A stretch of DNA of 64,000 nucleotides from contig NZ_JAVRCP020000024.1 of NCBI RefSeq assembly GCF_034530675.2, forward strand, positions 10,690 through 74,689, read 5' to 3'. This document shows, piece by piece, positions 1 through 64,000 of the stretch. Positions within the stretch are counted from its first letter, which is position 1, and the number at the start of each line of letters is the position of its first letter. Under the pieces are notes generated by a model. The model was not told the DNA's origin. It did not search any database and worked only from the letters and a program-made list of their open reading frames with translations. Position numbers and translations under genes: made by a program. This DNA comes from Nostoc sp. DedVER02 (GTDB lineage: Bacteria; Cyanobacteriota; Cyanobacteriia; Cyanobacteriales; Nostocaceae).

Positions 1-743
1 AAAGCTTGTATCGAAAAGCATTGAGAAGAACAGATGCTACTGCCTTAACTCAAGCATTGGGGACAAGAAATTCAGAATCTTTGCGTCTTAAGGTTCAGCG
101 ATTTATTGTCGAAGAAGACGGCATATTGCTACTATGTTCTGATGGTTTAAGTGATAATAACAGGGTCGAACAATATTGGCAGGATTATGCAATACCCGTG
201 TTAACAGGTCAGATGACAGTTGAAGATGCTGTCAAAAACTGGATTAACTTAGCAAATGAAAAAAATGGGCGTGATAATACATCAGTTGTTCTCACTTATT
301 GCCGTGTCTCCTCAGAATACTTAGTACCTGTGACTCCGGCGTTGCCAGAAGAGATTATAGAAGCAGAAATACAAGAGGAACAAGAGGAACAAGAGGAACA
401 AGAGGAACAAGAAGAACAAGAAGAACAAGAAGAACAAGAAGAACAAGAAGAATTAATTTCCTTCACAGAAAGTTCGCAACCTTTGCTAGATTTGGATCTA
501 AATTTGGATATAGATTTAGCTATTTCAGAGGAACCGCTCATCAGCCCAGAAATTCCACCAACCTTAATTACAAGACCTAATCGAAGTCAACGTTTAGTAA
601 CGCTGGGAGGAGTGTTGGCGTTGCTTGTGGGTAGCTCAAGTTTAGGATTATTTGCTTGGTGGCAAATTAATCCTCAAGGATTCCAACAAGTGTGTCGGCA
701 ACTTCCTCAAAAAGTGCAGCAATTGTGTCAGCCAGGGAAATAG
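1..743 (+). CDS. PP2C-family Ser/Thr protein phosphatase, C-terminal part (5' end outside window), with an acidic EEQ linker and a C-terminal membrane anchor
   Basis: The reading frame is open to the window edge. LLLCSDGLSD and NGRDNTSVV motifs are typical of the C-terminal half of PP2C. A hydrophobic LVTLGGVLALLVGSSSLGLFAWW segment lies near the C-terminus. Confidence 0.6.
   Translation, partial: SLYRKALRRTDATALTQALGTRNSESLRLKVQRFIVEEDGILLLCSDGLSDNNRVEQYWQDYAIPVLTGQMTVEDAVKNWINLANEKNGRDNTSVVLTYCRVSSEYLVPVTPALPEEIIEAEIQEEQEEQEEQEEQEEQEEQEEQEEQEELISFTESSQPLLDLDLNLDIDLAISEEPLISPEIPPTLITRPNRSQRLVTLGGVLALLVGSSSLGLFAWWQINPQGFQQVCRQLPQKVQQLCQPGK
372..452 (+). repeat. In-frame 9-bp tandem repeat (CAAGAGGAA x4, then CAAGAAGAA x5) encoding (QEE)n
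   Basis: Read directly from the sequence: nine perfect 9-bp units in two sub-variants. Confidence 0.95.
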
Positions 744-747
744 CAAA

Positions 748-772
748 ATGGGGAATGGGGAATGGGGAATAA
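748..772 (+). repeat. STRR-type heptamer array (TGGGGAA x3)
   Basis: atggggaatggggaatggggaat lies immediately after the PP2C stop codon. Confidence 0.9.
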
Positions 773-938
773 TAAGTTATATATAATATTGGTGATTCGT
801 TAGTATCCCATCTCTAACCTGATTAAAATCAAATATCGCTCAGGGATAGGGCTAATGTACGTACTTCGCACTAACATTAGATTATCTAAGGTAAGCAGAT
901 TCCTTGTTCTAAAATTTACTTAACGAAGGCGGTAGAAA

Positions 939-1199
939 ATGGGTAGACTAAATCCTTATACACTGCAATTGCAAATTACTCGAATGTTTGAGCAAGGGCA
1001 ATCATTTTTTGCCACAACCAAGGTGCAAGAATGGTTGAAAGAACGCAAACATAATCCAGAAGATTATGATATTTTTTTCCATAAAAAACCTGCGCCTCCT
1101 GGTTCAAAAGAAGTGATGGTAGTGGAAATTGAATTACGCCGCAAAGATGGACAACCTGTTGATCCTTGGTTGCAGGAACAAGCAAATCTCCATGCCTGA
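939..1199 (+). CDS. Hypothetical protein (86 aa)
   Basis: ATG-initiated ORF followed about 60 nt downstream by a strong hairpin. No family recognised. Confidence 0.4.
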   Translation: MGRLNPYTLQLQITRMFEQGQSFFATTKVQEWLKERKHNPEDYDIFFHKKPAPPGSKEVMVVEIELRRKDGQPVDPWLQEQANLHA

Positions 1200-1258
1200 T
1201 TTTCAGAATTAGCATTTTTCAATTTTAATTCATATTATCTTAACAAAAATCATGAAAC

Positions 1259-1289
1259 AAATAGCGTTCCCAATTGCGGAACGCTATTT
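1259..1289 (+). terminator. Hairpin terminator candidate (12-bp perfect stem)
   Basis: aaatagcgttcc-caattgc-ggaacgctattt followed by gtt. Downstream of the 939-1199 ORF. Confidence 0.5.
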
Positions 1290-1326
1290 GTTATCTTGGA
1301 ATTAATTGTAAATACCTTGTAAGATC

Positions 1327-1719
1327 ATGAAAATGAAATATAATCAGCGCTGGGTTTTTGCATTTTGGGTTTACTTTGGAATTTTGATGTCCATTTCTAT
1401 GGCAGCCTACCTGAGAATTATCCCCGTGGAAATCTCACAATTCCCATATTACGATACAATCTTGCATTTCCTATTGCTAGGAATTGCTGCTTACTTGAGC
1501 CATTTGGCATTAAATAAACGTAAGATTCAAATATTCAATATTTTTTTGCCGCTAGCACCATTGATTGTGATATTTTTTTGTATAGTTGATGAAATAATTC
1601 AACTGTTTGTACCTTATCGCAGCTTTGATTTAGTTGATTTAGGGGCTGACTTGTGCGGTATTATATTATTTACCTGGTTAGCAGAAAAGCTAAAACTGAA
1701 CAAATCTGAAAAAACTTAA
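1327..1719 (+). CDS. VanZ-like small membrane protein
   Basis: 130 aa with about 4 hydrophobic segments. DEIIQLFVPYRSFDLVDLGAD resembles the VanZ-family motif. Confidence 0.45.
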   Translation: MKMKYNQRWVFAFWVYFGILMSISMAAYLRIIPVEISQFPYYDTILHFLLLGIAAYLSHLALNKRKIQIFNIFLPLAPLIVIFFCIVDEIIQLFVPYRSFDLVDLGADLCGIILFTWLAEKLKLNKSEKT

Positions 1720-1891
1720 CGTAAAAAGACATATAAACAAATTTTAATTTTATCTTTGTACTCTTTCTGTAGGAGCTTGCCGTAAGTATCTATCTGTGCA
1801 TCTTCATCAAAATCACCCAATCAGGTGAATCAAGTGGGTGAGGTAGAATAAACACAAACTAACGTATCTTAAGGCTATAAGGAAATGTTGC

Positions 1892-2611
1892 TTGGCACAC
1901 CAATTTATAGCTTTAGAAATTAGGAAATGGATGATGACTGTAAACCAAATTATTGGAGATTCACAAAGTAAAACTGCTGCTAACTTCGGTAAACGTTTCT
2001 TTGCCTGGATGATGGCTCAAAGTAGCAGCACGTATGATAAAGTTGTGAGCGATGTCTACGACGACCTAAGCCTACGCAAACTTTCTCTTTTTGCAAATCT
2101 CCAAGGTACAGTGTTAGAAATCGTCCCAGGAACCGGCCCTACCGTACCCTACTATCCTAAAGATATTTACCAGACAGGAATCCAGCCAAAGCCACATACG
2201 CATTCCTATCTTCAAAAACAAGTAGAAAAACTAGGTTTAAACATCGATCTCCGAATTGGCAATGCTGAATGGTTAGATGCTGAAGATAACAGTATAGATA
2301 CTGTTGTTAGTAATCTAGTTTTGTGTTCAGTGCCGAATATAGACTATACATTACAAGCCGTTTTAAGAGTACTTAAACCCGGTGGACGCTTCTTATTTAT
2401 TGAAAATATCGCCGTACCTAAAGGGACTTTATTGCGAAAAATACAAAGCAAAATTAATCCTGGTTGGAAAGTTATAGATGATGTTTGTCATCCAGATAGA
2501 GAAACTTTGATTGCTTTAGAAAATGCTGGTTTTACTAATATTCATTATGAGCAATTTGAAGCAAAAATGCCGATTATTAGTCCTCATATTATTGGCATAG
2601 CGACAAAGTGA
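1892..2611 (+). CDS. Class I SAM-dependent methyltransferase
   Basis: VLEIVPGTGP (motif I-like, with V in place of the usual G) and LRVLKPGGRFLFIEN. The start is uncertain: TTG at 1892, or ATG at 1931 or 1934. Confidence 0.65.
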   Translation: MAHQFIALEIRKWMMTVNQIIGDSQSKTAANFGKRFFAWMMAQSSSTYDKVVSDVYDDLSLRKLSLFANLQGTVLEIVPGTGPTVPYYPKDIYQTGIQPKPHTHSYLQKQVEKLGLNIDLRIGNAEWLDAEDNSIDTVVSNLVLCSVPNIDYTLQAVLRVLKPGGRFLFIENIAVPKGTLLRKIQSKINPGWKVIDDVCHPDRETLIALENAGFTNIHYEQFEAKMPIISPHIIGIATK

Positions 2612-2766
2612 AATAAAAATTTATTTCAGAGTTTGTTTCTTAAAATTACTGATAATTTTTTTGAACCATTCTCTAACAAACCTTTTTTATTAAGCTATAT
2701 AAACATATTGTACTGGCTGGTGCTTCTATATTAGACTAATAAATTGATTATTTATTAGTTATTAAT

Positions 2767-4149
2767 ATGCAAAGAAAGGTTGGTTATATTAGCTATTTGG
2801 TTATTATTGGAACTTTAATATTATTTATTTCTAGTAGTTTAAGACATCTTTTATTTAAATCTAACGCTCTTGACTTAGCTCTTTTTGACCAATGGGTATA
2901 TTTGATAAGTCAGAATTTACCCCCAATATCTTCTTTTTTTGGATTTCATGTTGTAGGCGATCATGCAGCTTTTATATTGTATCCAATCAGCCTACTATAT
3001 AAAATACATCCTAGTGAATACTGGTTATTTTTAGTTCAAGCTCTTGGTTTAGCTTCTGGATGTTTACCTACTTATTTATTAAGCCTACAAGCAGGATTAT
3101 CTATGCCTTATTCAAGAGCAATAAGTTTGTCTTATTTGCTTTATCCCGCTTTATTTAATAGTAATTTTTTTACTGATTTTCGTCCAGAAAGTATAGCAGT
3201 TCCTGCATTATTGTGGGCAATGTGGGCAGCAATAGAGAAATGTACTTATCAATTATTTTTTGCTATTGGTTTAGTTTTAATTTGTAAGGATAGCTTAAGT
3301 TTAACCGTAATAGCTTTTGGGATTTGGCTTTTATTAGAACATCGAAAAGCTTATGGTTTAGCTTGTATTCTAATAGGGTTATCTTGGTATATTTTTACTA
3401 TTGGTTATTTAACACCTTTTTTGAGAGGTGGGCAAGCTGGGGGAGTTGTGTTTTATGCTTCTCTTGGTAGTTCTCCAAAGGAAATAATCATTAATATTTT
3501 TAGTAATCCTAATTTAATTTTAGGCAAGTTTTTGTCTCCTGAAGCATTCTTTTATTATTTTCTCCTTTTAGTACCAGTAATTATTGGATTACATTGGAAG
3601 CAAATATTATTTTTAATACCTGCTTTACCTATGCTGTTATTAAATATTATTTCTGATTATTCATCACAAAGAGATTTAGCTCATCATTACTCATTACCTA
3701 TTTTCCCTTTTGTGATTGTATGGTTAATATATTCTATAAAAGAATATCAACAACAGAATAAGAGGTATTGGTTGAAACCTAAAATTTTAATAATTTCTGC
3801 GATTATTTCTTTCTTGGCATTAGCTAAGTATGATTTTTTTATAACACGTTATTTATCAAATTTATCTAATATTTCTTCTTTATATAATGCTGTTAGTCTA
3901 GTTAAAACTAAGGAAAGTGTTTTGACTACAGCAAATATTGCTCCTCATTTAGCTAAACGTCAAACCATCAAGCTACTTAGTAAAGATCGTCCTTCGGAAA
4001 AGTATGATGAGATTTTTAAATACATACTTCTAGATTTAATAAATAATAAATCTGAGTTTATTCCTGATTTAATATATCAACTTAAAAATAGCTCTACATT
4101 CAAACTTGTATACGAAACTGATAAAGTTTTTTTGTTTGTAAGGGTGTGA
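2767..4149 (+). CDS. Multi-pass integral membrane protein, DUF2079-like
   Basis: 460 aa with 10 or more hydrophobic segments. N-terminal ALDLALFDQW motif as recalled for DUF2079. AT-rich coding sequence. Confidence 0.5.
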   Translation: MQRKVGYISYLVIIGTLILFISSSLRHLLFKSNALDLALFDQWVYLISQNLPPISSFFGFHVVGDHAAFILYPISLLYKIHPSEYWLFLVQALGLASGCLPTYLLSLQAGLSMPYSRAISLSYLLYPALFNSNFFTDFRPESIAVPALLWAMWAAIEKCTYQLFFAIGLVLICKDSLSLTVIAFGIWLLLEHRKAYGLACILIGLSWYIFTIGYLTPFLRGGQAGGVVFYASLGSSPKEIIINIFSNPNLILGKFLSPEAFFYYFLLLVPVIIGLHWKQILFLIPALPMLLLNIISDYSSQRDLAHHYSLPIFPFVIVWLIYSIKEYQQQNKRYWLKPKILIISAIISFLALAKYDFFITRYLSNLSNISSLYNAVSLVKTKESVLTTANIAPHLAKRQTIKLLSKDRPSEKYDEIFKYILLDLINNKSEFIPDLIYQLKNSSTFKLVYETDKVFLFVRV

Positions 4150-4157
4150 TATGTTTT

Positions 4158-5105
4158 TTATTGTTGCAAGTATCGTTCTTCCATACCGATGTTGCCTTGC
4201 AAGCCTCCTGTGTGTACCAACAGCAACGAATCGCCTTTACTAAAAAATCCCTGCTTTAGTAAATCTATCACTCCATAAAACATTTTAGCGGTATATACGT
4301 AATCAAGAGGTATGCCATATTCCTCCCTGAATTGTTGGCTAAACAGCAGCAATTCGTTGTTTAACTTTGCATAGCCGCCAAAGTGATAATCGCACACTAA
4401 TTCCCAAGAAGCGGGATTAGATGGTGTAGGTAAACCAGACGCAAGGTAATTTGTCAATAAACTTTCGATTTCTTGTGCGAGAAATAACCCATTTTTTAGA
4501 ACGGGAAAAGCGATCGCTCTTTGTCCTTCATACAACGAAAGCGAAATCCCCGCTAGTGTGGTAGCTGTACCGCAAGCTACGCATACACGATTAAATGCGT
4601 AGGCGGAGCCAGCTTTAAGCATCGCATCACCAATTATCTCTGTACAGCCGCGCACACCATTTAAATTACTCCCGCCTTCGGGAATGATAAACACCTCACC
4701 AAAGCGTTGTTGCAGATATTTCTGTAACGCTGCTGTGTTTCGCTGTCGATACATTTCGCGGTTCAGGTATACAAGCTGCATGCCCTGTTGGACAGCAAAA
4801 CTCAGCGTCGGATTTAGTGGTAACGTCTCCTCTCCACGAATTACACCAATGGTATGAAAACCGAAAAGATTACCAGCCGCCGCAGTTGCATAGATGTGAT
4901 TGGAATAAGCGCCACCAAAAGTAAGCAGCGTGGTGAAATGTTTCTCTTTGGCTTCCAAAAGGTTGTATTTTAGCTTGAACCACTTGTTGCCGTTAACCCA
5001 CGGGTGCATCAAATCCAGCCGTAGCACATACATATCGACACCAGCGTGAAGGGCAATTTCGCTGTTGATTTTTTGTATGGCAGGAGGAAAAAATATTAAC
5101 GACAT
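4158..5105 (-). CDS. PLP-dependent ACC deaminase / D-cysteine desulfhydrase family protein
   Basis: NGNKWFKLKYNL (PLP-lysine region), TFGGAYSNH and IPEGGSN motifs. Confidence 0.75.
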   Translation of the reverse strand: MSLIFFPPAIQKINSEIALHAGVDMYVLRLDLMHPWVNGNKWFKLKYNLLEAKEKHFTTLLTFGGAYSNHIYATAAAGNLFGFHTIGVIRGEETLPLNPTLSFAVQQGMQLVYLNREMYRQRNTAALQKYLQQRFGEVFIIPEGGSNLNGVRGCTEIIGDAMLKAGSAYAFNRVCVACGTATTLAGISLSLYEGQRAIAFPVLKNGLFLAQEIESLLTNYLASGLPTPSNPASWELVCDYHFGGYAKLNNELLLFSQQFREEYGIPLDYVYTAKMFYGVIDLLKQGFFSKGDSLLLVHTGGLQGNIGMEERYLQQ

Positions 5106-5313
5106 ACATAAACATTATAACTTAGTATTTACATTTTCTCAAATTCATTATTGATGATAAACATTGAGTAATTCAATGGTAAACCAATCTAAATGATGAA
5201 TAAAACTTTCTGATGATTAGCTTTAGAAATTGGCATTTTACTAATTGAGTGTTTCAGGTAAATATAAGAAACATCAAGCTCGCTTCATATAACAATCTTT
5301 TTGGAGAAAACAA

Positions 5314-7044
5314 ATGGTCGCACTCATACAGCCCACTCAAGTTACTCCCAACCCAGGACGTTTGACAGTTGAAACTGTTGAAATTGCTCCTCAAACAACT
5401 GCTATTCGTTGTCTAGACTGGGATAGAGAACGTTTTGATGTCGAGTTTGGTCTACGGAATGGTACGACTTATAATTCTTTCTTAATTCAGGGAGAAAAGG
5501 TTGCCTTAGTTGACACATCTCACCGCAAGTTTGAGGAATTATATCTTGAGATAGTGGTGGGATTAATTGATCCAACTAAAATAGATTACTTAATTATTAG
5601 CCACACAGAACCAGACCATAGTGGCTTAGTGAAAAATATTTTGCAATTAGCTCCTTCCATTACTATTGTTGCGGCTAAGGTAGCTATTCAATTTTTAGAA
5701 AATATGGTTCACCAGCCTTTTAAATCAATGCAGGTGAAAAGTGGAGAACGATTAGATTTAGGCAATGGACACGAATTAGAATTTATCTCTGCACCAAACT
5801 TACACTGGCCTGACACAATCTTTACTTACGATCGCAAAACTAGCACTCTTTACACCTGCGATGTGTTTGGGATGCACTACTGTGATGACCACACTTATGA
5901 TGAAAATCTCACCTTACTTGAGGAAGACTTTCAATATTATTATGATTGTCTGATGGGCCCCAATGCTCGATCTGTTTTGGCAGCTTTAAAGCGAATTGAA
6001 AAGTTAGAAATAACAACAGTTGCTACAGGACATGGCCCTTTATTACAAAATAATATCTCCGAATGGCTTGGACGGTATCAAACCTGGAGTTTAGAGCAAG
6101 CAAAAACAGAGACTTTAGTAGCTCTATTTTATGTTGAAGATTACGGTTATAGCGAGCAGTTAGTCCGTACCATAGCTCATGGATGCGCGAAAACAGGTGC
6201 GGCGGTAGAATTAGTTCCTCTCAATAGTTCTGAGCCTCAAGAAGTTCGAGAATTAGTGGCACAATCTTCTGGTTTAGTAATTGCAATGCCACCTCAATCT
6301 TCAGTGATGATTCAAGCTGCATTAAGCACTATTTTAGCTGCTGTCCACAAAAAACAGGCAATTGGTTTATTAGAGTCTGGAGGTGGAGAAGATGAACCAA
6401 TTTATCCTTTACGTAATAAGTTTCAAGAACTGGGATTAACTGAAGCTTTTCCTCCTATTTTAGTTAAGGAAATTCCTACTCAAGCAACGGAACAACTTTG
6501 TGATGAAGCGGGGACAGATTTAGGTCAATGGTTGAACCGCGATCGCACCATCAAACAGATCAAATCTATCAATACTGAGTTAGAGAAAGCTTTAGGGCGG
6601 ATTAGCACAGGATTATACATCATCACTGCCAAAAAAGGAGAAATTCAGAGTGCGATGTTGGCTTCTTGGGTGACACAAGCAAGTCTTGAGCCTTTAGGAG
6701 TTGCGATCGCAGTATCCAAAGACCGAGCAATTGAATCTTTAATGCACGTTGGCGATCGCTTTGTTCTAAATGTTTTAGAAGAGGGCAAATATCAAGGATT
6801 AATGAAACATTTCCTCAAACGTTTTGCTCCTGGTGCAGACCGTTTTGCTGGAGTGAAAACATATCCGGCTAAAAATGAATCACCTGTTTTAGCTGAAGCT
6901 CTAGCTTACATGGAATGTGAAATCACTAGCCGCATGGATTGTGGAGATCATTGGGTAATTTATAGCACAGTCCAAACTGGAAGAGTTGCCAAGTTAAATG
7001 CACTTACCGCCGCTCATCACCGCAAAATTGGCAATCATTACTAA
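5314..7044 (+). CDS. flv4: Flavodiiron protein Flv4 (canonical diiron ligands)
   Basis: Three-domain layout: MBL-like domain with H-T-E-P-D-H, a flavodoxin-like domain and a C-terminal flavin-reductase-like domain. It is the first gene of an Flv / small membrane ORF / Flv arrangement, as in Synechocystis flv4-sll0218-flv2. Confidence 0.8.
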   Translation: MVALIQPTQVTPNPGRLTVETVEIAPQTTAIRCLDWDRERFDVEFGLRNGTTYNSFLIQGEKVALVDTSHRKFEELYLEIVVGLIDPTKIDYLIISHTEPDHSGLVKNILQLAPSITIVAAKVAIQFLENMVHQPFKSMQVKSGERLDLGNGHELEFISAPNLHWPDTIFTYDRKTSTLYTCDVFGMHYCDDHTYDENLTLLEEDFQYYYDCLMGPNARSVLAALKRIEKLEITTVATGHGPLLQNNISEWLGRYQTWSLEQAKTETLVALFYVEDYGYSEQLVRTIAHGCAKTGAAVELVPLNSSEPQEVRELVAQSSGLVIAMPPQSSVMIQAALSTILAAVHKKQAIGLLESGGGEDEPIYPLRNKFQELGLTEAFPPILVKEIPTQATEQLCDEAGTDLGQWLNRDRTIKQIKSINTELEKALGRISTGLYIITAKKGEIQSAMLASWVTQASLEPLGVAIAVSKDRAIESLMHVGDRFVLNVLEEGKYQGLMKHFLKRFAPGADRFAGVKTYPAKNESPVLAEALAYMECEITSRMDCGDHWVIYSTVQTGRVAKLNALTAAHHRKIGNHY

Positions 7045-7047
7045 ATA

Positions 7048-7081
7048 GTCATTTGTCATTTGTCATTGGTCATTTGTCATT
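7048..7081 (+). repeat. STRR-type heptamer array (TCATTTG/TCATTGG)
   Basis: gtcatttgtcatttgtcattggtcatttgtcatt lies directly after the flv4 stop. Confidence 0.9.
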
Positions 7082-7167
7082 AAGCTCCCCTGCTCCTCGG
7101 TCACTGAGCGTAGCCGTTCGCGCAGCGTCTCGTAGAGAAGTGCTGCTCCCTACCCCACATAGACGCG

Positions 7168-7713
7168 ATGAATCGCGTCTCTACAACCTTACAGAAAACT
7201 ATGTATAAATCTGTTGATAATACTCCGATTACAATGTATGAAATCAATCGGGGGCGTGTTGTACGAACCTTGGAATTTATTCAAGATGTAATTGTAATTT
7301 CTCTGTGTATTGGTTTATTTAGCTTCATGGTGCTTCAGGTGAGAGATATGTTTCTCTCCTTACTTCCACCTCTAGATTTTCATGCTGTTACTGCCGATAT
7401 TCTCTTTTTACTTATCTTAGTTGAGTTATTTCGACTACTGATTATTTACCTACAGGAACATCGAGTATCTATTGGCGTAGCTGTTGAAGTTTCCATTGTT
7501 TCTGCCTTGCGAGAAGTCATTGTTAAAGGTGTTCTAGAAACTAATTGGAGTCAAATTCTAGCGACCTGTGCCTTTTTATTAGTCCTGGGAGTACTATTAT
7601 TTCTCCGAGTTTGGCTACCCCCGACCTTTGAAGGTATCGACCCAGAACAAGAAGTATCTAAACGCTATAGAAGCCGAGTTAAGTCTGAATTAACACAAAC
7701 CAATGGTCATTAA
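7168..7713 (+). CDS. Sll0218-like (PsiE-like) small membrane protein of the flv4-flv2 operon
   Basis: 181 aa with about 4 TM segments, positioned between the two flv genes. The ATG at 7168 lies inside a dispersed hairpin repeat, so ATG 7201 (MYKSV...) is an alternative start. Confidence 0.6.
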   Translation: MNRVSTTLQKTMYKSVDNTPITMYEINRGRVVRTLEFIQDVIVISLCIGLFSFMVLQVRDMFLSLLPPLDFHAVTADILFLLILVELFRLLIIYLQEHRVSIGVAVEVSIVSALREVIVKGVLETNWSQILATCAFLLVLGVLLFLRVWLPPTFEGIDPEQEVSKRYRSRVKSELTQTNGH

Positions 7714-7716
7714 TAG

Positions 7717-7799
7717 GAAGCAGGGGAGCGGGGGGCAGGGGGCAAGGGAGAGAATAAACCTCTTCCCCCCCTGCTCCCTGCTCCCTGCCCCTCTGCCTC
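7717..7799 (+). other. Imperfect G-rich/C-rich inverted repeat (intercistronic stem-loop candidate)
   Basis: gaagcaggggagcggggggcagggggcaagggagag - aataaacc - tcttcccccctgctccctgctccctgcccctctgcctc. Followed by (CCCAATT)x3 at 7804-7825. Confidence 0.5.
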
Positions 7800-7833
7800 T
7801 TGTACCCAATTCCCAATTCCCAATTAAAAGATT

Positions 7834-9570
7834 ATGTCTGTTGCAACATTAACGCCCAACCATAGTAGAGATGTCCAAGTTGCTGAAATTGGTAAAAATA
7901 CTCTGATTTTGCGATCGCGGACTTGGGACAGATTAAAATTTGAGGTGGAGTATTCCCGCCAACGGGGAACTACAGCAAATTCTTATCTGATTCAAGCTGA
8001 TAAAAAGGCTTTAATTGACCCTCCCGGCGAATCTTTTACCGAAATTTACCTTGAGCAACTAGCACAACGTCTAGATTTCATTACCCTAGATTACATTGTT
8101 CTCAGTCATGTCAACCCCAACCGCAGAGCAACTTTACAAGCATTGCTCTCTCTGGTTCCTCAAGCTACTCTAATTTGTTCTCGCCCCGCCGCCAATGCTC
8201 TCAAAACCGCTTTTCCCGAATTTGAATCACCTATTCAAGCGGTGCGATCGGGGGATACTCTAGATTTAGGACAAGGACATCTTCTATCATTTGTCACCGT
8301 ACCAACTCCCCGTTGGGTGGATGGGCTTTGTACTTATGATTCAGCAACGAAAATTCTCTACACAGACAAACTTTTCGGCGCTCATATTTGCGAAGATCCT
8401 TTATTTGATGAAGATTGGAAAGGATTAGATGCGGAACGTCGTTATTATTTTGAATGTCTCCATGCGCCCCAAGCCAAGCAAGTTGAAGTTGCTTTAGATA
8501 AATTGTCGGTTTTGGGAGCCAGATGTTATGCCCCAGGACACGGGCCAGTTGTCCGTTATAGCCTCAGCCGTTTTACTTATGATTACCGTCAATGGTGTCA
8601 AGGACAAAAATCTCAAGAATTGAGTGTCGCTTTGCTTTATGCTTCTGCTTATGGAAATACAGCAATTATGGCAAATGCGATCGCACAAGGTTTAATTAAA
8701 AATGGCGTAAATGTAGAATCAATCAACTGTGAATTAGCTGATTCTGCCGAGATTAACCGCATTATCGAAACTTGCGATGGTTTGATTATCGGTTCACCCA
8801 CATTAGGCGGCCATGCACCAACTCAAATTCAAACAGCTTTAGGAATAGTTCTCTCGGTGGCGGCTAAAACTAAGTTAGCAGGAGTGTTTGGTTCTTACGG
8901 TTGGAGTGGAGAAGCAATAGATTTAATCGAAAGCAAGCTCAAAGATGCTAATTATCAATTAGGGTTTGAAACAATTCGGGTGCGTTTCAGCCCTACTCCT
9001 GAGATTCTTCAGCAGTGTGAAGAAGCAGGTGCTTTTTTTGCTCAAAACTTGAAGAAAACTAAAAAGCTGCGTAGTTCTCGCCAAGTTGTGACAGAAACCC
9101 ATGTAGATCGTACCGAACAAGCGGTGGGGCGGATCGTTGGTTCTCTGTGTGTTGTGACAACTCGTGATGAAGAAACCCACAAAGGGGTTTTAACTTCTTG
9201 GGTATCGCAGGCAACTTTTAACCCCCCAGGAATTATGATTGCGATCGCTAACGAGCAGAATGCAGAGTTAATGCATCATCCTGGCGATAAATTTGTGTTG
9301 AATATCCTCAAAGAAGGAAGAAATGTCCGACGTTATTTTTCTCGTCATAGCACTTTAGGCGATAATCCCTTTGCAAATCTTTCCACAAAAACTGCTGATA
9401 ATGGTTGTTTGATTTTGAATGAGGCGTTAGCCTATTTAGAATGTACAGTGCAAAATCAGCTTGAATGTGGCGATAGATGGTTAATTTATGCCGTCATCGA
9501 TCGCGGTGAAGTGTTGGAAAATGATGGTGTCACTGCTTTAGAGCATCGGAAATCTGGCAGCTATTATTAA
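7834..9570 (+). CDS. flv2: Flavodiiron protein Flv2 (non-canonical diiron site)
   Basis: Same three-domain layout as Flv4, but the ligand motif reads H-V-N-P-N-R. Third gene of the flv4-sll0218-flv2 layout. Confidence 0.8.
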   Translation: MSVATLTPNHSRDVQVAEIGKNTLILRSRTWDRLKFEVEYSRQRGTTANSYLIQADKKALIDPPGESFTEIYLEQLAQRLDFITLDYIVLSHVNPNRRATLQALLSLVPQATLICSRPAANALKTAFPEFESPIQAVRSGDTLDLGQGHLLSFVTVPTPRWVDGLCTYDSATKILYTDKLFGAHICEDPLFDEDWKGLDAERRYYFECLHAPQAKQVEVALDKLSVLGARCYAPGHGPVVRYSLSRFTYDYRQWCQGQKSQELSVALLYASAYGNTAIMANAIAQGLIKNGVNVESINCELADSAEINRIIETCDGLIIGSPTLGGHAPTQIQTALGIVLSVAAKTKLAGVFGSYGWSGEAIDLIESKLKDANYQLGFETIRVRFSPTPEILQQCEEAGAFFAQNLKKTKKLRSSRQVVTETHVDRTEQAVGRIVGSLCVVTTRDEETHKGVLTSWVSQATFNPPGIMIAIANEQNAELMHHPGDKFVLNILKEGRNVRRYFSRHSTLGDNPFANLSTKTADNGCLILNEALAYLECTVQNQLECGDRWLIYAVIDRGEVLENDGVTALEHRKSGSYY

Positions 9571-9683
9571 CTAATTTGTAATATCAAGTTCGGATAATTA
9601 GTTACGATTTCCACAGTCATTGCACCCCACCCCTTAATCCCCTCCCCGCAGGCCTAGGGTGTACACACAAGTCTTTTAGAGTT

Positions 9684-9850
9684 GCAATCTTATTGTTTTG
9701 ACTTACAATGCCATTGTTCCGGCTGACAATGGCATTGTTTTGCCTAACAATACGATTGTTTCAGCTAACAATGGCATTGTTTCGGCTGACAATACGATTG
9801 TTTTGGCTAACAATGCCATTGTTCCGGCTGACAATGCTATTGTTTTGACG
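9684..9850 (+). repeat. 21-bp tandem array (8 units), each with an ACAAT-N3-ATTGT palindrome
   Basis: Units start at 9684 (degenerate), 9705, 9726, 9747, 9768, 9789, 9810 and 9831. The 69-aa ORF at 9698-9907 is just a translation of this repeat. Confidence 0.9.
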
Positions 9851-9950
9851 TTTTTTAAGAACTTTACCCGTTGTCAGCTAATCTTTGTGCCAATCCCCTA
9901 TACCTAATATTGCGATCTAAGATTGCTGAGTATCTTATAAATTGCGATCG
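9851..9950 (+). repeat. Dispersed ~100-bp element, copy 1
   Basis: ttttttaagaactttacccgttgtcagctaatctttgtgccaatcccctatacctaatattgcgatctaagattgctgagtatcttataaattgcgatcgc. Close match, by eye, to 12362-12464. Confidence 0.85.
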
Positions 9951-10505
9951 CAAATCAATTGTTCGCTCTAATCACCTACTTCTTTGACATCCCTGATTTC
10001 ATCAAACTAATTCTAAATTTTACGAAAAGTTAGTTTATATACTTTAATGTTATCGGAAAACAGGATTATATAAAAAAATATCATTTAATTGTATTCGCAT
10101 AGATATAAAAACTTTAAGAATGTTGATTTTTGTAAAAGAAATATCATAGAGTGATACTTATCAAAAGTATAGTATATCTATAAACTTTGAGTAGTTTAAA
10201 TGATTCAAAAATTATTTTTGCAAAGAATAAACTTCTTACTCATGGCTAACTAATTGTTAAAATTACAATTTCTGCTTTGATGGAAGCTGCAAATACTCTT
10301 TGTCGATGTATTGGCTTATTTATTGCTATGTGAATTCTATACAAAGTCATTTGATCCGCTATGAATTCGCATATTTAATCGGCAAACTTATAACGAAAAG
10401 AGTATTGAATTATTGAGAGCTTGCTTTAGCAAGTTAATTTTAGCTTGTGGGTAATACATTACTTGCAACAGACAGTGATGTTTTTTTCGTGTGTGAGAAA
10501 TAAGT

Positions 10506-12305
10506 GTGAATAACTACCAATTAATATATGCTATAAGAGTAAGTTTGTTGTGCTTACTTACTGCTTTCATTTCGCTGGGTGCATCACCTGCAAATGCTCA
10601 ACTCCTTGCTGACAATACTGTAAACAATTTTGAAAGCGCAGATAAAGATAACAGGAGTATCTTTTCAACTAATTCTAATTCTCTAGAATCTAATGCGATC
10701 GCTCAAGTAACATCTGTATCTCAATTATCTGATGTCAAGACAACAGATTGGGCTTTTCTTGCGCTGCAATCTGTAGTGGAGCGTTACGGTTGCATTGTGG
10801 GATATCCTGACAGTACTTATAAAGGGAATCGTGCCTTAAGCCGTTATGAATTTGCTGCTGGATTGAATGCTTGCTTAGATAGAATCAACGAACTGATTGC
10901 TACTAGCACTAATGATTTAGTTAAAAAAGAAGATTTAACTACTCTCCAAAAACTCCAAGAAGAATTTGCATCTGAACTTGCAACATTGCGTGGTCGAGTA
11001 GATGCCTTAGAAACTCGCACAGCTACCTTAGAGAAGCAACAGTTTTCTACCACAACTAAACTTAATGGCGAAGCGATTTTCTCTTTATCCACAGCTACAG
11101 GTGGAGAACCAGGTAGCCAAGATGCTAAATTAGCCTTCAATAATCGCGTCAGGCTCAATCTTACCAGCAGCTTTAACGGCAGTGATTTGTTGATTGTTGG
11201 ACTCCAAGCTTACAACTTCAGATCGAGCGGTTCGTTTTATGACAGAGGAACCATCCAAGGCCAATTACTGCCGAATTCAAGTCTTCTTGGCGCAGGTTCA
11301 ACCAAGTTAAGCTTTGAACCTCAATTTCCTGGTTTTAACCCCCAGACACTACAACCTGACGGCGGAGCAAATTCAGTTAGTCTTTACAAGCTAGCTTATG
11401 TCTTACCGTTGTCTCAGAAATTCGTTGTTTTTGGTGGCACAAATGCAGAGATTACAGATGTTTTTCCTGCCATCACTCCTTATGCTAGCGATAGTCAAGG
11501 TGCAATCTCTCGATTTGCAGGTTATAACGCCGCCGTCAGAATTACAGGCGGAACTTCTGGTACAGGTTTATTAGCGGGTGCTGGTTTCTTGTGGAATCCT
11601 TCAAAACAAGTGGGACTCGGAGTTATCTATGGAAGTGGTTCAGCTTCGATACCAGAAGATCGTGGTCTTTTGAACACACCTTTAGGAGGAGGTTTCTTTA
11701 ATGGTACACAAGCGATCGCTGCACAACTGACTCTTAAACCAATCTCAACTCTTGATATTGGCATCAACTATGCACACAGCTATCACACAATTAACATTCT
11801 AGGTACAGGCTTGGGTAGCGCTGATATTGCTTCTATTCGATTTACTCCCAATGCAGCACAACTGGCCAGAGTTGGTGGTGACGCTACACTAGCAACTCTT
11901 GATGAGCCAATCAATGTAAATTCTGTTGGTGCAACGGTAACGTGGCGGTTTGCGCCGAAAACATCTTTGTCACTATCAGGTGCGTTGCTTTTTGCTCATC
12001 TCTTGAATGTAGATGCTTCTACAACCTTTAGTAGCTGGTCGGCTGGGTTGCATTTTCGAGATATATTCCATGAAGGAAACACCGCCGCCGTCATTTTTGG
12101 ACAGCCGCTTTACCGACAATCTGTAGCGGGAAGTGCTTCTCGTCCAGAAGACACGACTCCCTACCATCTAGAAACGTTTTATAACTATCGCGTCAGTGAC
12201 AATATCTCCATTACCCCTGGCGTGTATTTCATCTTCAGTCCCGAAGGCTTTAGTGCTAATGACACAGCAATTGTAGGCGCACTTCGTACTACCTTTGCAT
12301 TCTAG
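10506..12305 (+). CDS. SLH-domain OprB/SomA-type outer-membrane porin
   Basis: Signal peptide, SLH domain (DWAFLALQSVVERYGCIVGYPDSTYKGNRALSRYEFA), a coiled-coil linker, and a beta-barrel-like C-terminal part ending in F. GTG start. Confidence 0.8.
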   Translation: MNNYQLIYAIRVSLLCLLTAFISLGASPANAQLLADNTVNNFESADKDNRSIFSTNSNSLESNAIAQVTSVSQLSDVKTTDWAFLALQSVVERYGCIVGYPDSTYKGNRALSRYEFAAGLNACLDRINELIATSTNDLVKKEDLTTLQKLQEEFASELATLRGRVDALETRTATLEKQQFSTTTKLNGEAIFSLSTATGGEPGSQDAKLAFNNRVRLNLTSSFNGSDLLIVGLQAYNFRSSGSFYDRGTIQGQLLPNSSLLGAGSTKLSFEPQFPGFNPQTLQPDGGANSVSLYKLAYVLPLSQKFVVFGGTNAEITDVFPAITPYASDSQGAISRFAGYNAAVRITGGTSGTGLLAGAGFLWNPSKQVGLGVIYGSGSASIPEDRGLLNTPLGGGFFNGTQAIAAQLTLKPISTLDIGINYAHSYHTINILGTGLGSADIASIRFTPNAAQLARVGGDATLATLDEPINVNSVGATVTWRFAPKTSLSLSGALLFAHLLNVDASTTFSSWSAGLHFRDIFHEGNTAAVIFGQPLYRQSVAGSASRPEDTTPYHLETFYNYRVSDNISITPGVYFIFSPEGFSANDTAIVGALRTTFAF

Positions 12306-12361
12306 AACACCAGTTTAGTAGAAGTTGGGATTGGGGACTATGAGCTATTTCGACACAAAGA

Positions 12362-12464
12362 GGTTTTTCAGGAACTTTACCTGTTGTCAGCTAATCTTTG
12401 TGCCAGTCCCCCATACCCAATATTGCGATCTAAGATTGTTGGGTATTCTATAAATTGCGATCGC
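12362..12464 (+). repeat. Dispersed ~100-bp element, copy 2 (same orientation as copy 1)
   Basis: ggtttttcaggaactttacctgttgtcagctaatctttgtgccagtcccccatacccaatattgcgatctaagattgttgggtattctataaattgcgatcgc. Ends 10 nt before the ABC ATPase start. Confidence 0.85.
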
Positions 12465-12474
12465 CACTATACCG

Positions 12475-13479
12475 ATGATCGAAGTTGAACATCTAAGTAA
12501 AATATACGGCTCTACTCCAGCGATTACTGATGTTACTTTTAGCGTCGAACCTGGGGAAATTTTAGGGTTGTTAGGGCCTAATGGCGCTGGGAAAACCACA
12601 ACCATGCGGATTCTGGCTGGTTATTTACCGGCAACAAATGGAAATGCCCGAATTGCTGGTTATGACGTCCATGAAAATTCCCTGGCTGTGCGCCAACGAA
12701 TTGGTTACTTACCCGAAACACCGCCGTTATATCCAGATATGACGGTGGAGGGATTTTTGCATTTTGTCGCCCAAATTAAGGGAGTTCCAGCAGGCGATCG
12801 CCCCAACAAGGTATTAGCCGCTATCAAACGCTGCAACTTAGAAGATAAGCGGCGGGTAATTATTCGCAAACTCTCTAAAGGATACCGCCAACGTGTCGGA
12901 ATTGCTCAAGCGATCGTCCACGATCCACCAGCAATTATTCTCGATGAACCCACCGTTGGACTCGATCCTCGACAAATCATAGAAGTGCGGAATTTAATTA
13001 AAAGTCTTGCTGGTACTCACACAATCATTCTTTCCACGCACATTCTCCCAGAAGTGAGCATGACTTGTAGCCGCGTCGCCATCATCAATCGCGGCAAAGT
13101 TGTGGCAACTAATACACCAGAAAGCTTGATGACTCAGTTGACAGGTGGCTCAGGATATGAATTAGAAATAGAAGGAGAAGCTGCCTTAGCCAAACAGGTG
13201 TTGCAAAATGTTCCAGGTGTTAGTTTGATAGAATCGATTCCCACCGCTGGAGGACATCAACCGCAGACAAATCGTGCTTACCTGCGAGTGATATCGCAAC
13301 CGGGAAAAGAACCAGGAAAAGATATTGTTGCCACATTAGTACGTGCAGGCTTTGGTTTACATGAACTGCGGCGAGTCAACGCTACCTTAGAAGATGTATT
13401 CTTGCAACTAACCACAGAAGAAAAAAATTTCGAGACTGAGGTAGACTTAGCAGCAGACCAAGAAGGAGAAGCAGCGTAA
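12475..13479 (+). CDS. ABC transporter ATP-binding protein (ABC-2/GldA-like)
   Basis: Walker A GPNGAGKTT, signature LSKGYRQR, Walker B IILDEPT. Confidence 0.85.
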   Translation: MIEVEHLSKIYGSTPAITDVTFSVEPGEILGLLGPNGAGKTTTMRILAGYLPATNGNARIAGYDVHENSLAVRQRIGYLPETPPLYPDMTVEGFLHFVAQIKGVPAGDRPNKVLAAIKRCNLEDKRRVIIRKLSKGYRQRVGIAQAIVHDPPAIILDEPTVGLDPRQIIEVRNLIKSLAGTHTIILSTHILPEVSMTCSRVAIINRGKVVATNTPESLMTQLTGGSGYELEIEGEAALAKQVLQNVPGVSLIESIPTAGGHQPQTNRAYLRVISQPGKEPGKDIVATLVRAGFGLHELRRVNATLEDVFLQLTTEEKNFETEVDLAADQEGEAA

Positions 13480-14292
13480 ATGGGTGTAGTGCTGAGTAAT
13501 ATTATTGCCATTTATCGCCGAGAGTTACAGAGTTATTTTGTATCGCCTTTAGCTTATGCGATCGCAGGCATATTTTGGTTTATCGCCGGGTTATTCTTCG
13601 TGATGATTTTGCTAGGGCCAGACGGCATTTTGGTAGGAGTCGCGGCAATAGATGCACAAGGGCAACAACTCGGAGTGCCAACACCGCCGATAGATGTCCC
13701 CTATGAATTTGTCCGAGCGTTTTTAGATCGTATGGGGTGGCTATTGTTGTTTATCTTGCCGATTCTCTCAATGGGACTCTATGCCGAAGAACGGAAGCGC
13801 GGCACTTTAGAACTATTAGCCACGTCACCAATCACCAACTGGGCGGTAGCTGTAGGTAAGTTATTAGGTGTGCTAACATTTTTTACCACGATGGTTGTAC
13901 CCATGTTAGTGTTGGAAGCGATCGCAATCAGTGGATCGAATCCACCAATGGCATTCTCAATTCCCTTGCTGGGTCATTTTGGATTAATCTTACTAGCAGC
14001 AGCAATTTTATCTGTAGGAATGTTTATTTCCTCCTTAACAGACAGTACAATTCTGTCTGCGGTCTTCACATTTGCAGTAATTTTATTATTGTTATTGATT
14101 GATTTAATCGCCAGAATTGTCCCTGGGCCAGTAGGTGAAGCTTTAGGTTATCTGTCCTTGCTGAAACATTACAACACCTTAATTCAAGGGATTTTTGATA
14201 CCAGCGCCTTAATTTTATTCGCCAGTTACATTTTTTTGGGCATCTTTCTCACCGCTCAATCAATTGATGCATTGCGCTTTCAAAGGCAATAG
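13480..14292 (+). CDS. ABC-2 type transporter permease (GldF-like)
   Basis: The start abuts the ATPase stop (TAA ATG). About 6 TM segments. Confidence 0.7.
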   Translation: MGVVLSNIIAIYRRELQSYFVSPLAYAIAGIFWFIAGLFFVMILLGPDGILVGVAAIDAQGQQLGVPTPPIDVPYEFVRAFLDRMGWLLLFILPILSMGLYAEERKRGTLELLATSPITNWAVAVGKLLGVLTFFTTMVVPMLVLEAIAISGSNPPMAFSIPLLGHFGLILLAAAILSVGMFISSLTDSTILSAVFTFAVILLLLLIDLIARIVPGPVGEALGYLSLLKHYNTLIQGIFDTSALILFASYIFLGIFLTAQSIDALRFQRQ

Positions 14293-14322
14293 TCATTTGT
14301 CATTTGTCATTTGTTATTTGGT
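14292..14322 (+). repeat. STRR heptamer array (TCATTTG)n
   Basis: gtcatttgtcatttgtcatttgttatttggt. Inverted relative to the array at 14765-14797. Confidence 0.9.
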
Positions 14323-14681
14323 ATATTGCCAATTGAGTTTAGGTAGGAGTTTAATTTTGGTGCTAGTTTGTTAATGATGGTTTTGATTGTATTTATTTGT
14401 TTGCTAGTTAAAATGTTACGAGTGTAAGCCCGTCTTAACCAATGTTGAGTTTCATTCAAAGAACCTCAAGTATCCTTATAAAACGTCTATTTTCTTGAAA
14501 ACTACCTCTTCCCACACCCTCTGCTATATTGGCACCAATACTATCTGCCGAACGAACAATCTGTTTACCAATCGTATCTTTTGCAAAAAAGTTCCATCCT
14601 TCAACAATTTTCCAAATGTCATCTGATAATTGTTCTGACAATTGATACACCTGCTAATTCTTGAAAACGCTTTGTTGCCAT
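14307..14681 (-). pseudogene. Four-helix-bundle protein (23S rRNA intervening-sequence protein family), disrupted by two frameshifts
   Basis: Three frame segments. ATG at 14679-14681 gives MATKRFQEL. The listed ORF at 14456-14650 carries IGKQIVRSADSIGANIAEGVGRGS. A third frame from 14465 down to the stop at 14307 reads GSLNETQHWLRRAYTRNILTSKQ...LNSYLNSIG. Confidence 0.65.
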
Positions 14682-14764
14682 TTATTCAGTCAGTTGTCTC
14701 GCTAATTTTTATTTATCAATTTTCGTGCATATATTTTTCCTTGTCACTAATTTTTGACATATAA

Positions 14765-14797
14765 CCAATGACCAATGACCAATGACAAATGACAAAT
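14765..14797 (+). repeat. STRR heptamer array (CCAATGA/CAAATGA)n
   Basis: ccaatgaccaatgaccaatgacaaatgacaaat lies directly upstream of the GldG-like gene. Confidence 0.9.
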
Positions 14798-14798
14798 T

Positions 14799-16610
14799 AT
14801 GAAGATAGTTGCAAAAAAGAAACTGTGGAAATATTTGTTTTGGTTGGGCCCGTTCCTAATTGCTGTCGGCTTAACAGTTGGGTTAGTCTCTGAACAATGG
14901 GGACTAATTCCATTAGCATTTCTGATTGCGGGAATTGCAATTAGTGGGTTTGGAATAATATGGCAAAGCTACGAGACTAACTGGTGGAAACGTCGTTCTA
15001 CCCAAGCTGGGACTAATGCCTTAGTAGCAACTCTAGCAGTGTTGACAATTTTGGGATTGATTAACTTTTTAGGTACTCGCTACCACTTGCGGGCAGACTT
15101 AACAGAAAGTCAATTATTTACCCTTGCGCCCCAGTCACGAGAATTGGTTAGTGTTTTACCACAACCAGTTAAGGTGTGGGTATTTGATATTAACCAAAAT
15201 CCTCAAGACCGAGAATTGCTAGAAAATTATCAACGACAAAGCTCAAAATTTAAATATGAATACATCGACCCCCAAGCTAGACCAGGACTTGCAGAAAAGT
15301 TTGGCGTTAAAGATTATGGGGAAGTTTATTTAGAATCTGGAGATAAACGGCAATTAGTACAAACAGTAAATCAAAATGAGCGATTATCAGAAATTAGATT
15401 AACTAGTCGCCTGCAACAACTAACAAATTCAACCACAGCCAAAGTTTACTTACTCCAAGGTCATGGCGAACGCCAACTTTCGCCTGGTAAAGATGCAATA
15501 TCACAAGCTGTTCAGGGATTAGGCGACAAAAATTTCACAACATCACCCTTGAACTTAGGAGAAACTTCTAAAGTTCCTCAAGATGCGTCTGTAGTGATAG
15601 TAGCTGGCCCCAAGCGAGGACTATTTGAAGGCGAAGTCAAAGCTTTGCAAGAATATCTTAATCGCGGCGGTAACTTACTGCTAATGATCGATCCGAATAC
15701 CGATCCCAAACTTAACAGCTTGCTACAAGAGTGGGGTGTTCGTCTAGATAATCGTTTAGCAGTTGATGTCTCTGGCGAAAGCGTCGTGGGACTTGGCCCT
15801 GCTGCACCCTTAGTAACAGAATACGGACAACATCCAATTACCAAAGATTTCGGTAACGGTAATTCTTTTTATCCAATTTCTCGACCACTGGAAATTACCT
15901 CTGTGCCTGGTGTTCAGGCTACTCCATTGCTACGAACCAAACCCTATCCCAAAAGCTGGGCAGAAAGCGACCTCCAAAGCGAAAAATTAGAGTTTAATGA
16001 AGGTAAAGACCTGAAAGGGCCTTTAACCTTGGGCGTTGCTTTAACTAGAAAACAAACAGCTAAATCTGCTTCAACTCCCCAGGCTTCACCCACACCTTCA
16101 CCCCTACCATCACCAACCACTCAAGGTAAAGCAACTCCTACTCCTTCCGCCTCCCGCAGCACTCCACAAGCTTCACCTTTGCCATCACCAACCACCCAAG
16201 GTAAAGCTAGCCCCACTCCTTCCGCCTCCCGCAGCACTCTGCAAGCTTCACCTTTGCCATCACCAACCACCCAAGGTAAAGCTAGCCCTACCACCACATC
16301 TGCGGCTACTGCTTCTCCAACTCCTTCATCTCAAACAGCTACCGAATCACGCTTAGTAGTTTTAGGAAATTCCAATTTCGCTACCGATGGTTTGTTTCAA
16401 CAGCAATTAAATGGAGATGTATTCCTCAACTCAGTTACTTGGCTGAGTCAACAGGATCAGCAACCCCTTTCCATTCGCCCCAAAGAGCCAAAAAACCGTC
16501 GGATAACCCTGACAAGCACACAAGGTAATTTTCTAATATTGTTATCTCTTTTAATTTTGCCTTTAATTGGATTTGCGATCGCAGTTATTATCTGGTGGAA
16601 ACGACGCTAA
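14799..16610 (+). CDS. GldG-like auxiliary component of the ABC-2 transport system
   Basis: N-terminal TM pair, a large extracytoplasmic domain and a C-terminal TM. Conserved position after the ABC-2 ATPase and permease. Confidence 0.7.
   Translation: MKIVAKKKLWKYLFWLGPFLIAVGLTVGLVSEQWGLIPLAFLIAGIAISGFGIIWQSYETNWWKRRSTQAGTNALVATLAVLTILGLINFLGTRYHLRADLTESQLFTLAPQSRELVSVLPQPVKVWVFDINQNPQDRELLENYQRQSSKFKYEYIDPQARPGLAEKFGVKDYGEVYLESGDKRQLVQTVNQNERLSEIRLTSRLQQLTNSTTAKVYLLQGHGERQLSPGKDAISQAVQGLGDKNFTTSPLNLGETSKVPQDASVVIVAGPKRGLFEGEVKALQEYLNRGGNLLLMIDPNTDPKLNSLLQEWGVRLDNRLAVDVSGESVVGLGPAAPLVTEYGQHPITKDFGNGNSFYPISRPLEITSVPGVQATPLLRTKPYPKSWAESDLQSEKLEFNEGKDLKGPLTLGVALTRKQTAKSASTPQASPTPSPLPSPTTQGKATPTPSASRSTPQASPLPSPTTQGKASPTPSASRSTLQASPLPSPTTQGKASPTTTSAATASPTPSSQTATESRLVVLGNSNFATDGLFQQQLNGDVFLNSVTWLSQQDQQPLSIRPKEPKNRRITLTSTQGNFLILLSLLILPLIGFAIAVIIWWKRR
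16071..16292 (+). repeat. In-frame 75-bp tandem repeat encoding a Pro/Ser/Thr-rich linker
   Basis: Units start at about 16071 (degenerate), 16158 and 16233. The peptide STPQASPLPSPTTQGKASPTPSASR is repeated. Confidence 0.85.
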
Positions 16611-16702
16611 GAAAAAAGTTAGGAGAGACGCGATTAATCGCGTCTGTACAAGATTTAGGAGTTATAAATACTGACTCTTCACCAATGACAAATGACTAAA
16701 AA

Positions 16703-17326
16703 ATGAAATTGCCACGAACGACTTTAATTTTGATACTGCTAATGCTGGGTTTAGGCGCTTTTGTTTACTTCCATGAAATTCGGGGTGCGGCTGTGCGAGA
16801 AGAAACCAAGGAGCAAAAGCAGAAAATTTTCTCTTTTGCCGCAGATGATGTTCAATCTCTAACAGTCAAGACAAAAAAACTCACCCTGAATTTAGAACGT
16901 AACCCTGAACCGAGTAACCCCAAGTGGGTAATCAAATCTCCCATATCGGGCCCAGCCAATGATGCCATTGTTTCTTATTTAATGGATTTGCTGGTCAAAG
17001 GTAATAGCGATCGCACCTTATCAACTCCAGCGAAAGAACTTGGACAATTTGCCCTAGATCAACCCCCAGCAACCATCAATATCACCCTAAAAAATCGACA
17101 AAGCCATCAGTTGATTTTGGGTAAATCTAACTTTAACGGACGTTTCTTATATGCTCAAGCTGACCCGGCCGCTAAACCCGATGGAAATATAAATGTGCTG
17201 TTGGTATCTACAGATTTTGCAAATGCCGTGAATCGGGATCTATCAGAGTGGCAGCAACCGGTAGATAATAGTCAAAAACTACCTCCGCTTACCATTCCTA
17301 AACCGAGCCCGACAAATAGCAAATAA
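16703..17326 (+). CDS. DUF4340-like protein (usual partner of GldG-type systems)
   Basis: N-terminal TM/signal anchor. The position after the gldG-like gene matches the conserved four-gene layout. Confidence 0.45.
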   Translation: MKLPRTTLILILLMLGLGAFVYFHEIRGAAVREETKEQKQKIFSFAADDVQSLTVKTKKLTLNLERNPEPSNPKWVIKSPISGPANDAIVSYLMDLLVKGNSDRTLSTPAKELGQFALDQPPATINITLKNRQSHQLILGKSNFNGRFLYAQADPAAKPDGNINVLLVSTDFANAVNRDLSEWQQPVDNSQKLPPLTIPKPSPTNSK

Positions 17327-17349
17327 TTAATTAAAAATCTGGCGATATT

Positions 17350-18204
17350 ATGACAAATCCGACAGCAACATTGCTGATTTCCTGCCCGGATCAACGGGGA
17401 CTGGTGGCGAAATTCGCCAATTTCATCTATTCTAACGGTGGTAATATTATTCATGCAGATCAGCATACAGACTTTGCTGCTGGGTTATTTCTCACCCGCA
17501 TTGAATGGCAGCTAGAGGGGTTTAATTTACCGCGTGAGTTTATTGCCCCGGCTTTTAATTCTATTGCCCAACCTCTTAGTGCTAAGTGGCAAATACGTTT
17601 TTCTGATACAGTACCACGCATTGCTATTTGGGTAAGTCGGCAAGACCATTGTCTATTTGATTTAATTTGGCGACAACGCGCTAAAGAATTTGTGGCTGAA
17701 ATTCCTTTAATTATTAGTAACCATTCTAATTTAAAGGTAGTCGCAGAGCAATTTAATATCGACTTTCAGCACGTTCCTATTACTAAAGATAATAAATCAG
17801 AACAAGAAGCTCAACAATTAGAATTACTCCGCCAGTACAAAATAGATTTAGTTGTATTGGCAAAATATATGCAAATTGTTAGTGCAGATTTTATTAGTCA
17901 ATTTCCACAAATTATTAATATACATCATTCATTTTTACCAGCTTTTATCGGTGCAAATCCCTATCATCGAGCTTTTGAGCGGGGTGTAAAAATTATTGGA
18001 GCAACGGCGCATTATGCCACTGCTGATTTAGATGCAGGGCCAATTATTGAACAGGATGTGGTGCGAGTTAGTCACCGTGATGAAGTTGATGATTTAGTGA
18101 GAAAAGGCAAAGATTTGGAAAGAGTTGTATTAGCAAGAGCGGTGCGATCGCACTTACAAAATCGTGTATTAGTCTATGGTAATAGGACAGTGGTATTTGA
18201 GTAA
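17350..18204 (+). CDS. purU: Formyltetrahydrofolate deformylase
   Basis: N-terminal ACT-like domain plus a formyltransferase domain (HHSFLPAF, GATAHYAT, LDAGPII). Confidence 0.85.
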   Translation: MTNPTATLLISCPDQRGLVAKFANFIYSNGGNIIHADQHTDFAAGLFLTRIEWQLEGFNLPREFIAPAFNSIAQPLSAKWQIRFSDTVPRIAIWVSRQDHCLFDLIWRQRAKEFVAEIPLIISNHSNLKVVAEQFNIDFQHVPITKDNKSEQEAQQLELLRQYKIDLVVLAKYMQIVSADFISQFPQIINIHHSFLPAFIGANPYHRAFERGVKIIGATAHYATADLDAGPIIEQDVVRVSHRDEVDDLVRKGKDLERVVLARAVRSHLQNRVLVYGNRTVVFE

Positions 18205-18244
18205 ATGATGCTTAAGTGTATGAAAATCACACCGGATAAAAACA

Positions 18245-18264
18245 AAGTCCGCCTACGCGGACTT
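18245..18264 (-). terminator. Rho-independent terminator candidate for the 18301-19605 gene
   Basis: aagtccgc-ctac-gcggactt. On the minus strand the hairpin is followed by tgttttt. Confidence 0.5.
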
Positions 18265-18300
18265 AAAAAAATAGTTATTTCAAGAATTGCCGTAGCTGTT

Positions 18301-19605
18301 TTAGTTACCTGAAACTACCTCTAACTCATCTTCTGATTTATCTCTAATGTTAAAATAGTGATAAAGATTAGCAACAGTTAAGTCTGATGCTTGTTGCAAA
18401 TTGGATGTAACTAATGTTTTATAACCATTAACTCCAGCTTGTTGACTAATATAAAATTCATACTCTCGACGTAGTTCAGGCTCGAATATAAATAACAACT
18501 GATCCCGAAGCGAATAGAAATGAGATTTTTCGGCTAAACTCTCATATAATAATTGTTCTGGCAGTTCTCCTAAATTGATTGCAGAGTCATGAGTATCTGC
18601 ATTAGTAGTTAATTGTGAACTATTCAAATCGGCACTACTTAAAAGTTTCAATTCTGATGAAGGAAGCGACCGTATCCAATCGACATGATTTTGCCACGAA
18701 TTCAATACAGCTAAATCATGATTTTTGATGTGAATAATTTCGGGAAAGAGAAAATCAAGCTCATCATGTGATTCACAGCGATTAATCACATGATGAGCAT
18801 CTTTACAGATTTTATCTTGGAGTAGAATGAGGCGATCGCTCACTGCTGAAACCTCATTCTGCACTTGATAAGTTGCAACAATCGCCTGTTCAATTGCCCA
18901 AGCGCATTCGAGTCTGCGTAATTGACCAGCTGCACAGGTTTCTTCCAGTAGATGGGGATTGCTGTAATCTGCTAAAGCCGCAAATAACATTCCTCTGACA
19001 TCATCAATTTCAGCATTTCTCCGGCTTAAATCTTGCAACTGCATCGCTGAACGGAAGCGATTCATCGCCTGGATAAACACTCCATACGCCCTTACTAAAG
19101 CTGTGCGATGTTGCTCAAATTTGATATCTTGGGCTACTTGTTCGATTATTTGTCTAATTTCTACTCCTTGGTCTTTTAAGGCTTGTTTCAAGTCAATAAA
19201 ACCGTTTTTGACTTCTAGCCTCATTTGCTCTACTTCTTTTCTTAATTTCATTGTTTGGTGCAGGTTTACTGCTGTCAACGCTACACCTGTAATTGTCCCT
19301 ACACCAATCAAGGCTGTAGTTGCTTGCAGCACACCCAAGCGAGTCTGTATAGTTTGCAATCCATTTAATACAGATGTAAAGCCTTGATGAGTTTGATACA
19401 TCTGCATCCCACTTGCAACCAAATTAGGAGCAGCTACTAATGGTGATAAAGGGCTGTTATTGACTACAGCACCTATGGCATTGGCAACAAACTGACCAGT
19501 TACTGCATCTCTGGCTATACCTATCGGTACTCCGTTGCTAAAGACTTGTAAATATTTACCAGCCTCAATACCAGCTTGAATTGCAGGCGCAAATTGGAAC
19601 AGCAT
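18301..19605 (-). CDS. Hypothetical membrane-associated coiled-coil protein
   Basis: 434 aa. Gly/Ala-rich N-terminal ~120 aa with a hydrophobic segment (ATTALIGVGTITGVALTAVNL), then a long helical region. Divergent from the dynamin-like gene. No family recognised. Confidence 0.4.
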   Translation of the reverse strand: MLFQFAPAIQAGIEAGKYLQVFSNGVPIGIARDAVTGQFVANAIGAVVNNSPLSPLVAAPNLVASGMQMYQTHQGFTSVLNGLQTIQTRLGVLQATTALIGVGTITGVALTAVNLHQTMKLRKEVEQMRLEVKNGFIDLKQALKDQGVEIRQIIEQVAQDIKFEQHRTALVRAYGVFIQAMNRFRSAMQLQDLSRRNAEIDDVRGMLFAALADYSNPHLLEETCAAGQLRRLECAWAIEQAIVATYQVQNEVSAVSDRLILLQDKICKDAHHVINRCESHDELDFLFPEIIHIKNHDLAVLNSWQNHVDWIRSLPSSELKLLSSADLNSSQLTTNADTHDSAINLGELPEQLLYESLAEKSHFYSLRDQLLFIFEPELRREYEFYISQQAGVNGYKTLVTSNLQQASDLTVANLYHYFNIRDKSEDELEVVSGN

Positions 19606-19744
19606 ATTTTTAGGTTGCTAAAAGCGAATTTTCTTGAGCTTAACTGGTATAAAAAAGTAAAGATAACCGTATTTATTCGGTATATTAATTTTGTCTAAAT
19701 CTGGGCATACTAAGCCTGAAAAACTCTATCGCCTTATATGATTT

Positions 19745-22312
19745 ATGGATATTTCACTAGTTAGCTCTCAGGCTGTTGAGCTATTGTCGCAGATTACCGG
19801 ACAAAAACTGACTAAAAAGAATCTCACGCCACCTGTGATATTTATGGCAAATTTAGTCACGGTGCTGCTAGGAGTGATATTTGTAGATGGAACAGTCGCA
19901 GAGTCAGAAAAGCAACGTTTGCTAACAACCCTTTATCGATTTAGTAATCCAGAAAGTGATGTGCGTAAGTTGACACATTTGATGATTAAGGGAGTCAAAG
20001 ATAATCAAGTTTATAAGCAAGTTAATAACTTACTAGCATTGGCGGCTCCACTTTCAGAGTCAGAAAAGCTTTTGTTGATTAGTTTTGGCTATGAAATGTC
20101 AGCAGCTGATGGCGAAATTGATTCATGTGAGAAAAAATATTTGGAGATAGTCGCCAAACACTTAGGCATTCTACCGCAACATTTAGCAGTTGTTGAGGCT
20201 GGTTTTACTCATCAAGAAAATGTGGAGGCTACTGCTTTAAATGAAGTGCATTTTTTACTAAACCCTGCTTGTTTTCAAGAACTGGACACTATATTTGTTA
20301 AGGCTGCAAGTGATATATTAGCCCTTTTACCTGTTAAACCAGAACACAAAATAACTAAACAGCATAGAAATATATCTTATGAAGAATTGAAAAAGTTCCA
20401 AGAATATCGCAAACAATTAGACAATTGTTGTTATCAGCTATTTCAAATAATTCAAGACTGTACCAATCGTGGCTTCTTGCCTCACACTTTGATAGAAGAG
20501 TTAGGAAAAGTATCTCAAAAAATACAATCCCAGCGCTTTCGGGTATCAGTGCTAGGCGAGTTTAGCCAAGGAAAATCAACCTTACTTAACGCCTTACTAG
20601 GTGAAGAAATTCAACCAGTGAGAGAGATTCCTTGTAGTGGTATAGTAACAGTTTTAAAATATGGAACCGAAAAGCGGGTAGTCTGTCGTTATAAAGATGG
20701 GCAAGAAGAAGAAATTCCTTGTGAGCAATATCAACTAAAGGCAACAATTTCAGAAGATGCAGCACTTGGATGTCTGAGTGATGAACTAGTACATGATGAG
20801 ATTGATGAAATTGTTTTTGAGCATCCTGACTTAGAGTTATGCAGTAATGGGGTAGAAATTGTAGATTCTCCAGGATTAAATGAACACCCTGAGCGTACTG
20901 CCATTACTCAAAAACTGTTGAAGGATACTGATGCAGTGATATTTCTAACTAATGCTTCACGTTCTCTAACTCAAGTAGAACGCGACTTACTCCAGGATGT
21001 GAGAACTCAACTAAATCATGGTAAAGAAAATGAACCTGCTAACAATCTTTTTGTAATAGGAAATTTTATAGATTTAGTGCGTAGTGAAAAAGGGCGTGAG
21101 CAAGTGCAACAGAGGATCGAAAGATTTGTACAAGGTGAAAATCCTATAGTTGCAGGTAAAAATCGCGTTCATTTTATTTCTGCTCAAGCTGCGCTAGATG
21201 CAATTTTACGGGGAACTGAAGATGACTATTTAAAAGCCTTCCAAAATTTTACCCAGTCTATTGAAAAGTTTTTGACGTTTGATAGTGGAATAGTAAAAAT
21301 TAAGCACTTTATTAGTCAAATAAATAGAGTCATTGAAAAAGGTTTAGATGGGCTATATAAATCAAGTAGTGCTTTAGATGGAAAAATTCAAATTTCTGAA
21401 ATAGAAAAGCAGAAAATTTTAGAAAAAATAGGAGAAGCCAGTGGGCGCGATGTCAGAATCCATCTGTTGGCAGATCAATTGATAGGCAAGGTATTTGAGC
21501 AAGCTGCTGAATCTTGGGATAACTGGCGTGAAGGATTGGGCGAGCGAATGGTTAACAAAAGTCAACATTGGCACTCTGAGCATAGCCCTGTTTTTAGCCA
21601 AGATAAACTCATTAGAGATTATACAAATCAATTTATTAGAGACTTGTCAAATGAAATAGATGAATGGGGAAACAAGAAACTTAAAGATGTAATTTTAGAA
21701 CAAAATATGAAATATTTAGACACTAGTATTGCTTATGAACTAGATGCCATTCAAGGCGAATTTAACAGCCTAGACCAGAACATACAAACTAATTTTAGCA
21801 AACAGCTAAAAATTTCAATTGATGGTATAAATGATGACTTTACTGGAATGGGAGGATTTGGCGGTGGTGTTGGAATAGGTGGTGCTTTAGCTGCTGGATT
21901 AATAGTATTTACAGGACTTGGATTTATTGCCGTAATTGTTGCAAGTGTAGCTGCTGCAATTGCTGGTTCATTTGGTTTAGGAATGCTAGATTTTGATGGA
22001 CTAAAAGACCAGATAAAAGGGAAAATTTTGGAACTAGGATTTCAAAAGTTTGATGAATCAATGGATAAAATATCTGATAAGTTAGATGAAATTGTTGGTT
22101 CAGTCTTTAATAGCCGAGTGGAATCAGCCAGTCGAGTAATTGCAGAAGCGATCGCACTTTACGAAAATCTCCTAGAACAGCAGGAAAAAGCTCACAACGA
22201 GACTCTGGAACAGCGTGAGGCTGAAAAGACGTGGATTTACCAAAAGCGTGAAGAACTTGAGCAGGTACAAAATGGGCTGGAAATCATTCTCAGTAAATGC
22301 ACCATTGTTTAA
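19745..22312 (+). CDS. TerB-domain / bacterial dynamin-like GTPase fusion protein
   Basis: The N-terminus has two TerB-like motifs (FVDGTVAESEKQRLL and AADGEIDSCEKKYLEIVAKHLG). GTPase G1 is GEFSQGKSTLLNALLG, G3 is DSPGLNE, and G4 is an atypical GNFIDL. A Gly-rich hydrophobic hairpin (GGFGGGVGIGGALAAGLIVFTGLGFIAVIVASVAAAIAG) sits in the C-terminal part. Confidence 0.7.
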   Translation: MDISLVSSQAVELLSQITGQKLTKKNLTPPVIFMANLVTVLLGVIFVDGTVAESEKQRLLTTLYRFSNPESDVRKLTHLMIKGVKDNQVYKQVNNLLALAAPLSESEKLLLISFGYEMSAADGEIDSCEKKYLEIVAKHLGILPQHLAVVEAGFTHQENVEATALNEVHFLLNPACFQELDTIFVKAASDILALLPVKPEHKITKQHRNISYEELKKFQEYRKQLDNCCYQLFQIIQDCTNRGFLPHTLIEELGKVSQKIQSQRFRVSVLGEFSQGKSTLLNALLGEEIQPVREIPCSGIVTVLKYGTEKRVVCRYKDGQEEEIPCEQYQLKATISEDAALGCLSDELVHDEIDEIVFEHPDLELCSNGVEIVDSPGLNEHPERTAITQKLLKDTDAVIFLTNASRSLTQVERDLLQDVRTQLNHGKENEPANNLFVIGNFIDLVRSEKGREQVQQRIERFVQGENPIVAGKNRVHFISAQAALDAILRGTEDDYLKAFQNFTQSIEKFLTFDSGIVKIKHFISQINRVIEKGLDGLYKSSSALDGKIQISEIEKQKILEKIGEASGRDVRIHLLADQLIGKVFEQAAESWDNWREGLGERMVNKSQHWHSEHSPVFSQDKLIRDYTNQFIRDLSNEIDEWGNKKLKDVILEQNMKYLDTSIAYELDAIQGEFNSLDQNIQTNFSKQLKISIDGINDDFTGMGGFGGGVGIGGALAAGLIVFTGLGFIAVIVASVAAAIAGSFGLGMLDFDGLKDQIKGKILELGFQKFDESMDKISDKLDEIVGSVFNSRVESASRVIAEAIALYENLLEQQEKAHNETLEQREAEKTWIYQKREELEQVQNGLEIILSKCTIV

Positions 22313-22381
22313 TCACATTCTTTTTGTAGCTAATCTCGCCTCATAATAAAGAAAGATTAAGATGCACTCAAAAACCTTTCA

Positions 22382-23065
22382 ATGAGCCAGACTACCTTAA
22401 ATTTAGTTGCAATATCTATCTTTCTCATGACCCTATCGGTACTGCTGGGGCCATTCTTAAATTTGTCGCCAGCAGTACCAGCACTTGCAACCTTCACCAT
22501 TTTAGGCATAGCTACATTAGATAGTTTTAGCTTGCAAGGCAAGGGTGGTACTATCTTTTTAGATTGGATTGCTGGTTTTTCAAGCGAACACCGCGATCGC
22601 ATCGTCCACCACGAAGCAGGACATTTTTTGGTTGCTTACTTGTTAGGTATTCCCGTAACCGGCTACACACTTACCGCTTGGGAAGCATGGAAACAGGGGC
22701 AACCTGGACAAGGCGGCGTTAGCTTTGACGATAGCGAATTAGCGTCTCAATTAGAAGTGGGTAAAATCAGTGCCCAAATACTAGACCGCTACTCCACTGT
22801 TTGGATGGCAGGTATTGCTGCTGAAACCCTAGTTTTTAATAATGCTGAGGGTGGCGCTGATGATAAAAATAAGCTGATAGGAGTCTTGACAGTTTTAGGC
22901 TTTTCTGAATCAGTTTATCAACAGAAACTGCGGTTTCATGCCCTCCAAGCAAAAACCCTACTGCAAGAAAATTGGTCTAGTTATGAAGCTTTAGTTAATG
23001 CCATGCGACAACGCGCTTCGGTACAAGATTGTCATGCTGAGTTAGGAGTTAGGAGAGGCAATTGA
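22382..23065 (+). CDS. Membrane protein with an FtsH/M41-like HExxH metalloprotease domain and no AAA module
   Basis: Two N-terminal hydrophobic segments, then HEAGHFLVAYLLG. The C-terminal codons run into a dispersed repeat. Confidence 0.5.
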   Translation: MSQTTLNLVAISIFLMTLSVLLGPFLNLSPAVPALATFTILGIATLDSFSLQGKGGTIFLDWIAGFSSEHRDRIVHHEAGHFLVAYLLGIPVTGYTLTAWEAWKQGQPGQGGVSFDDSELASQLEVGKISAQILDRYSTVWMAGIAAETLVFNNAEGGADDKNKLIGVLTVLGFSESVYQQKLRFHALQAKTLLQENWSSYEALVNAMRQRASVQDCHAELGVRRGN

Positions 23066-23109
23066 TCCCATCTGTACAGGAGTTAAGAGTTATAAATATT
23101 AACTATTCA

Positions 23110-23140
23110 CCAATGCCCAATGCCCAATTCCCAATGCCCA
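23110..23140 (+). repeat. STRR heptamer array (CCAATGC/CCAATTC)
   Basis: ccaatgcccaatgcccaattcccaatgccca. Confidence 0.9.
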
Positions 23141-23143
23141 CTT

Positions 23144-24166
23144 TTATGAAGAAACAGCTTTCAAATGTGAAGCATGAGATAGGTAGTTTGAGTGAATAAC
23201 CCGATTACGCCCAGTATTTTTAGCCTGTAACAGACATTGATCGGCACGATTGAGCAAACTCTCTCCTTGCTCATCATCGTCAGCTTGTAGAGTGGCTGTG
23301 CCGAGACTAATGGTGATATTAATTGTTAGTTTATTAGTGAGTGCAAATGGTTCATCACTAACTACGCGATGAAGGCGACGGGCTACTAATAGTGCTTCTT
23401 CATCGCTAGTGTTAGCCAAAAGAATCACAAACTCTTCGCCACCATAGCGAAATGCTGTATCTTGACAACGCAGATTGTGGCGCAGACGCTGACATAATAC
23501 TTGCAAAATGCGATCGCCTACTAAATGCCCGTGAGTATCATTAACTTTTTTGAAATGATCTACATCGAGAATAATTAAACTCAAAGAAGTTCTTTCAGTT
23601 CTAGCTCTTTTAATTTGCCTGGGTAAGTCCCATTCTAAAGCACGACGATTGTTTAATTCTGTCAACGAATCGGCTAAGGCGATCGCTGACAACATATCAT
23701 TTGTCCGAATCAAATCTCGATATTTCTGTGCTTTTCGTAAGCCAACAGTTAATTGAGCAAGTATTAATCCATGATTAGCAGTCAACTCTGCCAAGTTATG
23801 GTCTGTTTTGTCATAAATAAGATGCCAAATATAAGCATCGGCTCCTTGTTTTAGGGCCGCAGCACTCATCTCTAATTCTCTGTGCCAACCCTTATTTCTA
23901 TCATTAAGCTGTTGGGAACGATCCTCGAAAAGAATACAGTATATCCAGGATAGTTTTGTCTGGTCTTTCAACCAACTGCACAGTTCCATACTGCTATCTA
24001 GGCTAGCCTGCACAAGTATTATGTCGGGAGGCATTGTTTGAATCCGCGACACTGCTTGATTCAGATTGTCTATAACTTCTACATTAAAAGCAGTCGCATA
24101 ACGGATCTGATCTGGAAGTGTGGCGATAAAATTATTTTTTCCAAAGACCAGAATAGAAATATTCAT
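23144..24166 (-). CDS. Diguanylate cyclase (GGDEF) with an N-terminal receiver-like domain
   Basis: RYGGEEF active site preceded by DVDHFKKVNDTHGH. The N-terminal CheY-like fold has Q where the phospho-acceptor Asp is expected (PPDIILVQ). Confidence 0.8.
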   Translation of the reverse strand: MNISILVFGKNNFIATLPDQIRYATAFNVEVIDNLNQAVSRIQTMPPDIILVQASLDSSMELCSWLKDQTKLSWIYCILFEDRSQQLNDRNKGWHRELEMSAAALKQGADAYIWHLIYDKTDHNLAELTANHGLILAQLTVGLRKAQKYRDLIRTNDMLSAIALADSLTELNNRRALEWDLPRQIKRARTERTSLSLIILDVDHFKKVNDTHGHLVGDRILQVLCQRLRHNLRCQDTAFRYGGEEFVILLANTSDEEALLVARRLHRVVSDEPFALTNKLTINITISLGTATLQADDDEQGESLLNRADQCLLQAKNTGRNRVIHSNYLSHASHLKAVSS

Positions 24167-24568
24167 TGCTTTATTTTTTATCCTATTTATATTTGAAAAA
24201 TATTAAGTTTAGCAACTGCTATCTTTGCCTGATACTAAATAATAACTTTTAGGCAGAGTTAGATTTATGGATAAATAATTTTTTTTACATCAATCTACAA
24301 TAATTTTTCAAGTTTTATCTCCTTTTAAGGCTTTATATTTACTAATACCGTTTCTGAAATATCCACTTCTGACAACTAATGTCTTCTTTACAGAATATTT
24401 TTCAAACAGTAGAAACACTGAATAATCTTGACGGGTAGAAAAACCATTTATCTGCTTTCTTAAGTATTGTTTTACTGATGAAAATATCAAAATAAATAGT
24501 TCGTAATAACATTCATATTCCATTACAAAAATTATTTCTGTGTAGAAAAATAAATAAATTATAAAGTT

Positions 24569-24625
24569 TTTTACTTCAACGATTTAATTTAGATTTTCAT
24601 CGTTGAAGTAAAAGTTTTCTTTTCC
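24569..24625 (+). terminator. Orphan strong hairpin plus T-rich tail (15-bp perfect stem)
   Basis: ttttacttcaacgat - 15-nt loop - atcgttgaagtaaaa, followed by gttttcttttcc. No ORF of 60 aa or more lies upstream on the + strand. Confidence 0.45.
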
Positions 24626-24988
24626 ATAGGTTACTTCCACCTTTTTCTTTATAAGCTAGGCTTTGATCAAGTTATTAAGGTAGGAGTGTAATCGCAAAGG
24701 GAATCTAAATTAAATAGGCAGGAAAGCTCCCTGCTGCTATATGGACAGGAGCTTTATAGTGCTAAGAAAATCTACAATTGCAGAGCAAATTTATCGGGTA
24801 AAATATCCCCGATTTAAGTAAGGTGTGAAACTTGAGTTCACAATATGTTGGCAGGCAGAATAAAATGTCTCTGCCTACGCGCTTTATCTGTGTTTACTTA
24901 CTTAACTCACATTTTTTGGTTAATTGGTTGCAACATCATAAATTTAGAAAACAAAGCTAAATAAAATGCTTAATGTTAAAACCTGCCC

Positions 24989-25141
24989 CTAATGTGGGTA
25001 AATTGGTTCGATTCCGCCTAGAGAAAGGGCCTTAACTCCGACATCCACCTTGGACTCAGGTTCCATGACGTGGATGGATTCGGTAATTATTTCTGCACAT
25101 CCCTCACAAGCAATATTTGATACTTTCAGTTTTAGTGCCAT
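24989..25141 (-). CDS. Small heavy-metal-associated (HMA)-like protein, 50 aa, possibly C-terminally truncated
   Basis: Hand translation gives MALKLKVSNIACEGCAEIITESIHVMEPESKVDVGVKALSLGGIEPIYPH, with a CxxC metal-binding motif in the usual HMA position. Below the size cut-off of the ORF track. Confidence 0.4.
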   Translation of the reverse strand: MALKLKVSNIACEGCAEIITESIHVMEPESKVDVGVKALSLGGIEPIYPH

Positions 25142-25384
25142 TTGCTACCCTAGTATGGGAATTTTAAAGTATTTCTTAATAATTAATTTTAAAGATCAAA
25201 ATGCGAGCGCGCATCCTGTCAGAGCTAGATAATGCTCTAAAACCATCCTAATAACTGCACATAGCTCCCGATGGGCATAATTTGCTGGCGGTAATATGAA
25301 ACAAAATGCAAGAATATATAAAGCTATTGATGAAAATACACTTACCTAGTACCGCTACGCCCAAGTCTAAAGTTAAAAACACCT

Positions 25385-28027
25385 ATGTCTTCAAATCCCC
25401 AGTACCTAAGCGGTAACGAAATTCGCAACATATTCCTCAACTTCTTTGCCCAACGGAGTCACCAAATCCTCCCAAGTGCCTCTCTCGTGCCAGAAGATCC
25501 AACCGTACTGCTAACGATCGCGGGGATGCTACCATTTAAGCCGATATTCTTGGGGCAGCGCACACCAGAATTTAAGCGGGCTACGACTTCGCAAAAGTGT
25601 ATCCGTACCAACGACATTGAAAATGTCGGACGCACTAAACGGCATCATACGTTTTTTGAGATGCTGGGTAATTTCAGCTTTGGTGATTATTTTAAAGAAC
25701 AAGCGATCGCTTGGGGTTGGGAAATCTCTACACAAGTCTTTGGCTTTTCTCCCCAAAATCTGGTTGTCAGCGTTTTTGAAGATGATGATGAAGCCTTTGC
25801 TATCTGGCGCGATCAAATCGGTGTGCCGGTAGCGAGAATTAAACGCTTGGGCGAAGATGATAATTTTTGGGTATCTGGCCCGACTGGCCCTTGTGGCCCT
25901 TGTTCAGAAATATATTACGACTTCCACCCAGAACGCGGTGACGAAAATATCGATTTAGAAGACGATTCCCGGTTTATTGAGTTTTACAATCTCGTGTTTA
26001 TGCAATATAACCGGGATGCATCAGGCAATTTAACGCCACTGCAAAACAAAAACATTGATACTGGCATGGGTTTGGAGAGAATGGCGCAAATTCTCCAGAA
26101 AGTGCCCAATAACTACGAAACTGACTTAATTTTCCCAATTATTCAAACAGCCGCTCAAATTGCTGGTATTGACTACCACAGCAGCGATGAGAAAACCAAA
26201 GTCTCCTTAAAAGTTATTGGCGATCACGTTCGTTCTGTTGTCCACATGATCGCTGATGAAATTCGCGCTTCCAACGTCGGAAGGGGTTATGTGTTACGGC
26301 GATTAATTCGGCGGGTAGTGCGTCATGGGCGATTAATTGGAATTTCTGGCGAATTTACTACCCAAGTTGCCGAAACTGCGATCGCTCTTTCGGAATCAGC
26401 TTACCCCAATGTGCGCCAACGAGAAGCAGCAATTAAAGCTGAGTTGCAACGGGAAGAATCGAATTTCCTCAGAACTCTCGATAGAGGTGAAAAACTCCTA
26501 GAAGAAATCATCCAAGAGGTGAAACAGCGAGGAAACACTCAAATTAGCGGTGAAAGTGCATTTACTCTTTACGATACCCACGGTTTCCCCTTTGAACTTA
26601 CTCAAGAAATTGCTGAGGAAAACAACTTAACAGTTGATGTTGATGGATTCCAGAAAGCAATGGAAATCCAACAACAAGGAGGTAGAGGCGCACATGAAAC
26701 CATCGATTTAACTGTGCAAGGTTCCCTCGATAAATTAGCAGAACACGTTAAAGTTACCGAGTTTTTAGGCTACACCCAACCAACAGCGACGGCAAAAGTC
26801 GAAGCGATTTTGGTAGAAGGTGTTTCTCAAGAGGAAGCAGAAGCGGGGACACAGGTACAAATTGTTCTTGACAAAACGCCATTTTATGCTGAGTCTGGGG
26901 GACAAATCGGCGATCGCGGTTATATCTCTGGTGATGGGATTGTTGTTCGGGTTGAAGACGTTAAAAAAGAATCTGATTTCTTTGTTCACTTCGGACGCAT
27001 CGAACGCGGTACACTGCGCGTAGGCGATCGCGTCACAGCCCAAATCGATCCGGCTTGTCGTCGTCGCGCCCAAGCTAACCATACCGCAACGCACCTGTTA
27101 CAAGCGGCTTTAAAAAAAATCGTTGATGATGGCATATCTCAAGCTGGTTCCTTGGTTTCCTTTGACAGGTTGCGCTTTGACTTCAACTGTCCCCGCGCGT
27201 TGACAGCAGAAGAAGTTCAACAAATTGAAGAACAGGTGAACGCTTGGATTGCTGAAGCCCACGCTGCACAAGTGGAAGTATTACCTTTAGCAGAGGCTAA
27301 AGCTAAGGGTGCTGTTGCTATGTTCGGTGAAAAATACGGTGACGAAGTGCGGGTAATTGACTTCCCCAATGTATCAATGGAACTGTGCGGTGGAACTCAT
27401 GTTAGCAATACGGCTGAGATTGGCGTGTTCAAGATTATTTCTGAAGCTGGTGTGGCTTCTGGGGTGCGGCGCATTGAAGCTGTTTCGGGGCCGGCAATAC
27501 TAGATTATCTCAATCTTCGGGATAAAGTAGTTAAAGATTTGAGCGATCGCTTTAAAGTTAAGCCTGAAGAATTACCAGACAGAATTACAAGTCTGCAAAG
27601 CGAACTCAGAACTAGCCAGAAGGAATTGGAAACCTTGAAGGTACAGTTAGCGATCGCTAAATCTGACAGCTTACTGCAAACAGCCGAAACTGTAGGCGAT
27701 CATAAAATTATCATCGCCCAATTAGAAGATGTCGATCCAGAATCATTAAAAACCGCAGCCGAACGCCTACTGCAAAAAATCGGTAACGGTGCAGTAGTGC
27801 TGGGTTCTGTTCCCGAAGCCGATAAAGTGAGCATAGTTGCAGCTTTTAGTCAAGAGGTTAACAAAAAAGGTTTGCAAGCTGGTAAATTTGTCGGTGCGAT
27901 CGCTAAAATCTGCGGTGGTGGCGGCGGTGGAAGACCGAACTTAGCTCAAGCCGGCGGACGCGATGCGAGTAAATTACCAGATGCATTGGCACAAGCGGAA
28001 AGTGATTTAAAATCGGCATTGGGTTAA
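25385..28027 (+). CDS. alaS: Alanine--tRNA ligase
   Basis: 880 aa. Class II catalytic core, editing-domain HTATHLLQ, and C-terminal [15 protein letters not shown]. Confidence 0.95.
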
Positions 28028-28284
28028 AACTCTTTGTTACAGCATCTGTCCTAATAGTCTATCAATAAATAATTGATGGATAAATTCCCTATAGAGACGG
28101 CTATTTATCGAGTCTCTCTAACTGCCAAAAGACTATTAGGGGCAATTCATGAATCGCCCCTACAAAAAATTAAGGCTTTCACTGCCTTTCTGCGTAAGTC
28201 CTGAACATTCCAAAACAGACGCAAAAATCCTCTCTATTTCTCTTCTCTCTGTGTTCTCTGCGCCTCTGTGGTTCGTTAATTTCC

Positions 28285-28842
28285 TTAAACCATCTCAAAT
28301 TCTAATTGATCGCTCTTAAAAAAGTCATGAGTGAAATGATCCACCACATTAGTATCAGCTAATTCCAAATTATAAAAATCCACAGCTTCATGGTCAAAAT
28401 GGGGGCCAGCGTGCCAAGTCCCCTCATGTAGCTTGATAAAACAATTCCCCGGAATCCGAAAAGCAGCAATCTCTTCTAATGCTGGTTCGTTCACATCATT
28501 ATCAGGAGGACAAACAGCAATTAACCAATCCTTCCCTTCCAAAGAACCTAAACATTGAGTGCATTGCTGATGGCGAGTAATTTTATGAAACTTTCGCCCT
28601 CTCTTCTCCAACCGCATAATATAAAATCGTGGAATCCCATTTTGCAGGTTTAACCGGGCATCTTCCGAATCGTAACCTTTACCATCAAGACTTGGGAAAA
28701 CCACCTGTCCATAACGCTGAAAGTTCTCAGAATTCACCCATTGCGCTTGCAATTGTTGCACTGTCTTTGATGTGCCCATATCAAATCTTTGATAGAGATT
28801 ACTTAGGTTTATTTTCTCCCAAAATGACCGAATTTTATACAT
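28285..28842 (-). CDS. Ureidoglycolate lyase (AllA)-like cupin-fold protein
   Basis: ITRHQQCTQCLGSLEGKDWLIAV and GTWHAGPHF resemble the AllA family. The likelier start is the internal MGTSK at 28779. Confidence 0.5.
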   Translation of the reverse strand: MYKIRSFWEKINLSNLYQRFDMGTSKTVQQLQAQWVNSENFQRYGQVVFPSLDGKGYDSEDARLNLQNGIPRFYIMRLEKRGRKFHKITRHQQCTQCLGSLEGKDWLIAVCPPDNDVNEPALEEIAAFRIPGNCFIKLHEGTWHAGPHFDHEAVDFYNLELADTNVVDHFTHDFFKSDQLEFEMV

Positions 28843-28875
28843 ACAGTCATTATGGTGAATTGGGAAAAAATAACC

Positions 28876-29895
28876 TTAACTAGCTAGATAACTCCTTACT
28901 TGCTCCTTTTGTCGTCGCAGAAGACTAAGAGCTTTTTGCTCAATCTGACGTACCCGTTCTCGACTAATACCCATGCGATCGCCAATTTGTGCTAAAGAAA
29001 GTTCATAGCCATCAGTCAGACCAAAGCGCAGGGTTAATATTTCTCGCTGTTGCGGAGACAACTTTGCCAACAAATCATGTAAATCTTGGTGGAGAGATTC
29101 TTCAACAGCATAGTCTTCAGGAGAAGGGCCATCATCTTCCAGAATATCCTGTAATTCTGTATCTTGTTGTTCGCCAACTCGCGCTTCTAGCGAGAAAGGT
29201 TGACGCGCCAAATATAAACACTCTCTAACTTGGCTAGGTGTCAAAGATAATGCATTCGCAATTTCAGCAGTAGTTGGAACCCGACCTAGCTGCTGAGATA
29301 ATTCTCGCTGTACCCGTTTAATTTTATTCAGTTTCTCAAAAACATGGATCGGTAAGCGAATTGTCCGTCCTTGTTGAGCGATCGCTCGCGTGATTCCTTG
29401 ACGAATCCACCAGTAAGCGTAAGTAGAAAACTTATAGCCAAGAGCAGGATCAAATTTATCCACCCCTCGCTCTAAGCCCAAAGTCCCTTCTTGAATTAGA
29501 TCCATAAATTCCAGATTGCGGTGCTGGTATTTCTTAGCCACTGCTACCACCAACCGGAGATTAGCTTGAATCATTTTTTGCTTGGCTTGGTGTCCTTGAT
29601 TTAGCTGTTGCTCTAGTACCTCAACACCTAACTCCGCCCCATTTGCCCATTCTTGAAGCGTGGGTTCGTGGTTTAATTTAACAGCCAATTCTTCTTTAAC
29701 AGCTAACAAATTCATCATTAGCTGCACTTGTTGGGCAAAAATAACCTCTTGTTCACGAGTCAACAAATCTACACGCCCGATCTCTTGCAGATAACTACGC
29801 ACAATATCATCTGTAGATCGAGGTTTTTTATCTGCGGCTAAACTTTTTTTCTTCGTTTTTTGAACTTCGGTAGGTGGAGATGTTAAGTTGCTCAT
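28876..29895 (-). CDS. Group 2 sigma-70 family RNA polymerase sigma factor
   Basis: Region 2 (DLIQEGTLGLERGVDKFDP, YWWIRQGITRAI), TIRLPIHV, and region 4 (LSLAQIGDRMGISRERVRQIE). Confidence 0.85.
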   Translation of the reverse strand: MSNLTSPPTEVQKTKKKSLAADKKPRSTDDIVRSYLQEIGRVDLLTREQEVIFAQQVQLMMNLLAVKEELAVKLNHEPTLQEWANGAELGVEVLEQQLNQGHQAKQKMIQANLRLVVAVAKKYQHRNLEFMDLIQEGTLGLERGVDKFDPALGYKFSTYAYWWIRQGITRAIAQQGRTIRLPIHVFEKLNKIKRVQRELSQQLGRVPTTAEIANALSLTPSQVRECLYLARQPFSLEARVGEQQDTELQDILEDDGPSPEDYAVEESLHQDLHDLLAKLSPQQREILTLRFGLTDGYELSLAQIGDRMGISRERVRQIEQKALSLLRRQKEQVRSYLAS

Positions 29896-30753
29896 GGTTA
29901 TTTGCTCCTCTGTAACCTCATCAATTTAGTGGTATCAAGTCTAGATATTAAGACCTATAGCCATTTCACACTGCTAATCAATTAGCAATACTGATGAATT
30001 CTGGTCTATGATACATTACAAGTCAATTGTTGGAGATAATAAACCCAAAATCAACCCACCCCATAATACTAACATTATCACCAGTCACAAATCAATTCCC
30101 CAGAGTATTATCACTATATCATTTAAAAAAAATCACACCTATTTTTTGTTAAAAGTCGCATATTTTTAGACACAATTATCTTTAGTTAAATTATCTACTT
30201 TAGTTATCGAAAAAATGAAATATTTACCAAGGCAACTATTTTATAATCTAAGTTGCTAACAGCCAATACAAATATAATTTAGAACTATTAAATTATCCAA
30301 ATAAAATTTTAATACCCTGCTTTTACTTCAATATACTTTTAATCAAGTAGAATTAATTCAAGATAAAATATCTATTTTTACCTATATTTTTTATTAGAGA
30401 ATCAAGTAGGGTACATAGCGAGCAATCGTTGAAGCTCAAAGAAAGGATTTCTCCCAATCAAAAACAGCTTTCTTCACGAGTTCGGTTAAATACTTGTATT
30501 CAGGATTAGGATGATGAAAACCCATGTATCTGTGACAATTGTACTTGTGTCATACTGCACGCAGACATCTACATTGAATACAGTATTATTAATTTGATTG
30601 CTTGTAAACATTTTTTAACCTACAAATGGTAACAACAGTTACATTAGCATCAAGGATCGTACTTAACTAGACAGTAACAACTGCGATCGCTAAAGCACAT
30701 ACAGATGTGCGTCCATGAAAATAACAAGGTTCAAGAGTTACGTACATTCATTT

Positions 30754-30948
30754 TCAAAAAGTCGAAAACTTTGCCTTGAATCTATTTGCATCAGCCTCAG
30801 TATGGTGTTTTTCTAGTACTTGCGTGTACCCTTGAGCTACTATCTCTTGGACATCTACGATTACACAGCCTACTGGTAGATTTGCTAAACATTCCGGCAA
30901 AGCTTTTCTACTTTGGGCTAAAGCAGCCAGCACAAACATTTTTTCCAT
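30754..30948 (-). pseudogene. Remnant of a CMP/dCMP-type nucleoside (or tRNA adenosine) deaminase, N-terminal fragment only
   Basis: MEKMFVLAALAQSRKA...LPVGCVIVDVQEIVAQGYT...HHTEAD follows the deaminase N-terminal pattern through the H(A)E zinc motif, then stops. Confidence 0.35.
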
Positions 30949-31019
30949 GTTTTAGCGTAAATTCTCTAGATAAATTACATTAGCAAAAATTAGTTATCTT
31001 TAGAAAAAAAATGCCTATA

Positions 31020-31436
31020 TCAAAATTTAGTAACTGTCACACTAATACCAGAATCGAGTTTAGGAACTTTAAGATACTCAATTGGCTCACTACTTTGAGA
31101 ACTTGGAGTATTTGTTGGCTTCTGACATTCCTTAAAGAAAGCACCGGGATTATTGATGAATTCAAGCGGGTTAATCTTTTGGCATCCTTGCTCCTGTACT
31201 AACGAAATTGATTCAGCAGTTTGTTGAGAATTATTAGTCTGTCCCGTAAAATTGCTCCATGTAGTGGTAATTGTCGCTGGTTCCGTCAATAAAACTCCAG
31301 CCTGATTGCGATCGTGAAACCGCTCCTTCAGAGTATCGGCTGATGTTATCGGAACATTTTCTTGGTTAGCATAGACACTCTCATGAAAAATGATTGCGCT
31401 AATCATAAAGAATAAGGTGATAGAAAATGATTTCAT
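31020..31436 (-). CDS. Hypothetical secreted protein
   Basis: 138 aa with a signal-peptide-like N-terminus (MKSFSITLFFMISAIIFHESVYA). No family recognised. Confidence 0.4.
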   Translation of the reverse strand: MKSFSITLFFMISAIIFHESVYANQENVPITSADTLKERFHDRNQAGVLLTEPATITTTWSNFTGQTNNSQQTAESISLVQEQGCQKINPLEFINNPGAFFKECQKPTNTPSSQSSEPIEYLKVPKLDSGISVTVTKF

Positions 31437-32843
31437 AATTCAATCTTTCAACACTTAATGTCACTTCAAAAACTACAATTTGCTAGATAAGGCAACCAAA
31501 AAATAGCAGCGTAGTTTGGGTACTTCAGGTTAACACAAGTTATAAGAAATATAGCTAAACTTAATTAAAAGTATAGCAAACTCAAGCCAGATGGCGACTT
31601 TAGTCTGGGAGAAGGCAGTTAAGCAATCCATACTCTAAGCATGTCGGAATTTAATACTCACTTGTTATCTCCTTGCCAAATACCCGTATTTATTAATACC
31701 TTTATGTAGTGTTACTTAGAAAAAAACCTGTAAAAATTTATTGTTGATACAAAACAATATGCAGAGAGAAGTTCAAGTGTTGAGTTCCAGCACCAGAATT
31801 TCACAAAGAGCGAAGGGAAGGGGATCGTAGCTCAGTTTATCTTTCTTTACATAATTTGGTTTTATTGTCCCAACTTACTTACTAGCCGTTTATCTATCCT
31901 GCGTGTTACTATACGCTTACATAGATAGCACAACATATATAGTGTCATAAAGTTTTGGAAGGAGTATTTTGTGTATATTGCCAAATAAAAACAAGCCAAT
32001 TGCAAGTTTAAGGGTAAACCTAGAATACGGGATATAAACCCAAGAATTGGAACTTTACTGGATTAAAAATTTATACTGCAACCGATATCAGAAAAAATCT
32101 TTAACCAGTCTTAGAAAATTAAACTGAGTACAAGCTATTACAACCTTGACACTCAAATCACATAACTTTATAACCTTAGTATTTTCAGTACCTATCATTT
32201 CCAAAATTTATCATTATTTAGATAAAAAACTAATTCTTTCTGAAAGCTTTTAAACTTATATAGATATTCATCCAGTCTTTAAAGGTGGCTGCTTTTACTC
32301 TAAAAATTATATCTATGAACTAATTAAATTATTTAGACGGCAGGCAGCACAATTGCTATATTCCTTACTCTTAAGGTAGTAATTCCTCTTGCTTTTTCAA
32401 GGTTAATGAACGGGTAGCAAATCTACTAGCAAGTTGTATGAATTTTTTGTAAAGTTATGCAATTCAGTGTTCTCACATAATATGATGTTGATTGTTATAT
32501 TACTAACGAATGTTTGCATCAGTACTAACAAAAAGTTAAAATTTGCAAAAAAAGCAAAGTTAACAAAAAATCGAAAGTGAATAAATCAGAAGAAACTTGT
32601 GAGTTATTCTTTTTTACGATCATGATAATATCAAGCAACTTGACTAAAAATTCGGCTGCTCAATTTATATAGGTTAGTCCATTGCTTTTTGAACAACCTT
32701 AATCAAAGGACGTTAGTTGACAATTAATGCAACTTAAGTATTGCTATCTCCATTAGATTAAAGTCCTGCTCACCAATAAAATACTGAAAAATAGAAATAT
32801 TTTCTGTAAGTAAATAAACTTTTTTATTGAATCTGTATATATT

Positions 32844-35048
32844 ATGGCAATGGAATCTTTACCACAATTTGAAGAAGTAAATATTCAGAAATACTTAGAA
32901 GTTGTTCAACGGCGTTGGCTACCTCTAGTCGGAATCTTTAGTATCGCTGTTACTCTTGGATGCTTGTATGCATTTTCGCTAAAACCCTTCTACAAAGCAG
33001 AAGGGAGTTTGATGATTAAAACAAATCGATCTTCCTCACTAACAGGCTTACCCGAAGATATAGGACGACTGGAAGCTTTGAATATCAATGACAATCCTCT
33101 GGAAACTCAAGTGAGAGTTATTGGCTCAAATCCAGTGATTGACAAAACAATTAAATCCCTCAACCTCAAAGATAATAAAGGTAAATCGCTATCGATTCGT
33201 GACTTGGCAAGCCAACTAAAAATAGAAGGAATTAAAGGCACTGATGTTGTACAAATTTCTTATAAAGGTAGTAATCCTGAATTAGCTGCTAAAATCGTCA
33301 ATGAAGTTATCAAAAATTATATCGATTTAAATATCCAGGCTAATCAGGATGAAGCACGGACAGCCAAAGGGGTTCTCGTAACAGAAGTACCCAAAGCCGA
33401 GGAAGTTGTCAGAAGAGCCGAATCAAAACTGCGGGTATTTAAAGAACAGAATAAAGTTGTTGTTTTGGGACAAGAAGCAGCCGCAGCAGTTGATACAATA
33501 TCTAAGCTAGGAAACCAAATTTCTCAAGCTCAAGCTCAACTAGATGATGTCAAAGGTCGTTTAGAACAGTTAGGTAGTGAAGCTCAGTTAGATTCACGTC
33601 AAGGTGTAATCGCATCTGACTTGAGCCAAGCACCTGGAGTTCAGAAAGTGCTTATCCAACTTCAAGAAACAGAAAGTCAACTAGCAATAGAACGGACTCG
33701 TTTTTCCCCTGAACACCCTACAATTACTAACTTAGAAGATAAAGTTGTAGCTCTTAAGAATTTACTAAAAGAGCGGACAGGACAAGTCGCTGGGAAAGCA
33801 CCAGTATCAGAAGGAAGTTTACAGATTGGACAACTACGCCAAAACTTAATTGCAGATATTACTCGCGCTCAAGCAGAACGTGTTGGTCTAGAAAGACAAA
33901 TATCTACCCTTCTGCGACAGCAAGATGCTTACATCAAACGAGCAAATAATTTACCAAGACTAGAACAGACTCAACGAGAGCTAGAACGGAAACTGCAAGC
34001 GGCTCAAACAACTTACGAAACACTCTTAAAGAAACGCCAAGAAATTGATATTGTACAGAACCAAAAAATTCCTAATGCTCGTGTCATTTCTTTAGCTTTA
34101 GTCCCTGATAAAGCAGAAGGGCCTCGCAAAATCCTGTTTCTTGTTGGTGGAGGAGCAGTTGGTCTTTTCTTGGGTATCATTGTTGCCTTTAGCTTAGACT
34201 TGATAGACCGTTCAGTGAAGACAGTTAAAGAGGCTAAAGAAGTCTTGAGATACACTGTTTTAGGAGTGATTCCTGCACAAAGTAAAAATAGTAAAACTCA
34301 TTCTTCCATAGGAGGAATTGATAGACCTATTCCCAAAATTATTGGCAGAGATATTCCTTATTTTCCTCTTGGTAACGCCTACCAAATACTCCAAGTAAAC
34401 TTAAAATTTCTCTGTTCTGATAAACCGCTCAAAAGCATTGTAATCACAAGTTCCGTTGCCAAAGAAGGAAAGTCTGACGTATCTGCAAATTTAGCTGTGA
34501 CTATGGCTCAAGCGGGTCGTCGAGTCTTGTTGGTGGATGCAGATATGCGTAATCCCATACAGCATCATATCTGGGGACTCAACAATACAGTTGGACTAAG
34601 TAATGTAGTCGTTGGGCAAGTTTCTTTAGATACGGTTACTCAAGAAGTGATGCCTAATCTAGAAGTTTTAACATCTGGAGTTTTGCCCCCCAATCCAGTA
34701 GCACTACTAGATTCTCAACGGATGGCAACATTGATAAGTAACTTTGGCAGGGATTACGATCTAGTTATTTTTGATACGCCACCTTTGTCAGGAATAGCAG
34801 ATGCCGCTGTTTTAAGCACACTAACTGACGGTATCCTATTGGTCGTTCGTCCTGGAGTCGTTGATTTGAACAGTGCCAATTCAGCTAAAGAATTTTTAAA
34901 TCAGTCAGGTCAAAAGGTATTAGGGATAGTTATTAATGGTGTAAATATTAAAAATGAGTCTCATAATTATTTACCTGAAAGCAAAAAGCCACAAATTGAA
35001 CAAGATTTAGTATCTAGCAGTTTAACAAAATTTTCCAAAGATCGTTAA
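32844..35048 (+). CDS. Wzc-like polysaccharide co-polymerase / BY-kinase (GumC-type)
   Basis: N-terminal Wzz-like domain with a TM, a long coiled coil and a second TM. C-terminal P-loop kinase motifs are AKEGKSDVSANLA, VLLVDADMRNP and VIFDTPP. No C-terminal tyrosine cluster. Confidence 0.8.
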   Translation: MAMESLPQFEEVNIQKYLEVVQRRWLPLVGIFSIAVTLGCLYAFSLKPFYKAEGSLMIKTNRSSSLTGLPEDIGRLEALNINDNPLETQVRVIGSNPVIDKTIKSLNLKDNKGKSLSIRDLASQLKIEGIKGTDVVQISYKGSNPELAAKIVNEVIKNYIDLNIQANQDEARTAKGVLVTEVPKAEEVVRRAESKLRVFKEQNKVVVLGQEAAAAVDTISKLGNQISQAQAQLDDVKGRLEQLGSEAQLDSRQGVIASDLSQAPGVQKVLIQLQETESQLAIERTRFSPEHPTITNLEDKVVALKNLLKERTGQVAGKAPVSEGSLQIGQLRQNLIADITRAQAERVGLERQISTLLRQQDAYIKRANNLPRLEQTQRELERKLQAAQTTYETLLKKRQEIDIVQNQKIPNARVISLALVPDKAEGPRKILFLVGGGAVGLFLGIIVAFSLDLIDRSVKTVKEAKEVLRYTVLGVIPAQSKNSKTHSSIGGIDRPIPKIIGRDIPYFPLGNAYQILQVNLKFLCSDKPLKSIVITSSVAKEGKSDVSANLAVTMAQAGRRVLLVDADMRNPIQHHIWGLNNTVGLSNVVVGQVSLDTVTQEVMPNLEVLTSGVLPPNPVALLDSQRMATLISNFGRDYDLVIFDTPPLSGIADAAVLSTLTDGILLVVRPGVVDLNSANSAKEFLNQSGQKVLGIVINGVNIKNESHNYLPESKKPQIEQDLVSSSLTKFSKDR

Positions 35049-35100
35049 TCGTAATAAATGGCAAAGTTGAATTTTTATTCTGGAGGCATTTTGATTTTAT

Positions 35101-36057
35101 ATGGATAAAAACAAAATAAGAACATCTTGTTTAATTAATAACTACAATTACGCTGAATTTATTTCAGAGGCAATTGATAGTGCTTTAAATCAAACGGTTA
35201 AATTTGATGAAATTATTGTTGTTGATGACGCATCCACAGATAACTCTGCGGAACTTATCGCTAAATTTACTCAAGCAGATAATATTAAATGTATCTTCAA
35301 AGAAAAAAATCAAGGACAATTATCATCCTTTAACGAAGGTTTTTTAGCCGCCACTGGAGAAATTTTATTTTTTTTAGATGCTGATGATATTTACGAACCT
35401 CAATATTTAGAAACTGCCCTAAGTTTTTATAAGAGACGTAGTGAATGTGACTTCCTCTTTTGTGCATATAAGAAATTTGGGGCAATAGAAGGAATATTTC
35501 AAACTGATAGAGTTGATGTAGATTTGGGTTATTCAGTAATCAGAACTTTATGCAATGGTGAATGGATTGGTTCAATAACTTCAACATTGTCAATGCGTCG
35601 AGAAATAATCAGTAAATTTTTACCTATTCCAAATACAGAAGATTGGCGTGTAAGGGCTGATGACTGTCTGGTATGGGGAGCCTCTTTGGTAGGGGCTAAA
35701 AAGTTTTATATGTCTAGTCCTTTAGTGATGTACAGAATACATCAAAATAATCATTATCATAATAAGAAATTTTTAGATATAGACAAAAACTATGAATACA
35801 AAAGATTTTTGAAACGAAATTCTTTATTTAATTACATCATTCAAAAGAATTATTTTAGTTTACCATTATTGTTGGCATTTAAATCTCTTGATGAGCTAAA
35901 AACAATACCATGCCCAAAAGTTCCAGATTTTATTTCATATTTAAAAATAATATTTTTATTCGAACGTAGTTTTTATTGGAAAACAAAGGGCATTATTTTA
36001 TTATTTAACTACTTTTTAAAAACTTTTATAGCTGGCAAACTAAAAAATGTTAGCTAA
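35101..36057 (+). CDS. Family 2 glycosyltransferase
   Basis: NNYNYAEFISEAIDSALNQT, VVDDASTDNS and LDADD. Confidence 0.75.
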   Translation: MDKNKIRTSCLINNYNYAEFISEAIDSALNQTVKFDEIIVVDDASTDNSAELIAKFTQADNIKCIFKEKNQGQLSSFNEGFLAATGEILFFLDADDIYEPQYLETALSFYKRRSECDFLFCAYKKFGAIEGIFQTDRVDVDLGYSVIRTLCNGEWIGSITSTLSMRREIISKFLPIPNTEDWRVRADDCLVWGASLVGAKKFYMSSPLVMYRIHQNNHYHNKKFLDIDKNYEYKRFLKRNSLFNYIIQKNYFSLPLLLAFKSLDELKTIPCPKVPDFISYLKIIFLFERSFYWKTKGIILLFNYFLKTFIAGKLKNVS

Positions 36058-36160
36058 TGATTTTAGAAAATCTGGACTAAATTAATCAAAATAGATTAGT
36101 TTAGTAAACTAGCAAAAAATTGCATATTGATGGAGAGTTTCACATGGTTAAGAAAGGATA

Positions 36161-37483
36161 ATGCTAAGTAAATTAAATTTTAAAAGCTTATCACAATTAA
36201 AATCTCGTTCTGGGCTGCGGGCAATTATTGCCAATACAGGTTGGTTGTTTGCTGACCGTATTCTTCGTATGGGTGCAAGCTTGGTAGTAGGAGTATGGGT
36301 AGCACGCTATTTAGGAGTACAGCAGTATGGTCTTTTTAACTATGTTTTAGCCTTTGTTAGCTTATTTAGTCCGATTTTTACTCTCGGACTAGACGACGTA
36401 GTAATTCGCCATATTGTCCGTCAATCATCAAACAAAGAGGAAATTTTAGGAACCACTTTTTGGTTAAAGTTTCTAGGTGGAATTGCTTCTGTCTTATTAG
36501 CGGTTGGTAGTATGTTCTTCTTAGGTGAGCATGAAACACTGAAAATATGGCTAGTTGCAATTTTAGGAATGGCAGGAATTTTCAGGGCGGCTGATACCAT
36601 AGAACTGTGGTTTCAATCACAGGTGCAATCGAAATACAGTGTAATCGCTAAGAATATAGCCTTTCTGCTCAATACTATTATCAAAATAGGACTAATTTTA
36701 ACAAAAGCACCATTGTTAGCTTTTGCTTGGGTAACATTAGCAGAATTTGTCATGAGCGCAATCGGCTTGCTGATTGTTTACCAAATCAGAGGAGCTTCGA
36801 TATTGTTATGGCGTTGGAGTTTTAATGCTGCTAAAACTCTTTTAAAAGAGAGTTTACCTCTCATTTTTTCGGGGTTCGCCATCATGATTTTTATGAGAAT
36901 CGATCAGGTAATGTTAGGTCAAATGATCGGAGATAGCGAAGTTGGAATTTATTCTGCTGCTGTCAGAGTTTCTGAAATTTGGTATTTTATTCCGGCCGCC
37001 ATTGTCTCTTCAGTAGCTCCTTCAATTTACGCAGCTAAGGAAAAATCAGAAAGTCTTTATTATCAGCGTATAGGACAATTACTACGTCTCCTGACATGTA
37101 TATCTTTTGCAATTGCTCTGCCAATGACATTTTTATCTGACAAGATAATTATGCTGATGTTTGGAAGTGGATATGCAGAAGCAGGCCCAATATTAGCAGT
37201 TCATATTTGGACTTCTTTGTTTGTATTTATGGGTCTTGCGACATCACCGTGGTTTATCGCTGAAAGTTTGAACCATGTTTCTTTAGGAAAAACTTTATTT
37301 GGGGCAATACTAAATATTATTCTTAATTTCTTGTTTATTCCTAAATATGGAGGTTTTGGGGCTGCGATCGCAACCATAATATCTCAAGCTTCTGCTGCTT
37401 TTATATGCAATGCATTTGATAAAAGAACACAAAAAATATTTAACATTCAGGTGCGATCGCTACTTCTTTTTTATAAAGTTTAA
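36161..37483 (+). CDS. Wzx-type oligosaccharide flippase (MOP superfamily)
   Basis: 440 aa with about 12 TM segments and a typical polysaccharide-biosynthesis-protein layout. Confidence 0.75.
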   Translation: MLSKLNFKSLSQLKSRSGLRAIIANTGWLFADRILRMGASLVVGVWVARYLGVQQYGLFNYVLAFVSLFSPIFTLGLDDVVIRHIVRQSSNKEEILGTTFWLKFLGGIASVLLAVGSMFFLGEHETLKIWLVAILGMAGIFRAADTIELWFQSQVQSKYSVIAKNIAFLLNTIIKIGLILTKAPLLAFAWVTLAEFVMSAIGLLIVYQIRGASILLWRWSFNAAKTLLKESLPLIFSGFAIMIFMRIDQVMLGQMIGDSEVGIYSAAVRVSEIWYFIPAAIVSSVAPSIYAAKEKSESLYYQRIGQLLRLLTCISFAIALPMTFLSDKIIMLMFGSGYAEAGPILAVHIWTSLFVFMGLATSPWFIAESLNHVSLGKTLFGAILNIILNFLFIPKYGGFGAAIATIISQASAAFICNAFDKRTQKIFNIQVRSLLLFYKV

Positions 37484-37534
37484 TTGTTATCTTTAACCTT
37501 TGTCTCCCAATGAAATTAGCCAAATTAATCAAAA

Positions 37535-38461
37535 ATGCAAACACCAGTAACTCTTATTATTTTTAATCGGTTACAAAAAACAGAGAAAGTTTTTCAAGCT
37601 ATTCGCCAAGCCAAGCCAAAAAAACTTTTTGTCATTGCAGATGGCCCCCGTAGCCACCGTGAAGGTGAGGCGGAAAAATGCGAAGAAACTAGGGCAATTA
37701 TTGAAAAAGTTGATTGGGGATGTGAAGTTATTAAGAACTATTCTGATATCAACTTAGGTTGCGCGAAACGAGTATCTAGTGGCTTAGATTGGGTATTTAA
37801 TAATGTTGAAGAGACAATTATCTTAGAAGATGATTGTATTCCTCACCCGACTTTTTTCAGATTTAGTGAAGAATTACTGGAAAAATATAGACATGATACT
37901 AGAATCGCTACGATATCTGCCCAAAATGTTCAATTTGGACGAAAACGCACAAATTACAGTTATTATTTTTCTCGCTATAACCACTGTTGGGGTTGGGCAA
38001 GTTGGAGGCGTGCTTGGCAACATTACGATTTGACTATCAAACTCTGGAAGGAAGTAGAAGCAGAAAACCTTTTACATGATATTCTTATCGATCCGAAAGC
38101 AGTAAACTATTGGCGACGAGTATTTCGGTCTGTTTATAACAATCCTACAGGTATAACCTGGGATTATCAATGGACATTTGCTTGCTGGATGCAGGGTAGT
38201 TTAAGCATTATTCCCAATGTTAATTTAATTTCTAATGTTGGTGTTGGTGCAGACGCGACTCATTTTAATTCTAAGCAAGAATTTTCATTTATTAACATGT
38301 CGATGGAAGCAATGGAATTTCCCTTAAAGCATCCACCATTTATTGTGAGAAATATAGAAGCAGATATTTTTACACAAAAAACCGTTTATAAAGCAACTGC
38401 ATTAGATATTTTTAAAGAAGAATTGAAGAAAAAATTAAATTACTCAGCATTGAAAAAATAG
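37535..38461 (+). CDS. Putative GT-A-fold glycosyltransferase
   Basis: The N-terminal beta-alpha-beta (VTLIIFNR...LFVIADGP) and EDDCIP motif resemble GT-A enzymes. The family is not firmly recognised. Confidence 0.4.
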   Translation: MQTPVTLIIFNRLQKTEKVFQAIRQAKPKKLFVIADGPRSHREGEAEKCEETRAIIEKVDWGCEVIKNYSDINLGCAKRVSSGLDWVFNNVEETIILEDDCIPHPTFFRFSEELLEKYRHDTRIATISAQNVQFGRKRTNYSYYFSRYNHCWGWASWRRAWQHYDLTIKLWKEVEAENLLHDILIDPKAVNYWRRVFRSVYNNPTGITWDYQWTFACWMQGSLSIIPNVNLISNVGVGADATHFNSKQEFSFINMSMEAMEFPLKHPPFIVRNIEADIFTQKTVYKATALDIFKEELKKKLNYSALKK

Positions 38462-38480
38462 TAACTAATCTAGGAAATTC

Positions 38481-39767
38481 ATGACCAATGAAATGTCAGA
38501 AACTAAGGTAAAGTTAACAGAAAAAATATTAACTATCTTACTATTACTCATTACTGTAGGGGCATTGACCATACATCCTGCACAAGATATCTCTATATCT
38601 ACTCTTGGAGGTGATAAGCTAGATACTATATTCAATATAGTTTCATATTTAATTCTATTTTATTTTCTACTTTTATACTGGAAAGGCTTTCTTTATGTAA
38701 TTACTAGAAGCCCATTACAGTTTCTTTTATTAACAATAGTTGCATTTTCTATTTTGTGGTCAGGAGACTTAGGTTCAAGTCTTACTTATATGAGAGGTTT
38801 AATCAGACTATATTTTCTGGCAATCTATTTGGCAATGCGTTATTCTCTCCGCGAACAAATGAGACTAATCGCTTGGGCCCTTGGTGCATCTGCATTATTA
38901 TCAATGCTATTTTCTGCATTTATACCTGGTTATATTCACAAATCGCCTGAATTAGTAGATATGTGGAGCGGAATCTATGGTCATAAAAATGAATTAGGAT
39001 ACATGATGGCTTGGAGTGCAGGAGTTTTTTTGCACCTTGCTCTTAGTAGCAATCGATATCGTTGGTTGATGTGGGGAATCTGTGGGATATCTGTATCTCT
39101 AATTATCCTTTCGCGTTCAACAACATCTTTAACAATTCTATTAACAATGATCTTACTTTTACCGATTTATAAATCTTTTCAAAAAACTAATTATAAATTA
39201 CAAGTTATTATGATTACTTCAGCATTAATGTTACTAATTGTTGGTGTAACAATACTTGTTAACAATGCTGATACTGTCGTTGGTACTTCTGGGAAAGACC
39301 TTACCTTTAATGGACGTTCCGATCTCTGGGAGCTAGTGATGTCCAAGATTTGGGAAAGACCCTGGCTAGGTTATGGATTTTCTGGGTTTTGGACTAGTAC
39401 TGATGCATCTAATTTAAGAGCTACTTATGATTGGGCAAGTAATGCCCACAATGGTTTTTTAGAACTATTGTTAGAATTAGGGTTTTTAGGTTTTTTGACT
39501 TTCGCGGCAGGGTTTATCCGGTTCTTTATAATGGCATTTACTCGAATTATTTCTATTGCTAAAAAACCTGAAGATTATTGGCCAATGCAGATGCTAATTA
39601 TCATTGTAATAGTTAATTTTTCAGAAGCTAGGTTATTAACTCCCAGTTGGAATTGGTTAATGTATGTCACTACTTCGTTATCTTTGACTCTGGAATATCA
39701 ACGAAATCATAAGAATATTTTAGTTAGTAATTACGCAGTGAAAGATAATGAAAGTTTTACATCTTAG
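38481..39767 (+). CDS. Wzy-type polymerase / O-antigen ligase family membrane protein
   Basis: Multi-TM with the AHNGFLELLLELGFLG loop typical of the O-antigen ligase/Wzy_C family. Confidence 0.7.
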   Translation: MTNEMSETKVKLTEKILTILLLLITVGALTIHPAQDISISTLGGDKLDTIFNIVSYLILFYFLLLYWKGFLYVITRSPLQFLLLTIVAFSILWSGDLGSSLTYMRGLIRLYFLAIYLAMRYSLREQMRLIAWALGASALLSMLFSAFIPGYIHKSPELVDMWSGIYGHKNELGYMMAWSAGVFLHLALSSNRYRWLMWGICGISVSLIILSRSTTSLTILLTMILLLPIYKSFQKTNYKLQVIMITSALMLLIVGVTILVNNADTVVGTSGKDLTFNGRSDLWELVMSKIWERPWLGYGFSGFWTSTDASNLRATYDWASNAHNGFLELLLELGFLGFLTFAAGFIRFFIMAFTRIISIAKKPEDYWPMQMLIIIVIVNFSEARLLTPSWNWLMYVTTSLSLTLEYQRNHKNILVSNYAVKDNESFTS

Positions 39768-41019
39768 TACTCAGGATATTGGTGGAGGTGCTGCAAGGGC
39801 TGCATATCGCTTGCACACAGGTTTGCAAGATATAGGGCTACAGTCACAAATGCTAGTTCAAGAAAAATCTAGTAATGATAAAACAGTAATTGCCCCGAAG
39901 CTTAGGCTATTTCAAGGCATTGCTAAAGCTAAAATCACATTTGAAAGCCTACCATTAAAGCTTTATCCTCAAAAGAAACCTACTCCATTTTTTATTCAAT
40001 GGTTGCCAGATAGAGTTATCCCTAAAGTTGCCCAGATTAATCCAGATATAATCAACTTGCATTGGATTAGCGCAGCTTTCATACAAATAGAAACGTTACC
40101 TAAATTGAAGCGTCCTTTAGTTTGGACTCTCCATGATATGTGGGGTTTTACTGGAGGATGCCACGTTATTGGAGAATGCGATCGCTACAAAATATCTTGT
40201 GGAGCTTGCCCCCAACTCAACAGTAGTAATGAATGGGATTTATCCCGTTGGGTATGGCGGCGCAAAGTAAAAGCTTGGAAAAATCTTAACTTAACTCTGG
40301 TTTCCCCAAGTTCTTGGTTAGCAGAGTGCGCTCGTTCTAGTTCTTTGTTCCAGAATTTGCGAATCGAGGTGATTCCTCACGGATTAGATACCCAAAAATA
40401 TCGACCTATTAATCAACATTTTGCACGAGAAACACTGAAGTTACCTCAAGATAAGAAGCTAATTCTCTTTGGAGCAATAGAAGCAACAAGCGATCGCAAT
40501 AAAGGATTTCATTTGTTGCAGCCAGCTTTACAAGGATTGAGCAAATCTGGGGGTAACAAGGATTTTGAAGTAGTGATCTTTGGGGCATCTCAACCTGAAA
40601 ATCCGCCTGATTTAGGATTCAAAACATACTATTTAGGGCATTTATATGATGATATCTCTTTAGCAACTGTTTACTCAGCAGCTGATGTGATGCTTGTACC
40701 GTCTCTGCAAGAATCTTTTGGACAAACAGCTTCTGAATCTCTTGCTTGCGGTACTCCAGTCGTTGCATTTAATTCTACTGGTTTAAAAGATATTGTCGAT
40801 CATCAGGAAAACGGCTATTTAGCTAACCCTTATGAAGTTGACGATTTCGCCAAAGGAATTGCCTGGGTACTTGAAAATGAGCAGAGGTTAGAAAAATTGT
40901 CATTCTATGCTCGCAAAAAAGCAGAACAAGAATTTACTCTGGAACTCCAAGCACGTCGCTATTCAGCTTTGTTCCAGGAAATATTGATGATAACAAAGAA
41001 ATCTTCATTTAGTAACTAA
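39748..41019 (+). CDS. Family 4 (GT-B) glycosyltransferase
   Basis: VPSLQESFGQTASESLACGTPVV (E-x7-E region). Overlaps the upstream gene by 20 nt. Confidence 0.75.
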   Translation: MKVLHLSTQDIGGGAARAAYRLHTGLQDIGLQSQMLVQEKSSNDKTVIAPKLRLFQGIAKAKITFESLPLKLYPQKKPTPFFIQWLPDRVIPKVAQINPDIINLHWISAAFIQIETLPKLKRPLVWTLHDMWGFTGGCHVIGECDRYKISCGACPQLNSSNEWDLSRWVWRRKVKAWKNLNLTLVSPSSWLAECARSSSLFQNLRIEVIPHGLDTQKYRPINQHFARETLKLPQDKKLILFGAIEATSDRNKGFHLLQPALQGLSKSGGNKDFEVVIFGASQPENPPDLGFKTYYLGHLYDDISLATVYSAADVMLVPSLQESFGQTASESLACGTPVVAFNSTGLKDIVDHQENGYLANPYEVDDFAKGIAWVLENEQRLEKLSFYARKKAEQEFTLELQARRYSALFQEILMITKKSSFSN

Positions 41020-41043
41020 CTTAGTAAATCAATACTTCATAAT

Positions 41044-42060
41044 ATGTCAATTCCTATAGCTTTTATAATTTGTACAGAACCTGGGCGTTTAGAGGCTCAA
41101 TCTTTAATGCTTGCAGAAAGTATTCGTAAGTTCTGTGGAGAATTGAAAGATACACCTATATATAGTTTTCATCCTAGAGTGGGTGAACCTATATCAAAGC
41201 AAACCCAAAAAGCTTTTGAAGCGTTGCAGGTAAATCATCAACAACTTCCGATAAATCAAGAATTCCATGAATATTATTTAGCAAATAAGCCCCTAACTTG
41301 TGCCTATGCAGAACAAAATATTGATGCAGAAATATTAGTTTTTCTGGACAGTGACAAATGCTTTTTCTCTGAACCAAAAGAATTTTTATTACCCGCAAAT
41401 TGTAACGCTCGGTTACGTCCTGAGTATGGTCAAGGAATTGGTTCTACAGGTTTGCGAGACTCTCAAGAATGGTACTGGCAAAAATTATATGAAGTGTTGG
41501 GGGTAAAGCGTGAGGTATTTGTTGAAACACCAATCGGTAAGAAAAAAATTAGAGCTTATTGGAATTCGGGTTTGGTTGTTGTGAGAAGGAGTGCAGGTAT
41601 ATTTACAGCTTGGAAAGAGAATTTTGAAAAAGTAATGCGTCTTGATATCACTCCTCCTCAAGGTATTTATTTTGTTGAGCAGTCTGTTTTATCTGTAACT
41701 TTATGTGCATTGGAAGAAAATATCGAACATCTTCCTTCTAATTATAGTTATCCATTGCCTTTACATAACCGCTTATCACCAGAACTACAAATCAAACATT
41801 GGAATGATATTATATCAATTCATTATTTTAACTTATTCTTTTATAACGATTGGAATGCACAAATCAAAAAATTAAAGAAGCTTAATATAGATTCCGATAA
41901 ATATCGATGGTTATGTCAAGAGGTTGTCAGACTCCAAATGCCTCGCGTATCAGTTTTGCATCGATATATGTTGGTAGTTAGAAGAATGGAACAAAAATTA
42001 CGAAATTTTAATTTAGATATTAATTTAAGTGGTTGGATAGAAAAAATGGCTAAACTTTAA
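41044..42060 (+). CDS. Hypothetical protein, possibly a nucleotide-diphospho-sugar transferase
   Basis: FLDSDK (DxD-like) and YWNSGLVVV resemble the GT8-like fold. Weak. Confidence 0.3.
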   Translation: MSIPIAFIICTEPGRLEAQSLMLAESIRKFCGELKDTPIYSFHPRVGEPISKQTQKAFEALQVNHQQLPINQEFHEYYLANKPLTCAYAEQNIDAEILVFLDSDKCFFSEPKEFLLPANCNARLRPEYGQGIGSTGLRDSQEWYWQKLYEVLGVKREVFVETPIGKKKIRAYWNSGLVVVRRSAGIFTAWKENFEKVMRLDITPPQGIYFVEQSVLSVTLCALEENIEHLPSNYSYPLPLHNRLSPELQIKHWNDIISIHYFNLFFYNDWNAQIKKLKKLNIDSDKYRWLCQEVVRLQMPRVSVLHRYMLVVRRMEQKLRNFNLDINLSGWIEKMAKL

Positions 42061-42114
42061 ACGTAATCAAAATAGCTGCATTGATATTTTCCAAATAAAT
42101 TACATAAGGTAAAT

Positions 42115-43011
42115 ATGATGAAAAAAGCAAATATAGCTGTAGTTATGACCTGTCATAACAGGCGTAATATAACTCTCGCTTGTTTACACACTTTATATGA
42201 GCAAAAAACTAATTGTGATGTCTACCTAACTGATGATGGTAGTTCGGATGGAACTGCACAAGCCGTCAAAGCAGAATATCCAGAGGTACATATTCTTCAG
42301 GGTAATGGCAACTTATTTTGGGTGGGAGGGATGCATCTCGCCTTTGGTGAGGCGATAAAAAATCAATATGACTATTATCTGTGGTTGAATGATGACACAT
42401 TTCTAGAAGCTAATGCTATCAGTAAATTATTGCAGATTCATCAAAATTTATCTGAGCAAGGTTATCCAGACTCAATTGTAGTTGGTTCAACTAAAGATCC
42501 AATGACAGGAAAAGCAACTTATGGAGGTGCAGTAAAATCTAAAAAATGGTACTCCAACAAATTTGAGTTTTTAGAACCAAGTTCGATTATCCAACAATGT
42601 GATGCTATGTATGGTAACTGTGTGTTAATTCCTAAAACTGTTGCTGCAAAGGTTGGCAATATTGATACAGCTTTTATTCACAGTTTAGGAGATTTAGATT
42701 ACGCCCTCAGAGCGCGTAAATTAGGTTGTCAAATATGGGTAGCCCCTGGATATATTGGTACTTGTACTAAAAATTCCATTCGTAATAGTTGGGTAGATAC
42801 CAATTTAACTATATTGCAGCGCTTGAAAAAAGTACTGCAAATTAAAGGATTTCCATTAAAACCCTGGACTGTATTTTGTATGAGGCACTCTGGGCCATTA
42901 TGGATATTTTACTGGTTTTTACCCTACATTAGAGCAATTATTGGTTACAAAAACTTGGCAATTTCTCCTACATTCTCTGATGATATCAGCCAAACTAACT
43001 CGGAAATATAA
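42115..43011 (+). CDS. Family 2 glycosyltransferase
   Basis: VVMTCHNRRNITLACL, LTDDGSSDGT and WLNDD. Confidence 0.7.
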   Translation: MMKKANIAVVMTCHNRRNITLACLHTLYEQKTNCDVYLTDDGSSDGTAQAVKAEYPEVHILQGNGNLFWVGGMHLAFGEAIKNQYDYYLWLNDDTFLEANAISKLLQIHQNLSEQGYPDSIVVGSTKDPMTGKATYGGAVKSKKWYSNKFEFLEPSSIIQQCDAMYGNCVLIPKTVAAKVGNIDTAFIHSLGDLDYALRARKLGCQIWVAPGYIGTCTKNSIRNSWVDTNLTILQRLKKVLQIKGFPLKPWTVFCMRHSGPLWIFYWFLPYIRAIIGYKNLAISPTFSDDISQTNSEI

Positions 43012-43125
43012 TTTTGCTAATAGGATTTTTAACGAATAATATTTAGATAATTTATAACTATCTAAGCAAGTTAAAAAACTTTTAAAAAGTTCAATTTATT
43101 AAATGTTGAAATAATCAAACATGTT

Positions 43126-44277
43126 ATGGGAAAACGCTTACTAATTGTCTCAACTCTGGATTCAAGACAACCATTTGGTGCATTTACTAGACCTTTTTAT
43201 CTAGGACAATATCTTACTAAAGATTTTGATGTTTTTCAGATAGGATTAGATTGCTCATCTGTTAACTATGCTCCTTCTATTTCGGTTGGATCGAGAAGCC
43301 TAAAGTCATATATTCAAACTATAGAAAAGTGTGTCGATGAGTTTTGTCCAGATATCGTTTATGCTCAAGAAACTTTACCTGGATTAGCTGCTTTAATTTC
43401 ACTTAAGCTTAGGAAACATAAAAATTCCTTTCTTGTATTAGATTTTCATACATTTTCAGCGTATGAATACTGGATGCGTTTGTTTTCTGTTGCCAATCCT
43501 TTCAAAGAGTTTGTACAATGTATTAAGACATATATTGCTCAGGGAATTTTAATATTTTCTGGTAGTCCAATTATTGCAGCAGGTGACTCTATTCCCAAAC
43601 TAATTTCCCAGTGGTACGGTAAAACTCCACAGGAAATTTATAGTATTGGGAATGGAGTTACTGAAGACTTACTAAATACTGAATTGTTGTTGAGCAAAGA
43701 CCCATATCAAGCATTTAGACCAGCAAAGATTGTGGTTCTTATTGCTCCTAAAACATTTCAGTTTCCAAGTAATGATATGTCTGTATCAATGACTGTTGAG
43801 GTTGCAAAATACCTGGAAAGTCATCAGGAAAAAATACATTTTGTTGTTATAGGTAGGGATGGTAGCGATATTTCAGAACCAATACCTTCTAATATTTATT
43901 TTTTAGGGTTTTTACCAAAAAGAGAGGATTTTGTTGACCATGTTAAATATGCGGATATTGCTTTGCTACCATTCTCAAAACAAGCAGTAGCAGGTGGCGC
44001 TCGTAATAAAGCTTTGGATTATTTTGCTAGTAAAAAGTTAGTTGTATCAACACCAGAAGGCTTGCGAGGTTTAGAAGAGTTTCGACATTTGGAACATCTT
44101 CTAGTTACAGGATATTCTACTGAAGAAGTTGCTAATACAGTTTTGGATGCAGCCTCAAATTTTGATAAATATCAATCACTTGTAGATACAGCATATACTT
44201 TAATTACAGAAAAATATTCTTGGAATGCAAGAGCCCATAATATCGCCGAAATTCTGATGAAAGTAAGTCATTCGTAG
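43126..44277 (+). CDS. GT-B-fold (family 4-like) glycosyltransferase
   Basis: Size and the C-terminal half (LLPFSKQAVAGGARNKALDYFASKKLVVST) fit a divergent GT4. Confidence 0.55.
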   Translation: MGKRLLIVSTLDSRQPFGAFTRPFYLGQYLTKDFDVFQIGLDCSSVNYAPSISVGSRSLKSYIQTIEKCVDEFCPDIVYAQETLPGLAALISLKLRKHKNSFLVLDFHTFSAYEYWMRLFSVANPFKEFVQCIKTYIAQGILIFSGSPIIAAGDSIPKLISQWYGKTPQEIYSIGNGVTEDLLNTELLLSKDPYQAFRPAKIVVLIAPKTFQFPSNDMSVSMTVEVAKYLESHQEKIHFVVIGRDGSDISEPIPSNIYFLGFLPKREDFVDHVKYADIALLPFSKQAVAGGARNKALDYFASKKLVVSTPEGLRGLEEFRHLEHLLVTGYSTEEVANTVLDAASNFDKYQSLVDTAYTLITEKYSWNARAHNIAEILMKVSHS

Positions 44278-44411
44278 TTAAGTTTTTAAACTTAAGTTTT
44301 CTGAATATTTAAATTTTAAAATTATTTAAATATTGTTAGGAATTGATTTTTAAATAATCACTTTTGTTGTGACATTAACTCTCATAATTCTACAAATAAA
44401 AATCTTAAGTC

Positions 44412-45236
44412 ATGAAAAAACGATTTTCTTATAAACTTCTTGGTGTTAAAGTTGATGCACTCTCTATCCCAGAGCTAAATTCATTAATTGAAGAATCTGT
44501 TGAAAAACAACAGAAGTGGATTATTGCAAATCACAACTTGCATAGTCTTTACCTCTTTCATAATGACCCTGAAATGCAAGCTTTTTATGCCCAGGCTGAA
44601 TATATCCATATTGATGGCATGCCTTTATTGTTTATTGGAAAATTGTTAGGTTTTCCTCTAAAACGAGAACAAAGAGTAACCTATGCTGATTGGATATGGC
44701 CTCTGATGGCGGAAGCAGCTAATAAAGGCTGGCGTGTATTCTATTTAGGTTCAAAACCTGGAATTGCTGAACAAGGAGCAAGTATTTTGCGCGAGAAGTT
44801 TCCTGGTTTAGAGATTGCTTGCGCTCATGGCTACATTGATATGGATAAAGATAGTCAAGAAAATCTTGCTACTCTAGCTGCGATTAATGCTTACAAACCC
44901 CATGTATTAATGGTAGGAATGGGTATGCCACGCCAAGAGCATTGGATTTCTGAAAATCTAGAATATATTGATGCCAACACTATTTTGACTAGCGGAGCTT
45001 GTATGGACTATGTAGCAGGAGCAATACCCACTCCTCCTCGTTGGATGGGAAGGGTGGGTTTGGAGTGGTTGTATCGCTTGCTGTCTGAACCGAAAAGACT
45101 TTGGAGACGCTATTTACTTGAGCCTTGGTTTGTAGCCACTTTATTTTTACGGGAAATTTGGAGTATACCAAGTCAACAAAAAAAAAATAAAATGCTGTTA
45201 TTTCTCAGTACAAGATTTCACAAGTTTGTTGGGTGA
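44412..45236 (+). CDS. WecB/TagA/CpsF family (GT26) glycosyltransferase
   Basis: VDGMPLL-type region (IDGMPLLFIGK), MGMPRQEHWI and GACMDYVAG. Confidence 0.75.
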   Translation: MKKRFSYKLLGVKVDALSIPELNSLIEESVEKQQKWIIANHNLHSLYLFHNDPEMQAFYAQAEYIHIDGMPLLFIGKLLGFPLKREQRVTYADWIWPLMAEAANKGWRVFYLGSKPGIAEQGASILREKFPGLEIACAHGYIDMDKDSQENLATLAAINAYKPHVLMVGMGMPRQEHWISENLEYIDANTILTSGACMDYVAGAIPTPPRWMGRVGLEWLYRLLSEPKRLWRRYLLEPWFVATLFLREIWSIPSQQKKNKMLLFLSTRFHKFVG

Positions 45237-45331
45237 TTGAGTTTTGCAAAGCCTTCCCAGTAAGTAACTCAATTCGTCATGAATTTATGAAATACTGTAT
45301 TAAGGCTTGATCAGAAATTACTCAAAACTTC

Positions 45332-46078
45332 TTATTCTGCGTTCACAAATTCCAAATACCCATTACTAAGTTCTTTCACCGCCAAATTATAAAATTGCTT
45401 ACCGTGTTCTGGCGTTGCTAAAGCTGGATTTGAACCCATGCGTCCATCGGGGTAATGTACTCGAAAGTCAGCTGCACTATAAATTCTATGTCCGCTTGCA
45501 ACTTCTGGTGAAAGGGGTGCTTGTTTAATCGCCTCTGGATAAACGTACTGGGTGAGAGCTACTTCACTTGGGGTTGCATGAGAACCTTCTTGATTTCCAT
45601 ATAATTCTTTAGCCAGCTTATATACAGAACTGCACATAAACCAGTTTGCTACTTGACATTGCACTTGTTGGGCATTAGGAATCTGCAAATCTTCTAAATG
45701 CGCGTAAGTTTCTGAGAATGCGGCTTTGAGGGTAGCAATGTTACCGCCGTGTCCATTGATAAAGTAAAACTTGGTAAAACCAGCTTTGGCTAAACAAGTT
45801 ACATAATCTCGTACTACTTGAATTAAAGTGCTGGGACGAAAACTGATTGTACCAGGAAAAGCAGTATGATGCAGTGCCATCCCCACATTGATTGTAGGGC
45901 CAACGATCGCTTGAGTCGCATCACCCACACCACGAGCGATCGCTTCTGCACAAATGGCATCAGTACCAATTAACCCTGTTGGCCCATGTTGTTCTGTGGA
46001 ACCAATAGGGAAAATAATACCCCGTGACTGCTGTAAATAAGCTTCGACTTCTTGCCAAGTACTTAAGTGCAGTAACAT
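45332..46078 (-). CDS. Creatininase-family amidohydrolase
   Basis: GSTEQHGPTGLIGTD and FINGHGGN motifs. Confidence 0.75.
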   Translation of the reverse strand: MLLHLSTWQEVEAYLQQSRGIIFPIGSTEQHGPTGLIGTDAICAEAIARGVGDATQAIVGPTINVGMALHHTAFPGTISFRPSTLIQVVRDYVTCLAKAGFTKFYFINGHGGNIATLKAAFSETYAHLEDLQIPNAQQVQCQVANWFMCSSVYKLAKELYGNQEGSHATPSEVALTQYVYPEAIKQAPLSPEVASGHRIYSAADFRVHYPDGRMGSNPALATPEHGKQFYNLAVKELSNGYLEFVNAE

Positions 46079-46236
46079 TTTTGATGAATTTCCTCAATAA
46101 AATTGTGGTGGGATATAAATTCTCCCTAACATGATTATGAACTCCTTTGCTTTTCAGTGGTGGCGATCGCCATAAAATCAAGCTGGAGTGTTGAAGAGAA
46201 ACGAATCGCAGAGGCGCAGAGAGCGCAGAGAGAAGA

Positions 46237-47451
46237 TTAAGATGTGGGTTGTAGGGTGGCTTGAAGTTTGAGTAAGCGCTCGCTCGCTGCTTTTAATGTC
46301 TCAGGTGTTTTGCTAAAGCAAAATCTGATTAATGAATGGCCTTTTTCTGGTTGGCTGAAAAAGCTGGAACCTGGAACTACAGCAACACCAATATTTTTAA
46401 TTAGATGGTAAGTGAATTCAACGTCTGTTTTATAGCCAAATTTGGAAATATCTGCAAGAACATAATAGGCTCCTTTGGGAAGGAAGTAGGGAATGCCGAC
46501 TTTATCGAGAATCTGTAAGATGCTGTCTCGCTTCTGGTGATAAAGTTTGGCTAGTTCTTCATAATAGGATGGTGGTAGTTGCATGGCGGCAACTCCGGCT
46601 CGTTGCAATGGTGCAGGTGCGCCAACAGTGAGAAAATCATGGACTTTGCGAATGGCTCCTGTTAATTCGGGGTTTGCTAAAATGTAGCCGACTCGCCATC
46701 CGGTGACACTATAAGTTTTGGATAGTCCGTTAATGGTAACAGTGCGTTCTTCCATACCAGGAAGGGTCGCTAGGGCAATATGTTGAGTGTCATCATAGAG
46801 AATATGTTCGTAGATTTCATCTGTGAAAGCTAATACATCCCACTTTTGACAAAGTTCAGCAATTAGAGTGAGTTCTTCACGGGTGAAAACTTTGCCGGTG
46901 GGGTTGTGGGGGGTGTTGATAATAATAGCTTTGGTATTGGCATTGAAAGCTTGACGCAACTGTGCTTCATCAAATGTCCAATGGGGAGGATACAGTGTCA
47001 CGTATCGGGGGGTAGCACCAGCTAAAATCGCATCGGGGCCGTAATTTTCGTAATATGGCTCAAATACAATTACTTCGTCACCGGGATCGACTGTCGCCAG
47101 CATTACAGATGCCATTGCTTCCGTGGAACCGCAGGTGACAGTGATTTGAGTTTCAGGATCGATATCTAAACCGAGATACCAACGAACTTTGTTAGCGATC
47201 GCCTGACGAAATGGGCGATCGCCCCAAGTGATGGCATACTGGTTGACATCTGCCTCTATTGCTTCATTTGCTGCCTGTTTCAACTCCAAGGGACAGGGAA
47301 AATCAGGGAATCCTTGAGCTAAATTTACTGCACCATATTGCAATGCCACCCGCGTCATTTCCCGAATCACCGACTCGCTAAACTGATCTGCCTTTGCTGA
47401 TATTTTTTTACGCCCAATTTCACTCACCCCTATACCTCCGTTGATTTCCAT
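46237..47451 (-). CDS. Class I/II PLP-dependent aminotransferase
   Basis: NTPHNPTG and LSKTYSVTGWRVGY (PLP-lysine) motifs. Confidence 0.8.
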   Translation of the reverse strand: MEINGGIGVSEIGRKKISAKADQFSESVIREMTRVALQYGAVNLAQGFPDFPCPLELKQAANEAIEADVNQYAITWGDRPFRQAIANKVRWYLGLDIDPETQITVTCGSTEAMASVMLATVDPGDEVIVFEPYYENYGPDAILAGATPRYVTLYPPHWTFDEAQLRQAFNANTKAIIINTPHNPTGKVFTREELTLIAELCQKWDVLAFTDEIYEHILYDDTQHIALATLPGMEERTVTINGLSKTYSVTGWRVGYILANPELTGAIRKVHDFLTVGAPAPLQRAGVAAMQLPPSYYEELAKLYHQKRDSILQILDKVGIPYFLPKGAYYVLADISKFGYKTDVEFTYHLIKNIGVAVVPGSSFFSQPEKGHSLIRFCFSKTPETLKAASERLLKLQATLQPTS

Positions 47452-47614
47452 TGCGGTTATGCAGGAATTTTTCTAACTACGATAAATCCATAATACCGAT
47501 AGTTTTATCGTAGTATACTCAAATTCGAGATTCAGAGGGAATGCAACCTTATAATCTATATACTTAATTATTGATATTAATAGTCAATTACTGAAGTACC
47601 AATCCAGAATCATC

Positions 47615-48214
47615 ATGAAATCTTTGCACCGTCCCGATCTCTATAGCTGGTCTAATTTCAATCCGGCAAGAAATATTGATTTCAATGGGATTGCCTGGAT
47701 TCGCCCAGATGGAAACATCTTGATTGATCCAGTAGCCCTATCAAACCATGATTGGAATCATTTGAAATCCCTCGGTGGTGTGGTTTGGATTGTGCTGACG
47801 AATTCTGAGCATGTCAGGGCAAGTAAAGAAATTGCCGATCAAACTTATGCTAAGATAGCTGGCCCTATGGCAGAAAAAGATACTTTTCCGATAGCTTGCG
47901 ATCGCTGGCTGTCTGATGGTGAAGAGTTCGTACCTGGGTTAAAAGTAATTGAACTCCAAGGCTCGAAAACTCCCGGTGAATTGGCTCTGTTACTGGAGGA
48001 GACAACTTTGATTACAGGGGATTTAGTCAGGGCACGCAAAGCCGGTAGTTTAACTATACTGCCGGATGACAAACTGCTGAATCGAGAGGAGGCTGTTGCT
48101 TCTGTTTGCAGATTGGCAGAACTGAGTCAAGTAGAAGCAGTGCTGGTAGGGGATGGTTGGCCGGTTTTTCGTGATGGACGCGATCGCTTAAAGGAACTTG
48201 TGGCGACGCTGTAA
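47615..48214 (+). CDS. MBL-fold protein with a degenerate HxHxDH motif
   Basis: Overall beta-lactamase-fold pattern, but the metal motif position reads LTNSEHV. Confidence 0.55.
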   Translation: MKSLHRPDLYSWSNFNPARNIDFNGIAWIRPDGNILIDPVALSNHDWNHLKSLGGVVWIVLTNSEHVRASKEIADQTYAKIAGPMAEKDTFPIACDRWLSDGEEFVPGLKVIELQGSKTPGELALLLEETTLITGDLVRARKAGSLTILPDDKLLNREEAVASVCRLAELSQVEAVLVGDGWPVFRDGRDRLKELVATL

Positions 48215-48255
48215 ATAGTTGGGGGCGATGCCTATGTTCAGGGCTAGCCCTACAC
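48180..48255 (+). repeat. Direct repeat A: native 3' end of the MBL gene plus a palindromic terminator
   Basis: gcgatcgcttaaaggaacttgtggcgacgctgtaaatagttggg...agggctagccct. Matches 55783-55856. Confidence 0.85.
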
Positions 48256-48262
48256 TCAATTT

Positions 48263-51200
48263 TTACTGACTGGTGATATCATCGCAGAGGTAGCGATCGT
48301 TTTTCATATTAGGGTTATTTTTCAGATAACCAGATGCCAACTTACAGGCACGCTTGAGTAAATCATCTAAATTATCATTAAGATATATTTTTCCCTCATT
48401 GCTATTAAGCTCAATTGTCTTATTGGTATTAAGGTTAAATCGATCGCCTAAGAAAGAACTGATGGGATAGAGTAAGTAAGGATCTTTCGTAAACCAACTA
48501 TTCAGAAAATATAGACCTGTATTAGAATCAGAACCAACAGCCAGCATTCTGTTGTAATTATCAAAACTTAAGGTATAACTACTATAATCAGTCTTTAATG
48601 GTTCAACTTTTCCATTATCTAAATTCCACAATTTAGCCGAAGATCCACTAACAAAGGCAATCTTTTTATCATCAGCTTGGAAGCGTATATTTGTAATTTT
48701 ATCAGGATCAGAAATGGTTGGTTTTTGTAATTTACCATCAAGATTCCAGAGTCTTATAATTTTGTCATCACTAGCGGAAGCAATAATTTTTCCATCATGA
48801 GTGAAACTCACGCTATTGACTTTATCACTCTGTTTTATAATCGGTTTAAGCAATTTACCATTTCTATTCCAAAACCTTACTGTTTTGTCGTCACTAGCAG
48901 AAGCGATGATTTTTTTATTAGGGCTGAATACAACACTATTAACCCAATCAGTATGACCCGATAAGGTTGCTAGCGGCTTGCCTTTTAAATTCCAGAGTTT
49001 TAAACTATCATCTTTACTAACGAAAGCAACTGTTTTTTTATTAAAATTAAACCTAATCAAAGAATCTATATTATTACATAAAACATTGACATGACCTTTA
49101 ATAGATTTTAACTCTTGAAAATTGGCATTATCTTCAATACTCCAAAACTTCATAATATACTTAGAACGATAAATATCATTCGACAAATAAGTTTTGCAGC
49201 TAGTAGCACCAATGATTTTTCCATCAGCACTAAAGCTAACCTTATCAATGCTAATATCATCATTTGGTTTATTACCAAATCCTGAAAGTGGTTTGATAAA
49301 ATTACCGTTGCTGTTATAGATATTCACAGTGTTATCAGCACTGGCAGAAGCAATGTATTTGTTATCAGAACTAAACGCAACATCATTAACACCTTTAATG
49401 TGCTTTTGTAAAGTCAGAGGTTCATAGTTGGATTTTTTAAGCAAAAGCTGGTTTATATCCCAAATCTTTATAGTATTATCAGCACTGCTAGTTACAATTT
49501 TTGTACCATCAGGGCTAAAATCTACTTTCGTGATTGTGTCATTATGTCCTTTGAGTGTTGGGCGTGGTTCTCCCTCAACAGTCCATAGGTTGACAGTATA
49601 ATTCTTGTTAATAGAAGTAATGTACTTGCCATTAGGACTAAATTTAGCGCTGATCATGATATAGTTCTCAAGAGATTGAGGTGGTTGGCTATTGCTGATA
49701 TCCCAAATTTTTATCTCACCACTATTAGCGCTAACTGACATGATCTTTTTGTCATTTGGACTAAACTCTACGCTTTGTACCTTGGAATTATGCCCAATCA
49801 ATGGCTTAAGGGGAGTACCATCACTTTTATAGAGTTTGACTAAATTGTCATCGCCGAGAGCAAGCATCTTGCTATCATGACTAAATATAACACTTGTGAC
49901 TTTATCACTATCTACTTTTAAGGCTTGAATTAAACTGCGATCGCGGCTATTCCAAAGTTGCACTTTATTGTCATGACTGATAGTAGCTATTATCTGACTA
50001 TTAGGGCTAAAGCTCACATTGGTAACTTGTTTTGTGTCTCCCTTTAAATGTCCTATAAATTTTCCGTCACTACTGCGCCAGAGTCTAACAAAATTATCTG
50101 CACTGGCACCAGCAACCAAATTACCATCAGGGCTAAAGTCAATGGTTGTGATCTTATTGGTGCTACCTTTTAAAGTAATTTCCTTGTTGGTATCTAGTTT
50201 CCAGAGCTTTAAGATATCGTCAGAGCTTCCAGTTGCAAGGGTTTGATTATCTGGACTAAAGCTAAGAATTGAACTATCTCCTGGGATAGTTTTGATGTGA
50301 GTGCCATTACGGTTTTGAAGTTCTATACTATTGTCAGAACTACCAAGAGGGACTGTTTGACCATCAAAACTAAACTCTATTTTCCTATTTGTATCTTCAT
50401 ATCTATCGGTTCTCTGGAATGAGGATAATTTATTGTTCTCAATATCCCAAATTTTCACAACTCCATCTTTACTAGCTGATGCAAGTAGCTTGTTATCAGG
50501 ACTAAAGCTTGTATAAGTAATACTATCATCATGTTTAAAATTATTGTAAATAGAACATTGAGCTTGAAACATTCTAGTTCTGTATAAACTTTTCTTATCT
50601 TCACTCTCCTGGAATATGACCGATTGGTTATCAAAACTATTATTTATAAAATCTCCCAATCCAAATGAATTCTTACAACCATTCTCAACACTTTTGATGA
50701 GGTGTGGTTTATCACCAGTAGACCAAACTCTTAGATTTCCCTGTTTATTAAACAAGCTAATAGCGTCACCATTGTTATTGAAATTCATGGTAAATGTGCC
50801 AGAATCATAAATCTCAATAGGCTTATTTTCAATTTTTTTTGGTGTAAGTTTCCAAAGTTTAACAGTGTCATACCGTCCCCCTGTAGCAACTGTCTTGTTG
50901 TCAGGACTAAAACTTACAATTATGTTTTTGTCATTAAATCTTTGTGGTAAATTTAAGAGTTTACCATCTTGCCAACTCCAAATTTTAACTGTTTTATTCT
51001 TAGTGGTAGTGGCTAGTAGTTTATCGTTAGGGCTAAATGTAATAAAGCCTAGACCATCTTTATCAATTTTCAAAATTTTTATTGGTTTAAATTCAGCAGT
51101 ACTCCAGTTTTTACCTTCAGGAATATTCCAGATTTTTGCATTACCATCTTGGCTGACGGTAGCTAACATTTTTCCATCCGAGTTGAAGCTAATAGATGTT

Positions 51201-54200
51201 ACACTTTTTTTGTGAGCTGACCAGCTTCTTTCTTGACCATCAGAAATATTCAATATTTTGACTTTGCCATCTTCACTTGCCGTAGCTAACATTTTGCTAT
51301 CTTGGCTAAAACTAAGGACTGTAATTGCTTTATTATCGTACCCTTCTACACGGTTGATTTCTTTAATTTTCTGAATTGCATTACCCAGATTTGAAATAAC
51401 CTTTAGCCGAGTTTCAGGTATCACCCCTATTGATAAAAACTTCAGTTTTTTACCTACTTTAATAGCTGATACTAGCTCTTCAAGCCCTATGTCATCTTTT
51501 GAAGAAATATCTGATGTCAGGGAAGTGTTGATGTAAGCTGCTGTAACTCCTACTGCGATTACACTTATTGCACTTATTAATCCTATTAATGTAACAGTTT
51601 GTTTGCGTGCAGTTCTTAGCTGTTGTGTCAAAACCTGATTGAGTTTGGCTTCGGTGAGTTTTCGTTGTTCTTTTTCTTTCTCCAATTCAGCAATTAATCG
51701 GGCTGATTGTTGTTCACGAACAAATGGTACTAGATAGTCATGAACCAATTGATATCTGTCAGCCGGAAATCCTGGCACTTGAAATACTAAGCCTGATTTC
51801 ACTAGGATTTTCAAAATTAAATCTAATCTTGCAGGCTCTAATGCTAAATCTGCTTCTAATTCAGCACGATTTTTCAGAGGACGAGTATTATTTTCATCAG
51901 TTAACAAATACAAAACTAGCTTGGCGAACTGTTCGTTATTGTTACCACAATCTTTAACTACTTCTTCTAAGAAGCGCCCTACCAATTTTTCTTTAGGGCC
52001 TTGTTCTTGGTACTGAATCAAAGTTGTAATTTTCTCAGTTTGCAGTTGCGCTCCTACAACTTGTAATTCAATGGGGCGAATTTCGTTGAAATCTCTAGCT
52101 AAATCTCGTACTAGCTCATCAATTAGCGGTGGCTCTAGGTAAAACTGAGAACTTTCAGTTAAGCTTTGAATTACAGAGCGAGCATCTTCCGGCGAAAAGT
52201 TCCCTAAGTAATAAAGAATTTTTTTATCTAATATGTTGTTATCAATTGCATCCAAATGGGTTAAGCGATTACACTCTAGTAAATAATGGAGATAATCTTC
52301 TCTAAGAGACAGAATAATTTTTACATAAGGAATATTAAGACAATCTCGGATAAATTCAAAAAACGGTCTCCTTTTATCTTGGTCTTTATAAGCAAAAAAG
52401 AACTCTTCAAACTGGTCAAAAATCAGAACAGTTAACAAACCTTTCTCTATATTTTTATTCAACTCTTCTACAAAACCTGCCATTGAGTCTAAAAACAGAG
52501 GAAAGCTTAAGCCTCTAACTTCTTCTAGTGATTCTACTAAGCGACTTCCTAAAAGTTTTGTCCAATCTGTATAAACTTGCAAAAGAACAGGCACAACATC
52601 ACGAGCATCTATGGCTCTTTGTTTTAAAGCTGGTAATAATCCTGCCTGAACCAGGGAACTTTTACCTACTCCTGATTGACCATAAATGACCGTCAATTTG
52701 TGGTCATCACGACTGATTCTTTCAATCAATCGATTCACATCTTGCATTCTTCCAGAAGCAGCAATCTCTTGGGTTACTGCTGCTTTTGGATCGGCCACTG
52801 CAAGTCCAGGATTAATAACTTGGAGTTTAGATTGTAAGCGTCCTGCACCTACAAAAGCTCGTAATCCATACTGTTGCTCAATTGAACGTTGCTCTAGTTT
52901 AACTTGGAATGCTTCTAAATAATTACCTTGGTCAAAGTAGAGCGATCGCAGTTTCGCCAAAATGCGAATATATAGCAGTGGATCGTGTTGAGGATTACTT
53001 TCAGAATGAGCGGTTTCTAAATTAGCGATCGCCTCTGGAACCTGATTAATATTTTGTTGAGCTTCTGCTAATAAAAGTAAGTATAAATTTTTATAAAATT
53101 TGTGTTCCCACTCACAATTAATTATTTCTTCTGAGGAAATATTGGCATTCGTTTGTAATGCTAGTTCTGCATATTCTTTAGCCTCTTCCCATTGAGATTT
53201 TTTCAGCAATACCTCAGCCATGAATCCATAACTGTAGGCAAGTCTGATTGGTTCAGGGTAAGTTTGGTGTAGCTCAATAGCTACTAACGCAACTTTTTCT
53301 AACTCATCGTACGCTTCTAATCTGGTTAAAACTTCACCCCAAGCGTTAATAAATTTTGCTGCTAAATCTGGGTATTTTTGCTGCCTAAAACCCTCAACAC
53401 ATTTTTGAAAGTAATCTTTAGCTTTTAGGCAAGCTTCGTAATATTCAGAACGATGCAAAATCGCATACTGTTCCCACCAAAAACCAAGATGCCAAAGTAA
53501 ACATCCGTAACGTTTCAAATCATCAGATGATAGATTTTGGTTATTTTTGACTTTCTTTTCCCAAACAGCTATACTTTGATCATAATAATTTTTCGCTTCA
53601 GATTTATGTCCATTAGCATCTGCTTCCCGACCTAGCAAAAATTGTAAGCTTGCCTCTAGTTCAGGCTCTAATTTTTCTATAGATATTTGTAAATCTCTAA
53701 CAGCAGAATCAATTTCCCCTAAATGGAGAATACCAAGGTCAAGATTTAAGTAAGCATTATCCACAAACTTTCCAGCACCGACATTAATAATTGCTGCAAA
53801 TAGGGAATTAACAATTTGGTGCAGATTGTTGATTAACTGATTCGTAGCAATTTTAAACTTAATTGAGTTACCTGTCCAACTCTTAAAGTCAGGCATTAAT
53901 TGAATCAATTTTTGGAAGGTTTGATCATTTACCCAAATAACTATGGGAAACTGGAAATTCTTACGAAACTCCTCTCTTACCTGATTTGTAGAAATTAAAA
54001 GTTGGTCAATTGCATCTACTAATTCCAAATCAAATATCATCAAAGCTTGAGGTAGTTGATTTCCCAGGTTAGCTTCAATTGTTGTATAAAGTGTTTTGAT
54101 AGATTTTGACAGATGTAGCTCTCGAATCTCAACTTGACATTCTTGCTTGATCTGCTGCACCATCTGGTCTCGCAAACTGCAATAGTTACAACGTGCCAAA

Positions 54201-54304
54201 ATTAACGCAAAGTGTCCCTGAGAATTCGTAATTGAGCGGATTAGTTTTTTCAGGGAGCGTTCATTGTAGACAGCTACATCTTCAGGTTGATAAGAGTCAC
54301 TCAT
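48263..54304 (-). CDS. Giant STAND-type NTPase (2013 aa): degenerate NTPase-like N-domain, TPR-like repeats, active P-loop NTPase, winged-helix-like region, TM helix, ~1000-aa WD40 array
   Basis: Walker A YGQSGVGKSSLVQAGLLP (nt ~52655-52681), Walker B-like LTVLIFDQFEEFF. TM helix TVTLIGLISAISVIAVGVTAAYI (nt 51533-51598). Many SFSPD(G/N)K...(L/I)W WD40 units. The C-terminal LDDLLKRACKLASGYLKNNP tail is typical of cyanobacterial NTPase-WD40 proteins. Confidence 0.8.
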   Translation of the reverse strand: MSDSYQPEDVAVYNERSLKKLIRSITNSQGHFALILARCNYCSLRDQMVQQIKQECQVEIRELHLSKSIKTLYTTIEANLGNQLPQALMIFDLELVDAIDQLLISTNQVREEFRKNFQFPIVIWVNDQTFQKLIQLMPDFKSWTGNSIKFKIATNQLINNLHQIVNSLFAAIINVGAGKFVDNAYLNLDLGILHLGEIDSAVRDLQISIEKLEPELEASLQFLLGREADANGHKSEAKNYYDQSIAVWEKKVKNNQNLSSDDLKRYGCLLWHLGFWWEQYAILHRSEYYEACLKAKDYFQKCVEGFRQQKYPDLAAKFINAWGEVLTRLEAYDELEKVALVAIELHQTYPEPIRLAYSYGFMAEVLLKKSQWEEAKEYAELALQTNANISSEEIINCEWEHKFYKNLYLLLLAEAQQNINQVPEAIANLETAHSESNPQHDPLLYIRILAKLRSLYFDQGNYLEAFQVKLEQRSIEQQYGLRAFVGAGRLQSKLQVINPGLAVADPKAAVTQEIAASGRMQDVNRLIERISRDDHKLTVIYGQSGVGKSSLVQAGLLPALKQRAIDARDVVPVLLQVYTDWTKLLGSRLVESLEEVRGLSFPLFLDSMAGFVEELNKNIEKGLLTVLIFDQFEEFFFAYKDQDKRRPFFEFIRDCLNIPYVKIILSLREDYLHYLLECNRLTHLDAIDNNILDKKILYYLGNFSPEDARSVIQSLTESSQFYLEPPLIDELVRDLARDFNEIRPIELQVVGAQLQTEKITTLIQYQEQGPKEKLVGRFLEEVVKDCGNNNEQFAKLVLYLLTDENNTRPLKNRAELEADLALEPARLDLILKILVKSGLVFQVPGFPADRYQLVHDYLVPFVREQQSARLIAELEKEKEQRKLTEAKLNQVLTQQLRTARKQTVTLIGLISAISVIAVGVTAAYINTSLTSDISSKDDIGLEELVSAIKVGKKLKFLSIGVIPETRLKVISNLGNAIQKIKEINRVEGYDNKAITVLSFSQDSKMLATASEDGKVKILNISDGQERSWSAHKKSVTSISFNSDGKMLATVSQDGNAKIWNIPEGKNWSTAEFKPIKILKIDKDGLGFITFSPNDKLLATTTKNKTVKIWSWQDGKLLNLPQRFNDKNIIVSFSPDNKTVATGGRYDTVKLWKLTPKKIENKPIEIYDSGTFTMNFNNNGDAISLFNKQGNLRVWSTGDKPHLIKSVENGCKNSFGLGDFINNSFDNQSVIFQESEDKKSLYRTRMFQAQCSIYNNFKHDDSITYTSFSPDNKLLASASKDGVVKIWDIENNKLSSFQRTDRYEDTNRKIEFSFDGQTVPLGSSDNSIELQNRNGTHIKTIPGDSSILSFSPDNQTLATGSSDDILKLWKLDTNKEITLKGSTNKITTIDFSPDGNLVAGASADNFVRLWRSSDGKFIGHLKGDTKQVTNVSFSPNSQIIATISHDNKVQLWNSRDRSLIQALKVDSDKVTSVIFSHDSKMLALGDDNLVKLYKSDGTPLKPLIGHNSKVQSVEFSPNDKKIMSVSANSGEIKIWDISNSQPPQSLENYIMISAKFSPNGKYITSINKNYTVNLWTVEGEPRPTLKGHNDTITKVDFSPDGTKIVTSSADNTIKIWDINQLLLKKSNYEPLTLQKHIKGVNDVAFSSDNKYIASASADNTVNIYNSNGNFIKPLSGFGNKPNDDISIDKVSFSADGKIIGATSCKTYLSNDIYRSKYIMKFWSIEDNANFQELKSIKGHVNVLCNNIDSLIRFNFNKKTVAFVSKDDSLKLWNLKGKPLATLSGHTDWVNSVVFSPNKKIIASASDDKTVRFWNRNGKLLKPIIKQSDKVNSVSFTHDGKIIASASDDKIIRLWNLDGKLQKPTISDPDKITNIRFQADDKKIAFVSGSSAKLWNLDNGKVEPLKTDYSSYTLSFDNYNRMLAVGSDSNTGLYFLNSWFTKDPYLLYPISSFLGDRFNLNTNKTIELNSNEGKIYLNDNLDDLLKRACKLASGYLKNNPNMKNDRYLCDDITSQ

Positions 54305-55605
54305 AGTTTAAATTTCTTCGATTCTGCGATCGCTGGGTTAATATCAAACCAGCGTCCATCAACATCCCGGTATTCAAATAAAAACATACTTCGTAAAAGA
54401 GTTTGGTATTCGTCCTCTCCTTTGACATTATCCCTCTGTTGCAAAACCTGTAGCAGTAGCGCCCACTCGCTATCACTAATTGCTGATACCAAATCATCCC
54501 GATACTCGCGGATGACCATTTCCAGACAGTTCCGCCCAATAGGGGGATCACCTTCTTGCAAGCAACTGTAAAGTAAAACTAACAGATTTCGCACATGTCC
54601 ACCACTAACTCGGCAAAGACGATCTAAGGTTTCATCTGAATCAAAAACTTCATTAATATGACTCAAACGTTGCGTTTCTCCTAGCCAGGGAAACGCCCGT
54701 GCTAAAACCATTTGTTGTAGTAGCTTCATACCTTCTAGGTTGTAGGTTCCCTCACGATTCTTGACTGTCACCATTGGTAATACTACAGGTTTGATCCCGA
54801 AACGATTAGTAAGAGTGCTTAATTCATTGGAGAAAATTAACACTAGAGGAATGGTATAAACCAAATGACAATTGAGTTTTTTTAACTGCTCACCCCGATC
54901 AATGAATAGATATTCTGGTTGAGAACGACCAGAGGCTTTAGGAGAGATATCGACGCGATCAAGATTATCAATAATTACCACTAATCCTTGATAACCTTGT
55001 AGCTTCAATTGCTCTTTAGCACGCTCTAGTACCTGTTGATTAATAGCTTCTAATATGCCACTAGTCCGAGGTTCTAGGTATTGGCGCAACTGGCTCCGCA
55101 GCCTGGGACTATCTTTAGTCTTGGCAGTGACTTTACCAATTCCCAAAGGTAATGAAAATTCAAATTCTGGAACTACTGGTGTTTGTAAAAAATCCGCAAT
55201 TTCATTAAACAAATCGACAAAATAGCTTGGTCTAAGTTTGATTTTAACCTTTTCTAAACTGGCGCTAACTTGACGAGTTATTGCTAACAAAATATCGCTG
55301 ACATCCACATCTGCCATATCTAAATCAGCACTGGACTCAAAGTAGACTACATGAAAGCCTTGCTTTTCTAATTCATCTTTGAGTCGAAATAGTTCTGTAG
55401 ATTTACCACAGCCAATATGTCCAGTGAATAATTGGCAGGTTGACTCATCTGGTTGATTAGCAATCGTCCGCCGTAAACGTTGAATTACATTGCCTCCACG
55501 CACTGGCGAGAAGTCAATATAGTACTGTTGGTCTTCTTTATTCTCAATTTTTAAAGTCTTACTGGGATTACAGGCATTAAAAAACTTAATAGGGTCTAAA
55601 GCCAT
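54301..55605 (-). CDS. P-loop ATPase (STAND/AAA-like), translationally coupled to the giant NTPase-WD40 gene
   Basis: Walker A TGHIGCGKSTELFRL, Walker B-like LVVIIDNLDRVD, helical C-terminal half. Its stop overlaps the downstream start (ATGA at 54301-54304). Confidence 0.65.
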   Translation of the reverse strand: MALDPIKFFNACNPSKTLKIENKEDQQYYIDFSPVRGGNVIQRLRRTIANQPDESTCQLFTGHIGCGKSTELFRLKDELEKQGFHVVYFESSADLDMADVDVSDILLAITRQVSASLEKVKIKLRPSYFVDLFNEIADFLQTPVVPEFEFSLPLGIGKVTAKTKDSPRLRSQLRQYLEPRTSGILEAINQQVLERAKEQLKLQGYQGLVVIIDNLDRVDISPKASGRSQPEYLFIDRGEQLKKLNCHLVYTIPLVLIFSNELSTLTNRFGIKPVVLPMVTVKNREGTYNLEGMKLLQQMVLARAFPWLGETQRLSHINEVFDSDETLDRLCRVSGGHVRNLLVLLYSCLQEGDPPIGRNCLEMVIREYRDDLVSAISDSEWALLLQVLQQRDNVKGEDEYQTLLRSMFLFEYRDVDGRWFDINPAIAESKKFKL

Positions 55606-55782
55606 TACGGTTTCCTCTTACTACTTAAAAAATAAAAGTATAAAATATTACTTAATGGTATTAACTAGAGTTTCAGTATATACTAATACATGCAGATAAA
55701 AAATCTTTGTAAAGTAGAATCTCACTTAACTTAAGCAAAAGTTGCTACTAAAAAGATAGTTGTCCTATCTTTAGCAATACAG

Positions 55783-55856
55783 GCGATCGCTTAAAGGAAC
55801 TTGTAGCAACGCTTTAAATGGTTGGGTAGTACAGCTAGCTGTGCTACCCTACAGGA
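55783..55856 (+). repeat. Direct repeat B: orphan copy of the MBL-gene 3' end plus a palindromic terminator
   Basis: gcgatcgcttaaaggaacttgtagcaacgctttaaatggttggg...ggtagtacagctagctgtgctacc. Still encodes GDRLKELVATL-stop. Confidence 0.85.
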
Positions 55857-56012
55857 AATTGCGGTTCAGATAAATGAAAAAGGCTGTAATAAAAATTGTA
55901 ATGTGAATATTACAAACTGGTGCAATTTAAAACAGCTAATAACAGCGCCTGAATTTGACTCTGTTTAATTAATTATCAGCAGCAAAGCGCGATTCTCCTG
56001 TGGAAAGGCTGC

Positions 56013-57254
56013 GTGATCGCGTGCAGAATATTGACAGTGTTGCCTAAAATTATGGATAATTCCCCAGTGGTCGCTCAAGCAGATGCATCCTTACCAAATT
56101 ACACTCAGGAAAATATACATCTAGTGGAGTCAAACAAAAAGATCGGAACTGATTTTGACTCTCGCATGATGCTGCGGTGTTTGGAACTTGCTCGCCGCGC
56201 TTTAGGACGGACTTCGCCAAATCCGTTAGTGGGAGCGGTGATTGTCAAGGATGGCGAAATTGTCGGCGAAGGGTTTCATCCTCGTGCAGGTGAGCCTCAT
56301 GCAGAAGTGTTTGCTTTAAAAGCAGCAGGCGATCGTTCTCGTGGTGCAACAATCTATGTGTCACTTGAACCTTGTAATCACTACGGGCGAACTCCCCCTT
56401 GTTCAGAAGGATTGATCCAAGCTGGAGTAGCAAAAGTGGTAGTGGGTATGGTTGATCCCAATCCACTGGTAGCTGGAGGTGGTATTGCTCGTTTACGGGC
56501 GGCGGGGATCGAAGTGTTGGTAGGAGTAGAAGAATCAGCTTGTCGTCAGCTAAATGAAGCTTTTGTGCATCGCATTCTCTACAAGCGACCTTTAGGAATT
56601 TTAAAATATGCCATGACTTTAGACGGCAAAATTGCTACTACCTCTGGTCATAGCGCCTGGGTGACAAGCCAAGAGGCCCGCAGTGAAGTACATCAACTGC
56701 GGGCGGGTTGCGATGCAATAATTGTCGGGGGTAATACAGTGCGACAAGATAATCCTTATTTAACTAGTCATCATCTGGAGGCACATAATCCCCTGCGGGT
56801 GGTGATGAGTCGCAATCTCAACTTACCGGAAAGTGCCCATCTGTGGCAAACTGCGGATGCTCCTACTTTGGTGTTGACACAGAAGGGTGCTAACCCCGAT
56901 TTTCAAGGACTGTTGCGAAAACTTGGGGTGGAAGTCGTGGAATTAACATCACTTACACCAGATCAGGCAATGGTGTATTTGTATGAGCAGGGTTTTTGTA
57001 GCGTGTTGTGGGAATGTGGCGGTACTTTAGCTGCTAGTGCGATCGCTCAAGGAGCAGTGCAAAAAGTTTTGGCATTTATTGCCCCAAAAATCATTGGTGG
57101 TAGCATTGCTCCCACACCTGTGGGCGATTTAGGTTTTACTACCATGACTGAGGCATTGTCTCTAGAACAGGTTCGTTGGCGTGTAGTTGGTTCTGACTGC
57201 TTAGTGGAAGGTTATTTCCCGAAAAAGCCAATAGTCAATAGTAATAACACTTGA
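56013..57254 (+). CDS. ribD: Bifunctional riboflavin biosynthesis protein RibD (deaminase/reductase)
   Basis: Deaminase zinc motifs HAEV and PCNHYGRTPPC, and a reductase domain (KYAMTLDGKIAT). ATG 56052 is a likelier start than GTG 56013. Confidence 0.85.
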   Translation: MIACRILTVLPKIMDNSPVVAQADASLPNYTQENIHLVESNKKIGTDFDSRMMLRCLELARRALGRTSPNPLVGAVIVKDGEIVGEGFHPRAGEPHAEVFALKAAGDRSRGATIYVSLEPCNHYGRTPPCSEGLIQAGVAKVVVGMVDPNPLVAGGGIARLRAAGIEVLVGVEESACRQLNEAFVHRILYKRPLGILKYAMTLDGKIATTSGHSAWVTSQEARSEVHQLRAGCDAIIVGGNTVRQDNPYLTSHHLEAHNPLRVVMSRNLNLPESAHLWQTADAPTLVLTQKGANPDFQGLLRKLGVEVVELTSLTPDQAMVYLYEQGFCSVLWECGGTLAASAIAQGAVQKVLAFIAPKIIGGSIAPTPVGDLGFTTMTEALSLEQVRWRVVGSDCLVEGYFPKKPIVNSNNT

Positions 57255-57283
57255 CTATCAATCAGTTTATAGTGATTTCTATA

Positions 57284-57592
57284 TCATGAACACTGACGTT
57301 CATGAGCAATATCACGTATAAGGGCTAGCCGAGATTGAATGTAGTGGCACAGATAATCAGTTTCGTTAGGATCTAACAAAACTTGTGTTTCGGTTTGTTT
57401 CACTAACCACTGCACCAAGCTAGTATCATCCAGTTGTAAGAGGAGCTTGGCTTGGGCGGTTTCAACCACTGACCAAAGCTGACGCATGATTGTAGGAGTC
57501 ATCAGACCTCGATTGAATAATGAGCTATTAGCTGTCTTTAGATTACACAATTCCGATCGCAATTTACGACATGAATGTAGAAGCTGAGACAA
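57284..57592 (-). CDS. Hypothetical protein (102 aa)
   Basis: ORF only. No secure family. Confidence 0.3.
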   Translation of the reverse strand: MSQLLHSCRKLRSELCNLKTANSSLFNRGLMTPTIMRQLWSVVETAQAKLLLQLDDTSLVQWLVKQTETQVLLDPNETDYLCHYIQSRLALIRDIAHERQCS

Positions 57593-57958
57593 GTATTATT
57601 AAAAACTTAATAATGCTATTTATAACTTTATGAAGATTAAGAATTTGAAACTCAGTTTTGAAAGTCTAATTTATATTTGGGAATTTGGTATAGCAAATAC
57701 AGATTTTTCTGTGTATTGAGTCTACATCCTTAATTAAGCTCTTAGCTCGACTTTATTCCAAATTAAGAACTCTGCTTTCTTTATCTGGCAAAAATTCTGG
57801 TTTTTTTGCAAATACTTTTTCCATGCCTCCTATTCCCCCTCAAGTCTAAAAACTAAAACTAGGGTACTGCGATGTTTTCAGCGTCGAGTTTTGGGTTTCT
57901 TAAAAATAGATAAAGTCGAGCTTAAAGGTTGTTTGAAAAGTTGAAAAATGTATAATTT

Positions 57959-58040
57959 GTCATTCTGAATGGAACGAATGATCTAGAGTTTGAGCAATTA
58001 CTGGGAGATCCTTCACTAGCTGCGCTACATTCAGTATGAC
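57959..58040 (+). repeat. MITE-like 82-bp element with 13-bp terminal inverted repeats
   Basis: gtcattctgaatg ... cattcagtatgac. Nested in a second inverted repeat, gtttgaaaagt (57931) / acttttcaaac (58040). Confidence 0.55.
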
Positions 58041-58054
58041 TTTTCAAACATCCT

Positions 58055-58831
58055 CTAATTCCTTATATCCCACATATCTTGGTAAATTGGATGGATTTCA
58101 CGCACTAATTTCCATAAACGACGTCTTGCTCGGTAGGCATACCAAACTAAAATGACTAAAGTCTGCCAACTCATCAATATACAAATATTTTGAGTTCCTA
58201 GTGCAATAGCGATAACTAGAAACCCAAATAAAAAGACACGAAGCATTTCATGGGGTAGTCCTTCTAACCACTTACTTTTAGTATAACGATAAACAAAATA
58301 GGGTATCCAGACACTAACCACTTGTGCTACAAACAACATTGACCCAATAATATTGGTTTTTGTCACTACAAGAAAACCAAATGACTTGTAAGTTTGCAAT
58401 ACAAAGTAAAGCCAAGTTCTTGTCTGCTTATCAATATAGTTGTAAACAAAGAAACTTAGGCGTACAACCAGGAGTAAACCTATCCATAATGCCATTTTAA
58501 CTAAAGCTGTTTTTAAATCTAGGGTGCTAACAATGGAAGCCAAAGTAACATCACTTGAGACAACTTTAGCCAATTCCAAAATAATTAGCCCAGGGACAGC
58601 AAAAATTACAGCCCAAATCCAAGCCTGCCATACATTGATTCGGTTCTTGTACTGTTGGTAAGTTGCTGATAGGACTGGTTTTTTCTCAAACCGTTCAGCA
58701 ACTATGTCATTTTCTACATAGCCTAGTTCATAGATGCACCAGAAAGAAAGTAATACAAAAAACATACCAGTGGCATGAATAAGAGGGAGCATCCACTTTT
58801 GGCAGAAACACTCAAATAGCAAGTAAACCAT
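58055..58831 (-). CDS. Multi-pass membrane protein, N-terminally truncated by the IS (the first ~16 codons are IS-derived)
   Basis: About 7 hydrophobic segments. Codons for MVYLLFECFCQKWMLP lie inside the IS left end and its inverted repeat. Native sequence begins near 58784. Confidence 0.4.
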   Translation of the reverse strand: MVYLLFECFCQKWMLPLIHATGMFFVLLSFWCIYELGYVENDIVAERFEKKPVLSATYQQYKNRINVWQAWIWAVIFAVPGLIILELAKVVSSDVTLASIVSTLDLKTALVKMALWIGLLLVVRLSFFVYNYIDKQTRTWLYFVLQTYKSFGFLVVTKTNIIGSMLFVAQVVSVWIPYFVYRYTKSKWLEGLPHEMLRVFLFGFLVIAIALGTQNICILMSWQTLVILVWYAYRARRRLWKLVREIHPIYQDMWDIRN

Positions 58832-59967
58832 TCAGATAAGCACAACGAACAGAAAGGATTTGGTTGACACTCCCAACATTCCACTGTGCGCCAGAAATTT
58901 TCATCCTAGCTCCAATCTGTTTAATAGCAGACTCGACTGCACCAGAACCAATAGAACAAAGTTGTTCAGCTTGGTAATAAGTATAGTTGACAATACGGGA
59001 GCAATGTTTTTCGAGATAAGCGATGAAGTTCTTAGCTTGTTTGCCTCGGCAATTATGAAATAAAGCCTTGGCTTCTTCAACTTGACCCTGCCATAAAAGA
59101 GTTTCAGCTGCTTTGAGTCGCTTTAAAGAACCACCCACTTTGTAAAGATTTTCCTTGAGATGATACCAATCTAAAATTTCCCAACGCTCAAAATTCTCAC
59201 TTTTACCAAACTCTTTGACGAGATTCCATACACCATCATGACCATCTCCTAAGCAGACTAACGGGTTAACTAGACGCTGGCTATTGATATAATCAATTAA
59301 TGATTGGTTGTCATCAAAAAACGCACCATAGTAAATCCCTTGCAGACGAACGGTTTTATAGTCTCGCCAGTGACAGCCTGCTTTCGGTTTACCCCTAAGT
59401 CGGACTTTTCCTCCATCTACGCTAACTTCTGAAACTGATTGTTTAGCAAGTGGTAGTTGAAAATCTTGTGACATGACTAGTTGTTGTTGTGTTGAGTGAC
59501 CAACTTTTACTCCTGTCAATGCCTCAATCTCGATTTCTGCTTTTTGGTAGGATTCGTTAGCTGATAACCTCAAACAGCACTTTTGAAGTAATGGACAAAA
59601 GCTTCCTTCTTGGCTTTAAACCTAGTCTAATAAGCTGTTTGGCTTTTAATTTCAGTTCCCCTACTAGGCTTTTTATTTTCCTGGTTTTACCTACTTTTGT
59701 TCCAGTTTTTTGTTCGATAAAAAAAGGGCTATTTCTGGGCTGACTAATTCTAATACTTGACTGCGAACTGTTTTTTCTATGCCTTCGAGGTCTGCCAGCT
59801 TACTTTTATCTGCTTCTTCATACAGCAGTGTTGACAATTCTTGTAAGCAGGCTTTGATCCGTTCTTGTTTCTCTTGGTTCATTGTCAGCGATCGCACAGG
59901 GTTCTTTCCCTTTACATTTTCCCATAAATGGTAAATCTTCCAAAACTGGATGCTCCCCATGTGTTCA
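58785..59967 (-). mobile_element. ISKra4-family insertion sequence (~1.18 kb) with terminal inverted repeats
   Basis: IRs are gggagcatccacttttgg (58785-58802) and ccaaaactggatgctcccc (59949-59967), matching at 17 of the 18 aligned positions. Internal transposase motifs include LSANESYQKAEIEIEALTG, GGKVRLRG, LGDGHDGVWN and ILDWYHLKENL. Confidence 0.7.
58812..59882 (-). pseudogene. ISKra4-family transposase, reading frame broken at least twice
   Basis: Three frame segments: 59691-59882 (MNQEKQERIKA...), ~59578-59690 (VGKTRKIKSLVGELKLKAKQ...) and 58812-59573. Confidence 0.6.
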
Positions 59968-60901
59968 ACTTCAAAACAGATCAGGAAAAGCGAAACAAGA
60001 CATCATATTAGAGAAATGCTATAGAAATTCTCGCCCACTCCTAACTTCTGCACATGCTTTGGGTTTTGGAATATATAGAAATGAAGGATTAATCCAAATG
60101 TTTGATGATGCAGGATTATGGAGAGATATTGGTTACGAAGTAGAAGAAGGAAACTTAGATGAAGGAAAGCCTGTAAAGCTTAGTAGAACTAGCGATACTA
60201 GTCCAATATTCCTTGAATCTCACTCAACTATTGATGACTTAATTATATTTAAGTCATTTAATAATAGCCACGAACAAAATGAATGGTTAGTCAATGAAAT
60301 AGAGAAGAACATTAGAGAAGATGAATTAAAGTATGATGACATAATGATTATTCATTCTAACCCGTTTACAACTAAAGATGCCGTTGGAAGCTCTAGGGCT
60401 TTACTCTTTGAAAGAAAGATTAATTCTAACCTAGCTGGAGTAACGAATTCCCGTGATGAATTTTTTAGTGAAGAAGCAGTCACTTTCACGGGTATCTATA
60501 GAGCAAAGGGAAATGAAGCTGCGATGATATATGTTATAAATGCCCATTAATGCTTTTCTGGTACAGAGCTTTCTCAAAAAAGAAATATCTTGTTTACTGC
60601 CATGACAAGAAGTAAAGCTTGGTTAAGAGTATTAGGCTATGGTGAAAATATGAGGGGTTTGGTGAAAGAATTTGAAGAAGTTAGAAAAAGAAACTTTGTT
60701 CTTGAATTTACCTATCCTACAGAAAAAGAACGAATAAGAATGAATGTTATCAATAGAGATATGAGTCCTAAAGAGCGTGAGCGTAGAAGTCAGAACCAAA
60801 GAAATTTAAAAGATATTGTTGAAGATTTAGACAATGGTGTTATACACAAAGAAGATTTGCCACAAGAACTAATAGAAAAATTGAAAAATTACCTACTTTG
60901 A
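59968..60901 (+). pseudogene. SF1 (UvrD/AAA_30-like) helicase, C-terminal half only, with an in-frame TAA at 60548-60550
   Basis: CYRNSRP (motif IV-like), VTFTGIYRAKGNEAAMIYVINA, then after the stop, in the same frame, NILFTAMTRSKAWLRVLG (motif VI-like). The N-terminal ATPase half is missing at the IS boundary. Confidence 0.6.
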
Positions 60902-60902
60902 A

Positions 60903-61562
60903 ATGACTAGTCATCAAGAAATTTATAAAGAAATTAATACCATAACTCAAAAACTAATAGAAGTTAGTTTGTGTGACCAACAAAATTTTCCGTCATCTAC
61001 ATCTATTGGTAAAGATAGTTATGAGATTGCATATTCTGGTATGCAGGATCTCTCAATAGCACTGAAAAATATTGATTACAAGGACATATATCATGAACTA
61101 AACAGAGGTAAAAACTACAACTTCAAAATGATTGATGGTGCGTTAATACAACTTTTGTATACTTATAAAAAGTCCGAGCTAATTTCACATAGGCTTGCTT
61201 TTTTACCATCACCATTTTTAGAAGTTTTCCAGAATGAGCCTACAATTTATGAAGAAGACGAAATATATGCAGATATAATAGCAAAAAATATATTACCAGT
61301 ACCAATTAGGTTCGATTATGATCCAGACAATCATAAAGAATTAGATCACCCCAAATGCCATCTAACCTTGGGACAATTTAAAAATTGTAGAATACCTGTT
61401 TGTTCCCCAATCGCACCGAGTACTTTCATATCCTTTATTATTCGTAGTTTTTACAATACTGCTTTTAGAAAATTTACAGATGATCTTACTTTTTCAAGCA
61501 ACCTTTTCGACAAAACGATAGCTGATGCAGAGAAGAAAGTATTGCACATAGCTATTTATTAA
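60903..61562 (+). CDS. Hypothetical protein, DUF2290-like helicase partner (assignment from memory)
   Basis: 219 aa, starting 1 nt after the helicase stop. HPKCHLTLGQFKNCRIPV resembles the conserved core I recall for DUF2290. Confidence 0.35.
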   Translation: MTSHQEIYKEINTITQKLIEVSLCDQQNFPSSTSIGKDSYEIAYSGMQDLSIALKNIDYKDIYHELNRGKNYNFKMIDGALIQLLYTYKKSELISHRLAFLPSPFLEVFQNEPTIYEEDEIYADIIAKNILPVPIRFDYDPDNHKELDHPKCHLTLGQFKNCRIPVCSPIAPSTFISFIIRSFYNTAFRKFTDDLTFSSNLFDKTIADAEKKVLHIAIY

Positions 61563-61590
61563 TTTTTTTATATAATGCTTCTTGCTTGAC

Positions 61591-61839
61591 CTACTTGTAC
61601 ACTCTTTTAGAGTTGATATCTGAAGTGGGCGATCGCTTTTCTTGACCAGGCTTCTGACGCTTTGCCATTGTTGCAAAAGGCAGGAAGCAGTAAAAACATT
61701 CACCTTGTACCCAATCTGCGGGAATCGGGAAAGGAGTTTCGCAGTTAGTACATTTGCTTAACAGACGTAATTCATGGCGATCGCACTCATGCTCGATCAA
61801 CAAGAGACACTTCCTTGTGATCGCTGTCATCTGGCTCAT
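61591..61839 (-). pseudogene. TniQ-family C-terminal zinc-ribbon remnant (Tn7-like / CAST-type transposon relic)
   Basis: ECDRHELRLLSKCTNCETPFPIPADWVQGECFYCFLPFATMAKRQKP has the C-x2-H...C-x2-C...C-x2-C layout of small cyanobacterial TniQ proteins. A stop lies immediately upstream and the N-terminal two thirds are absent. Confidence 0.45.
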
Positions 61840-62047
61840 ATTCTAAAAGCTCCCCAGGTTGACAATCCAATACCTTACAAATGCCGTTTAATCTTTCTGG
61901 GGTTAATCGTGGCATTTCGTCAACCTTACGCAATCTGTACACCGAATTTTCAGTTATTCCTAACGCCTCAGCTAAATCCTTATTCCTCACTCGCTTTCGC
62001 GCCATCACTTCATTTAATTTCCAGCGAATCACTTTATCCATAGGCAT
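61787..62047 (-). CDS. Cro/C1 (XRE)-type helix-turn-helix transcriptional regulator
   Basis: IRWKLNEVMARKRVRNKDLAEALGITENSVYRLRK...LNGICKVLDCQPGELLEYEPD is a typical small HTH protein. The 3' end reads into the TniQ remnant. Confidence 0.7.
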   Translation of the reverse strand: MPMDKVIRWKLNEVMARKRVRNKDLAEALGITENSVYRLRKVDEMPRLTPERLNGICKVLDCQPGELLEYEPDDSDHKEVSLVDRA

Positions 62048-62080
62048 ATCACTACATCCCCAGTTTAGTAGCTGTTAGAT

Positions 62081-62183
62081 GTAGATTTCTCTACTTGTCA
62101 GTATCTAAATCTACAAGTAGATTTATAACACTCTAGATTTTATAAATCTACACTTGACGTGAATCTACACGTCACGTAGATTA
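62081..62183. promoter_or_regulatory. Array of seven AAATCTAC/GTAGATTT sites (operator array, or transposon-end-like repeats)
   Basis: Sites at 62081, 62107, 62117, 62133, 62144, 62161 and 62176. Two palindromic pairs: AAATCTAC-AA-GTAGATTT and GAATCTAC-N7-GTAGATTA. Confidence 0.5.
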
Positions 62184-62420
62184 ATTGATAGACAAAACAA
62201 AAGCGATCGCCCTCCGGGAAGAGACTGCGATCGCCTTTTGTAAAACCCCATCAGTGAGGTTATTCACATGATTACACAAGAGGCATTTGATGACCAAACT
62301 CTGACGCAATTAGAGTTTGCTGACTATGCTATTAAATTTCCAGTAGATTCGGTTATTGTCACCTCTACCTCAATATTAACGCCTAGCTACTTTCAGCAAC
62401 AGCATCAGCCTACAAATCAG

Positions 62421-62448
62421 CATTCCCTGGCTGACTAATCAGGGAATG
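62421..62448. terminator. 9-bp perfect hairpin between convergent units, downstream of leuD
   Basis: cattccctg - gctgactaat - cagggaatg. No clear T-run. Confidence 0.3.
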
Positions 62449-62456
62449 AGAAAGTA

Positions 62457-63065
62457 TTAACTCGCGGCTAAATTGCCCCAACTCACATAAGGTAATTTTG
62501 CAGCTGTTGCCCGAACTTGGTCAGCATTTGCTACTAACTGACCACAAGCGTCCCAAGTCCCAGAAATGAATGTGCTTCTAGTACCTTCACCGATCGCAAC
62601 TGAGGCGGTGTAATCACCAATTTGCACTTGCAAGGTTTCCAGATTCACTGTTACACCTGCCTGGGGATTGGCACTAACTAAGTCTTGCAGTTGTTTAACA
62701 ATAACAGCATCGGCTGTCACACAAGGTATGCCCATTGCCACACAGTTACCAAAAAAGATTTCTGCGAAGCTTTCACCGATTAAAGCTTGGATTCCCCATT
62801 TTGCGATCGCTTGGGGTGCATGTTCCCTTGATGAACCACAGCCAAAATTTCTATTGACTATTAAAATATTCGCCCCTTGATATTGCGGTTGGTCAAAGGG
62901 ATGTTCACCTTTAAGTGCTGTCCGGTCATCAATAAACGCGCCTTCACCTAACCCATCAAAGGTAACGGCTTTCAAATATCGCGCGGGAATAATGCGATCG
63001 GTATCTATATCATTGCCCACTAAAGGTATACCGCGCCCTGAAACTGTTTTAACTTCACTAACCAT
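62457..63065 (-). CDS. leuD: 3-isopropylmalate dehydratase small subunit
   Basis: [23 protein letters not shown] and [12 protein letters not shown] motifs. Confidence 0.9.
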
Positions 63066-63110
63066 AAACTTTATTTACCTATCATTATCAATGACAGCCT
63101 GTTAATTTCT

Positions 63111-63137
63111 ACAAATGACAAATGACAAATGACAAAA
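63111..63137 (+). repeat. STRR heptamer array (CAAATGA)n between leuC and leuD
   Basis: acaaatgacaaatgacaaatgacaaaa. Confidence 0.9.
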
Positions 63138-63139
63138 AA

Positions 63140-64000
63140 TTACAACAACTCACGCACATCAGAGACTTCGCCTTTAATCGCAGCAGTAGCGACCATCGCC
63201 GGACTCATTAACAATGTCCGGCCCGAGGATGAACCCTGTCTTCCTTTAAAGTTGCGGTTAGAAGAAGAGGCGCTGATTTGTCTTCCTTGTAGCTTATCAG
63301 GGTTCATGGCTAGGCACATAGAACATCCGGGTTCACGCCATTCAAATCCGGCTTCTTGGAAAATTTTATCCAGTCCTTCAGCTTCTGCCTCTTCCTTCAC
63401 CCTTTCAGAACCAGGGACAACAAAAGCTTTGATTCCTTCTGCAACATGGCGACCTTTGGCGATTTTTGCAGCTTCCCGTAAATCACTAATTCTGCCGTTG
63501 GTGCAACTACCAATAAAGCAGACATCTATTTTAGTACCTTTGATAGGTTGACCAGGATACAAATCCATGTATCGATAAGCTTCTTCGGCAATAAATCGGT
63601 CTTCTTCAAGCAGTTCTTCCGGCTGAGGCACTGACTGATTGACACCGATACCTTGACCGGGAGTAATCCCCCAGGTAACAGTAGGAGGAATTTCGGCAGC
63701 GTCAAATACGACTACATCATCATATTGGGCATCAGCATCGCTCTTGATTGAATCCCACCAAGCTACTGCTTTATCCCAATCTGCACCAATGGGAGCAAAA
63801 TCTCTACCTTTAAGGTAATCGTAGGTGACTTGATCGGGATTAATATAGCCGCATCTAGCACCGCCTTCGATCGCCATATTGCAGACAGTCATCCTCTCTT
63901 CCATGTTCATTTGCTCAAATGTCGTACCTGCAAATTCGTAACCATAGCCCACACCGCCTTTTACGCCGAGTGTGCGGATGATATGCAGGATGACATCTTT
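63140..64000 (-). CDS. leuC: 3-isopropylmalate dehydratase large subunit, C-terminal part (5' end outside window)
   Basis: The frame stays open to the window edge ([23 protein letters not shown]...). GSCTNGR and GCSMCLAMN aconitase-family Fe-S motifs. Confidence 0.9.

Follow-up and report, generated by a model that had tools for sequence, protein, structure and literature searches.

Within the window, the 64,000-nucleotide stretch of Nostoc sp. DedVER02 that was analyzed, the interval between an MBL-fold gene and ribD is filled by two genes on the minus strand (Table 1), one encoding a small ATPase and the other a giant STAND protein.

Table 1 Features of the MBL-ribD interval, with positions counted from the first nucleotide of the window
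Feature	Position	Strand	Basis or detail
MBL-fold gene (Lactamase_B_5), left flank	47615-48214	+	Pfam, E 3e-117
Left repeat copy: working MBL 3' end, stop codon, about 10 nt more	48152-48223	+	blastn
Giant gene, 2013 aa: N-domain, TPR, nSTAND1, membrane helix, WD40 arrays, Cys cap	48263-54304	-	
C-terminal cap	48266-48427	-	motif LDxLLxRGCxWxxDYLxxNxxxxxxDRxLC
WD40 arrays, aa 978-1930	48515-51373	-	Pfam WD40/beta-propeller models
Single membrane helix, aa 904-927	51524-51595	-	KD score 2.32
nSTAND1 NTPase module, aa 518-859	51728-52753	-	PF20703, E 1e-33
TPR superhelix, aa 192-478	52871-53731	-	Pfam TPR_12; TPR motifs at about aa 200-470
N-terminal alpha/beta domain (N-domain), aa 7-175	53780-54286	-	AF2 pLDDT about 90, beta-alpha repeats
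Small ATPase, 434 aa: AAA+ core, lid, winged helix	54301-55605	-	sequence, AF2, Foldseek
Cassette leader, AT-rich, presumed promoter region	55606-55754	-	sequence
Right repeat copy: non-coding MBL pseudo-tail and palindrome (55821-55852)	55755-55857	+	alignments
ribD, right flank	56013-57254	+	TIGR00326, E 5e-125

The MBL-ribD interval and its surroundings

An ORF scan of the interval detected these two genes alone at a length of at least 120 amino acids, and the ATPase gene is joined to the giant gene by a 4-nt ATGA overlap (...AAA CTA TGA / ATG AGT GAC). The GC content of the cassette is 0.36, compared with 0.46 for the MBL gene, 0.47 for ribD, 0.45 for an aminotransferase gene, and a mean of 0.38 for the window, a composition that sets it apart as a genomic island or accessory cassette. 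Both the description of two co-directional, translationally coupled genes as the sole content of the interval and the impression that they are richer in AT than their flanks, given in the initial annotation, were thus confirmed. The MBL-fold gene is conserved in Nostoc, with an identity of 93-99% across 80 genomes. A promoter search of the cassette leader yielded a weak -35/-10 match at 55664-55637, which was within the level expected by chance.

The block was also said to be bracketed by a direct duplication of the MBL tail that marks it as an insertion. The repeat is real: its 72-nt copies (48152-48223 and 55755-55826) are 79% identical, with a 44-nt core of about 90% identity spanning the MBL stop codon, and blastn against the whole window returned an E value of 1.3e-12, the runner-up match being at 0.34. 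Each copy is trailed by a diverged hairpin that extends the similarity to about 105 nt; the fainter similarity of the left copy continues, as a hairpin remnant, to about 48257, and the right copy runs unbroken into the spacer of empty-site genomes (L016 alignment). Given that second copies of the MBL tail also terminate different cargos inserted here, NDH-2/DoxX being one example, the repeat is not a specific marker of insertion of the cassette.

Among 40 Nostoc genomes having both flanking genes, the site was empty in 21, held the cassette in 3, and held other cargo in 16, and these counts together with the alignment to empty sites reveal a presence/absence polymorphism at a conserved position. 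One genome beyond those 40 (L029) carries a VMAP-MoxR-vWA conflict system immediately after the MBL gene. The cassette contains no integrase, recombinase, or transposase ORF and is accompanied by no element-specific att site. Values of dS were 0.06-0.42 for the conserved parts of the cassette versus 0.07-0.29 for the flanking genes; divergence of the cassette has kept pace with that of its flanks, and so it has not been recently mobile here. The site is a recombination hotspot, and presence or absence of the cassette at it is a long-standing polymorphism rather than the result of a recent insertion. The accessory status originally proposed stands, in view of the empty sites, the occurrence of the same pair elsewhere, and distant relatives on plasmids. 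Neither observation that had been named beforehand as speaking against it, universal core-like presence without empty sites or placement in a known housekeeping pathway by profile searches, was made.

Domain architecture of the two proteins

Pfam domains, intact motifs, and a membrane helix bear out the proposed pairing of a small P-loop ATPase with a giant TPR-STAND-TM-WD40 protein. The TPR superhelix of the latter resembles LGN and kinesin light chain (Foldseek E 1e-7). Its NTPase module belongs to PF20703, scoring 113-118 bits against a Pfam gathering cut-off of 27.1, and retains intact Walker A (GQSGVGKSS) and Walker B (LIFDQFEE) motifs and the arginine of SLRED, all nearly invariant in 46 homologues, with a winged helix that terminates in YQLVHDYL. 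A coiled coil and basic residues precede the membrane helix, which was detected in 63 of 80 family proteins at a KD score of at least 1.8 and, in a set of 118, in 85 at a score of at least 1.6 and 101 at a score of at least 1.4. Twenty WD40 segments were detected, two of them being halves of one split blade, corresponding to about three propellers, with a similarity of only 60-80% among the blades in DNA sequence. The motif of the C-terminal cap, derived from the C-termini of 80 family proteins, contains two conserved Cys residues.

The features of a membrane receptor were apparent in 101 family proteins: a single helix, a positive-inside bias, and an outer part that is poor in Cys with the Cys residues paired. 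Net charge flanking the helix averaged +2.9 before and +0.5 after, being higher before in 79 of the 101 proteins; Cys residues made up 1.10% of the cytoplasmic part and 0.40% of the outer part, and the number of outer Cys residues was even in 70 of the 101. On the basis of charge and cysteine statistics only, the WD40 arrays (about 1000 residues) are predicted to be extracytoplasmic.

The small ATPase harbors GHIGCGKST and IIDNLDR in its AAA+ core, SGGHVRNLL in a helical lid, which we take to resemble the sensor-2 motif of ORC/Cdc6, and a C-terminal winged helix. This ORC/Cdc6-like architecture was apparent in the AF2 model (pLDDT 84.5), for which the best Foldseek matches were 2qby_A, 1fnn_A, and ORC subunits (E 4e-7 to 1e-5, TM 0.40-0.46). 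At the sequence level, family profiles gave weak generic AAA/STAND matches only, and a profile search of PDB chains found no match to ORC/Cdc6 or any other chain, the best hit being to RFC at E 0.16. Assignment as a KAP NTPase was rejected, with 19.8 bits for Pfam KAP_NTPase against a cut-off of 20 and no hydrophobic insert in either the AF2 model or the sequence. The NH2-terminus of the protein bears a unique, conserved 40-residue extension. The ATPase is the most conserved component of the pair (mean pairwise distance of 0.28 versus 0.42-0.52 for the domains of the giant protein). Its divergence correlates best with that of TPR (r 0.95) and the N-domain (r 0.92) and less well with that of STAND (r 0.86), a signal that is confounded because the ATPase gene adjoins the N-domain/TPR coding region.

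As initially stated, no known effector domain is present: searches of Pfam, NCBIfam, PADLOC, PDB sequences, and folds detected no nuclease, protease, TIR, or SIR2 domain in either protein. PADLOC v2 returned nothing significant, its hits being limited to HEAT-ARM_XIII, which matched the WD40 part, and mad3 (E 1e-3). A catalogued anti-phage system was rejected for want of significant PADLOC v2 matches of both proteins to one system, as was Avs, whose family models were unmatched in PADLOC and for which Pfam and PDB searches found no recognizable N-terminal effector. The vWA-MoxR (VMAP) ternary system was rejected given that the block has two genes only, the L029 locus serving as a positive control. 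The suggested likeness to conflict systems holds with regard to the nSTAND1 giant and the accessory unit, but the cassette is not of the Avs type or of any other catalogued type. A literature search found no paper dealing with these two genes.

The N-domain is family-specific and a candidate docking or effector domain. With regard to the latter role, the N-domain might be an enzyme that has gone unrecognized, perhaps one resembling TIR or flavodoxin. The output would then not be the small ATPase, which would instead serve as a threshold switch or chaperone in the way that MoxR does in vWA-MoxR systems; we consider this reading unlikely. The N-terminal domain of STAND proteins is usually the effector, and the N-domain, a fold of about 170 residues in which a beta-alpha unit is repeated five-fold in the AF2 model, has invariant polar residues (N40, R110, and D139) as well as nearly invariant C39, N107, and D127. 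Its family comprises 954 representative clusters, with N-terminal placement in nearly all of the 150 matches listed. The domain was nevertheless unmatched in Pfam even to an E value of 1, residues 1-250 matching TPR only, and in a PDB profile search; hhalign against both NTPases was negative, and the fold search was dominated by the TPR part of the giant protein.

Genomic contexts and variation of the ectodomain

Of 73 homologous loci with sufficient downstream sequence, 68 have the N-domain/STAND gene directly after the ATPase gene, and the translational coupling seen here is shared by all close relatives. Besides MBL-ribD, three chromosomal contexts unrelated to one another harbor this pair, and no third conserved gene accompanied it in six or more contexts. 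More distant relatives reside on plasmids, where their neighbors include toxin-antitoxin genes, integrases, a NACHT gene, and a gene for a DNA methyltransferase. The family is almost confined to filamentous cyanobacteria. The majority of homologous pairs are part of a conserved block adjoining ftsQ-ftsZ, which lies immediately upstream and divergent in 45 of 59 homologous loci with room upstream, in both Nostocales and Oscillatoriales, and their ectodomain is conserved, which points to a housekeeping origin and possibly to a housekeeping role. The pair might monitor the envelope, septum, or peptidoglycan and feed division or cell-cycle control, with the window copy being a redundant paralogue whose ectodomain is drifting under relaxed constraint. 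In favor of this reading, the small ATPase shows an identity of 62-68% between cyanobacterial orders, its ORC/Cdc6-like fold and winged helix would fit a cell-cycle role, and WD40 dN/dS is below 1; we regard the reading as a possibility, if not a probable one. However, linkage to ftsQ was never seen in the clade of the window copy, members of which coexist with ftsQ-linked copies in assemblies JAESGF (L143, L088) and JAESGP (L111, L142); the cassette is missing from most Nostoc; and the plasmid-borne relatives also speak against it. The window copy is a dispersed, diversifying paralogue of an apparently core cyanobacterial module.

The WD40 ectodomain is hypervariable between strains in this clade. 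Identities for the cytoplasmic and outer parts of the giant protein were 97 and 64%, 96 and 57%, 94 and 54%, 89 and 62%, and 72 and 30%, respectively, with the fold-determining WD positions being retained and the loops variable. Values of dN/dS were about 0.02-0.05 for the ATPase, 0.04-0.07 for STAND, and 0.38-0.55 for WD40, the last being below 1 overall, so that relaxed constraint with recombination is not separable from positive selection. The dS for the WD40 region is elevated by mosaic alleles, and the ectodomain has old allelic lineages, with dS values of up to 0.86. All eight orthologues have intact reading frames (1976-2066 aa), which, together with the conserved WD residues, argues against simple decay and hence against drift of a redundant copy. 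That the cassette is a decaying or selfish remnant, functionless at present, would accord with its low GC content, patchy distribution, and lack of a recognizable output, but this reading is already disfavored and very improbable in light of these intact frames, the conserved coupling, and the strong purifying selection on the ATPase and STAND.

Carriers include lichen-associated and plant-associated Nostoc. A further reading is that the cassette senses partners or neighbors, mediating kin recognition or allorecognition along or between filaments or, in symbiotic Nostoc, the detection of a plant or fungal host. The polymorphic WD40 surface, if periplasmic, would then recognize ligands that are extracellular or located in a shared periplasm, similarly to fungal HET-E/NWD receptors. 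The hypervariable, predicted extracytoplasmic ectodomain with its old allelic lineages is consistent with this notion, as are the carriers and the near restriction to filamentous species; the cassette, however, shows no linkage to a ligand, a secretion partner, or another polymorphic gene, the blades lack the repeat homogenization of fungal NWD proteins, and no datum separates partner sensing from phage sensing. We consider this notion, including the proposed mode of ligand reading, to be rather improbable.

Proposed mechanism and comparison with known systems

In our best reading, the cassette is an accessory paralogue, dispersed laterally, of a cyanobacteria-specific two-gene module, and we propose with moderate confidence that it is a conflict-type membrane receptor signaling through the small ATPase. 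The defense role first suggested is compatible with its accessory, dispersed, and hypervariable nature but sits less well with the conserved ftsQ-ftsZ block formed by most homologues. The giant protein would be a single-pass membrane STAND (NLR-like) receptor, with the N-domain, TPR array, and active nSTAND1 NTPase on the cytoplasmic side and the WD40 propeller stack of about 1000 residues in the periplasm (or thylakoid lumen); the ORC/Cdc6-like AAA+ ATPase with its winged helix would be its constant partner. The WD40 face might bind an extracytoplasmic ligand derived from phage, competitor, or host, a ligand that would vary between strains and is therefore probably non-self. The helix and coiled coil would carry the signal across the membrane, the nSTAND1 module would exchange nucleotide and then oligomerize, and the clustered N-domain/TPR platform would recruit or activate the small ATPase as output. 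Through its winged helix, the ATPase may target DNA or another conserved cellular component, with growth or cell-cycle arrest as the possible outcome instead of enzymatic destruction. Given that Nostoc punctiforme PCC 73102 carries the cassette, its function is experimentally accessible.

The cassette shares with the nSTAND1 conflict systems that multicellular bacteria possess (Kaur, Burroughs, Iyer, Aravind 2020 and 2021; PMC7159879, PMC8195603) a central nSTAND1 (PF20703), superstructure-forming repeat arrays, and enrichment in filamentous cyanobacteria, and it shares a variable site with the VMAP ternary system of L029. Unlike those systems, it lacks EAD, Death-like, caspase, trypsin, and TIR modules, its TPR is N-terminal to the NTPase, its membrane helix is predicted to place WD40 outside the cytoplasm, and it has an obligate ORC/Cdc6-like ATPase partner, which is not described in the consulted sections of these papers. 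Similarly to EACC1 (Kaur 2020, System 4), it combines a conserved 5' constant-component gene with a large variable 3' gene, membrane association, and occurrence in multicellular bacteria; EACC1, however, is a small membrane-helix domain with a caspase-bearing partner, whereas here a soluble AAA+ ATPase serves as constant component with a STAND receptor as its partner, and the two are not homologous.

The small ATPase resembles ORC1/Cdc6, TnsC, and the CED-4/Apaf-1 NOD modules in its AAA+ core, lid, and winged helix but differs from them in its Walker B (DNLDR, not DE) and its unique extension. Zorya and Kiwa are membrane-anchored phage sensors with cytoplasmic DNA-directed outputs. The cassette may resemble them in concept, with envelope sensing leading to a cytoplasmic effector that is not necessarily a classical toxin; they have no homology to it, and PADLOC models of both were unmatched in it. 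Avs proteins of Gao et al. 2022 reportedly consist of an N-terminal module, an NTPase, and a C-terminal repeat sensor. This three-part logic, with diversifying sensors, is common to the cassette, Avs, bNACHT, and Apaf-1-like STANDs, the cyanobacterial members of the last having reported WD40 sensors (PMC13581612). The cassette differs from these proteins in being a two-gene unit that has neither a PADLOC Avs match nor a known effector, and in its predicted periplasmic sensor, theirs being cytoplasmic. Fungal HNWD/HET-E proteins are cytoplasmic NACHT-WD40 incompatibility receptors with a HET effector and homogenized repeats, features that distinguish them from the cassette with its divergent blades. 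With these fungal proteins (see also bioRxiv 10.1101/2025.09.29.679196), the cassette shares a hypervariable WD40 region set against a conserved NTPase as well as presence/absence polymorphism.

The gene pair and the MBL–ribD interval

Both minus-strand open reading frames described in the initial annotation were confirmed, the small ATPase gene and the giant gene overlapping by 4 nt (ATGA), and no other substantial open reading frame was present between the MBL-fold gene and ribD, as had been claimed. The cassette is indeed AT-richer than its flanks, with a GC content of 0.36 versus 0.45-0.47 in three flanking genes. Exact protein matches for the pair were WP_322641313 and WP_322641312 (Nostoc sp. 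DedVER02-type). Scans of the cassette locus for Rfam families, tRNAs, promoters and terminators yielded nothing better than chance. A tRNA-type integration site is ruled out, and the cassette encodes no recombinase gene.

Features of the gene pair, its surroundings and the giant protein (nucleotide positions refer to the window; aa, residues of the giant protein)
Feature	Position	Strand	Details
Polysaccharide cluster	36000-45300		upstream of flank genes; low GC (0.32-0.35), another compositionally distinct block
MBL-fold gene, left flank	47615-48214		Lactamase_B_5
Direct repeat, left copy	48152-48223		72 nt, 79% identical to right copy
Giant gene	48263-54304	minus	2013 aa
C-terminal cap	48266-48427	minus	motif LDxLLxRGCxWxxDYLxxNxxxxxxDRxLC
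Small ATPase gene	54301-55605	minus	434 aa
Direct repeat, right copy	55755-55826		72 nt
ribD, right flank	56013-57254
Candidate defence pair, truncated	59882-61562 and 58055-59573		just past ribD; low-GC stretch
N-terminal alpha/beta domain	aa 7-175		AF2 pLDDT ~90, series of beta-alpha units
Disordered linker	aa 179-193
TPR superhelix	aa 192-478		Foldseek top matches LGN, kinesin light chain
nSTAND1	aa 518-859		PF20703, E 1e-33
Single strongly hydrophobic helix, preceded by a coiled coil	aa 904-927
WD40 arrays	aa 978-1930		20 segments detected, two being halves of one split blade; ~three propellers

A scan with the MBL protein, limited to one genome per species, retrieved 80 Nostoc-group loci, 40 of which contain both MBL and ribD. 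The site was empty in 21 of the 40, with the ribD start within ~420 nt of the MBL stop, so that the island status proposed for the block held up in related genomes. The cassette occupied the site in three (loci L004, L015 and L043), and the remaining 16 carried other cargo, most commonly an NDH-2 and DoxX pair, further examples being a GNAT-like gene and a radical-SAM cluster. In locus L029 (Nostoc sp. P12559 bin 8), which lies outside the 40 because ribD is absent from the fetched 10-kb flank, a full VMAP ternary conflict system (L029:11301-18411) immediately follows the MBL gene and is itself followed by NDH-2. This VMAP-MoxR-vWA/FGE-sulfatase system comprises EAD1-trypsin, EAD1-VMAP-M1/VMAP-C, a MoxR-type AAA+ protein bearing W/PxWR as its N-terminal motif, and a protein of 1047 aa terminating in OAA-lectin and FGE-sulfatase domains. 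Given these other cargos and the L029 conflict system, the MBL–ribD site is a hotspot of variable cargo.

The direct duplication of the MBL tail had been taken to mark the insertion. The repeat is real (blastn E 1.3e-12 against the whole window, with a runner-up at E 0.34), but it is not a specific marker of this cassette, given that second MBL-tail copies also terminate NDH-2/DoxX and other cargos. The part of the window lying to the right of 55826 can be aligned with the spacer of the empty site L016, so the right copy is continuous with the ancestral MBL–ribD spacer. Between carriers, dS was 0.06-0.42 for the conserved parts of the cassette and 0.07-0.29 for MBL and ribD. Since the repeat also occurs with other cargos, and cassette and flanks are equally old, it was rejected as the cassette's own attL/attR. 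Judged from these divergences, the presence/absence polymorphism at the site is old.

Nostoc punctiforme PCC 73102 (L178, CP001037 nt 1-23253) carries the cassette at the same MBL–ribD site, at roughly nt 7,200-14,550 and ~7-15 kb from dnaA, with ACC78809 as its giant and an ATPase 99.3% identical to that of the window; the aminotransferase gene beside MBL is shorter there (314 aa called versus 404 aa in the window). Four further Nostoc loci (L048, L053, L069 and L070) contain a different paralogue pair ~2-9 kb downstream of the same MBL gene, with ribD not adjacent. Their ATPases are 63-67% identical to the window's and form a separate clade in the tree, which suggests that the MBL region draws such cassettes repeatedly. 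The pair was also found in three unrelated contexts, in Nostoc cf. commune SO-36, another Nostoc and Tolypothrix carrinoi, with ATPases 85-91% identical, the 4-nt overlap always kept and no third gene conserved beside it. More distant members are plasmid-borne, for example in Acaryochloris (pREB2), Nostoc UHCC 0302 and Calothrix NIES-4101. On pREB2, HicAB and RelE/ParE cassettes flank the pair, and integrases and a NACHT gene occur in its vicinity.

Past ribD, the PADLOC 'Helicase' match is a fragment (PDLC03002, model positions 386-588 of 707, E 1e-105) and the DUF2290 gene is intact (PDLC02999, E 9e-110). Two adjoining minus-strand open reading frames show weak UPF0236 likeness (E 2e-3) and may be the remnant of a transposase that broke this pair. 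The polysaccharide cluster encodes Wzy_C O-antigen ligase-like, GT4, GT2 and WecG proteins, its GT4 also matching the 'GT4-conflict' model (E 9e-10).

Structure models and predicted topology of the two proteins

The AF2 model of the small ATPase (pLDDT 84.5) predicts an AAA+ core with a helical lid and, at the C-terminus, a winged helix. Its closest structures were archaeal and eukaryotic Orc1/Cdc6, followed by TnsC, CED-4/Apaf-1 and RdrA (E 4e-7 to 1e-4), and the ATPase alignment, used as a profile against PDB sequences, revealed no solved relative at the sequence level. The motifs GHIGCGKST, IIDNLDR and SGGHVRNLL are present. The family is large, cyanobacterial and very conserved, with >3500 matches and 62-68% identity between orders; a scan of viral contigs found no relatives, and there is no sign of phage carriage.

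The nSTAND1 module of the giant retains intact motifs (Walker A GQSGVGKSS, Walker B LIFDQFEE and the SLRED arginine). Its NH2-terminal domain has no P-loop, remained blank in Pfam even at E up to 1, and gave no match when its alignment was run as a profile against PDB sequences. Comparisons by hhalign with the small ATPase and with the nSTAND1 module were negative, leaving the idea of a degenerate copy of either NTPase unsupported at the sequence level. Foldseek with a model of the N-domain plus TPR region returned TPR proteins alone, and the fold of the N-domain was therefore left unclassified. The two-Cys cap motif, covered by no Pfam model, was found across family C-termini in ftsQ-linked and dispersed copies alike. 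The family amounts to ~950 clusters at 50% identity. In Calothrix sp. NIES-4101 plasmid4 (L173:10363-16508), the partner is annotated as two open reading frames of 697 aa and 1300 aa, the latter as 'WD-40 repeat-containing protein', and is either split or frameshifted. Several ~900-aa database entries also stop at, or shortly past, the membrane helix.

Topology statistics cover 101 family members in which a helix occupies the corresponding position. Net charge averaged +2.9 in the 15 residues preceding the helix versus +0.5 in the 15 following, and was greater before than after in 79 of the 101. Cys content was 0.40% after the helix versus 1.10% before it, and the Cys count after the helix was even in 70 of the 101. 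Together with the conserved two-Cys cap, these charge and Cys statistics fit an N-in, C-out receptor whose WD40 stack would occupy an oxidising compartment (periplasm or thylakoid lumen).

Profile searches with Pfam, NCBIfam and PADLOC of both whole proteins and of four segments of the giant detected no effector domain, nor did either protein give a significant PADLOC system match. The earlier observation that no known effector is recognisable thus survives profile and structure searches. The suggested likeness to Avs-type STAND proteins does not extend to Avs identity; on the features tested, the giant is not an Avs, bNACHT, VMAP or KAP system.

Ectodomain diversification and ftsQ–ftsZ-linked relatives

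Among eight orthologues, the giant was 72-98% identical up to the membrane helix and identity dropped sharply beyond it (cytoplasmic versus outer part: 97% vs 64%, 96% vs 57%, 94% vs 54%, 89% vs 62% and 72% vs 30%). The dN/dS ratio was 0.04-0.07 for nSTAND1 and 0.38-0.55 for the WD40 region, remaining <1 overall. WD40 dS was raised too, up to 0.86, which in these alignments points to mosaic, older allelic lineages acquired through recombination. Given that the fold-determining repeat positions F8, S9, A16, S19, D21 and W27 are conserved within blades while blade loops and inter-blade linkers vary (mean variability of 0.63 vs 0.44), the propellers appear to be maintained rather than decaying.

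In 80 metagenomic loci fetched with the ATPase profile (L088-L167), a gene for an N-domain/TPR/nSTAND1 protein directly followed the ATPase in 68 of the 73 with downstream room, and ftsQ and ftsZ lay directly upstream, divergently, in 45 of the 59 with upstream room. The same arrangement, with ftsZ and ftsQ on one strand and ATPase and giant on the other, was seen in Tolypothrix bouteillei, Kamptonema sp. UHCC 0994 and an Oscillatoriales MAG. The divergent linkage applies to the majority of small-ATPase homologues, which usually have the STAND-WD40 partner as well, and spans Nostocales and Oscillatoriales (L082, L086, L176 and L177, plus the 45 metagenomic loci); one Oscillatoriaceae genome (L086/L087) has a solitary ATPase beside ftsQ, without a STAND partner. 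In a neighbour-joining tree, the ftsQ-linked genes formed one large clade, with the window clade and other dispersed copies outside it; linked and dispersed copies share assemblies (L143/L088, L111/L142 and L149/L112). The ectodomain of linked orthologues was not hypervariable (cytoplasmic/outer identities of 96/94, 94/94, 83/79 and 72/78%). The linkage, the tree and the contrasting ectodomain identities argue for a conserved member accompanied by dispersed paralogues, among them the window copy, with a diversifying outer surface. The ftsQ-linked member is probably core and keeps its outer ligand surface conserved.

Proposed function and comparison with known systems

Of all components, the small ATPase is conserved best, at a mean pairwise distance of 0.28 versus 0.42-0.52 for the giant's domains. 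Its divergence correlates better with that of the N-domain (r 0.92) and TPR (r 0.95) than with that of STAND (r 0.86), although the physical proximity of the ATPase and N-domain/TPR coding regions confounds this mirror-tree signal, which carries little weight. On these grounds we favor the ATPase as the output or an obligate co-switch. The alternative is that the unclassified N-domain is a new enzyme and the ATPase a threshold-setting chaperone. Taken together, the parts point to a membrane-spanning STAND receptor, in which the variable WD40 stack would bind a ligand outside the cytoplasm, the membrane helix and coiled coil would relay the signal inward, the active nSTAND1 module would switch and oligomerise, and the N-domain/TPR platform would engage its constant partner, the small ATPase, which might act through its winged helix on DNA or a conserved cellular machine to cause growth arrest.

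The case that the window clade serves in conflict is circumstantial. It draws on five lines: the presence/absence polymorphism, a hotspot that also hosts a VMAP system, the toxin-antitoxin and integrase genes adjoining related plasmid copies, the diversifying sensor, and the truncated PADLOC helicase/DUF2290 candidate just past ribD. The main rival is a housekeeping-type signalling role inherited from an ftsQ-linked progenitor. In a broader and rather improbable reading, the cassette would be an extracytoplasmic NLR-like receptor with an ORC/Cdc6-like output, derived by duplication from an ftsQ–ftsZ-linked core module. If this were true, signals would pass from an allelically diversified periplasmic WD40 stack through the membrane to a STAND NTPase, an ORC/Cdc6-like AAA+ protein would serve as the output in place of a toxin domain, and multicellular cyanobacteria would have division or cell-cycle control coupled to immunity or to the recognition of non-self.

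STAND/NLR receptors of bacteria, plants and animals are regarded as sensors that reside in the cytoplasm and carry a fused, recognisable effector. The present family departs from both expectations: its variable sensor is predicted to be periplasmic, and its sole candidate outputs are an unclassified alpha/beta domain and an ORC/Cdc6-like ATPase. The periplasm of filamentous cyanobacteria is thought to be common to the whole filament. The natural comparison is between the ftsQ–ftsZ-linked copy with its conserved ectodomain and dispersed plasmid or hotspot copies with hypervariable ectodomains. The cassette is directly testable, being present at the corresponding site in N. punctiforme PCC 73102, a model strain amenable to genetics.

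The giant is a member of nSTAND1, and the pair itself is uncharacterised; a literature search for the cassette genes and the ftsQ neighbours (all3856 and alr3857) found no paper on linked or dispersed copies. Among known kinds, it comes closest to the conflict systems based on STAND proteins in multicellular bacteria (PMC7159879 and PMC8195603) and to the cyanobacterial Apaf-1-like WD40 STANDs (PMC13581612). The EACC1 pair resembles the cassette in logic only ('constant 5' gene plus variable 3' gene'). The cassette differs from these closest kinds in its predicted periplasmic sensor, a TPR array NH2-terminal to the NTPase, a family-specific N-domain, an ORC/Cdc6-like partner, and an ftsQ–ftsZ-linked core relative.

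Follow-up and report, generated by a model that had tools for sequence, protein, structure and literature searches.

What is the head of a giant cyanobacterial receptor-like protein that resembles an NTPase core but has lost its P-loop? The question is raised by a gene of Nostoc sp. DedVER02 in the window analysed here, a stretch of DNA of 64,000 nucleotides. A sequence-only reading of the locus had proposed that an inactive NTPase-like head could act as an adaptor on top of an active STAND core.

Domain layout and distribution of the giant protein

The product of the giant open reading frame is identical to WP_322641312.1 (unclassified Nostoc) and has at least 90% identity to ACC78809.1 of N. 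punctiforme PCC 73102. The motif strings that the sequence-only reading had quoted from it (FALILARCN, ALMIFDLELV, FPIVIWV, GQSGVGKSS and LIFDQFEEFF) were confirmed in its translation at the sites given below. It consists of the following parts.

48263..54304, minus strand: giant ORF, 2013 aa, with N-domain, TPR-like region, nSTAND1 module, transmembrane-like helix, WD40 array and C-terminal cap
53765..54304, minus strand: N-domain, aa 1-180, a predicted degenerate AAA+-like alpha/beta core (aa ~7-150) with a helix after it
52760..53764, minus strand: TPR-like helical region, aa 181-515, with weak TPR_12, TPR_2 and TPR_10 matches
51728..52753, minus strand: nSTAND1 NTPase module with a helical and winged-helix part, aa 518-859 (PF20703)
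52655..52681, minus strand: nSTAND1 Walker A GQSGVGKSS, aa 542-550
52397..52426, minus strand: nSTAND1 Walker B in its extended D-x-x-E-E form, LIFDQFEEFF, aa 627-636
51530..51595, minus strand: transmembrane-like helix VTLIGLISAISVIAVGVTAAYI, aa 904-925, with a K/R-rich stretch ahead of it
48515..51427, minus strand: fast-evolving WD40 array, aa ~960-1930 (Pfam WD40 E 8.5e-116, 14 stretches)
48275..48370, minus strand: C-terminal cap LDDLLKRACKLASGYLKNNPNMKNDRYLCDDI, aa 1979-2010, conserved and containing a pair of conserved Cys

The nSTAND1 module is intact and probably active, as its canonical P-loop and Walker B-like motif had already suggested. PF20703 matches aa 518-859 with an E-value of 2.7e-32 (113.3 bits against a cut-off of 27.1). 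GQSGVGKS, DQFEE and, upstream of strand 1, the GR motif ASGR show little or no variation in alignment A2; D, Q, F and E of the Walker B motif are invariant there. GxSGVGKS is found in nearly all homologues that span the NTPase region; it is missing from L063. The stretch of about 300 aa of TPR-like helices described from the sequence is recovered as well: the TPR_12 match is below threshold in the giant ORF (28.3 bits against 30.1) and above it in homologues.

The VTLIGLISAISVIAVGVTAAYI helix has a Kyte-Doolittle score of 2.32 over 19 aa. Of 56 long homologues, 49 have an equivalent segment with a score of 1.6 or more; in a few of these it is the winged-helix LDLxLEILV stretch and not the transmembrane-like helix. 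Tandem Repeats Finder detected no tandem repeat of the WD40 period in the DNA. The C-terminal cap is apparent in most of the 49 complete homologues and follows the strict pattern in 33.

The N-domain is far above chance: with a cut-off of E<=1e-3 its profile recovers 1815 protein clusters, and 602 remain when the cut-off is tightened to E<=1e-30. The family occupies at least 574 genome loci, essentially all cyanobacterial, and keeps the domain order of the giant ORF: a degenerate AAA+-like N-domain, TPR-like helices, an apparently active nSTAND1 module with a winged helix, a coiled coil with one transmembrane-like helix, the WD40 array and the cap. It is restricted to cyanobacteria and resembles NLR-type receptors. 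The combination of an NTPase-like head, a STAND core and a WD40 array, which had been called unusual, is instead the standard layout of this very large family, which by these counts of loci and clusters ranks among the more abundant STAND architectures of filamentous cyanobacteria.

Predicted fold of the N-domain

Comparison of aa 1-180 with Pfam, NCBIfam and PDB sequences gave zero matches. The AlphaFold2 model of the N-domain (pLDDT 86.5) places strands at aa 33-38, 60-64, 87-91, 120-125 and 144-149. It opens with helix 0, after which strands 1-5 alternate with helices 1-4; this is the exact AAA+ order, including the helix before strand 1. The model thus reproduces the strand-helix rhythm of a P-loop NTPase that had been noticed in residues ~1-170.

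In a Foldseek search of the PDB with this model, the best 50 matches were P-loop NTPases only, mostly of the AAA+ class (RAD17/RFC, RuvB, Sir3 and ORC/Cdc6). The top match was RAD17 (7z6h_K, E 1.2e-4, TMq 0.58), and TMq ranged from 0.4 to 0.58. The AAA+ domain of Sir3 is naturally inactive. By element order and matches, the N-domain is predicted to have the three-layer alpha/beta/alpha core of five parallel strands that marks ASCE/AAA+ proteins. Several PDB entries (1w5t, 1w5s, 7tjh_D and 5uj7_C) were matched both by the N-domain model and by that of the ATPase encoded immediately upstream. A non-NTPase fold with a known function was looked for in residues 1-170 by structure and profile analysis, and none was found.

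The proposed NTPase likeness is borne out by the structure search and not by profile-profile comparison: hhalign gave nothing significant for the N-domain against the partner ATPase or against nSTAND1 (E 0.16-0.6), and comparison of the trimmed core with the ATPase gave E 0.16. The non-significant alignment with the ATPase is in register, pairing RSITNS with RTIANQ in helix 0, RCNY with GCGK, and strand 4 with strand 4. We describe the N-domain as a predicted AAA+-type P-loop NTPase core without Walker A, a probable ancestry read from the predicted structure alone, with moderate scores.

The zero sequence-level similarity to P-loop families would also suit a generic Rossmann-like three-layer alpha/beta domain, not derived from an NTPase, whose likeness to AAA+ proteins is convergent. 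So would the modest Foldseek E-values and the 1606 weak matches, typical of alpha/beta sandwiches. The exclusive P-loop identity of the best 50 matches, the extra helix before strand 1, typical of AAA+ and STAND proteins, and the in-register, though non-significant, alignment to the partner ATPase core argue against convergence, and we regard it as highly improbable.

Conserved residues at the putative former nucleotide site

The conserved segments of the N-domain are as follows.

54182..54193, minus strand: R38-C39-N40-Y41 turn between strand 1 and helix 1, at the Walker A position (loop aa 39-41 in the AlphaFold2 model)
54017..54046, minus strand: ALMIFDLELV, aa 87-96, strand 3 and loop at the Walker-B-equivalent position, consensus hhhhGLE
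53954..53989, minus strand: TNQVREEFRKNF, aa 106-117, helix 3, the most conserved motif of the N-domain
53930..53950, minus strand: FPIVIWV, aa 119-125, strand 4, followed by N/T126-D127 at the sensor-1-equivalent position

The first strand lies in FALILARCN (aa 32-40), and the P-loop position reads R-C-N-Y; only one of 84 homologues departs from C39 and one from N40, so that each is kept in 83. The reported absence of a Walker A GK[ST] is correct for aa 1-170 of the giant ORF; two homologues have this string somewhere within their first 170 aa. Loss of the P-loop is family-wide across the 84 N-domain sequences. The end of strand 3 does not conform to a Walker B hhhhD[DE] in the 84 homologues and has the consensus hhhhG-L-E, with L93 in all 84, E94 in 78 and G at position 92 in 73 (D in the giant ORF). 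At position 126, 53 of the 84 sequences have N and 26 have T; its sensor-1 equivalence is deduced from secondary structure only. No conserved Arg that could serve as an arginine finger was found at aa 127-143 of the 84 sequences. Free-standing copies of the domain end at ~155-165 aa, so a helical lid lies outside the conserved unit.

The remaining conservation is high. In the helix 3 motif TNQVREEFRKNF, N107, R110 and F113 are found in 84/84 sequences, E112 in 81/84 and R114 in 79/84; in the strand 4 region the counts are 84/84 for P120, 79/84 for W124 and 83/84 for D127. The near-invariant residues are located in helix 3 and in the loops following strands 1, 3 and 4. The dN/dS ratio is 0.08-0.17 for the N-domain, 0.04-0.06 for nSTAND1 and 0.38-0.45 for the WD40 array. 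The N-domain is under purifying selection and, given this ratio and its near-invariant residues, is functional and not decaying.

Conservation within the N-domain is best in the loops of the putative former nucleotide site, and a non-canonical ligand site is therefore possible. A pocket formed by C39, N40, E94, N/T126, D127, R110 and R114 could be catalytic or could accommodate a small ligand, for example a signal derived from a nucleotide, and the domain would then be a regulator or effector of the STAND protein. This agrees with the clustering of the best conserved residues where strands 1, 3 and 4 end C-terminally, the nucleotide site of ASCE NTPases. Several of these residues are acidic or basic, and the invariant Cys-Asn pair is among them. 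It also agrees with the N-terminal effector position typical of STAND proteins. Nevertheless, the loop between strand 1 and helix 1 has three residues in the AlphaFold2 model, too short for phosphate binding, the only enzymes matched by Foldseek are P-loop NTPases, and strict linkage to the ATPase gene would be left unexplained. We consider such a function very unlikely.

A phosphatase-like C-x5-R reading of C39...R45 was discarded, R45 being Q, A or T in about one fifth of the sequences.

The partner ATPase and its linkage to the N-domain

The gene upstream of the giant ORF encodes an ATPase with the following features.

54301..55605, minus strand: partner ATPase, 434 aa, predicted to have an AAA+ core with a helical insert of ~110 aa, plus a lid and, at the C-terminus, a winged helix
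55396..55422, minus strand: its Walker A GHIGCGKST, aa 62-70, invariant in 30 homologues
54955..54981, minus strand: its Walker B VVIIDNLDR, aa 209-217, of the D-x-x-D type
54301..54304, minus strand: ATGA overlap of the ATPase stop and giant start codons, read from the sequence

The AlphaFold2 model of the ATPase (pLDDT 82.3, pTM 0.85) matches Cdc6/Orc1 best in Foldseek (7tjh_I with E 6e-7, 2qby_A, 1fnn_A), followed by TnsC, RdrA, BrxC, CED-4 and mS29. Its Walker A and B motifs are intact, and both a sensor-2-like Arg and one ahead of strand 5 are found; the invariant sites are GCGKST, DNLDR (D213, N214, L215, D216 and R217), R268 and SGGHVR. Weak Pfam matches include AAA_22 (27.7 against 27), KAP_NTPase (19.8 against 20), ATPase_2 and NPHP3_N; these scores are at or below threshold, hence the protein was not placed in a specific Pfam family. 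The prediction is an AAA+ protein with a winged helix that resembles Cdc6/ORC and KAP ATPases. An effector domain is absent from it, and PADLOC-DB v2 yielded no significant defence-system match for either protein, only local P-loop matches with E>=1e-3.

The ATGA overlap suggests that the two genes form a translationally coupled operon. Among 73 loci with enough flank to test, a same-strand ATPase homologue lies directly upstream of the N-domain gene in 59, in 31 of them within 60 nt; 13 of the 73 are giants without an upstream ATPase gene. The N-domain was seen only in nSTAND1 giants or in free-standing form. Intact free-standing genes (155-180 aa) are always directly 3' of an ATPase gene in the four kinds of locus examined. 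They occur without a giant nearby in Symploca (L002-L004) and Coleofasciculus (L086), and between the ATPase and a giant at loci L085 and L087, where they are not fused to any effector. As free-standing copies follow the ATPase with or without a giant, the ATPase and the N-domain form the constant pair. By this genomic association, the earlier suggestion that the head is an adaptor docking the partner ATPase gains strong support.

The same loci bear on another reading, in which the N-domain is a homotypic adaptor on the principle of effector-associated domains (EADs): fused copies would associate with free-standing ones, and only the shared operon would tie the ATPase to them. The N-terminus of nSTAND1 proteins is normally occupied by EADs or effectors (PMC8195603), the free-standing copies of L085 and L087 adjoin giants that carry their own copy, and one homologue (P0055) has the N-domain duplicated in tandem. 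On the other hand, the free-standing copies carry no effector and accompany the ATPase even where no giant is nearby (L002-L004, L086). Moreover, nine of 12 described EADs are small alpha-helical Death-like domains (PMC8195603), as against the 150-aa alpha/beta core here. Homotypic adaptation is, in our view, rather unlikely.

Proposed mechanism

We propose that the N-domain derives from an AAA+/ASCE core that lost its Walker A and would act as a pseudo-ATPase protomer, docking the partner ATPase onto the receptor-like giant. The WD40 array could sense a ligand; the nSTAND1 module would then oligomerise and cluster the N-domains, which may assemble or switch the partner ATPase, its winged helix being the likely output. 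Taken as a whole, the docking of the ATPase onto an NLR-like giant by a degenerate AAA+-like N-domain is the explanation we hold to be probable, if narrowly so. Points against it are the non-significant profile comparisons, the 13 giants that have no ATPase gene ahead of them, the differing dS values of the two genes (see below), the lack of a conserved Arg at the presumed finger position, and the lack of a recognisable effector or PADLOC match. The analysis establishes the architecture, the fold prediction, the missing P-loop, the purifying selection and the gene linkage. Docking is supported by this association; that the N-domain physically touches the ATPase, which way the signal runs, what the output is and whether the pair takes part in defence or conflict are inferences.

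Most characterised bacterial NLR-like STAND proteins, an intensely studied group, have a recognisable N-terminal effector. The giant family has instead an unannotated putative pseudo-ATPase head tied to a separate initiator-like ATPase, as well as a transmembrane-like helix ahead of a rapidly diverging WD40 sensor, and no recognisable effector was found in the pair. We speculate further that the N-domain and the Cdc6/ORC-like ATPase form a heteromeric pseudo-AAA+/AAA+ output module of a transmembrane NLR, in which a fast-evolving extracytoplasmic WD40 sensor would act across the membrane by way of nSTAND1 oligomerisation and so assemble a DNA-binding initiator-like ATPase, with no toxin effector. 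This extended scheme is distinctly unlikely; if true, non-self or phage cues in the periplasm would, through this receptor, act directly on replication or on control of the chromosome in filamentous cyanobacteria.

Definition of the N-domain would provide an annotation for thousands of "hypothetical" N-termini and small ORFs and a concrete signalling hypothesis for the giants, which is directly testable because the ortholog ACC78809.1 belongs to the genetically tractable Nostoc punctiforme PCC 73102.

Relation to known systems

The N-domain finds its best structural matches in ORC and the RFC/RAD17 clamp loaders, which are heteromeric AAA+ assemblies with non-catalytic subunits, and in the inactive AAA+ domain of Sir3; ORC/Cdc6 is also the best match of the partner ATPase. 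In these complexes, degenerate AAA+ cores next to active protomers serve as interfaces between proteins. The N-domain differs in having no sequence homology to them and no lid domain in its conserved unit.

MoxR-vWA ternary conflict systems contain NTPase modules, iSTAND and iSTAND2, whose NTP-binding motifs are eroded (PMC7159879, PMC8195603). They resemble the N-domain in being retained for a structural or sensing role, within multi-gene systems that centre on NTPases and are enriched in multicellular cyanobacteria. In contrast to them, the N-domain, which has no sequence match to either, consists only of a ~150-aa core placed in cis upstream of an active nSTAND1, its partner is a Cdc6/KAP-like ATPase and not MoxR plus vWA, and there is no recognisable EAD or effector.

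The nSTAND2 two-gene operon encodes an active and an eroded STAND NTPase that are predicted to form a hetero-multimer (PMC8195603). It shares with our pair the adjoining genes for an active ATPase and an eroded NTPase and the logic of a mixed active/inactive assembly. However, it belongs to another NTPase family, and its inactive protein has retained an arginine finger and is equipped with GT4 or HEPN effectors, whereas the N-domain shows no conserved Arg at the presumed position and is attached to a second, active STAND module and a WD40 sensor.

STAND proteins of the nSTAND1 clade combine N-terminal EADs or effectors with C-terminal lectin, FGS or WD40 sensors (PMC8195603, PMC10907252). The giant likewise has a PF20703 NTPase and the order of N-terminal module, NOD and repeat sensor. 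Unlike these proteins, its N-terminal module is a Walker-A-less AAA+-like domain with TPR and not a described EAD or effector, and it has a transmembrane-like helix between NOD and sensor and an obligate operon partner.

Finally, according to the summary in PMC9218822, the Npun_R6612 WRAP operon of Nostoc punctiforme encodes a STAND-WD40 protein transcriptionally coupled to a TIR-STAND protein. It is likewise a cyanobacterial two-gene unit of two STAND/AAA+-type ATPases, one with a WD40 propeller array, and it differs by a partner with TIR or caspase effectors and by near-identical WD40 blades; the partner ATPase of the giant has no effector domain, and no tandem repeat of the WD40 period was detected in the DNA.

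Possible independent recombination within the gene pair

Compared with Nostoc UCD121, dS is 0.08 for the N-domain and TPR segment and 0.33 for the ATPase, and the two can therefore recombine independently.

The giant protein and its operon

The N-domain (residues 1-180) heads a giant protein whose gene lies directly downstream of an ATPase gene.

48263..54304, minus strand: giant protein, 2013 aa
54301..55605, minus strand: partner ATPase, 434 aa, upstream of the giant gene

In the sequence of the window, an ATGA is shared by the TGA stop of the ATPase gene and the ATG start of the giant gene, an arrangement that suggests translational coupling. The giant protein is exactly WP_322641312.1 (unclassified Nostoc), and ACC78809.1 of Nostoc punctiforme PCC 73102 falls into the same 90%-identity cluster. 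All strings that the sequence-only reading had quoted from the protein were found at their positions, and the canonical P-loop and Walker B that it had described (GQSGVGKS at residue 542, LIFDQFEE at residue 627) lie within Pfam nSTAND1 (PF20703, residues 518-859, E 2.7e-32). Other Pfam matches include weak TPR hits within residues 219-430 and 14 WD40 stretches beyond approximately residue 960.

The N-domain is a predicted AAA+ core without a P-loop

Residues 1-200 of the giant protein have no sequence matches in Pfam, NCBIfam, PADLOC or PDB. A word-based protein search yielded 54 cyanobacterial relatives, many of them just 155-180 aa long; residues S28, G30, F32, C39, N40, R110, E112, F113 and R114 are invariant in their alignment. 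An exhaustive search with the N-domain profile gave 1815 clusters at E<=1e-3, including 602 at E<=1e-30. Among the top 150 of the 1815 clusters, the N-domain nearly always occupies residues 1-172 of proteins of 1200-2060 aa.

The AlphaFold2 model built from the alignment (pLDDT 86.5, pTM 0.77) consists of H7-27, E33-38, H42-55, E60-64, H72-80, E87-91, H99-116, E120-125, H127-136, E144-149 and H154-177 (H, helix; E, strand). This predicted order of elements matches an AAA+ core, down to the extra helix ahead of strand 1. All 50 top Foldseek matches in PDB are P-loop NTPases, the best of them RAD17-RFC (E 1.2e-4, TMq 0.58); RuvB, RFC1, the inactive AAA+ domain of Sir3, ORC subunits, archaeal Orc/Cdc6, Skd3, ClpA and thymidine kinases also appear. 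The Foldseek scores are moderate, and hhalign detected no significant profile-profile similarity of the N-domain to the partner ATPase or to nSTAND1, so the P-loop assignment rests on predicted structure. Such scores would be consistent with a convergent Rossmann-like domain; with P-loop NTPases filling the top 50 matches, we consider this reading very improbable. The N-domain is, judged by its modeled fold, most likely an AAA+-type P-loop NTPase core devoid of the P-loop.

In a set of 84 homologues scored position by position, strand 1 and helix 1 are joined by a three-residue C-N-Y turn, with C39 and N40 retained in 83 of the 84 sequences; thus Walker A is absent family-wide. Together with the AAA+-like model, this turn upholds the earlier proposal that residues 1-170 are NTPase-like and lack Walker A. 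In the same set, the Walker B position reads hhhhGLE, strand 4 ends with W-V-[NT]-D, and helix 3 holds the strongest motif, TNQVREEFRKNF. Conservation within the domain is highest in the loops that formerly framed the nucleotide site. The dN/dS ratio of the N-domain is 0.08-0.17 against three close orthologs, and purifying selection acts on it. Conserved loops at this place could also belong to a pocket remodeled for ligand binding or catalysis, an explanation that we regard as unlikely.

When the ATPase core was taken without its insert, the hhalign alignment with the N-domain was in register and not significant (E 0.16). It pairs helix 0 (RSITNS in the N-domain, RTIANQ in the ATPase), RCNY with GCGK, and strand 4 with strand 4. 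Given this E value, we take it as a hint only that the N-domain may derive from the partner ATPase's own core as a degenerate copy.

A reading of C39...R45 as a C-x5-R motif of the low-molecular-weight phosphatase kind was ruled out, since R45 varies among homologues and such a motif would need a longer loop. One homologous protein (P0055) has two tandem N-domains before TPR and nSTAND1, with CCN replacing RCN.

The partner ATPase

The ATPase family is large and highly conserved, with more than 3500 clusters; its members are named by the sources 'AAA family ATPase', 'P-loop NTPase fold protein' or 'KAP family'. The AlphaFold2 model of the partner ATPase (pLDDT 82.3, pTM 0.85) contains an AAA+ core, a lid and a C-terminal winged helix, and an all-helical insert of about 110 aa (residues 100-205) separates strands 2 and 3. 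The top structural matches of this model are Cdc6/Orc1 (Foldseek E 6e-7 to 3e-6), followed by TnsC, RdrA, BrxC, CED-4 and mS29. Walker A GHIGCGKST, Walker B IIDNLDR, the lid motif SGGHVR and R268 before strand 5 are invariant. The ATPase is probably active.

The N-terminus of the ATPase carries an invariant FFxACNPSKTL...YYIDF motif. The invariant cysteine of its Walker A (GCGKST) parallels the invariant cysteine of RCNY in the N-domain.

Distribution and gene linkage

Scanning a single genome for each GTDB species turned up the N-domain at no fewer than 574 loci. The best 80 of these loci are cyanobacterial, from genera including Nostoc, Calothrix, Tolypothrix, Scytonema, Fischerella, Leptolyngbya, Coleofasciculus, Symploca, Lyngbya, Oscillatoria and Microcoleus. 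We take a single contig labelled Acetobacteraceae to be mis-binned metagenome sequence. The order N-domain, TPR-like region, nSTAND1, WD40 is seen at every locus where the contig and reading frame are long enough, and Pfam gives the same order in nine additional representatives. The combination of N-domain, STAND and WD40, previously called unusual, is therefore common. Several genomes have multiple copies (at least four loci in Symploca SIO3C6).

Linkage was assessed at the 73 loci whose upstream sequence spans 1.5 kb or more. A same-strand ATPase homologue precedes the N-domain gene at 59 of them, with a gap of at most 60 nt at 31 loci, 61-700 nt at 21 and 0.7-3 kb at 7. At one more locus the homologue lies 6.7 kb upstream. 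The other 13 loci have none upstream, one of them keeping a short fragment; a look for alternative upstream partners at these 13 loci found, as judged from ORF translations, only unrelated housekeeping-type ORFs. Five small N-domain proteins were traced to contigs, and four are intact and free-standing, each encoded directly 3' of an ATPase gene.

Gene order at loci with free-standing N-domain genes
Symploca (L002-L004): ATPase, then free N-domain with a 4-nt overlap; no giant gene nearby
Coleofasciculus (L086): free N-domain directly 3' of ATPase; no giant gene nearby
L085: ATPase, free N-domain, giant gene carrying its own N-domain
L087: giant gene, ATPase, free N-domain, giant gene

The fifth small protein belongs to a decayed copy of the operon in Nostoc sp. 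(GCA_036917695.1, locus L001, 6427-9539). There the ATPase has an in-frame stop, and the giant gene is truncated, leaving a 161-aa ORF for the N-domain and, behind it, fragments of TPR and WD40; nSTAND1 was not detectable at this locus. The upstream ATPase counts and the free N-domains after ATPase genes therefore identify the ATPase plus N-domain as the constant unit, to which the TPR-nSTAND1-WD40 body is attached mostly but not always.

A candidate Rosetta-stone fusion of ATPase and N-domain (P0136) was ruled out: it is a deletion remnant in which the middle of an ATPase homologue is joined to the N-domain of a giant protein.

Proposed mechanism and relation to known systems

By its published definition (PMC8195603), nSTAND1 is the NTPase at the centre of predicted counter-invader systems that carry EADs or effectors N-terminally. 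Accordingly placed at the N-terminus, the N-domain might be a homotypic EAD-like adaptor; set beside the constant pairing with an ATPase, we rate this as rather unlikely. We lean towards the N-domain docking the partner ATPase. As a pseudo-ATPase protomer it would bring the Cdc6/KAP-like ATPase onto the STAND receptor, a role that would resemble that of non-catalytic AAA+ subunits in ORC or RFC, or that of the Sir3 AAA+ domain. Ligand-driven oligomerization of nSTAND1 would cluster the N-domains, and the ATPase would thereby be assembled or switched. The sole candidate output seen is the winged helix of the ATPase. What the analysis shows is the predicted fold, the lost P-loop, the purifying selection and the gene linkage; we infer the contact between N-domain and ATPase, as well as the direction of signalling, its output and a role in conflict or defence.

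Already described are the inactive STAND modules iSTAND and iSTAND2 (PMC7159879, PMC8195603), an nSTAND2 operon in which an active STAND is paired with an eroded one (PMC8195603), an FtsH-type component of a ternary system with an inactive N-terminal AAA+ copy, and an operon of STAND-WD40 and TIR-STAND in N. punctiforme (PMC9218822). The N-domain, its pairing with a Cdc6/KAP-like ATPase and the operon are not described in the searched passages of Kaur 2020, Kaur 2021 and the 2026 STAND survey, and literature searches by accession gave no match. STAND-based systems that include an inactive NTPase module are known in principle; the N-domain with its partner ATPase is not, as far as these sources extend.

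The WD40 part as a putative sensor

Between nSTAND1 and WD40 (window 51530-51595, residues 904-925) lies an uncharged hydrophobic helix of 22 residues, VTLIGLISAISVIAVGVTAAYI, with a K/R-rich coiled coil before it. Of 56 long homologues, 49 have an equivalent hydrophobic segment with a score of at least 1.6, although in a few the pick is the winged-helix stretch instead. Such a transmembrane-like helix would put the WD40 array across a membrane; in many homologues, the charges flanking it give an ambiguous picture. The Nostoc UCD121 ortholog is 90-97% identical over residues 1-900 and 44-59% over residues 900-2000, and the sharp break sits at this helix (window 48263-51600 versus 51600-54304). 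The dN/dS ratio is 0.38-0.45 in the WD40 array versus 0.04-0.06 in nSTAND1, a pattern consistent with relaxed or diversifying selection on a sensor.

The protein ends with a conserved cap, LDxLLxRGCxWxxDYLxxNPxVxxSDRxLCDxI (window 48275-48370, residues 1979-2010). Most of the 49 complete homologues show it, and 33 of the 49 match a strict pattern. Its two conserved cysteines, about 25 residues apart, could form a disulfide or a metal site. The helix, the divergence break, the dN/dS ratios and the cap together suggest that the WD40 part is a sensor that evolves fast and may be located outside the cytoplasm. Tandem-repeat analysis of the WD40 DNA found no repeats of WD40 period, so the array is not a recently amplified propeller.

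Synonymous divergence from Nostoc UCD121 is mosaic: dS is 0.08 in the N-domain and TPR region, 0.33 in the ATPase, 0.39 in nSTAND1 and 0.86 in WD40. Across window positions 53765-55605, this pattern points to recombination inside the operon.

Other genes in the window

A DUF2290 protein is encoded at 60903-61562(+) (E 5e-68). Two short ORFs 5' of its gene, 59882-60550(+) and 60590-60901(+), have no Pfam matches and, by their translations, look like pieces of a broken helicase-type gene; the region 59882-61562(+) may be a decayed two-gene defence-type module. A transposase-like ORF at 58812-59573(-) has no Pfam match. By their translations, the same-strand ORFs at 35101-45236(+) include glycosyltransferase-like proteins, a Wzx-type flippase-like protein and an O-antigen-ligase-like membrane protein, and this run is probably a polysaccharide biosynthesis cluster.

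What the first reader, a model, noticed from the sequence alone, without database searches (positions are those of the whole stretch)
51533..51598. Single predicted TM helix separates the NTPase half from ~1000 aa of WD40 repeats
TVTLIGLISAISVIAVGVTAAYI is a 23-residue hydrophobic helix. It is preceded by a basic patch (LRTARKQ) and a coiled coil, and followed by the entire WD40 array.

By the positive-inside rule, the NTPase would be cytoplasmic and the roughly 24-blade WD40 sensor extracytoplasmic. STAND sensors normally bind cytoplasmic ligands. A periplasm-facing WD40 array coupled to a cytoplasmic STAND switch would be a different signalling logic, such as surface or envelope sensing.
Basis: inference. 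Interest (0 to 1): 0.65.

Follow-up and report, generated by a model that had tools for sequence, protein, structure and literature searches.

The report
Membrane-spanning STAND ATPase with exported WD40 arm
A giant Nostoc signalling ATPase is crossed by one real-looking membrane helix, a feature shared by most of its relatives, so its WD40 "sensor" arm probably sits outside the cytoplasm, which is unusual for a protein class known as intracellular sensors but still untested experimentally.

Summary
Residues 903-925 (window 51530-51598, minus strand) of a 2013-aa ORF form the protein's only strongly hydrophobic segment. It lies between an nSTAND1 NTPase (residues 518-859) and 22 WD40-like units (990-1988).

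The single sequence is only suggestive. The comparative evidence is strong:
- 176 of 202 evaluable homologues carry a non-conserved but hydrophobic segment at the same position.
- K+R counts favour the N-terminal flank in 154 of those homologues and the C-terminal flank in 3.
- In some relatives the WD40 arm is replaced by CHASE2, Cache plus a second TM helix, or ARC6-IMS domains.
- WD40 arms behind the helix are purged of cysteine: median 2.9 per 1000 aa against 10.5 in their own N-terminal halves. Arms of TM-less paralogues are not.

This is a family-wide trait of filamentous cyanobacteria, not a local oddity. A 434-aa ATPase gene is conserved immediately upstream. TM-less and tail-anchored variants also exist.

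Function, ligand and output are unknown, and no defence-system model matched at a convincing score. TM-bearing bacterial NACHT proteins were already predicted to sense periplasmic signals, so I rate this a new variant of a known kind. Interest is moderate to high.

The parts
54301..55605 (-). Upstream partner gene: a 434-aa P-loop ATPase with weak AAA_22, ATPase_2, NPHP3_N and KAP matches. Its stop codon overlaps the start of the large ORF (ATGA).
   Evidence: Pfam. Overlap read directly. Found immediately upstream of the homologous gene in at least 65 of 79 loci, including TM-less ones.
48263..54304 (-). The whole 2013-aa ORF: alpha/beta domain, TPR, nSTAND1 NTPase, long helix, TM helix, linker helices, WD40 array and Cys cap.
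   Evidence: Intact full-length orthologues of 2018-2066 aa occur in Nostoc, Leptolyngbya and Tolypothrix (L001-L003).
53780..54277 (-). N-terminal alpha/beta domain (residues 10-175) with alternating strands and helices. Its family is not identified. It may be an output or adaptor domain.
   Evidence: AF2 model m9ef113985949, pLDDT about 75-90. No Pfam match.
52871..53722 (-). Cytoplasmic TPR superhelix (residues 195-478).
   Evidence: AF2. Foldseek matches to LGN and KLC TPR domains, E = 7e-8. Weak TPR_12 match.
51728..52753 (-). nSTAND1 NTPase module (residues 518-859). It includes Walker A GQSGVGKS (residues 542-549, window 52658-52681), the conserved FDQFEEFFF motif, and the winged-helix motif RYQLVHDYLV.
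   Evidence: PF20703, 113.3 bits against a cut-off of 27.1. Motif conservation.
51602..51745 (-). Long cytoplasmic helix (residues 854-901) ending in the basic patch RTARKQ. It may form a coiled-coil stalk.
   Evidence: AF2 helix H55-102 in the model of residues 800-1345. Sequence.
51530..51598 (-). The finding itself: the single transmembrane helix TVTLIGLISAISVIAVGVTAAYI (residues 903-925), with G907xxxA911 and G918xxxA922 motifs.
   Evidence: Present at the aligned position in 176 of 202 homologues, with positive-inside bias. In the family the segment is rich in Ala, Gly and Ser, and 162 of 170 distinct segments contain a small-xxx-small motif.
51356..51484 (-). Juxtamembrane linker helices (residues 941-983), including the conserved LxxLVSAIKxGKKL motif. 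TM-less paralogues share this motif.
   Evidence: AF2 helices 941-956 and 963-983. Same motif in TM-less relatives.
48497..51337 (-). WD40 array (residues 990-1936): 21 recognisable units with an irregular 51-aa gap at 1207-1257. The first propeller is modelled with pLDDT 80-94. I predict this arm is extracytoplasmic.
   Evidence: Pfam WD40 and beta-propeller families. Self-HMM repeat count. AF2.
48266..48460 (-). C-terminal degenerate unit and cap NLDDLLKRACKLASGYLKNNPNMKNDRYLCDD, with the conserved Cys pair C1987 and C2007.
   Evidence: The motif LDxLLxxGCxWxxDYLxxNPxxxxSDRxLC recurs in TM+ and TM- relatives. In 39 of 68 TM+ arms these two are the only cysteines.

Best explanation
**What it is.** The segment is a genuine single-pass signal-anchor helix. 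It splits a two-gene cyanobacterial STAND system across the cytoplasmic membrane.
- The N-terminal 900 residues stay in the cytoplasm: an alpha/beta domain, a TPR array, the nSTAND1 NTPase, a winged helix and a long helical stalk. The co-encoded 434-aa ATPase is cytoplasmic too.
- The C-terminal roughly 1090 residues are translocated to the periplasm, or less likely the thylakoid lumen. They comprise the linker helices, 22 WD40 units forming about three propellers, and a Cys-pair cap.

**Shown by computation.** The helix, its conservation, its orientation signals, and the export-like composition of the arm.

**Inferred mechanism.**
- The sensor arm cannot fold back on the NTPase as it does in cytoplasmic STANDs. 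The signal must therefore cross the membrane through the helix.
- The most likely route is ligand-induced clustering or re-packing of the Gly/Ala/Ser-rich TM helices and the stalk. That would drive nucleotide-dependent oligomerisation of the NTPase modules at the inner face of the membrane.
- The assembled NTPases would then engage the TPR and N-terminal domain and the partner ATPase as output.

**Modularity.** The extracytoplasmic module is swappable: WD40 in most relatives, CHASE2, Cache, ARC6-IMS or TPR in some, and none in tail-anchored relatives. The conserved core is a membrane-tethered NTPase plus its partner ATPase.

**Unknown.** The ligand and the biological role (defence, kin or damage sensing, or envelope surveillance).
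For: **Hydrophobicity**
- This is the only Kyte-Doolittle window >=1.6 in 2013 aa (2.32). It is a 23-residue stretch with no charged or strongly polar residue.

**Conservation of character, not sequence**
- 176 of 202 evaluable homologues have such a segment 29-140 aa (median 48) after the RYQLxHDYL motif.
- Mean pairwise identity among these segments is only 15%.
- Most 'ambiguous' cases (Kyte-Doolittle 1.36-1.8) behave like TM+ proteins in the cysteine test.

**Orientation**
- K+R in the 15-aa flanks averages 4.7 on the N side and 2.1 on the C side. The N side is higher in 154 proteins, equal in 19 and lower in 3. Wilcoxon p = 1e-27.

**Domain swaps at the same position**
- CHASE2 in 3 cluster representatives, E = 1e-52 to 1e-64.
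- A Cache/PDC domain followed by a second TM helix.
- An ARC6-like IMS domain.
- One relative with two TM helices followed by a cytoplasmic protein kinase.

**Cysteine purge**
- In 92 non-redundant TM+ proteins the arm has a median of 2.9 Cys per 1000 aa, against 10.5 in the same protein's N-terminal part. The arm is lower in 89 of 92, p = 2e-16.
- In 8 TM- proteins the arm has 15.9 against 12.2, and is lower in 1 of 8.
- 39 of 68 TM+ arms with the cap contain exactly two cysteines, the conserved cap pair.
- The query arm has six cysteines, spaced as three pairs.

**Structure**
- AF2 gives a long helix, then a low-confidence isolated helix, then linker helices and a confident propeller. That pattern is what one expects of a membrane segment with no soluble packing partner; contacts in the model were not inspected.

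**Other relatives and precedents**
- Four genomes have tail-anchored relatives that end 4 aa after the helix. This shows that membrane tethering of the NTPase is itself selected.
- The same TM-linker-WD40-cap cassette follows caspase-nSTAND1 and AAA_35 modules.
Against: - No dedicated topology predictor and no experiment were available. All the evidence is compositional or comparative.
- The single-sequence hydrophobicity is not statistically exceptional. 8.7% of shuffles reach the same Kyte-Doolittle maximum.
- TM-less paralogues have the same linker helix, WD40 array and Cys-containing cap. The arm therefore needs no extracytoplasmic setting, and the cap cysteines cannot be a disulfide in those proteins.
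- The TM- comparison set for the cysteine test is small: 8 clusters, two of which are the same Moorena gene. Repeat amplification also makes cysteines within one arm non-independent.
- Exporting about 1090 aa behind a 900-aa cytoplasmic domain is demanding.
- AF2 confidence over the helix is low, pLDDT about 45.
- No effector domain was recognised. The only matches to known defence-system models were weak and partial: a WD40-region hit to HEAT-ARM_XIII, a marginal mad3 hit, and PDC-S20 at E = 0.001 for the upstream ATPase. The neighbours are housekeeping genes. The signalling output is a guess.
Confidence: 0.75

Rival explanations
1. The helix only tethers the protein. It is a membrane anchor, peripheral, re-entrant or otherwise not translocating, and the WD40 arm stays in the cytoplasm and senses cytoplasmic ligands like an ordinary STAND.
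For: TM-less paralogues carry an identical linker, WD40 array and cap. Tail-anchored relatives show that anchoring alone is functional. STAND sensor arms normally act by direct contact with the NTPase (established knowledge).
Against: A 21-23-residue uncharged helix cannot form a hairpin, and the protein has only one such segment. The strong positive-inside asymmetry, the CHASE2, Cache and ARC6-IMS domains at the same position, and the arm-specific cysteine purge would all be left unexplained.
Confidence: 0.1
2. The hydrophobic segment acts as an internal, cleavable export signal. The WD40 arm is exported and then released by signal peptidase as a soluble periplasmic protein, physically uncoupled from the NTPase.
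For: Many family members end the segment with small-x-small residues followed by Trp or Tyr (VTA-W, VSA-W; query VTAA-Y). This resembles an AxA signal-peptidase motif. It is my reading of the sequences and was not run through a predictor.
Against: The hydrophobic core is 19-30 residues, which is typical of a signal anchor rather than a cleaved signal peptide. The fusion of NTPase and arm is conserved over hundreds of genes. CHASE2 and Cache variants have further TM helices and are typical integral receptors.
Confidence: 0.07
3. The segment is not in a membrane at all. It is a buried hydrophobic helix, for example the core of an oligomeric helical bundle that continues the preceding coiled coil, in a fully soluble cytoplasmic protein.
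For: It directly follows a 48-residue helix. It is rich in small residues that favour helix-helix packing. The Kyte-Doolittle score alone is reached by 8.7% of shuffles.
Against: Buried soluble helices usually keep their sequence and some polar positions. Here only the hydrophobicity is conserved (15% identity), over 19-30 residues with no charge. The flanking charge asymmetry, the domain swaps and the cysteine purge all point to a membrane. AF2 does not model the segment with confidence.
Confidence: 0.05
4. The topology is as proposed, but the protein sits in the thylakoid membrane, so the WD40 arm faces the thylakoid lumen rather than the periplasm.
For: Cyanobacteria have two Sec-competent membrane systems. 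Nothing in the sequence tells them apart (inference).
Against: The CHASE2, Cache and ARC6-IMS domains found at the same position in relatives are associated with the cell envelope or periplasm (established knowledge of those families). No direct evidence exists either way.
Confidence: 0.1

Closest known systems
Cytoplasmic STAND-WD40 proteins (Apaf-1 type; TM-less nSTAND1-WD40 paralogues such as L031, L017 and L046)
   Same: NTPase with Walker A and a winged helix, followed by a C-terminal WD40 propeller array. The TM-less paralogues even share the same linker helix, the same C-terminal Cys cap and the same upstream ATPase gene.
   Different: A membrane helix lies between the NTPase and the sensor, so autoinhibition by sensor-NOD contact is impossible. 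The arm is cysteine-purged. The protein also has a second repeat array (TPR) N-terminal to the NTPase.
Antiphage STANDs (Avs, bNACHT), including the 'TM regions' class of bacterial NACHT C-termini (Kibby et al., preprint 10.1101/2022.07.19.500537; Kaur et al. 2020/2021)
   Same: A STAND engine in a prokaryote. The literature already predicts that some TM-bearing NACHT proteins sense intramembrane or periplasmic signals.
   Different: That class is described as having multiple TM regions that themselves act as the sensor. Here a single helix is followed by about 1000 aa of WD40. The NTPase is nSTAND1, not NACHT. No recognised effector is present, no PADLOC defence-system model matched convincingly (only weak partial hits), and there is no defence-island context.
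DGR-diversified NACHT-CLec target predicted to be periplasmic in Thiohalocapsa PB-PSB1 (Dore et al. 2024, PMC10907252)
   Same: A STAND protein of a multicellular bacterium whose sensor domain is predicted to lie in the periplasm.
   Different: In that protein both the NACHT and CLec domains are predicted to be periplasmic. Here the NTPase and the sensor lie on opposite sides of the membrane, the sensor is WD40, and no DGR is involved.
Single-pass bacterial receptor kinases with extracellular beta-propellers (e.g. M. tuberculosis PknD with an NHL propeller); cyanobacterial metacaspase-TM-CHASE2 (Asplund-Samuelsson et al. 2012, PMC3501461)
   Same: N-in/C-out single-pass topology. A cytoplasmic enzyme or switch is coupled to an extracytoplasmic ligand-binding domain. 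Activation probably works by clustering or dimerisation (established knowledge).
   Different: The cytoplasmic module is an oligomerising STAND NTPase plus a partner ATPase, not a kinase or caspase. The external arm is far larger.
Extracytoplasmic WD40-class propellers (EsrA1 of Schaalia odontolytica, preprint PMC13622651; Synechocystis Slr1410, annotated 'periplasmic WD-repeat protein')
   Same: WD40-type propellers outside the cytoplasm, acting or proposed to act as sensors of external cues.
   Different: Per the EsrA1 paper, that protein is exported by an N-terminal Sec signal and is not fused to a cytoplasmic NTPase; I assume the same for Slr1410, which I did not check.

Membership tests
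nSTAND1 clade of STAND NTPases (Pfam PF20703) | Profile match above the curated threshold | tested here: met
   113.3 bits against a cut-off of 27.1, residues 518-859.
nSTAND1 clade of STAND NTPases (Pfam PF20703) | Intact P-loop (Walker A GxxGxGKS/T) and an acidic Walker B region | tested here: met
   GQSGVGKSS at residues 542-550. LIFDQFEEFFF is nearly invariant in alignments.
nSTAND1 clade of STAND NTPases (Pfam PF20703) | Winged-helix module after the NTPase, and superstructure-forming repeats C-terminal to it | tested here: met
   The RYQLVHDYLV motif is invariant. AF2 shows a helix-strand-strand element before the stalk. 22 WD40 units follow.
nSTAND1 clade of STAND NTPases (Pfam PF20703) | Nucleotide-dependent switch and oligomerisation | not testable with these tools
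   Needs biochemistry.
Single-pass N-in/C-out (signal-anchor) membrane proteins | One hydrophobic stretch of at least 19 residues without charges | tested here: met
   A 23-residue segment with Kyte-Doolittle mean 2.32. It is the only such segment in the protein.
Single-pass N-in/C-out (signal-anchor) membrane proteins | Positive-inside charge asymmetry | tested here: met
   In the query, 3 K/R on the N side against 1 on the C side. In the family, means of 4.7 against 2.1, with N higher in 154 and C higher in 3.
Single-pass N-in/C-out (signal-anchor) membrane proteins | Call by a trained topology predictor (DeepTMHMM, Phobius, TMHMM) | not testable with these tools
   None is installed. Only Kyte-Doolittle and a recalled Hessa-scale sum were computed.
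Single-pass N-in/C-out (signal-anchor) membrane proteins | Experimental topology (reporter fusions, protease accessibility) | not testable with these tools
   No experimental data were found in the literature searches.
Exported (extracytoplasmic) bacterial protein domains | Cysteine depletion, or paired cysteines, relative to cytoplasmic counterparts | tested here: met
   TM+ arms have 2.9 Cys per 1000 aa against 10.5 in their own N-terminal parts (lower in 89 of 92). TM- arms have 15.9. 39 of 68 TM+ arms keep only the cap pair. The TM- control set is small.
WD40 beta-propeller (PF00400) | Multiple repeats above threshold that fold into propellers | tested here: met
   PF00400 at E = 8.5e-116 with 12 stretches. 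22 units found by self-HMM. The first propeller is modelled at pLDDT 80-94.
Known antiphage defence systems (PADLOC models, Avs, bNACHT) | Match to a defence-system model, or a recognised effector domain or defence-island context | tested here: not met
   PADLOC gives a partial hit over WD40 repeats only (HEAT-ARM_XIII, E = 1e-21, 3 stretches, best 1762-1860), a marginal mad3 hit (E = 0.0012), and PDC-S20 at E = 0.001 for the upstream ATPase. No effector domain was found in Pfam. Neighbours are ribD, an MBL-fold protein, an aminotransferase and glycosyltransferases.

The most novel reading that the evidence does not exclude
Filamentous cyanobacteria may run a large, diversified class of 'inside-out NLRs'. 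These would be STAND switches (nSTAND1 with TPR, caspase or AAA_35 heads) whose WD40 arms patrol the periplasm. In these organisms the periplasm is continuous along the filament. The arms could therefore detect phage components, envelope damage, or molecules released by infected or dying neighbour cells. They would trigger a cytoplasmic STAND response before, or even without, invasion of the sensing cell. That would be a receptor-like layer of multicellular bacterial immunity or kin surveillance, working by transmembrane clustering rather than by relief of intramolecular autoinhibition.
Probability: 0.2. Interest if true: 0.85.

Novelty: new variant of a known kind. Interest (0 to 1): 0.6.

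Why it matters
STAND/NLR proteins are the textbook intracellular pattern-recognition switches. Their accepted mechanism needs the sensor arm to touch the NTPase.

A family numbering hundreds of genes places the sensor across a membrane from the NTPase (658 cluster representatives at E < 1e-30, at least 497 genomic loci). That would require a different activation logic, such as transmembrane clustering, and would extend STAND signalling to periplasmic or envelope cues.

The family offers natural controls:
- TM-less paralogues with the same arm.
- Tail-anchored members with no arm.
- Members with CHASE2 or Cache in place of WD40.

These make the question experimentally tractable in model Nostoc or Anabaena strains. 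The cysteine-purge signature is a simple, general sequence test for predicting which bacterial repeat arrays are exported.

Tried and rejected
- **Single-sequence statistics.** The shuffle test showed that the Kyte-Doolittle score alone is not significant, so I moved to comparative evidence.
- **C-terminal Cys pair as a localisation marker.** Rejected, because TM-less paralogues have the same pair. Only the cysteines outside the cap discriminate.
- **Sequence search of solved structures.** Run for the cytoplasmic half and for the upstream ATPase. Only ClpC P-loop matches and designed repeat proteins came back, which is uninformative.
- **NCBIfam and PADLOC.** No meaningful family or defence-system assignment.
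- **Foldseek on the N-terminal model.** TPR matches dominated, so the residue 10-175 alpha/beta domain stays unidentified.
- **A second genome scan seeded with a TM-less linker.** It was meant to enlarge the TM- control set. It mostly returned TM+ cassettes behind other heads. That was useful for generality, but the TM- set stayed small.
- **Promoter and terminator scan** at the 3' end of the gene. Nothing above the shuffle expectation.
- **Literature searches** for an explicit description of nSTAND1-TM-WD40. None was found, only conceptual precedents.
- **One script timed out** and was rerun with a lighter clustering step.
Full report
**1. The observation**

On the minus strand, window 51533-51598 translates to TVTLIGLISAISVIAVGVTAAY. 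With the next codon the segment is TVTLIGLISAISVIAVGVTAAYI, residues 903-925 (window 51530-51598) of a 2013-aa ORF at 48263..54304.

- It is the only 19-residue window in the protein with a Kyte-Doolittle mean of at least 1.6. Its value is 2.32 and the runner-up is 1.41.
- A plain sum of Hessa-scale values, which I recalled from memory, gives about -0.2 kcal/mol. The next best window elsewhere in the protein gives +7.9.
- The N-flank LNQVLTQQLRTARKQ carries three K/R and net charge +3. The C-flank NTSLTSDISSKDDIG carries one K/R and net charge -2.
- Pfam places an nSTAND1 NTPase at residues 518-859 (113 bits; cut-off 27) and WD40/beta-propeller families from about residue 990 onward.
- A self-trained repeat HMM finds 22 WD40-like units between residues 990 and 1988, with one irregular 51-aa gap.

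Taken alone the helix is not statistically remarkable. 174 of 2000 shuffles of the protein reach the same Kyte-Doolittle maximum. Only 6 of 2000 reach a 23-residue run free of charged or strongly polar residues. The case therefore has to rest on comparative evidence.

**2. Source and relatives**

The nearest genomic match (97% identity) is a Nostoc sp. MAG. The best 79 genomic loci come almost entirely from filamentous cyanobacteria, among at least 497 matches.

An exhaustive HMMER search with residues 505-960 finds 658 cluster representatives at E < 1e-30. Full-length orthologues of 2018-2066 aa exist in Nostoc, Leptolyngbya and Tolypothrix.

**3. Is the helix conserved?**

I anchored each homologue on the invariant winged-helix motif RYQLxHDYL and looked for a hydrophobic segment downstream.

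- 176 of 202 evaluable homologues have a Kyte-Doolittle segment of at least 1.6, lying 29-140 residues (median 48) after the motif. The uncharged span is 19-30 residues.
- The sequence itself is not conserved: mean pairwise identity is 15%. The character is conserved. The segments are rich in Ala (19%), Gly (12%) and Ser (9%), and 162 of 170 distinct segments contain a small-xxx-small motif.
- Several 'negatives' with Kyte-Doolittle 1.4-1.6 visibly contain a weaker hydrophobic helix. So 87% is a lower bound.

The refutation condition 'absent from close homologues' is therefore not met.

**4. Which way does it face?**

Four independent lines agree on N-in/C-out.

(a) Positive-inside rule across the family.
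- K+R in the 15-residue flanks averages 4.7 on the N side and 2.1 on the C side.
- The N side is higher in 154 proteins, equal in 19 and lower in 3. Wilcoxon p = 1e-27.

(b) Domain swaps. 143 of 176 TM+ homologues continue into WD40. Others carry different domains at the same position:
- CHASE2 in three cluster representatives (E = 1e-52 to 1e-64), followed by further hydrophobic helices.
- A Cache/PDC domain closed by a second TM helix.
- An ARC6-like IMS domain.
- In one case a second TM helix followed by a protein kinase domain, which must be cytoplasmic.

These are textbook extracytoplasmic modules, or in the kinase case a hairpin that restores a cytoplasmic location.

(c) Cysteine purge.
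- After clustering to 115 non-redundant proteins, the arm behind the helix has a median of 2.9 Cys per 1000 aa. The same protein's N-terminal part has 10.5. The arm is lower in 89 of 92 proteins, p = 2e-16.
- In TM-less paralogues the arm has 15.9 against 12.2, and is lower in 1 of 8. The N-terminal parts of the two classes do not differ, p = 0.43 (first seen).
- Among TM+ arms that end with the conserved cap, 39 of 68 contain exactly two cysteines, the cap pair. Cysteines outside the cap number 1.1 per 1000 aa, against 11.9 in TM-less arms.
- The query's arm has six cysteines at residues 1210, 1250, 1703, 1743, 1987 and 2007. They fall into three pairs spaced 40, 40 and 20 residues apart.
- Selection against stray cysteines is a known property of exported bacterial proteins (established knowledge).

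(d) There is only one hydrophobic segment in the protein, so the two halves must lie on opposite sides of the membrane.

An AF2 model of residues 800-1345 is compatible with this. It shows a 48-residue helix (854-901), a break, then a low-confidence helix over the hydrophobic segment. Two linker helices (941-956 and 963-983) follow, and then a confident propeller with pLDDT 80-94.

**5. Anatomy of the system**

- The large ORF's ATG overlaps the stop codon of an upstream 434-aa ORF (ATGA).
- That upstream ORF has weak AAA_22, ATPase_2, NPHP3_N and KAP P-loop matches. It lies immediately upstream of the homologous gene in at least 65 of 79 loci, including TM-less ones.
- The cytoplasmic half of the large protein starts with an unassigned alpha/beta domain (residues 10-175).
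- A TPR superhelix follows (residues 195-478). AF2 gives pLDDT 82, and Foldseek matches LGN and KLC TPR domains at E = 7e-8.
- After the TM helix comes a linker motif (LxxLVSAIKxGKKL).
- At the very C-terminus is a cap, LDxLLxxGCxWxxDYLxxNPxxxxSDRxLC. TM-less relatives have both elements too.

**6. Variants that inform the mechanism**

- Four genomes encode relatives that stop four residues after the helix, with no WD40 gene downstream. These are tail-anchored NTPases.
- TM-less paralogues replace the helix with a polar helix (RAEIAEIxALxxxSxAL) and keep the rest of the arm.
- The same TM-linker-WD40-cap cassette follows caspase-nSTAND1 heads, bare nSTAND1 heads and AAA_35 heads. One AAA_35 example is in the same Nostoc MAG as the window's closest match.

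The conserved core is therefore a membrane-tethered NTPase plus its partner ATPase. The outside module is interchangeable.

**7. How it most likely works**

The steps in this section are inferred, not shown. The NTPase and the sensor are separated by a bilayer, so the canonical STAND mechanism cannot apply. In that mechanism the sensor clamps the NOD until a ligand releases it.

The most economical alternative is the logic of single-pass receptors:
- A ligand binds the external propellers.
- Binding changes the association of the small-residue-rich TM helices and the cytoplasmic stalk.
- This concentrates or re-orients the NTPase modules for nucleotide-dependent oligomerisation.
- The TPR and N-terminal domain and the partner ATPase provide the output.

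What is sensed, and what the output does, are unknown. No effector domain was recognised, no known defence-system model matched beyond weak partial hits, and the neighbouring genes are housekeeping.

**8. Rivals**

- Tether only, with a cytoplasmic arm. This fails to explain the charge bias, the domain swaps and the cysteine purge.
- A cleaved internal signal that releases the arm. It is suggested by small-x-small endings such as VTA-W and VTAA-Y, but the hydrophobic core is of signal-anchor length and the fusion is conserved.
- A buried soluble helix. This is inconsistent with conservation of hydrophobicity alone.
- Insertion in the thylakoid membrane rather than the plasma membrane. This cannot be resolved from sequence.

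**9. Comparison with what is known**

- The protein is a bona fide nSTAND1 STAND NTPase with a WD40 arm (membership features met).
- Kaur et al. defined nSTAND1 but do not describe this TM-split architecture.
- Dore et al. predict a periplasmic NACHT-CLec DGR target.
- Asplund-Samuelsson et al. describe cyanobacterial metacaspase-TM-CHASE2 proteins with an extracellular receptor domain.
- Extracytoplasmic WD40-class propellers have precedents in EsrA1 and in the Synechocystis 'periplasmic WD-repeat protein' annotation.

The concept is therefore foreshadowed. I found no description of three things: the specific and very common single-helix nSTAND1/WD40 split, its conserved partner ATPase, and the compositional evidence for export.

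**10. Verdict**

- It is a family-wide trait and a new variant of a known kind.
- Function is unknown. Interest is 0.6.

Noticed in passing
window 54301-55605 (-): A 434-aa P-loop ATPase gene overlaps the start of the large ORF (ATGA). It is conserved immediately upstream in at least 65 of 79 homologous loci, whether or not the TM helix is present. It is probably an obligate partner, with no known family assignment.
   Followed up: partly
window 48266-48373 (-); residues 1978-2013: Conserved C-terminal cap LDxLLxxGCxWxxDYLxxNPxxxxSDRxLC with two invariant cysteines. It closes the WD40 arms of both TM+ and TM- relatives. In most TM+ arms these are the only cysteines.
   Followed up: partly
window residues 1210/1250, 1703/1743 and 1987/2007 of the ORF (about 50555-50677, 49076-49198 and 48284-48346): The six cysteines of the arm fall into three pairs spaced 40, 40 and 20 residues apart. 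The first two pairs lie in or next to the irregular blades of the array (the 1207-1257 gap and units 1682-1732/1743-1782). They may be disulfides.
   Followed up: no
L067, L073, L078 and L079 (gene ends near nt 11300, or 2970 in L073): Rivularia/Calothrix-type relatives end four residues after the TM helix and have no WD40 gene downstream. These are tail-anchored NTPases without any external arm.
   Followed up: partly
L028, about nt 11583-13571: The WD40 arm of the Potamolinea homologue continues in a different reading frame from the NTPase-TM part. This is a frameshift, either a pseudogene or a sequencing error.
   Followed up: no
L098 (same Nostoc MAG as L001); L091, L093, L110, L096: The same TM-linker-WD40-cap cassette is attached to AAA_35 heads, caspase-nSTAND1 heads and bare nSTAND1 heads. 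The exported WD40 arm looks like a mobile module in cyanobacteria.
   Followed up: partly
L022 and L077: Contigs binned as 'uncultured Acetobacteraceae' (a lichen metagenome) carry Nostoc-like copies of this gene at 64% and 44% identity. They are probably mis-binned cyanobiont contigs.
   Followed up: no
window 53780-54277 (-), residues 10-175: A confidently modelled alpha/beta domain with alternating strands and helices and the conserved motif FxLILxRCNY. It has no Pfam match. It is a candidate output or adaptor domain, or a degenerate P-loop-like domain.
   Followed up: partly
window 60903-61562 (+): A DUF2290 gene (E = 5e-68) lies next to several ORFs with no Pfam match (58055-60550). It appears unrelated to the finding.
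   Followed up: no

Follow-up and report, generated by a model that had tools for sequence, protein, structure and literature searches.

Between the MBL-fold gene and ribD of Nostoc sp. DedVER02 lies a 7.5 kb island with two genes on the minus strand, and on the far side of the island the last 66 nt of the MBL gene occur a second time. The features of the locus are listed below. Coordinates are those of the window, that is, the whole stretch of 64,000 nt that was analysed.

47615-48214, plus strand: MBL-fold gene, Lactamase_B_5, 199 aa (Pfam E=3e-117, full length)
48149-48214, plus strand: copy A, the last 66 nt of the MBL gene, with a HIP1 site at 48180-48187
48215-48262, plus strand: A-type 3' flank, TAAATAGTTGGGGGCGATGCCTATGTTCAGGGCTAGCCCTACAC, an alternative imperfect hairpin in place of the native one
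48263-54304, minus strand: cargo gene 1, 2013 aa, TPR repeats, nSTAND1 NTPase and many WD40 repeats (Pfam)
54301-55605, minus strand: cargo gene 2, 434 aa, P-loop NTPase (AAA_22 / NPHP3_N / KAP-like; Pfam AAA_22 E=3.9e-6)
55680-55751, plus strand: remnant of the earlier cargo, the ~20-nt 3' end of doxX, stop codon included (55680-55699), then the doxX 3' spacer (aligns downstream of doxX in loci L075, L066 and L041)
55752-55817, plus strand: copy B, an orphan of the last 66 nt of MBL, from -65 to the stop (blastn with the intact MBL 3' end of L007)
55821-55852, no strand assigned: native MBL 3' hairpin, GGGTAGTACAGCTAGCTGTGCTACCC at 55824-55849 (fold prediction and covariation)
55853-56051, plus strand: native MBL-ribD spacer (colinear with the unoccupied loci L007, L008 and L015)
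56052-57254, plus strand: ribD, deaminase/reductase (Pfam RibD_C E=2e-51)

The start of ribD was placed at the conserved ATG (56052), where the orthologues begin MDNSPVV; the ORF caller had given a GTG at 56013. Copy B is located 200 nt upstream of ribD.

The locus was compared with 80 Nostoc loci retrieved with the MBL protein of the window, and tail copies were searched for in the 1.48 Mb of Nostoc DNA that these loci span. Counts of 3' flanks refer to 79 species. The loci nearest to the window's MBL gene belong to Nostoc species (88-97% nucleotide identity). All comparisons are between species, and gains and losses are unpolarised by a species tree. The Pfam scan covered 28 ORFs of the window, including all those of at least 180 aa from position 36161 to the window end; 17 ORFs of this size elsewhere in the window were left out of it.

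A sequence-only reading of the window had taken 48180-48255 (copy A) as the real end of the MBL gene and 55783-55856 (copy B) as an orphan of it. Both assignments hold. Copy A closes the Lactamase_B_5 gene at 47615-48214 and is conserved in 80/80 genomes. Copy B lacks a start codon, has an in-frame TAA at 55749-55751 and has no coding role. The 22-mer GCGATCGCTTAAAGGAACTTGT is identical in the two copies and occurs exactly twice in the 64 kb with up to three mismatches allowed (0 expected). The three differences within the DRLKELVATL codons (GTG/GTA, GCG/GCA and CTG/CTT) are all synonymous, as that reading had stated.

Its description of the repeat needs correction in other respects. The homology does not start exactly at HIP1 but extends 31 nt further left, to 55752. 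The intact MBL 3' end of L007 matched the window at 55755-55877 in blastn (85% over 123 nt, E=6.5e-35), with the match beginning 62 nt before the MBL stop, and a repeat search aligned 48152-48223 with 55755-55826 (79% over 72 nt). Divergence is synonymous-only just in the last 11 codons. The additional 31 nt (55752-55782) have 14/31 mismatches to copy A, and these changes are non-synonymous, because the stretch encodes K-DSCPIFSNTG where copy A has G-DGWPVFRDGR. This left half of copy B is decayed and AT-enriched; from HIP1 (55783) to the TAA (55815-55817) the orphan is near the consensus. The similarity was also thought to run past the stop into a hairpin in both copies, but the post-stop hairpins are two different sequences, and the similarity there amounts to TAAAT.GTTGGG only, ending at 48223 and 55826.

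A dispersed repeat family, which the same reading had named as the competing explanation, is excluded, as the copies found in the 80 loci are confined to MBL ends or to the orphan position. A HIP1-containing repeat, a small dispersed repeat and a MITE were all rejected, with two copies in the window at up to three mismatches and none at unrelated loci. A diversity-generating retroelement (VR/TR) was likewise rejected: there is no reverse transcriptase in the 28 window ORFs, copy A is invariant and the mismatches are not adenine-specific, with only 8/14 of those between copies A and B falling on adenines of copy B.

The hairpin that follows copy B has a predicted fold of -20 kcal/mol (z=-2.95). 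Across its 37 distinct versions, 4/11 pairs show changes on both sides that preserve the pair; the hairpin is structurally maintained through compensatory changes. The predicted fold of the A-type flank is non-significant (z=-1.2). The scan for promoters and terminators found no intrinsic terminator at either hairpin and weak promoter-like sites only, of which one on the minus strand (55664-55637) could serve the cassette operon. An Rfam scan of 47500-57500 (E<=1) returned just one spurious miRNA match.

In 26/79 species a functional MBL gene has the B-type hairpin (GGGTAGCACAGCTAGCTGTGCTACCC) directly after its stop, and then the spacer known from the window between copy B and ribD. Because the B-type end directly follows MBL in these species, copy B and its hairpin are the native MBL 3' end in its native position, and the unoccupied site corresponds to the left part of copy A joined to the right part of copy B. 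The 3' flank is A-like in 7/79 species. The A-type flank (GGGGCGATGCCTA...AGGGCTAGCCCTAC) is found 3' of functional MBL genes in nine other loci (L003, L014, L042, L009, L026, L027, L032, L043, L063), independent of the content beyond it. Since both types follow functional MBL genes in other species, they represent two allelic forms. The earlier proposal that the two copies come from two functional alleles is reasonable to this extent; the synonymous-only divergence on which it had been based is restricted to the last 11 codons. Two of the three synonymous differences (GTA and GCA) are polymorphisms of functional alleles, e.g. in L007 and L015, and CTT is the sole orphan-specific difference, common to the window, L014 and L042.

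Two further motifs at the edges of the repeat were considered. The sequence GGGGCGAT at the A-side junction was at first a candidate HIP1 half-site breakpoint and was dropped: in A-type loci it belongs to the alternative hairpin and in ndh2-type loci it precedes hypervariable filler. About half of the MBL genes in the 80 loci have the E. coli Chi octamer GCTGGTGG directly 5' of the position at which the orphans begin; the window carries GCTGGTAG at this place (48142-48149). A role of the octamer at the orphan edge was set aside as probably coincidental because the site varies synonymously.

The island itself is a STAND cassette. The product of gene 1 has a P-loop NTPase core fused to a repeat-type sensor region, which places it among STAND proteins: nSTAND1 was detected at residues 518-859 (Pfam E=2.7e-32) and WD40 with E=8.5e-116, with propellers at approximately residues 980-1925. 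The N-terminal TPR_12 match (E=2.3e-6) is under its curated cut-off, and a search for an effector or adaptor domain in the N-terminal 533 aa gave weak TPR matches only. Genes 1 and 2 overlap by 4 nt and so probably form one operon. Both are present at the same site in L003, L014 and L042, where gene 1 is 80-88% identical and gene 2 is 93% identical to the window. PADLOC gave no convincing defence-system match for the island, with repeat-level or marginal matches only, and megablast of the island against a plasmid collection gave no match.

The C-terminal WD40 part of gene 1 (window 48263-49300), which is rich in internal repeats (families D1-D5), is 72-83% identical between species, versus 87-94% for the middle of the gene and 92-94% for the NTPase gene. 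Going by these alignments, the figures suggest that the sensor repeats of gene 1 may be diversifying. In genomes with the arrangement MBL-msrB (L047, L052, L068, L069) a homologue of the 434-aa NTPase (68-71% nucleotide identity) is found 7-10 kb downstream on the plus strand, in the opposite orientation.

The island is not the first cargo of this site. The doxX 3' spacer in the window (55700-55751) ends in the motif ACTTAAGCAAAAGTTGCTAC at 55729-55748. Orphan tails were found in 18 other loci, and 15 copies in 14 loci have their left edge at -61 to -65. Most of these are preceded by a conserved spacer ending in ACTTAAGCAAAAGTTGCTAC; the exceptions are L028, in which an internal deletion fuses doxX-internal sequence to the orphan, and the second orphan of L066, which follows filler. 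In L016, L019, L030, L038, L041, L060, L066, L074, L075 and L078 the orphan is located 3' of ndh2-doxX, and its spacer is directly downstream of the DoxX gene, itself usually 3' of the NDH-2 gene (Pfam Pyr_redox_2 E=1.6e-45, DoxX E=4.4e-10). The window, L014 and L003 bear the STAND cassette yet keep the doxX 3' end and the spacer. The doxX relic at 55680-55699 sets the right boundary of the present island at ~55680, ~70-100 nt to the left of copy B. On the left, window 48215-48228 retains ...GGGGGCGAT, which is common to ndh2-type loci. Because the doxX end, the spacer and GGGGGCGAT are retained, the STAND pair replaced ndh2-doxX within a pre-existing frame of copies A and B.

The tail repeat had been interpreted as the mark of this island's acquisition, or its attachment site. 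This is contradicted by the other species, in which the same-edge orphan with its spacer follows NDH-2 and DoxX: copy B is not a junction made by the arrival of this island. It is an old rearrangement scar, common to many Nostoc species, at a gene-swapping hotspot. In relatives the orphan is decaying through K-to-N/H changes, an in-frame stop (L041) and indels (L060, L030, L003), and it is truncated in L003, L009, L030, L038 and L063. The loci L012, L076 and L061 contain ndh2-doxX without an orphan and are either ancestral or deletion derivatives. The spacer motif ACTTAAGCAAAAGTTGCTAC may be a decayed MBL hairpin; its predicted resemblance to the hairpin is significant in the window (12/2000 shuffles) and in L060 (0/2000), and not in L066 or L003 (2/5 versions).

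In four species (L009, L027, L032, L063) the STAND cassette has left one and the same deletion scar, CCCTACACTCAA joined to ATAGTACTGTTGG, ~40-90 nt beyond the MBL stop. The scar connects the A-type flank to a piece of the 5' part of the 434-aa gene (window 48254-48260 to 55514-55530); the deleted stretch is equivalent to window ~48260-55518, with a TCAAT microhomology. The cassette was therefore once more widespread at the site, and the locus turns over by deletion at microhomology. In L026 just the 3' end of the giant STAND gene is retained. The STAND cassette or a scar of it was detected in at least 6 different upstream gene contexts. Since each of these contexts also has relatives with other contents, the spacer region turns over independently of its flanks.

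At least 10 alternative contents occupy the MBL-ribD (or MBL-msrB) intergenic position, including two conflict-system classes. Other cargo types are GNAT, a radical-SAM/ferritin-like cluster, a fucosyltransferase, a Schlafen-like protein and AIM24. L028 carries, between MBL and ndh2 (L028:11301-18411), EAD1-trypsin, a small membrane-like ORF, EAD1-VMAP, a MoxR-like AAA ATPase and an FGE-sulfatase/lectin protein. Conflict-system classes in multicellular bacteria, such as the nSTAND/WD40 pair and the VMAP/EAD1/MoxR system found here, are described in PMC7159879. Fragments of the five-gene VMAP/EAD1 system of L028 are kept in L018.

L066 contains three MBL tails (L066:12932-13230): the functional one, orphan B after doxX, and orphan C ~200 nt further on, which follows HIP1-flanked filler. 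The left edges of the two orphans are at -65 (B) and -61 (C). With two orphans so alike in their edge, a preferred or recurring breakpoint seems likelier than one accident in the past. In L013 a remnant of the L066-type filler and edge is preserved. In another group (L001, L017, L035, L039, L002) the palindromic filler AGAAGGGGAAAGG...CCTTTCCCTCT has taken the place of the native hairpin, 100-350 nt past the MBL stop; in L002 it is expanded with GGCAGGGGA heptamer-like repeats. The filler looks like a small mobile or repeat element. Outside the MBL-ribD interval, the genes past the small ORF that follows ribD (window 57600-61600) are specific to the window among the ribD-context loci. Among them are a DUF2290 protein (60903-61562) and, at 58812-59573, a weak match to UPF0236 (transposase-like); this may be a second variable region.

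Copy B is probably a pseudogene fragment resting on the native hairpin and spacer, produced long ago by microhomology-mediated duplication or by an illegitimate join, after which the cargo turned over without a recombinase. The unit of MBL tail and hairpin would have been duplicated long before the compared Nostoc species diverged, or once with later spread, either by local tandem duplication or by a homology-facilitated illegitimate join. Either event would have made use of a short similarity: GGGGATGGTTGG, located 65 nt ahead of the MBL stop, resembles GGAGATTGTGG, which closely follows the hairpin. In the tandem route the tail and hairpin would have been duplicated and the cargo then inserted between the stop and the first hairpin; in the other the incoming DNA would already have carried ndh2-doxX. 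Both routes predict the same junction. The orphan left edge, ...GCTAC(C/T)CA followed by GGGGATGG, is compatible with a join of ACAGGAGATTGTGG (after the hairpin) and GGGGGATGGTTGG (in MBL), and the resemblance of the spacer motif to a decayed hairpin is significant in 2/5 versions.

The first cargo would have been the NDH-2 and DoxX genes, with tail A, still complete, on the upstream side and tail B, truncated, on the downstream side. In the window lineage its interior later gave way to the STAND-NTPase/WD40 pair, a step shown by the parts that survived the swap: the 3' end of doxX with its spacer, copy B and, on the left, ~15 nt of the earlier flank. Turnover may have proceeded by ordinary recombination in the conserved flanks together with microhomology- or HIP1-associated deletions. 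The right half of copy B and the hairpin stay conserved, probably because the hairpin is functional, and the left half decays.

One observation is not predicted by uniform neutral decay, namely the 42% versus 5% step in divergence exactly at HIP1 in the nSTAND lineage. Measured against the MBL consensus, the orphan of the window has 13/31 mismatches left of HIP1 and 2/44 from HIP1 on (Fisher p=9e-5), and in the lineage as a whole (window, L014, L042) there are 10-13/31 on the left and 2-3/44 on the right. HIP1 may mark an old crossover. A second junction of interest is found in L027 (3500-3560), in which the orphan is cut exactly at HIP1 and continues at the HIP1 site a short way upstream of ribD (GGACGCGATCGC joined to GTGCAGAATATT), a HIP1-to-HIP1 deletion of ~240 nt that includes the hairpin; HIP1 occupies 0.7% of positions. 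Taken together, the step and the deletion are suggestive, not decisive, with regard to a role of HIP1.

If HIP1 were a Chi-like crossover site that promotes or limits recombination, the DNA to the left of 55783 would have a history separate from that to the right. Preprints have attributed to HIP1 a Chi-like enhancement of homologous integration (bioRxiv 10.1101/2024.09.10.611283) and have proposed for it a role in DNA uptake (10.64898/2026.06.24.733823), which favours such a crossover along with the step and the L027 deletion. We nevertheless find it doubtful. The step is absent from the other ten orphans, and because HIP1 makes up 8 of the ~75 tail positions, a chance coincidence of the step with it would be expected at ~10-20%. 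The two sides do not have discordant histories either, since L003 and L014 are the closest relatives for ribD as well as for the cassette. The left half is also the faster one within the lineage (7/62 versus 3/88 differences), and its changes in the nSTAND-lineage orphan are mostly G:C to A:T. Lying upstream of the divergent cassette operon, it may have been adapted as AT-rich promoter DNA; its faster change agrees with this, or with constraint on the right half and hairpin, as well as with a crossover.

The recurrence of a constant-edge frame of A and B around different cargos would also be expected if cassettes moved by RecA-dependent, Campbell-type recombination, in which A and B recombine to excise a circle with the cargo and one tail. 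A single homologous crossover would then re-integrate it in another genome, with the MBL tail as portable attachment homology, a model close to that of the sequence-only reading. Precise A-by-B excision would leave behind loci like the 26 unoccupied ones, the three tails of L066 with the same left edge could stem from serial integrations, and at least 6 upstream contexts, each with cassette-less relatives, hold the nSTAND cassette or its scar. In those same contexts, however, the cassette-less relatives show deletion scars and filler rather than precise excision. The relics of the earlier cargo inside the frame (the doxX end and GGGGGCGAT) favour internal replacement over exchange of the whole cassette, and the repeats are only ~66-110 nt long and partly decayed. 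Movement of this kind is unlikely here.

Conservation of the right half might instead mean that copy B is kept as a functional element with its hairpin, e.g. a small RNA, a terminator or insulator module, or a regulatory site. The right half has 2-6/44 mismatches, against a mean of 4.9 for A copies, and the hairpin shows compensatory changes. In the window the decayed left half moreover forms a new imperfect hairpin (55741-55778, TTGCTA..AAGATAG / CTATCTT..TAGCAA), with paired changes from GATGG/CCGTC to GATAG/CTATC, although the fold is non-significant (z=-1.3) and less perfect in L014. A function of copy B is improbable, as the orphan is truncated or deleted without replacement in L003, L009, L030, L038 and L063 and absent in L012 and L076, and the Rfam scan gave no match for it.

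No integrase, transposase or reverse transcriptase was detected by Pfam in both island genes, 26 neighbouring ORFs or nine other cargo types, in agreement with the sequence-only reading, which had reported no integrase. The direct repeats are not located exactly at the two boundaries of the island, as att sites would be: the right boundary is at ~55680 and copy B starts at 55752, with remnants of the earlier cargo in between. Tn7-like and CRISPR-associated transposons insert 60-66 bp beyond their target. Such an element, including a CRISPR-associated transposon with a homing spacer, was rejected, since native sequence resumes right at copy B and not at that distance, and transposition and cas genes are absent. 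Classical site-specific integration into the MBL 3' end with a replacement tail (attL/attR) and later loss of the integrase is barely credible: a direct repeat of a gene 3' end that restores the reading frame, and an unoccupied site that combines the left of A with the right of B, agree with it, but none of about ten cargo variants contains an integrase or recombinase, the original cargo is housekeeping-like (NDH-2, DoxX), the repeat is ~70-100 nt outside the right boundary of the present island, and the island has no megablast match in the plasmid collection.

Integrases that target gene 3' ends (tRNA, tmRNA, protein-coding) leave attL/attR duplications. The Nostoc locus resembles these in that a direct repeat of a gene 3' end flanks the inserted DNA, the functional gene end is intact and the unoccupied site can be rebuilt from both copies. 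It differs in that no variant has a recombinase, the same-edge repeat is common to unrelated cargos, the boundary of the present island is inside the frame and not at the repeat, and only one side of the repeat loses identity. Gene-fragment scars are left in natural transformation by homology-facilitated illegitimate recombination or microhomology-mediated duplication. Copy B is like them in that a conserved gene anchors one side, the other junction is compatible with a join at a few similar bases (GGRGATKGT), and foreign DNA adjoins a truncated duplicate of the anchor. Unlike such scars, the one in Nostoc is old and common to several species, and the same edge recurs in L066. Core-gene hotspots that collect defence and conflict systems are comparable in the variety of contents (at least 10, including the nSTAND/WD40 pair and VMAP/EAD1/MoxR), but the Nostoc site also holds metabolic cargos (NDH-2/DoxX, GNAT, the radical-SAM cluster) and mobile-element genes are absent. 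HIP1-bounded deletions in cyanobacteria include that of the smt locus of Synechococcus. The L027 deletion exactly between two HIP1 sites and the divergence step at HIP1 in the window's orphan are alike in this respect; in contrast, these are single observations at one locus, and most junctions (the cassette scar, the orphan left edge) are off HIP1.

The most fitting label for copy B is that of a relic gene fragment, at a hotspot of recombination and turnover where STAND and VMAP conflict systems, among others, have accumulated; the state of the locus is one of ordinary decay at such a hotspot. A more far-reaching interpretation, to which we give little credence, is that the last ~66 nt of MBL together with HIP1 and the hairpin form a portable attachment region that needs no recombinase, with HIP1 setting the crossover point and with a preferred breakpoint at -61 to -65. 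Host homologous recombination would then excise and re-insert cassettes, the STAND and VMAP systems included. If true, gene exchange guided by HIP1 would have a natural example here.

The main value of these results is corrective: what appeared to be the attachment site of an island is an older scar, and the adjoining island was swapped in later. The natural junctions found here, the HIP1-to-HIP1 deletion and the divergence step, bear on the influence of HIP1 on recombination, as anecdotal evidence from a single locus. The locus is a compact and well-sampled case of how an intergenic hotspot in Nostoc turns over without mobile-element genes.
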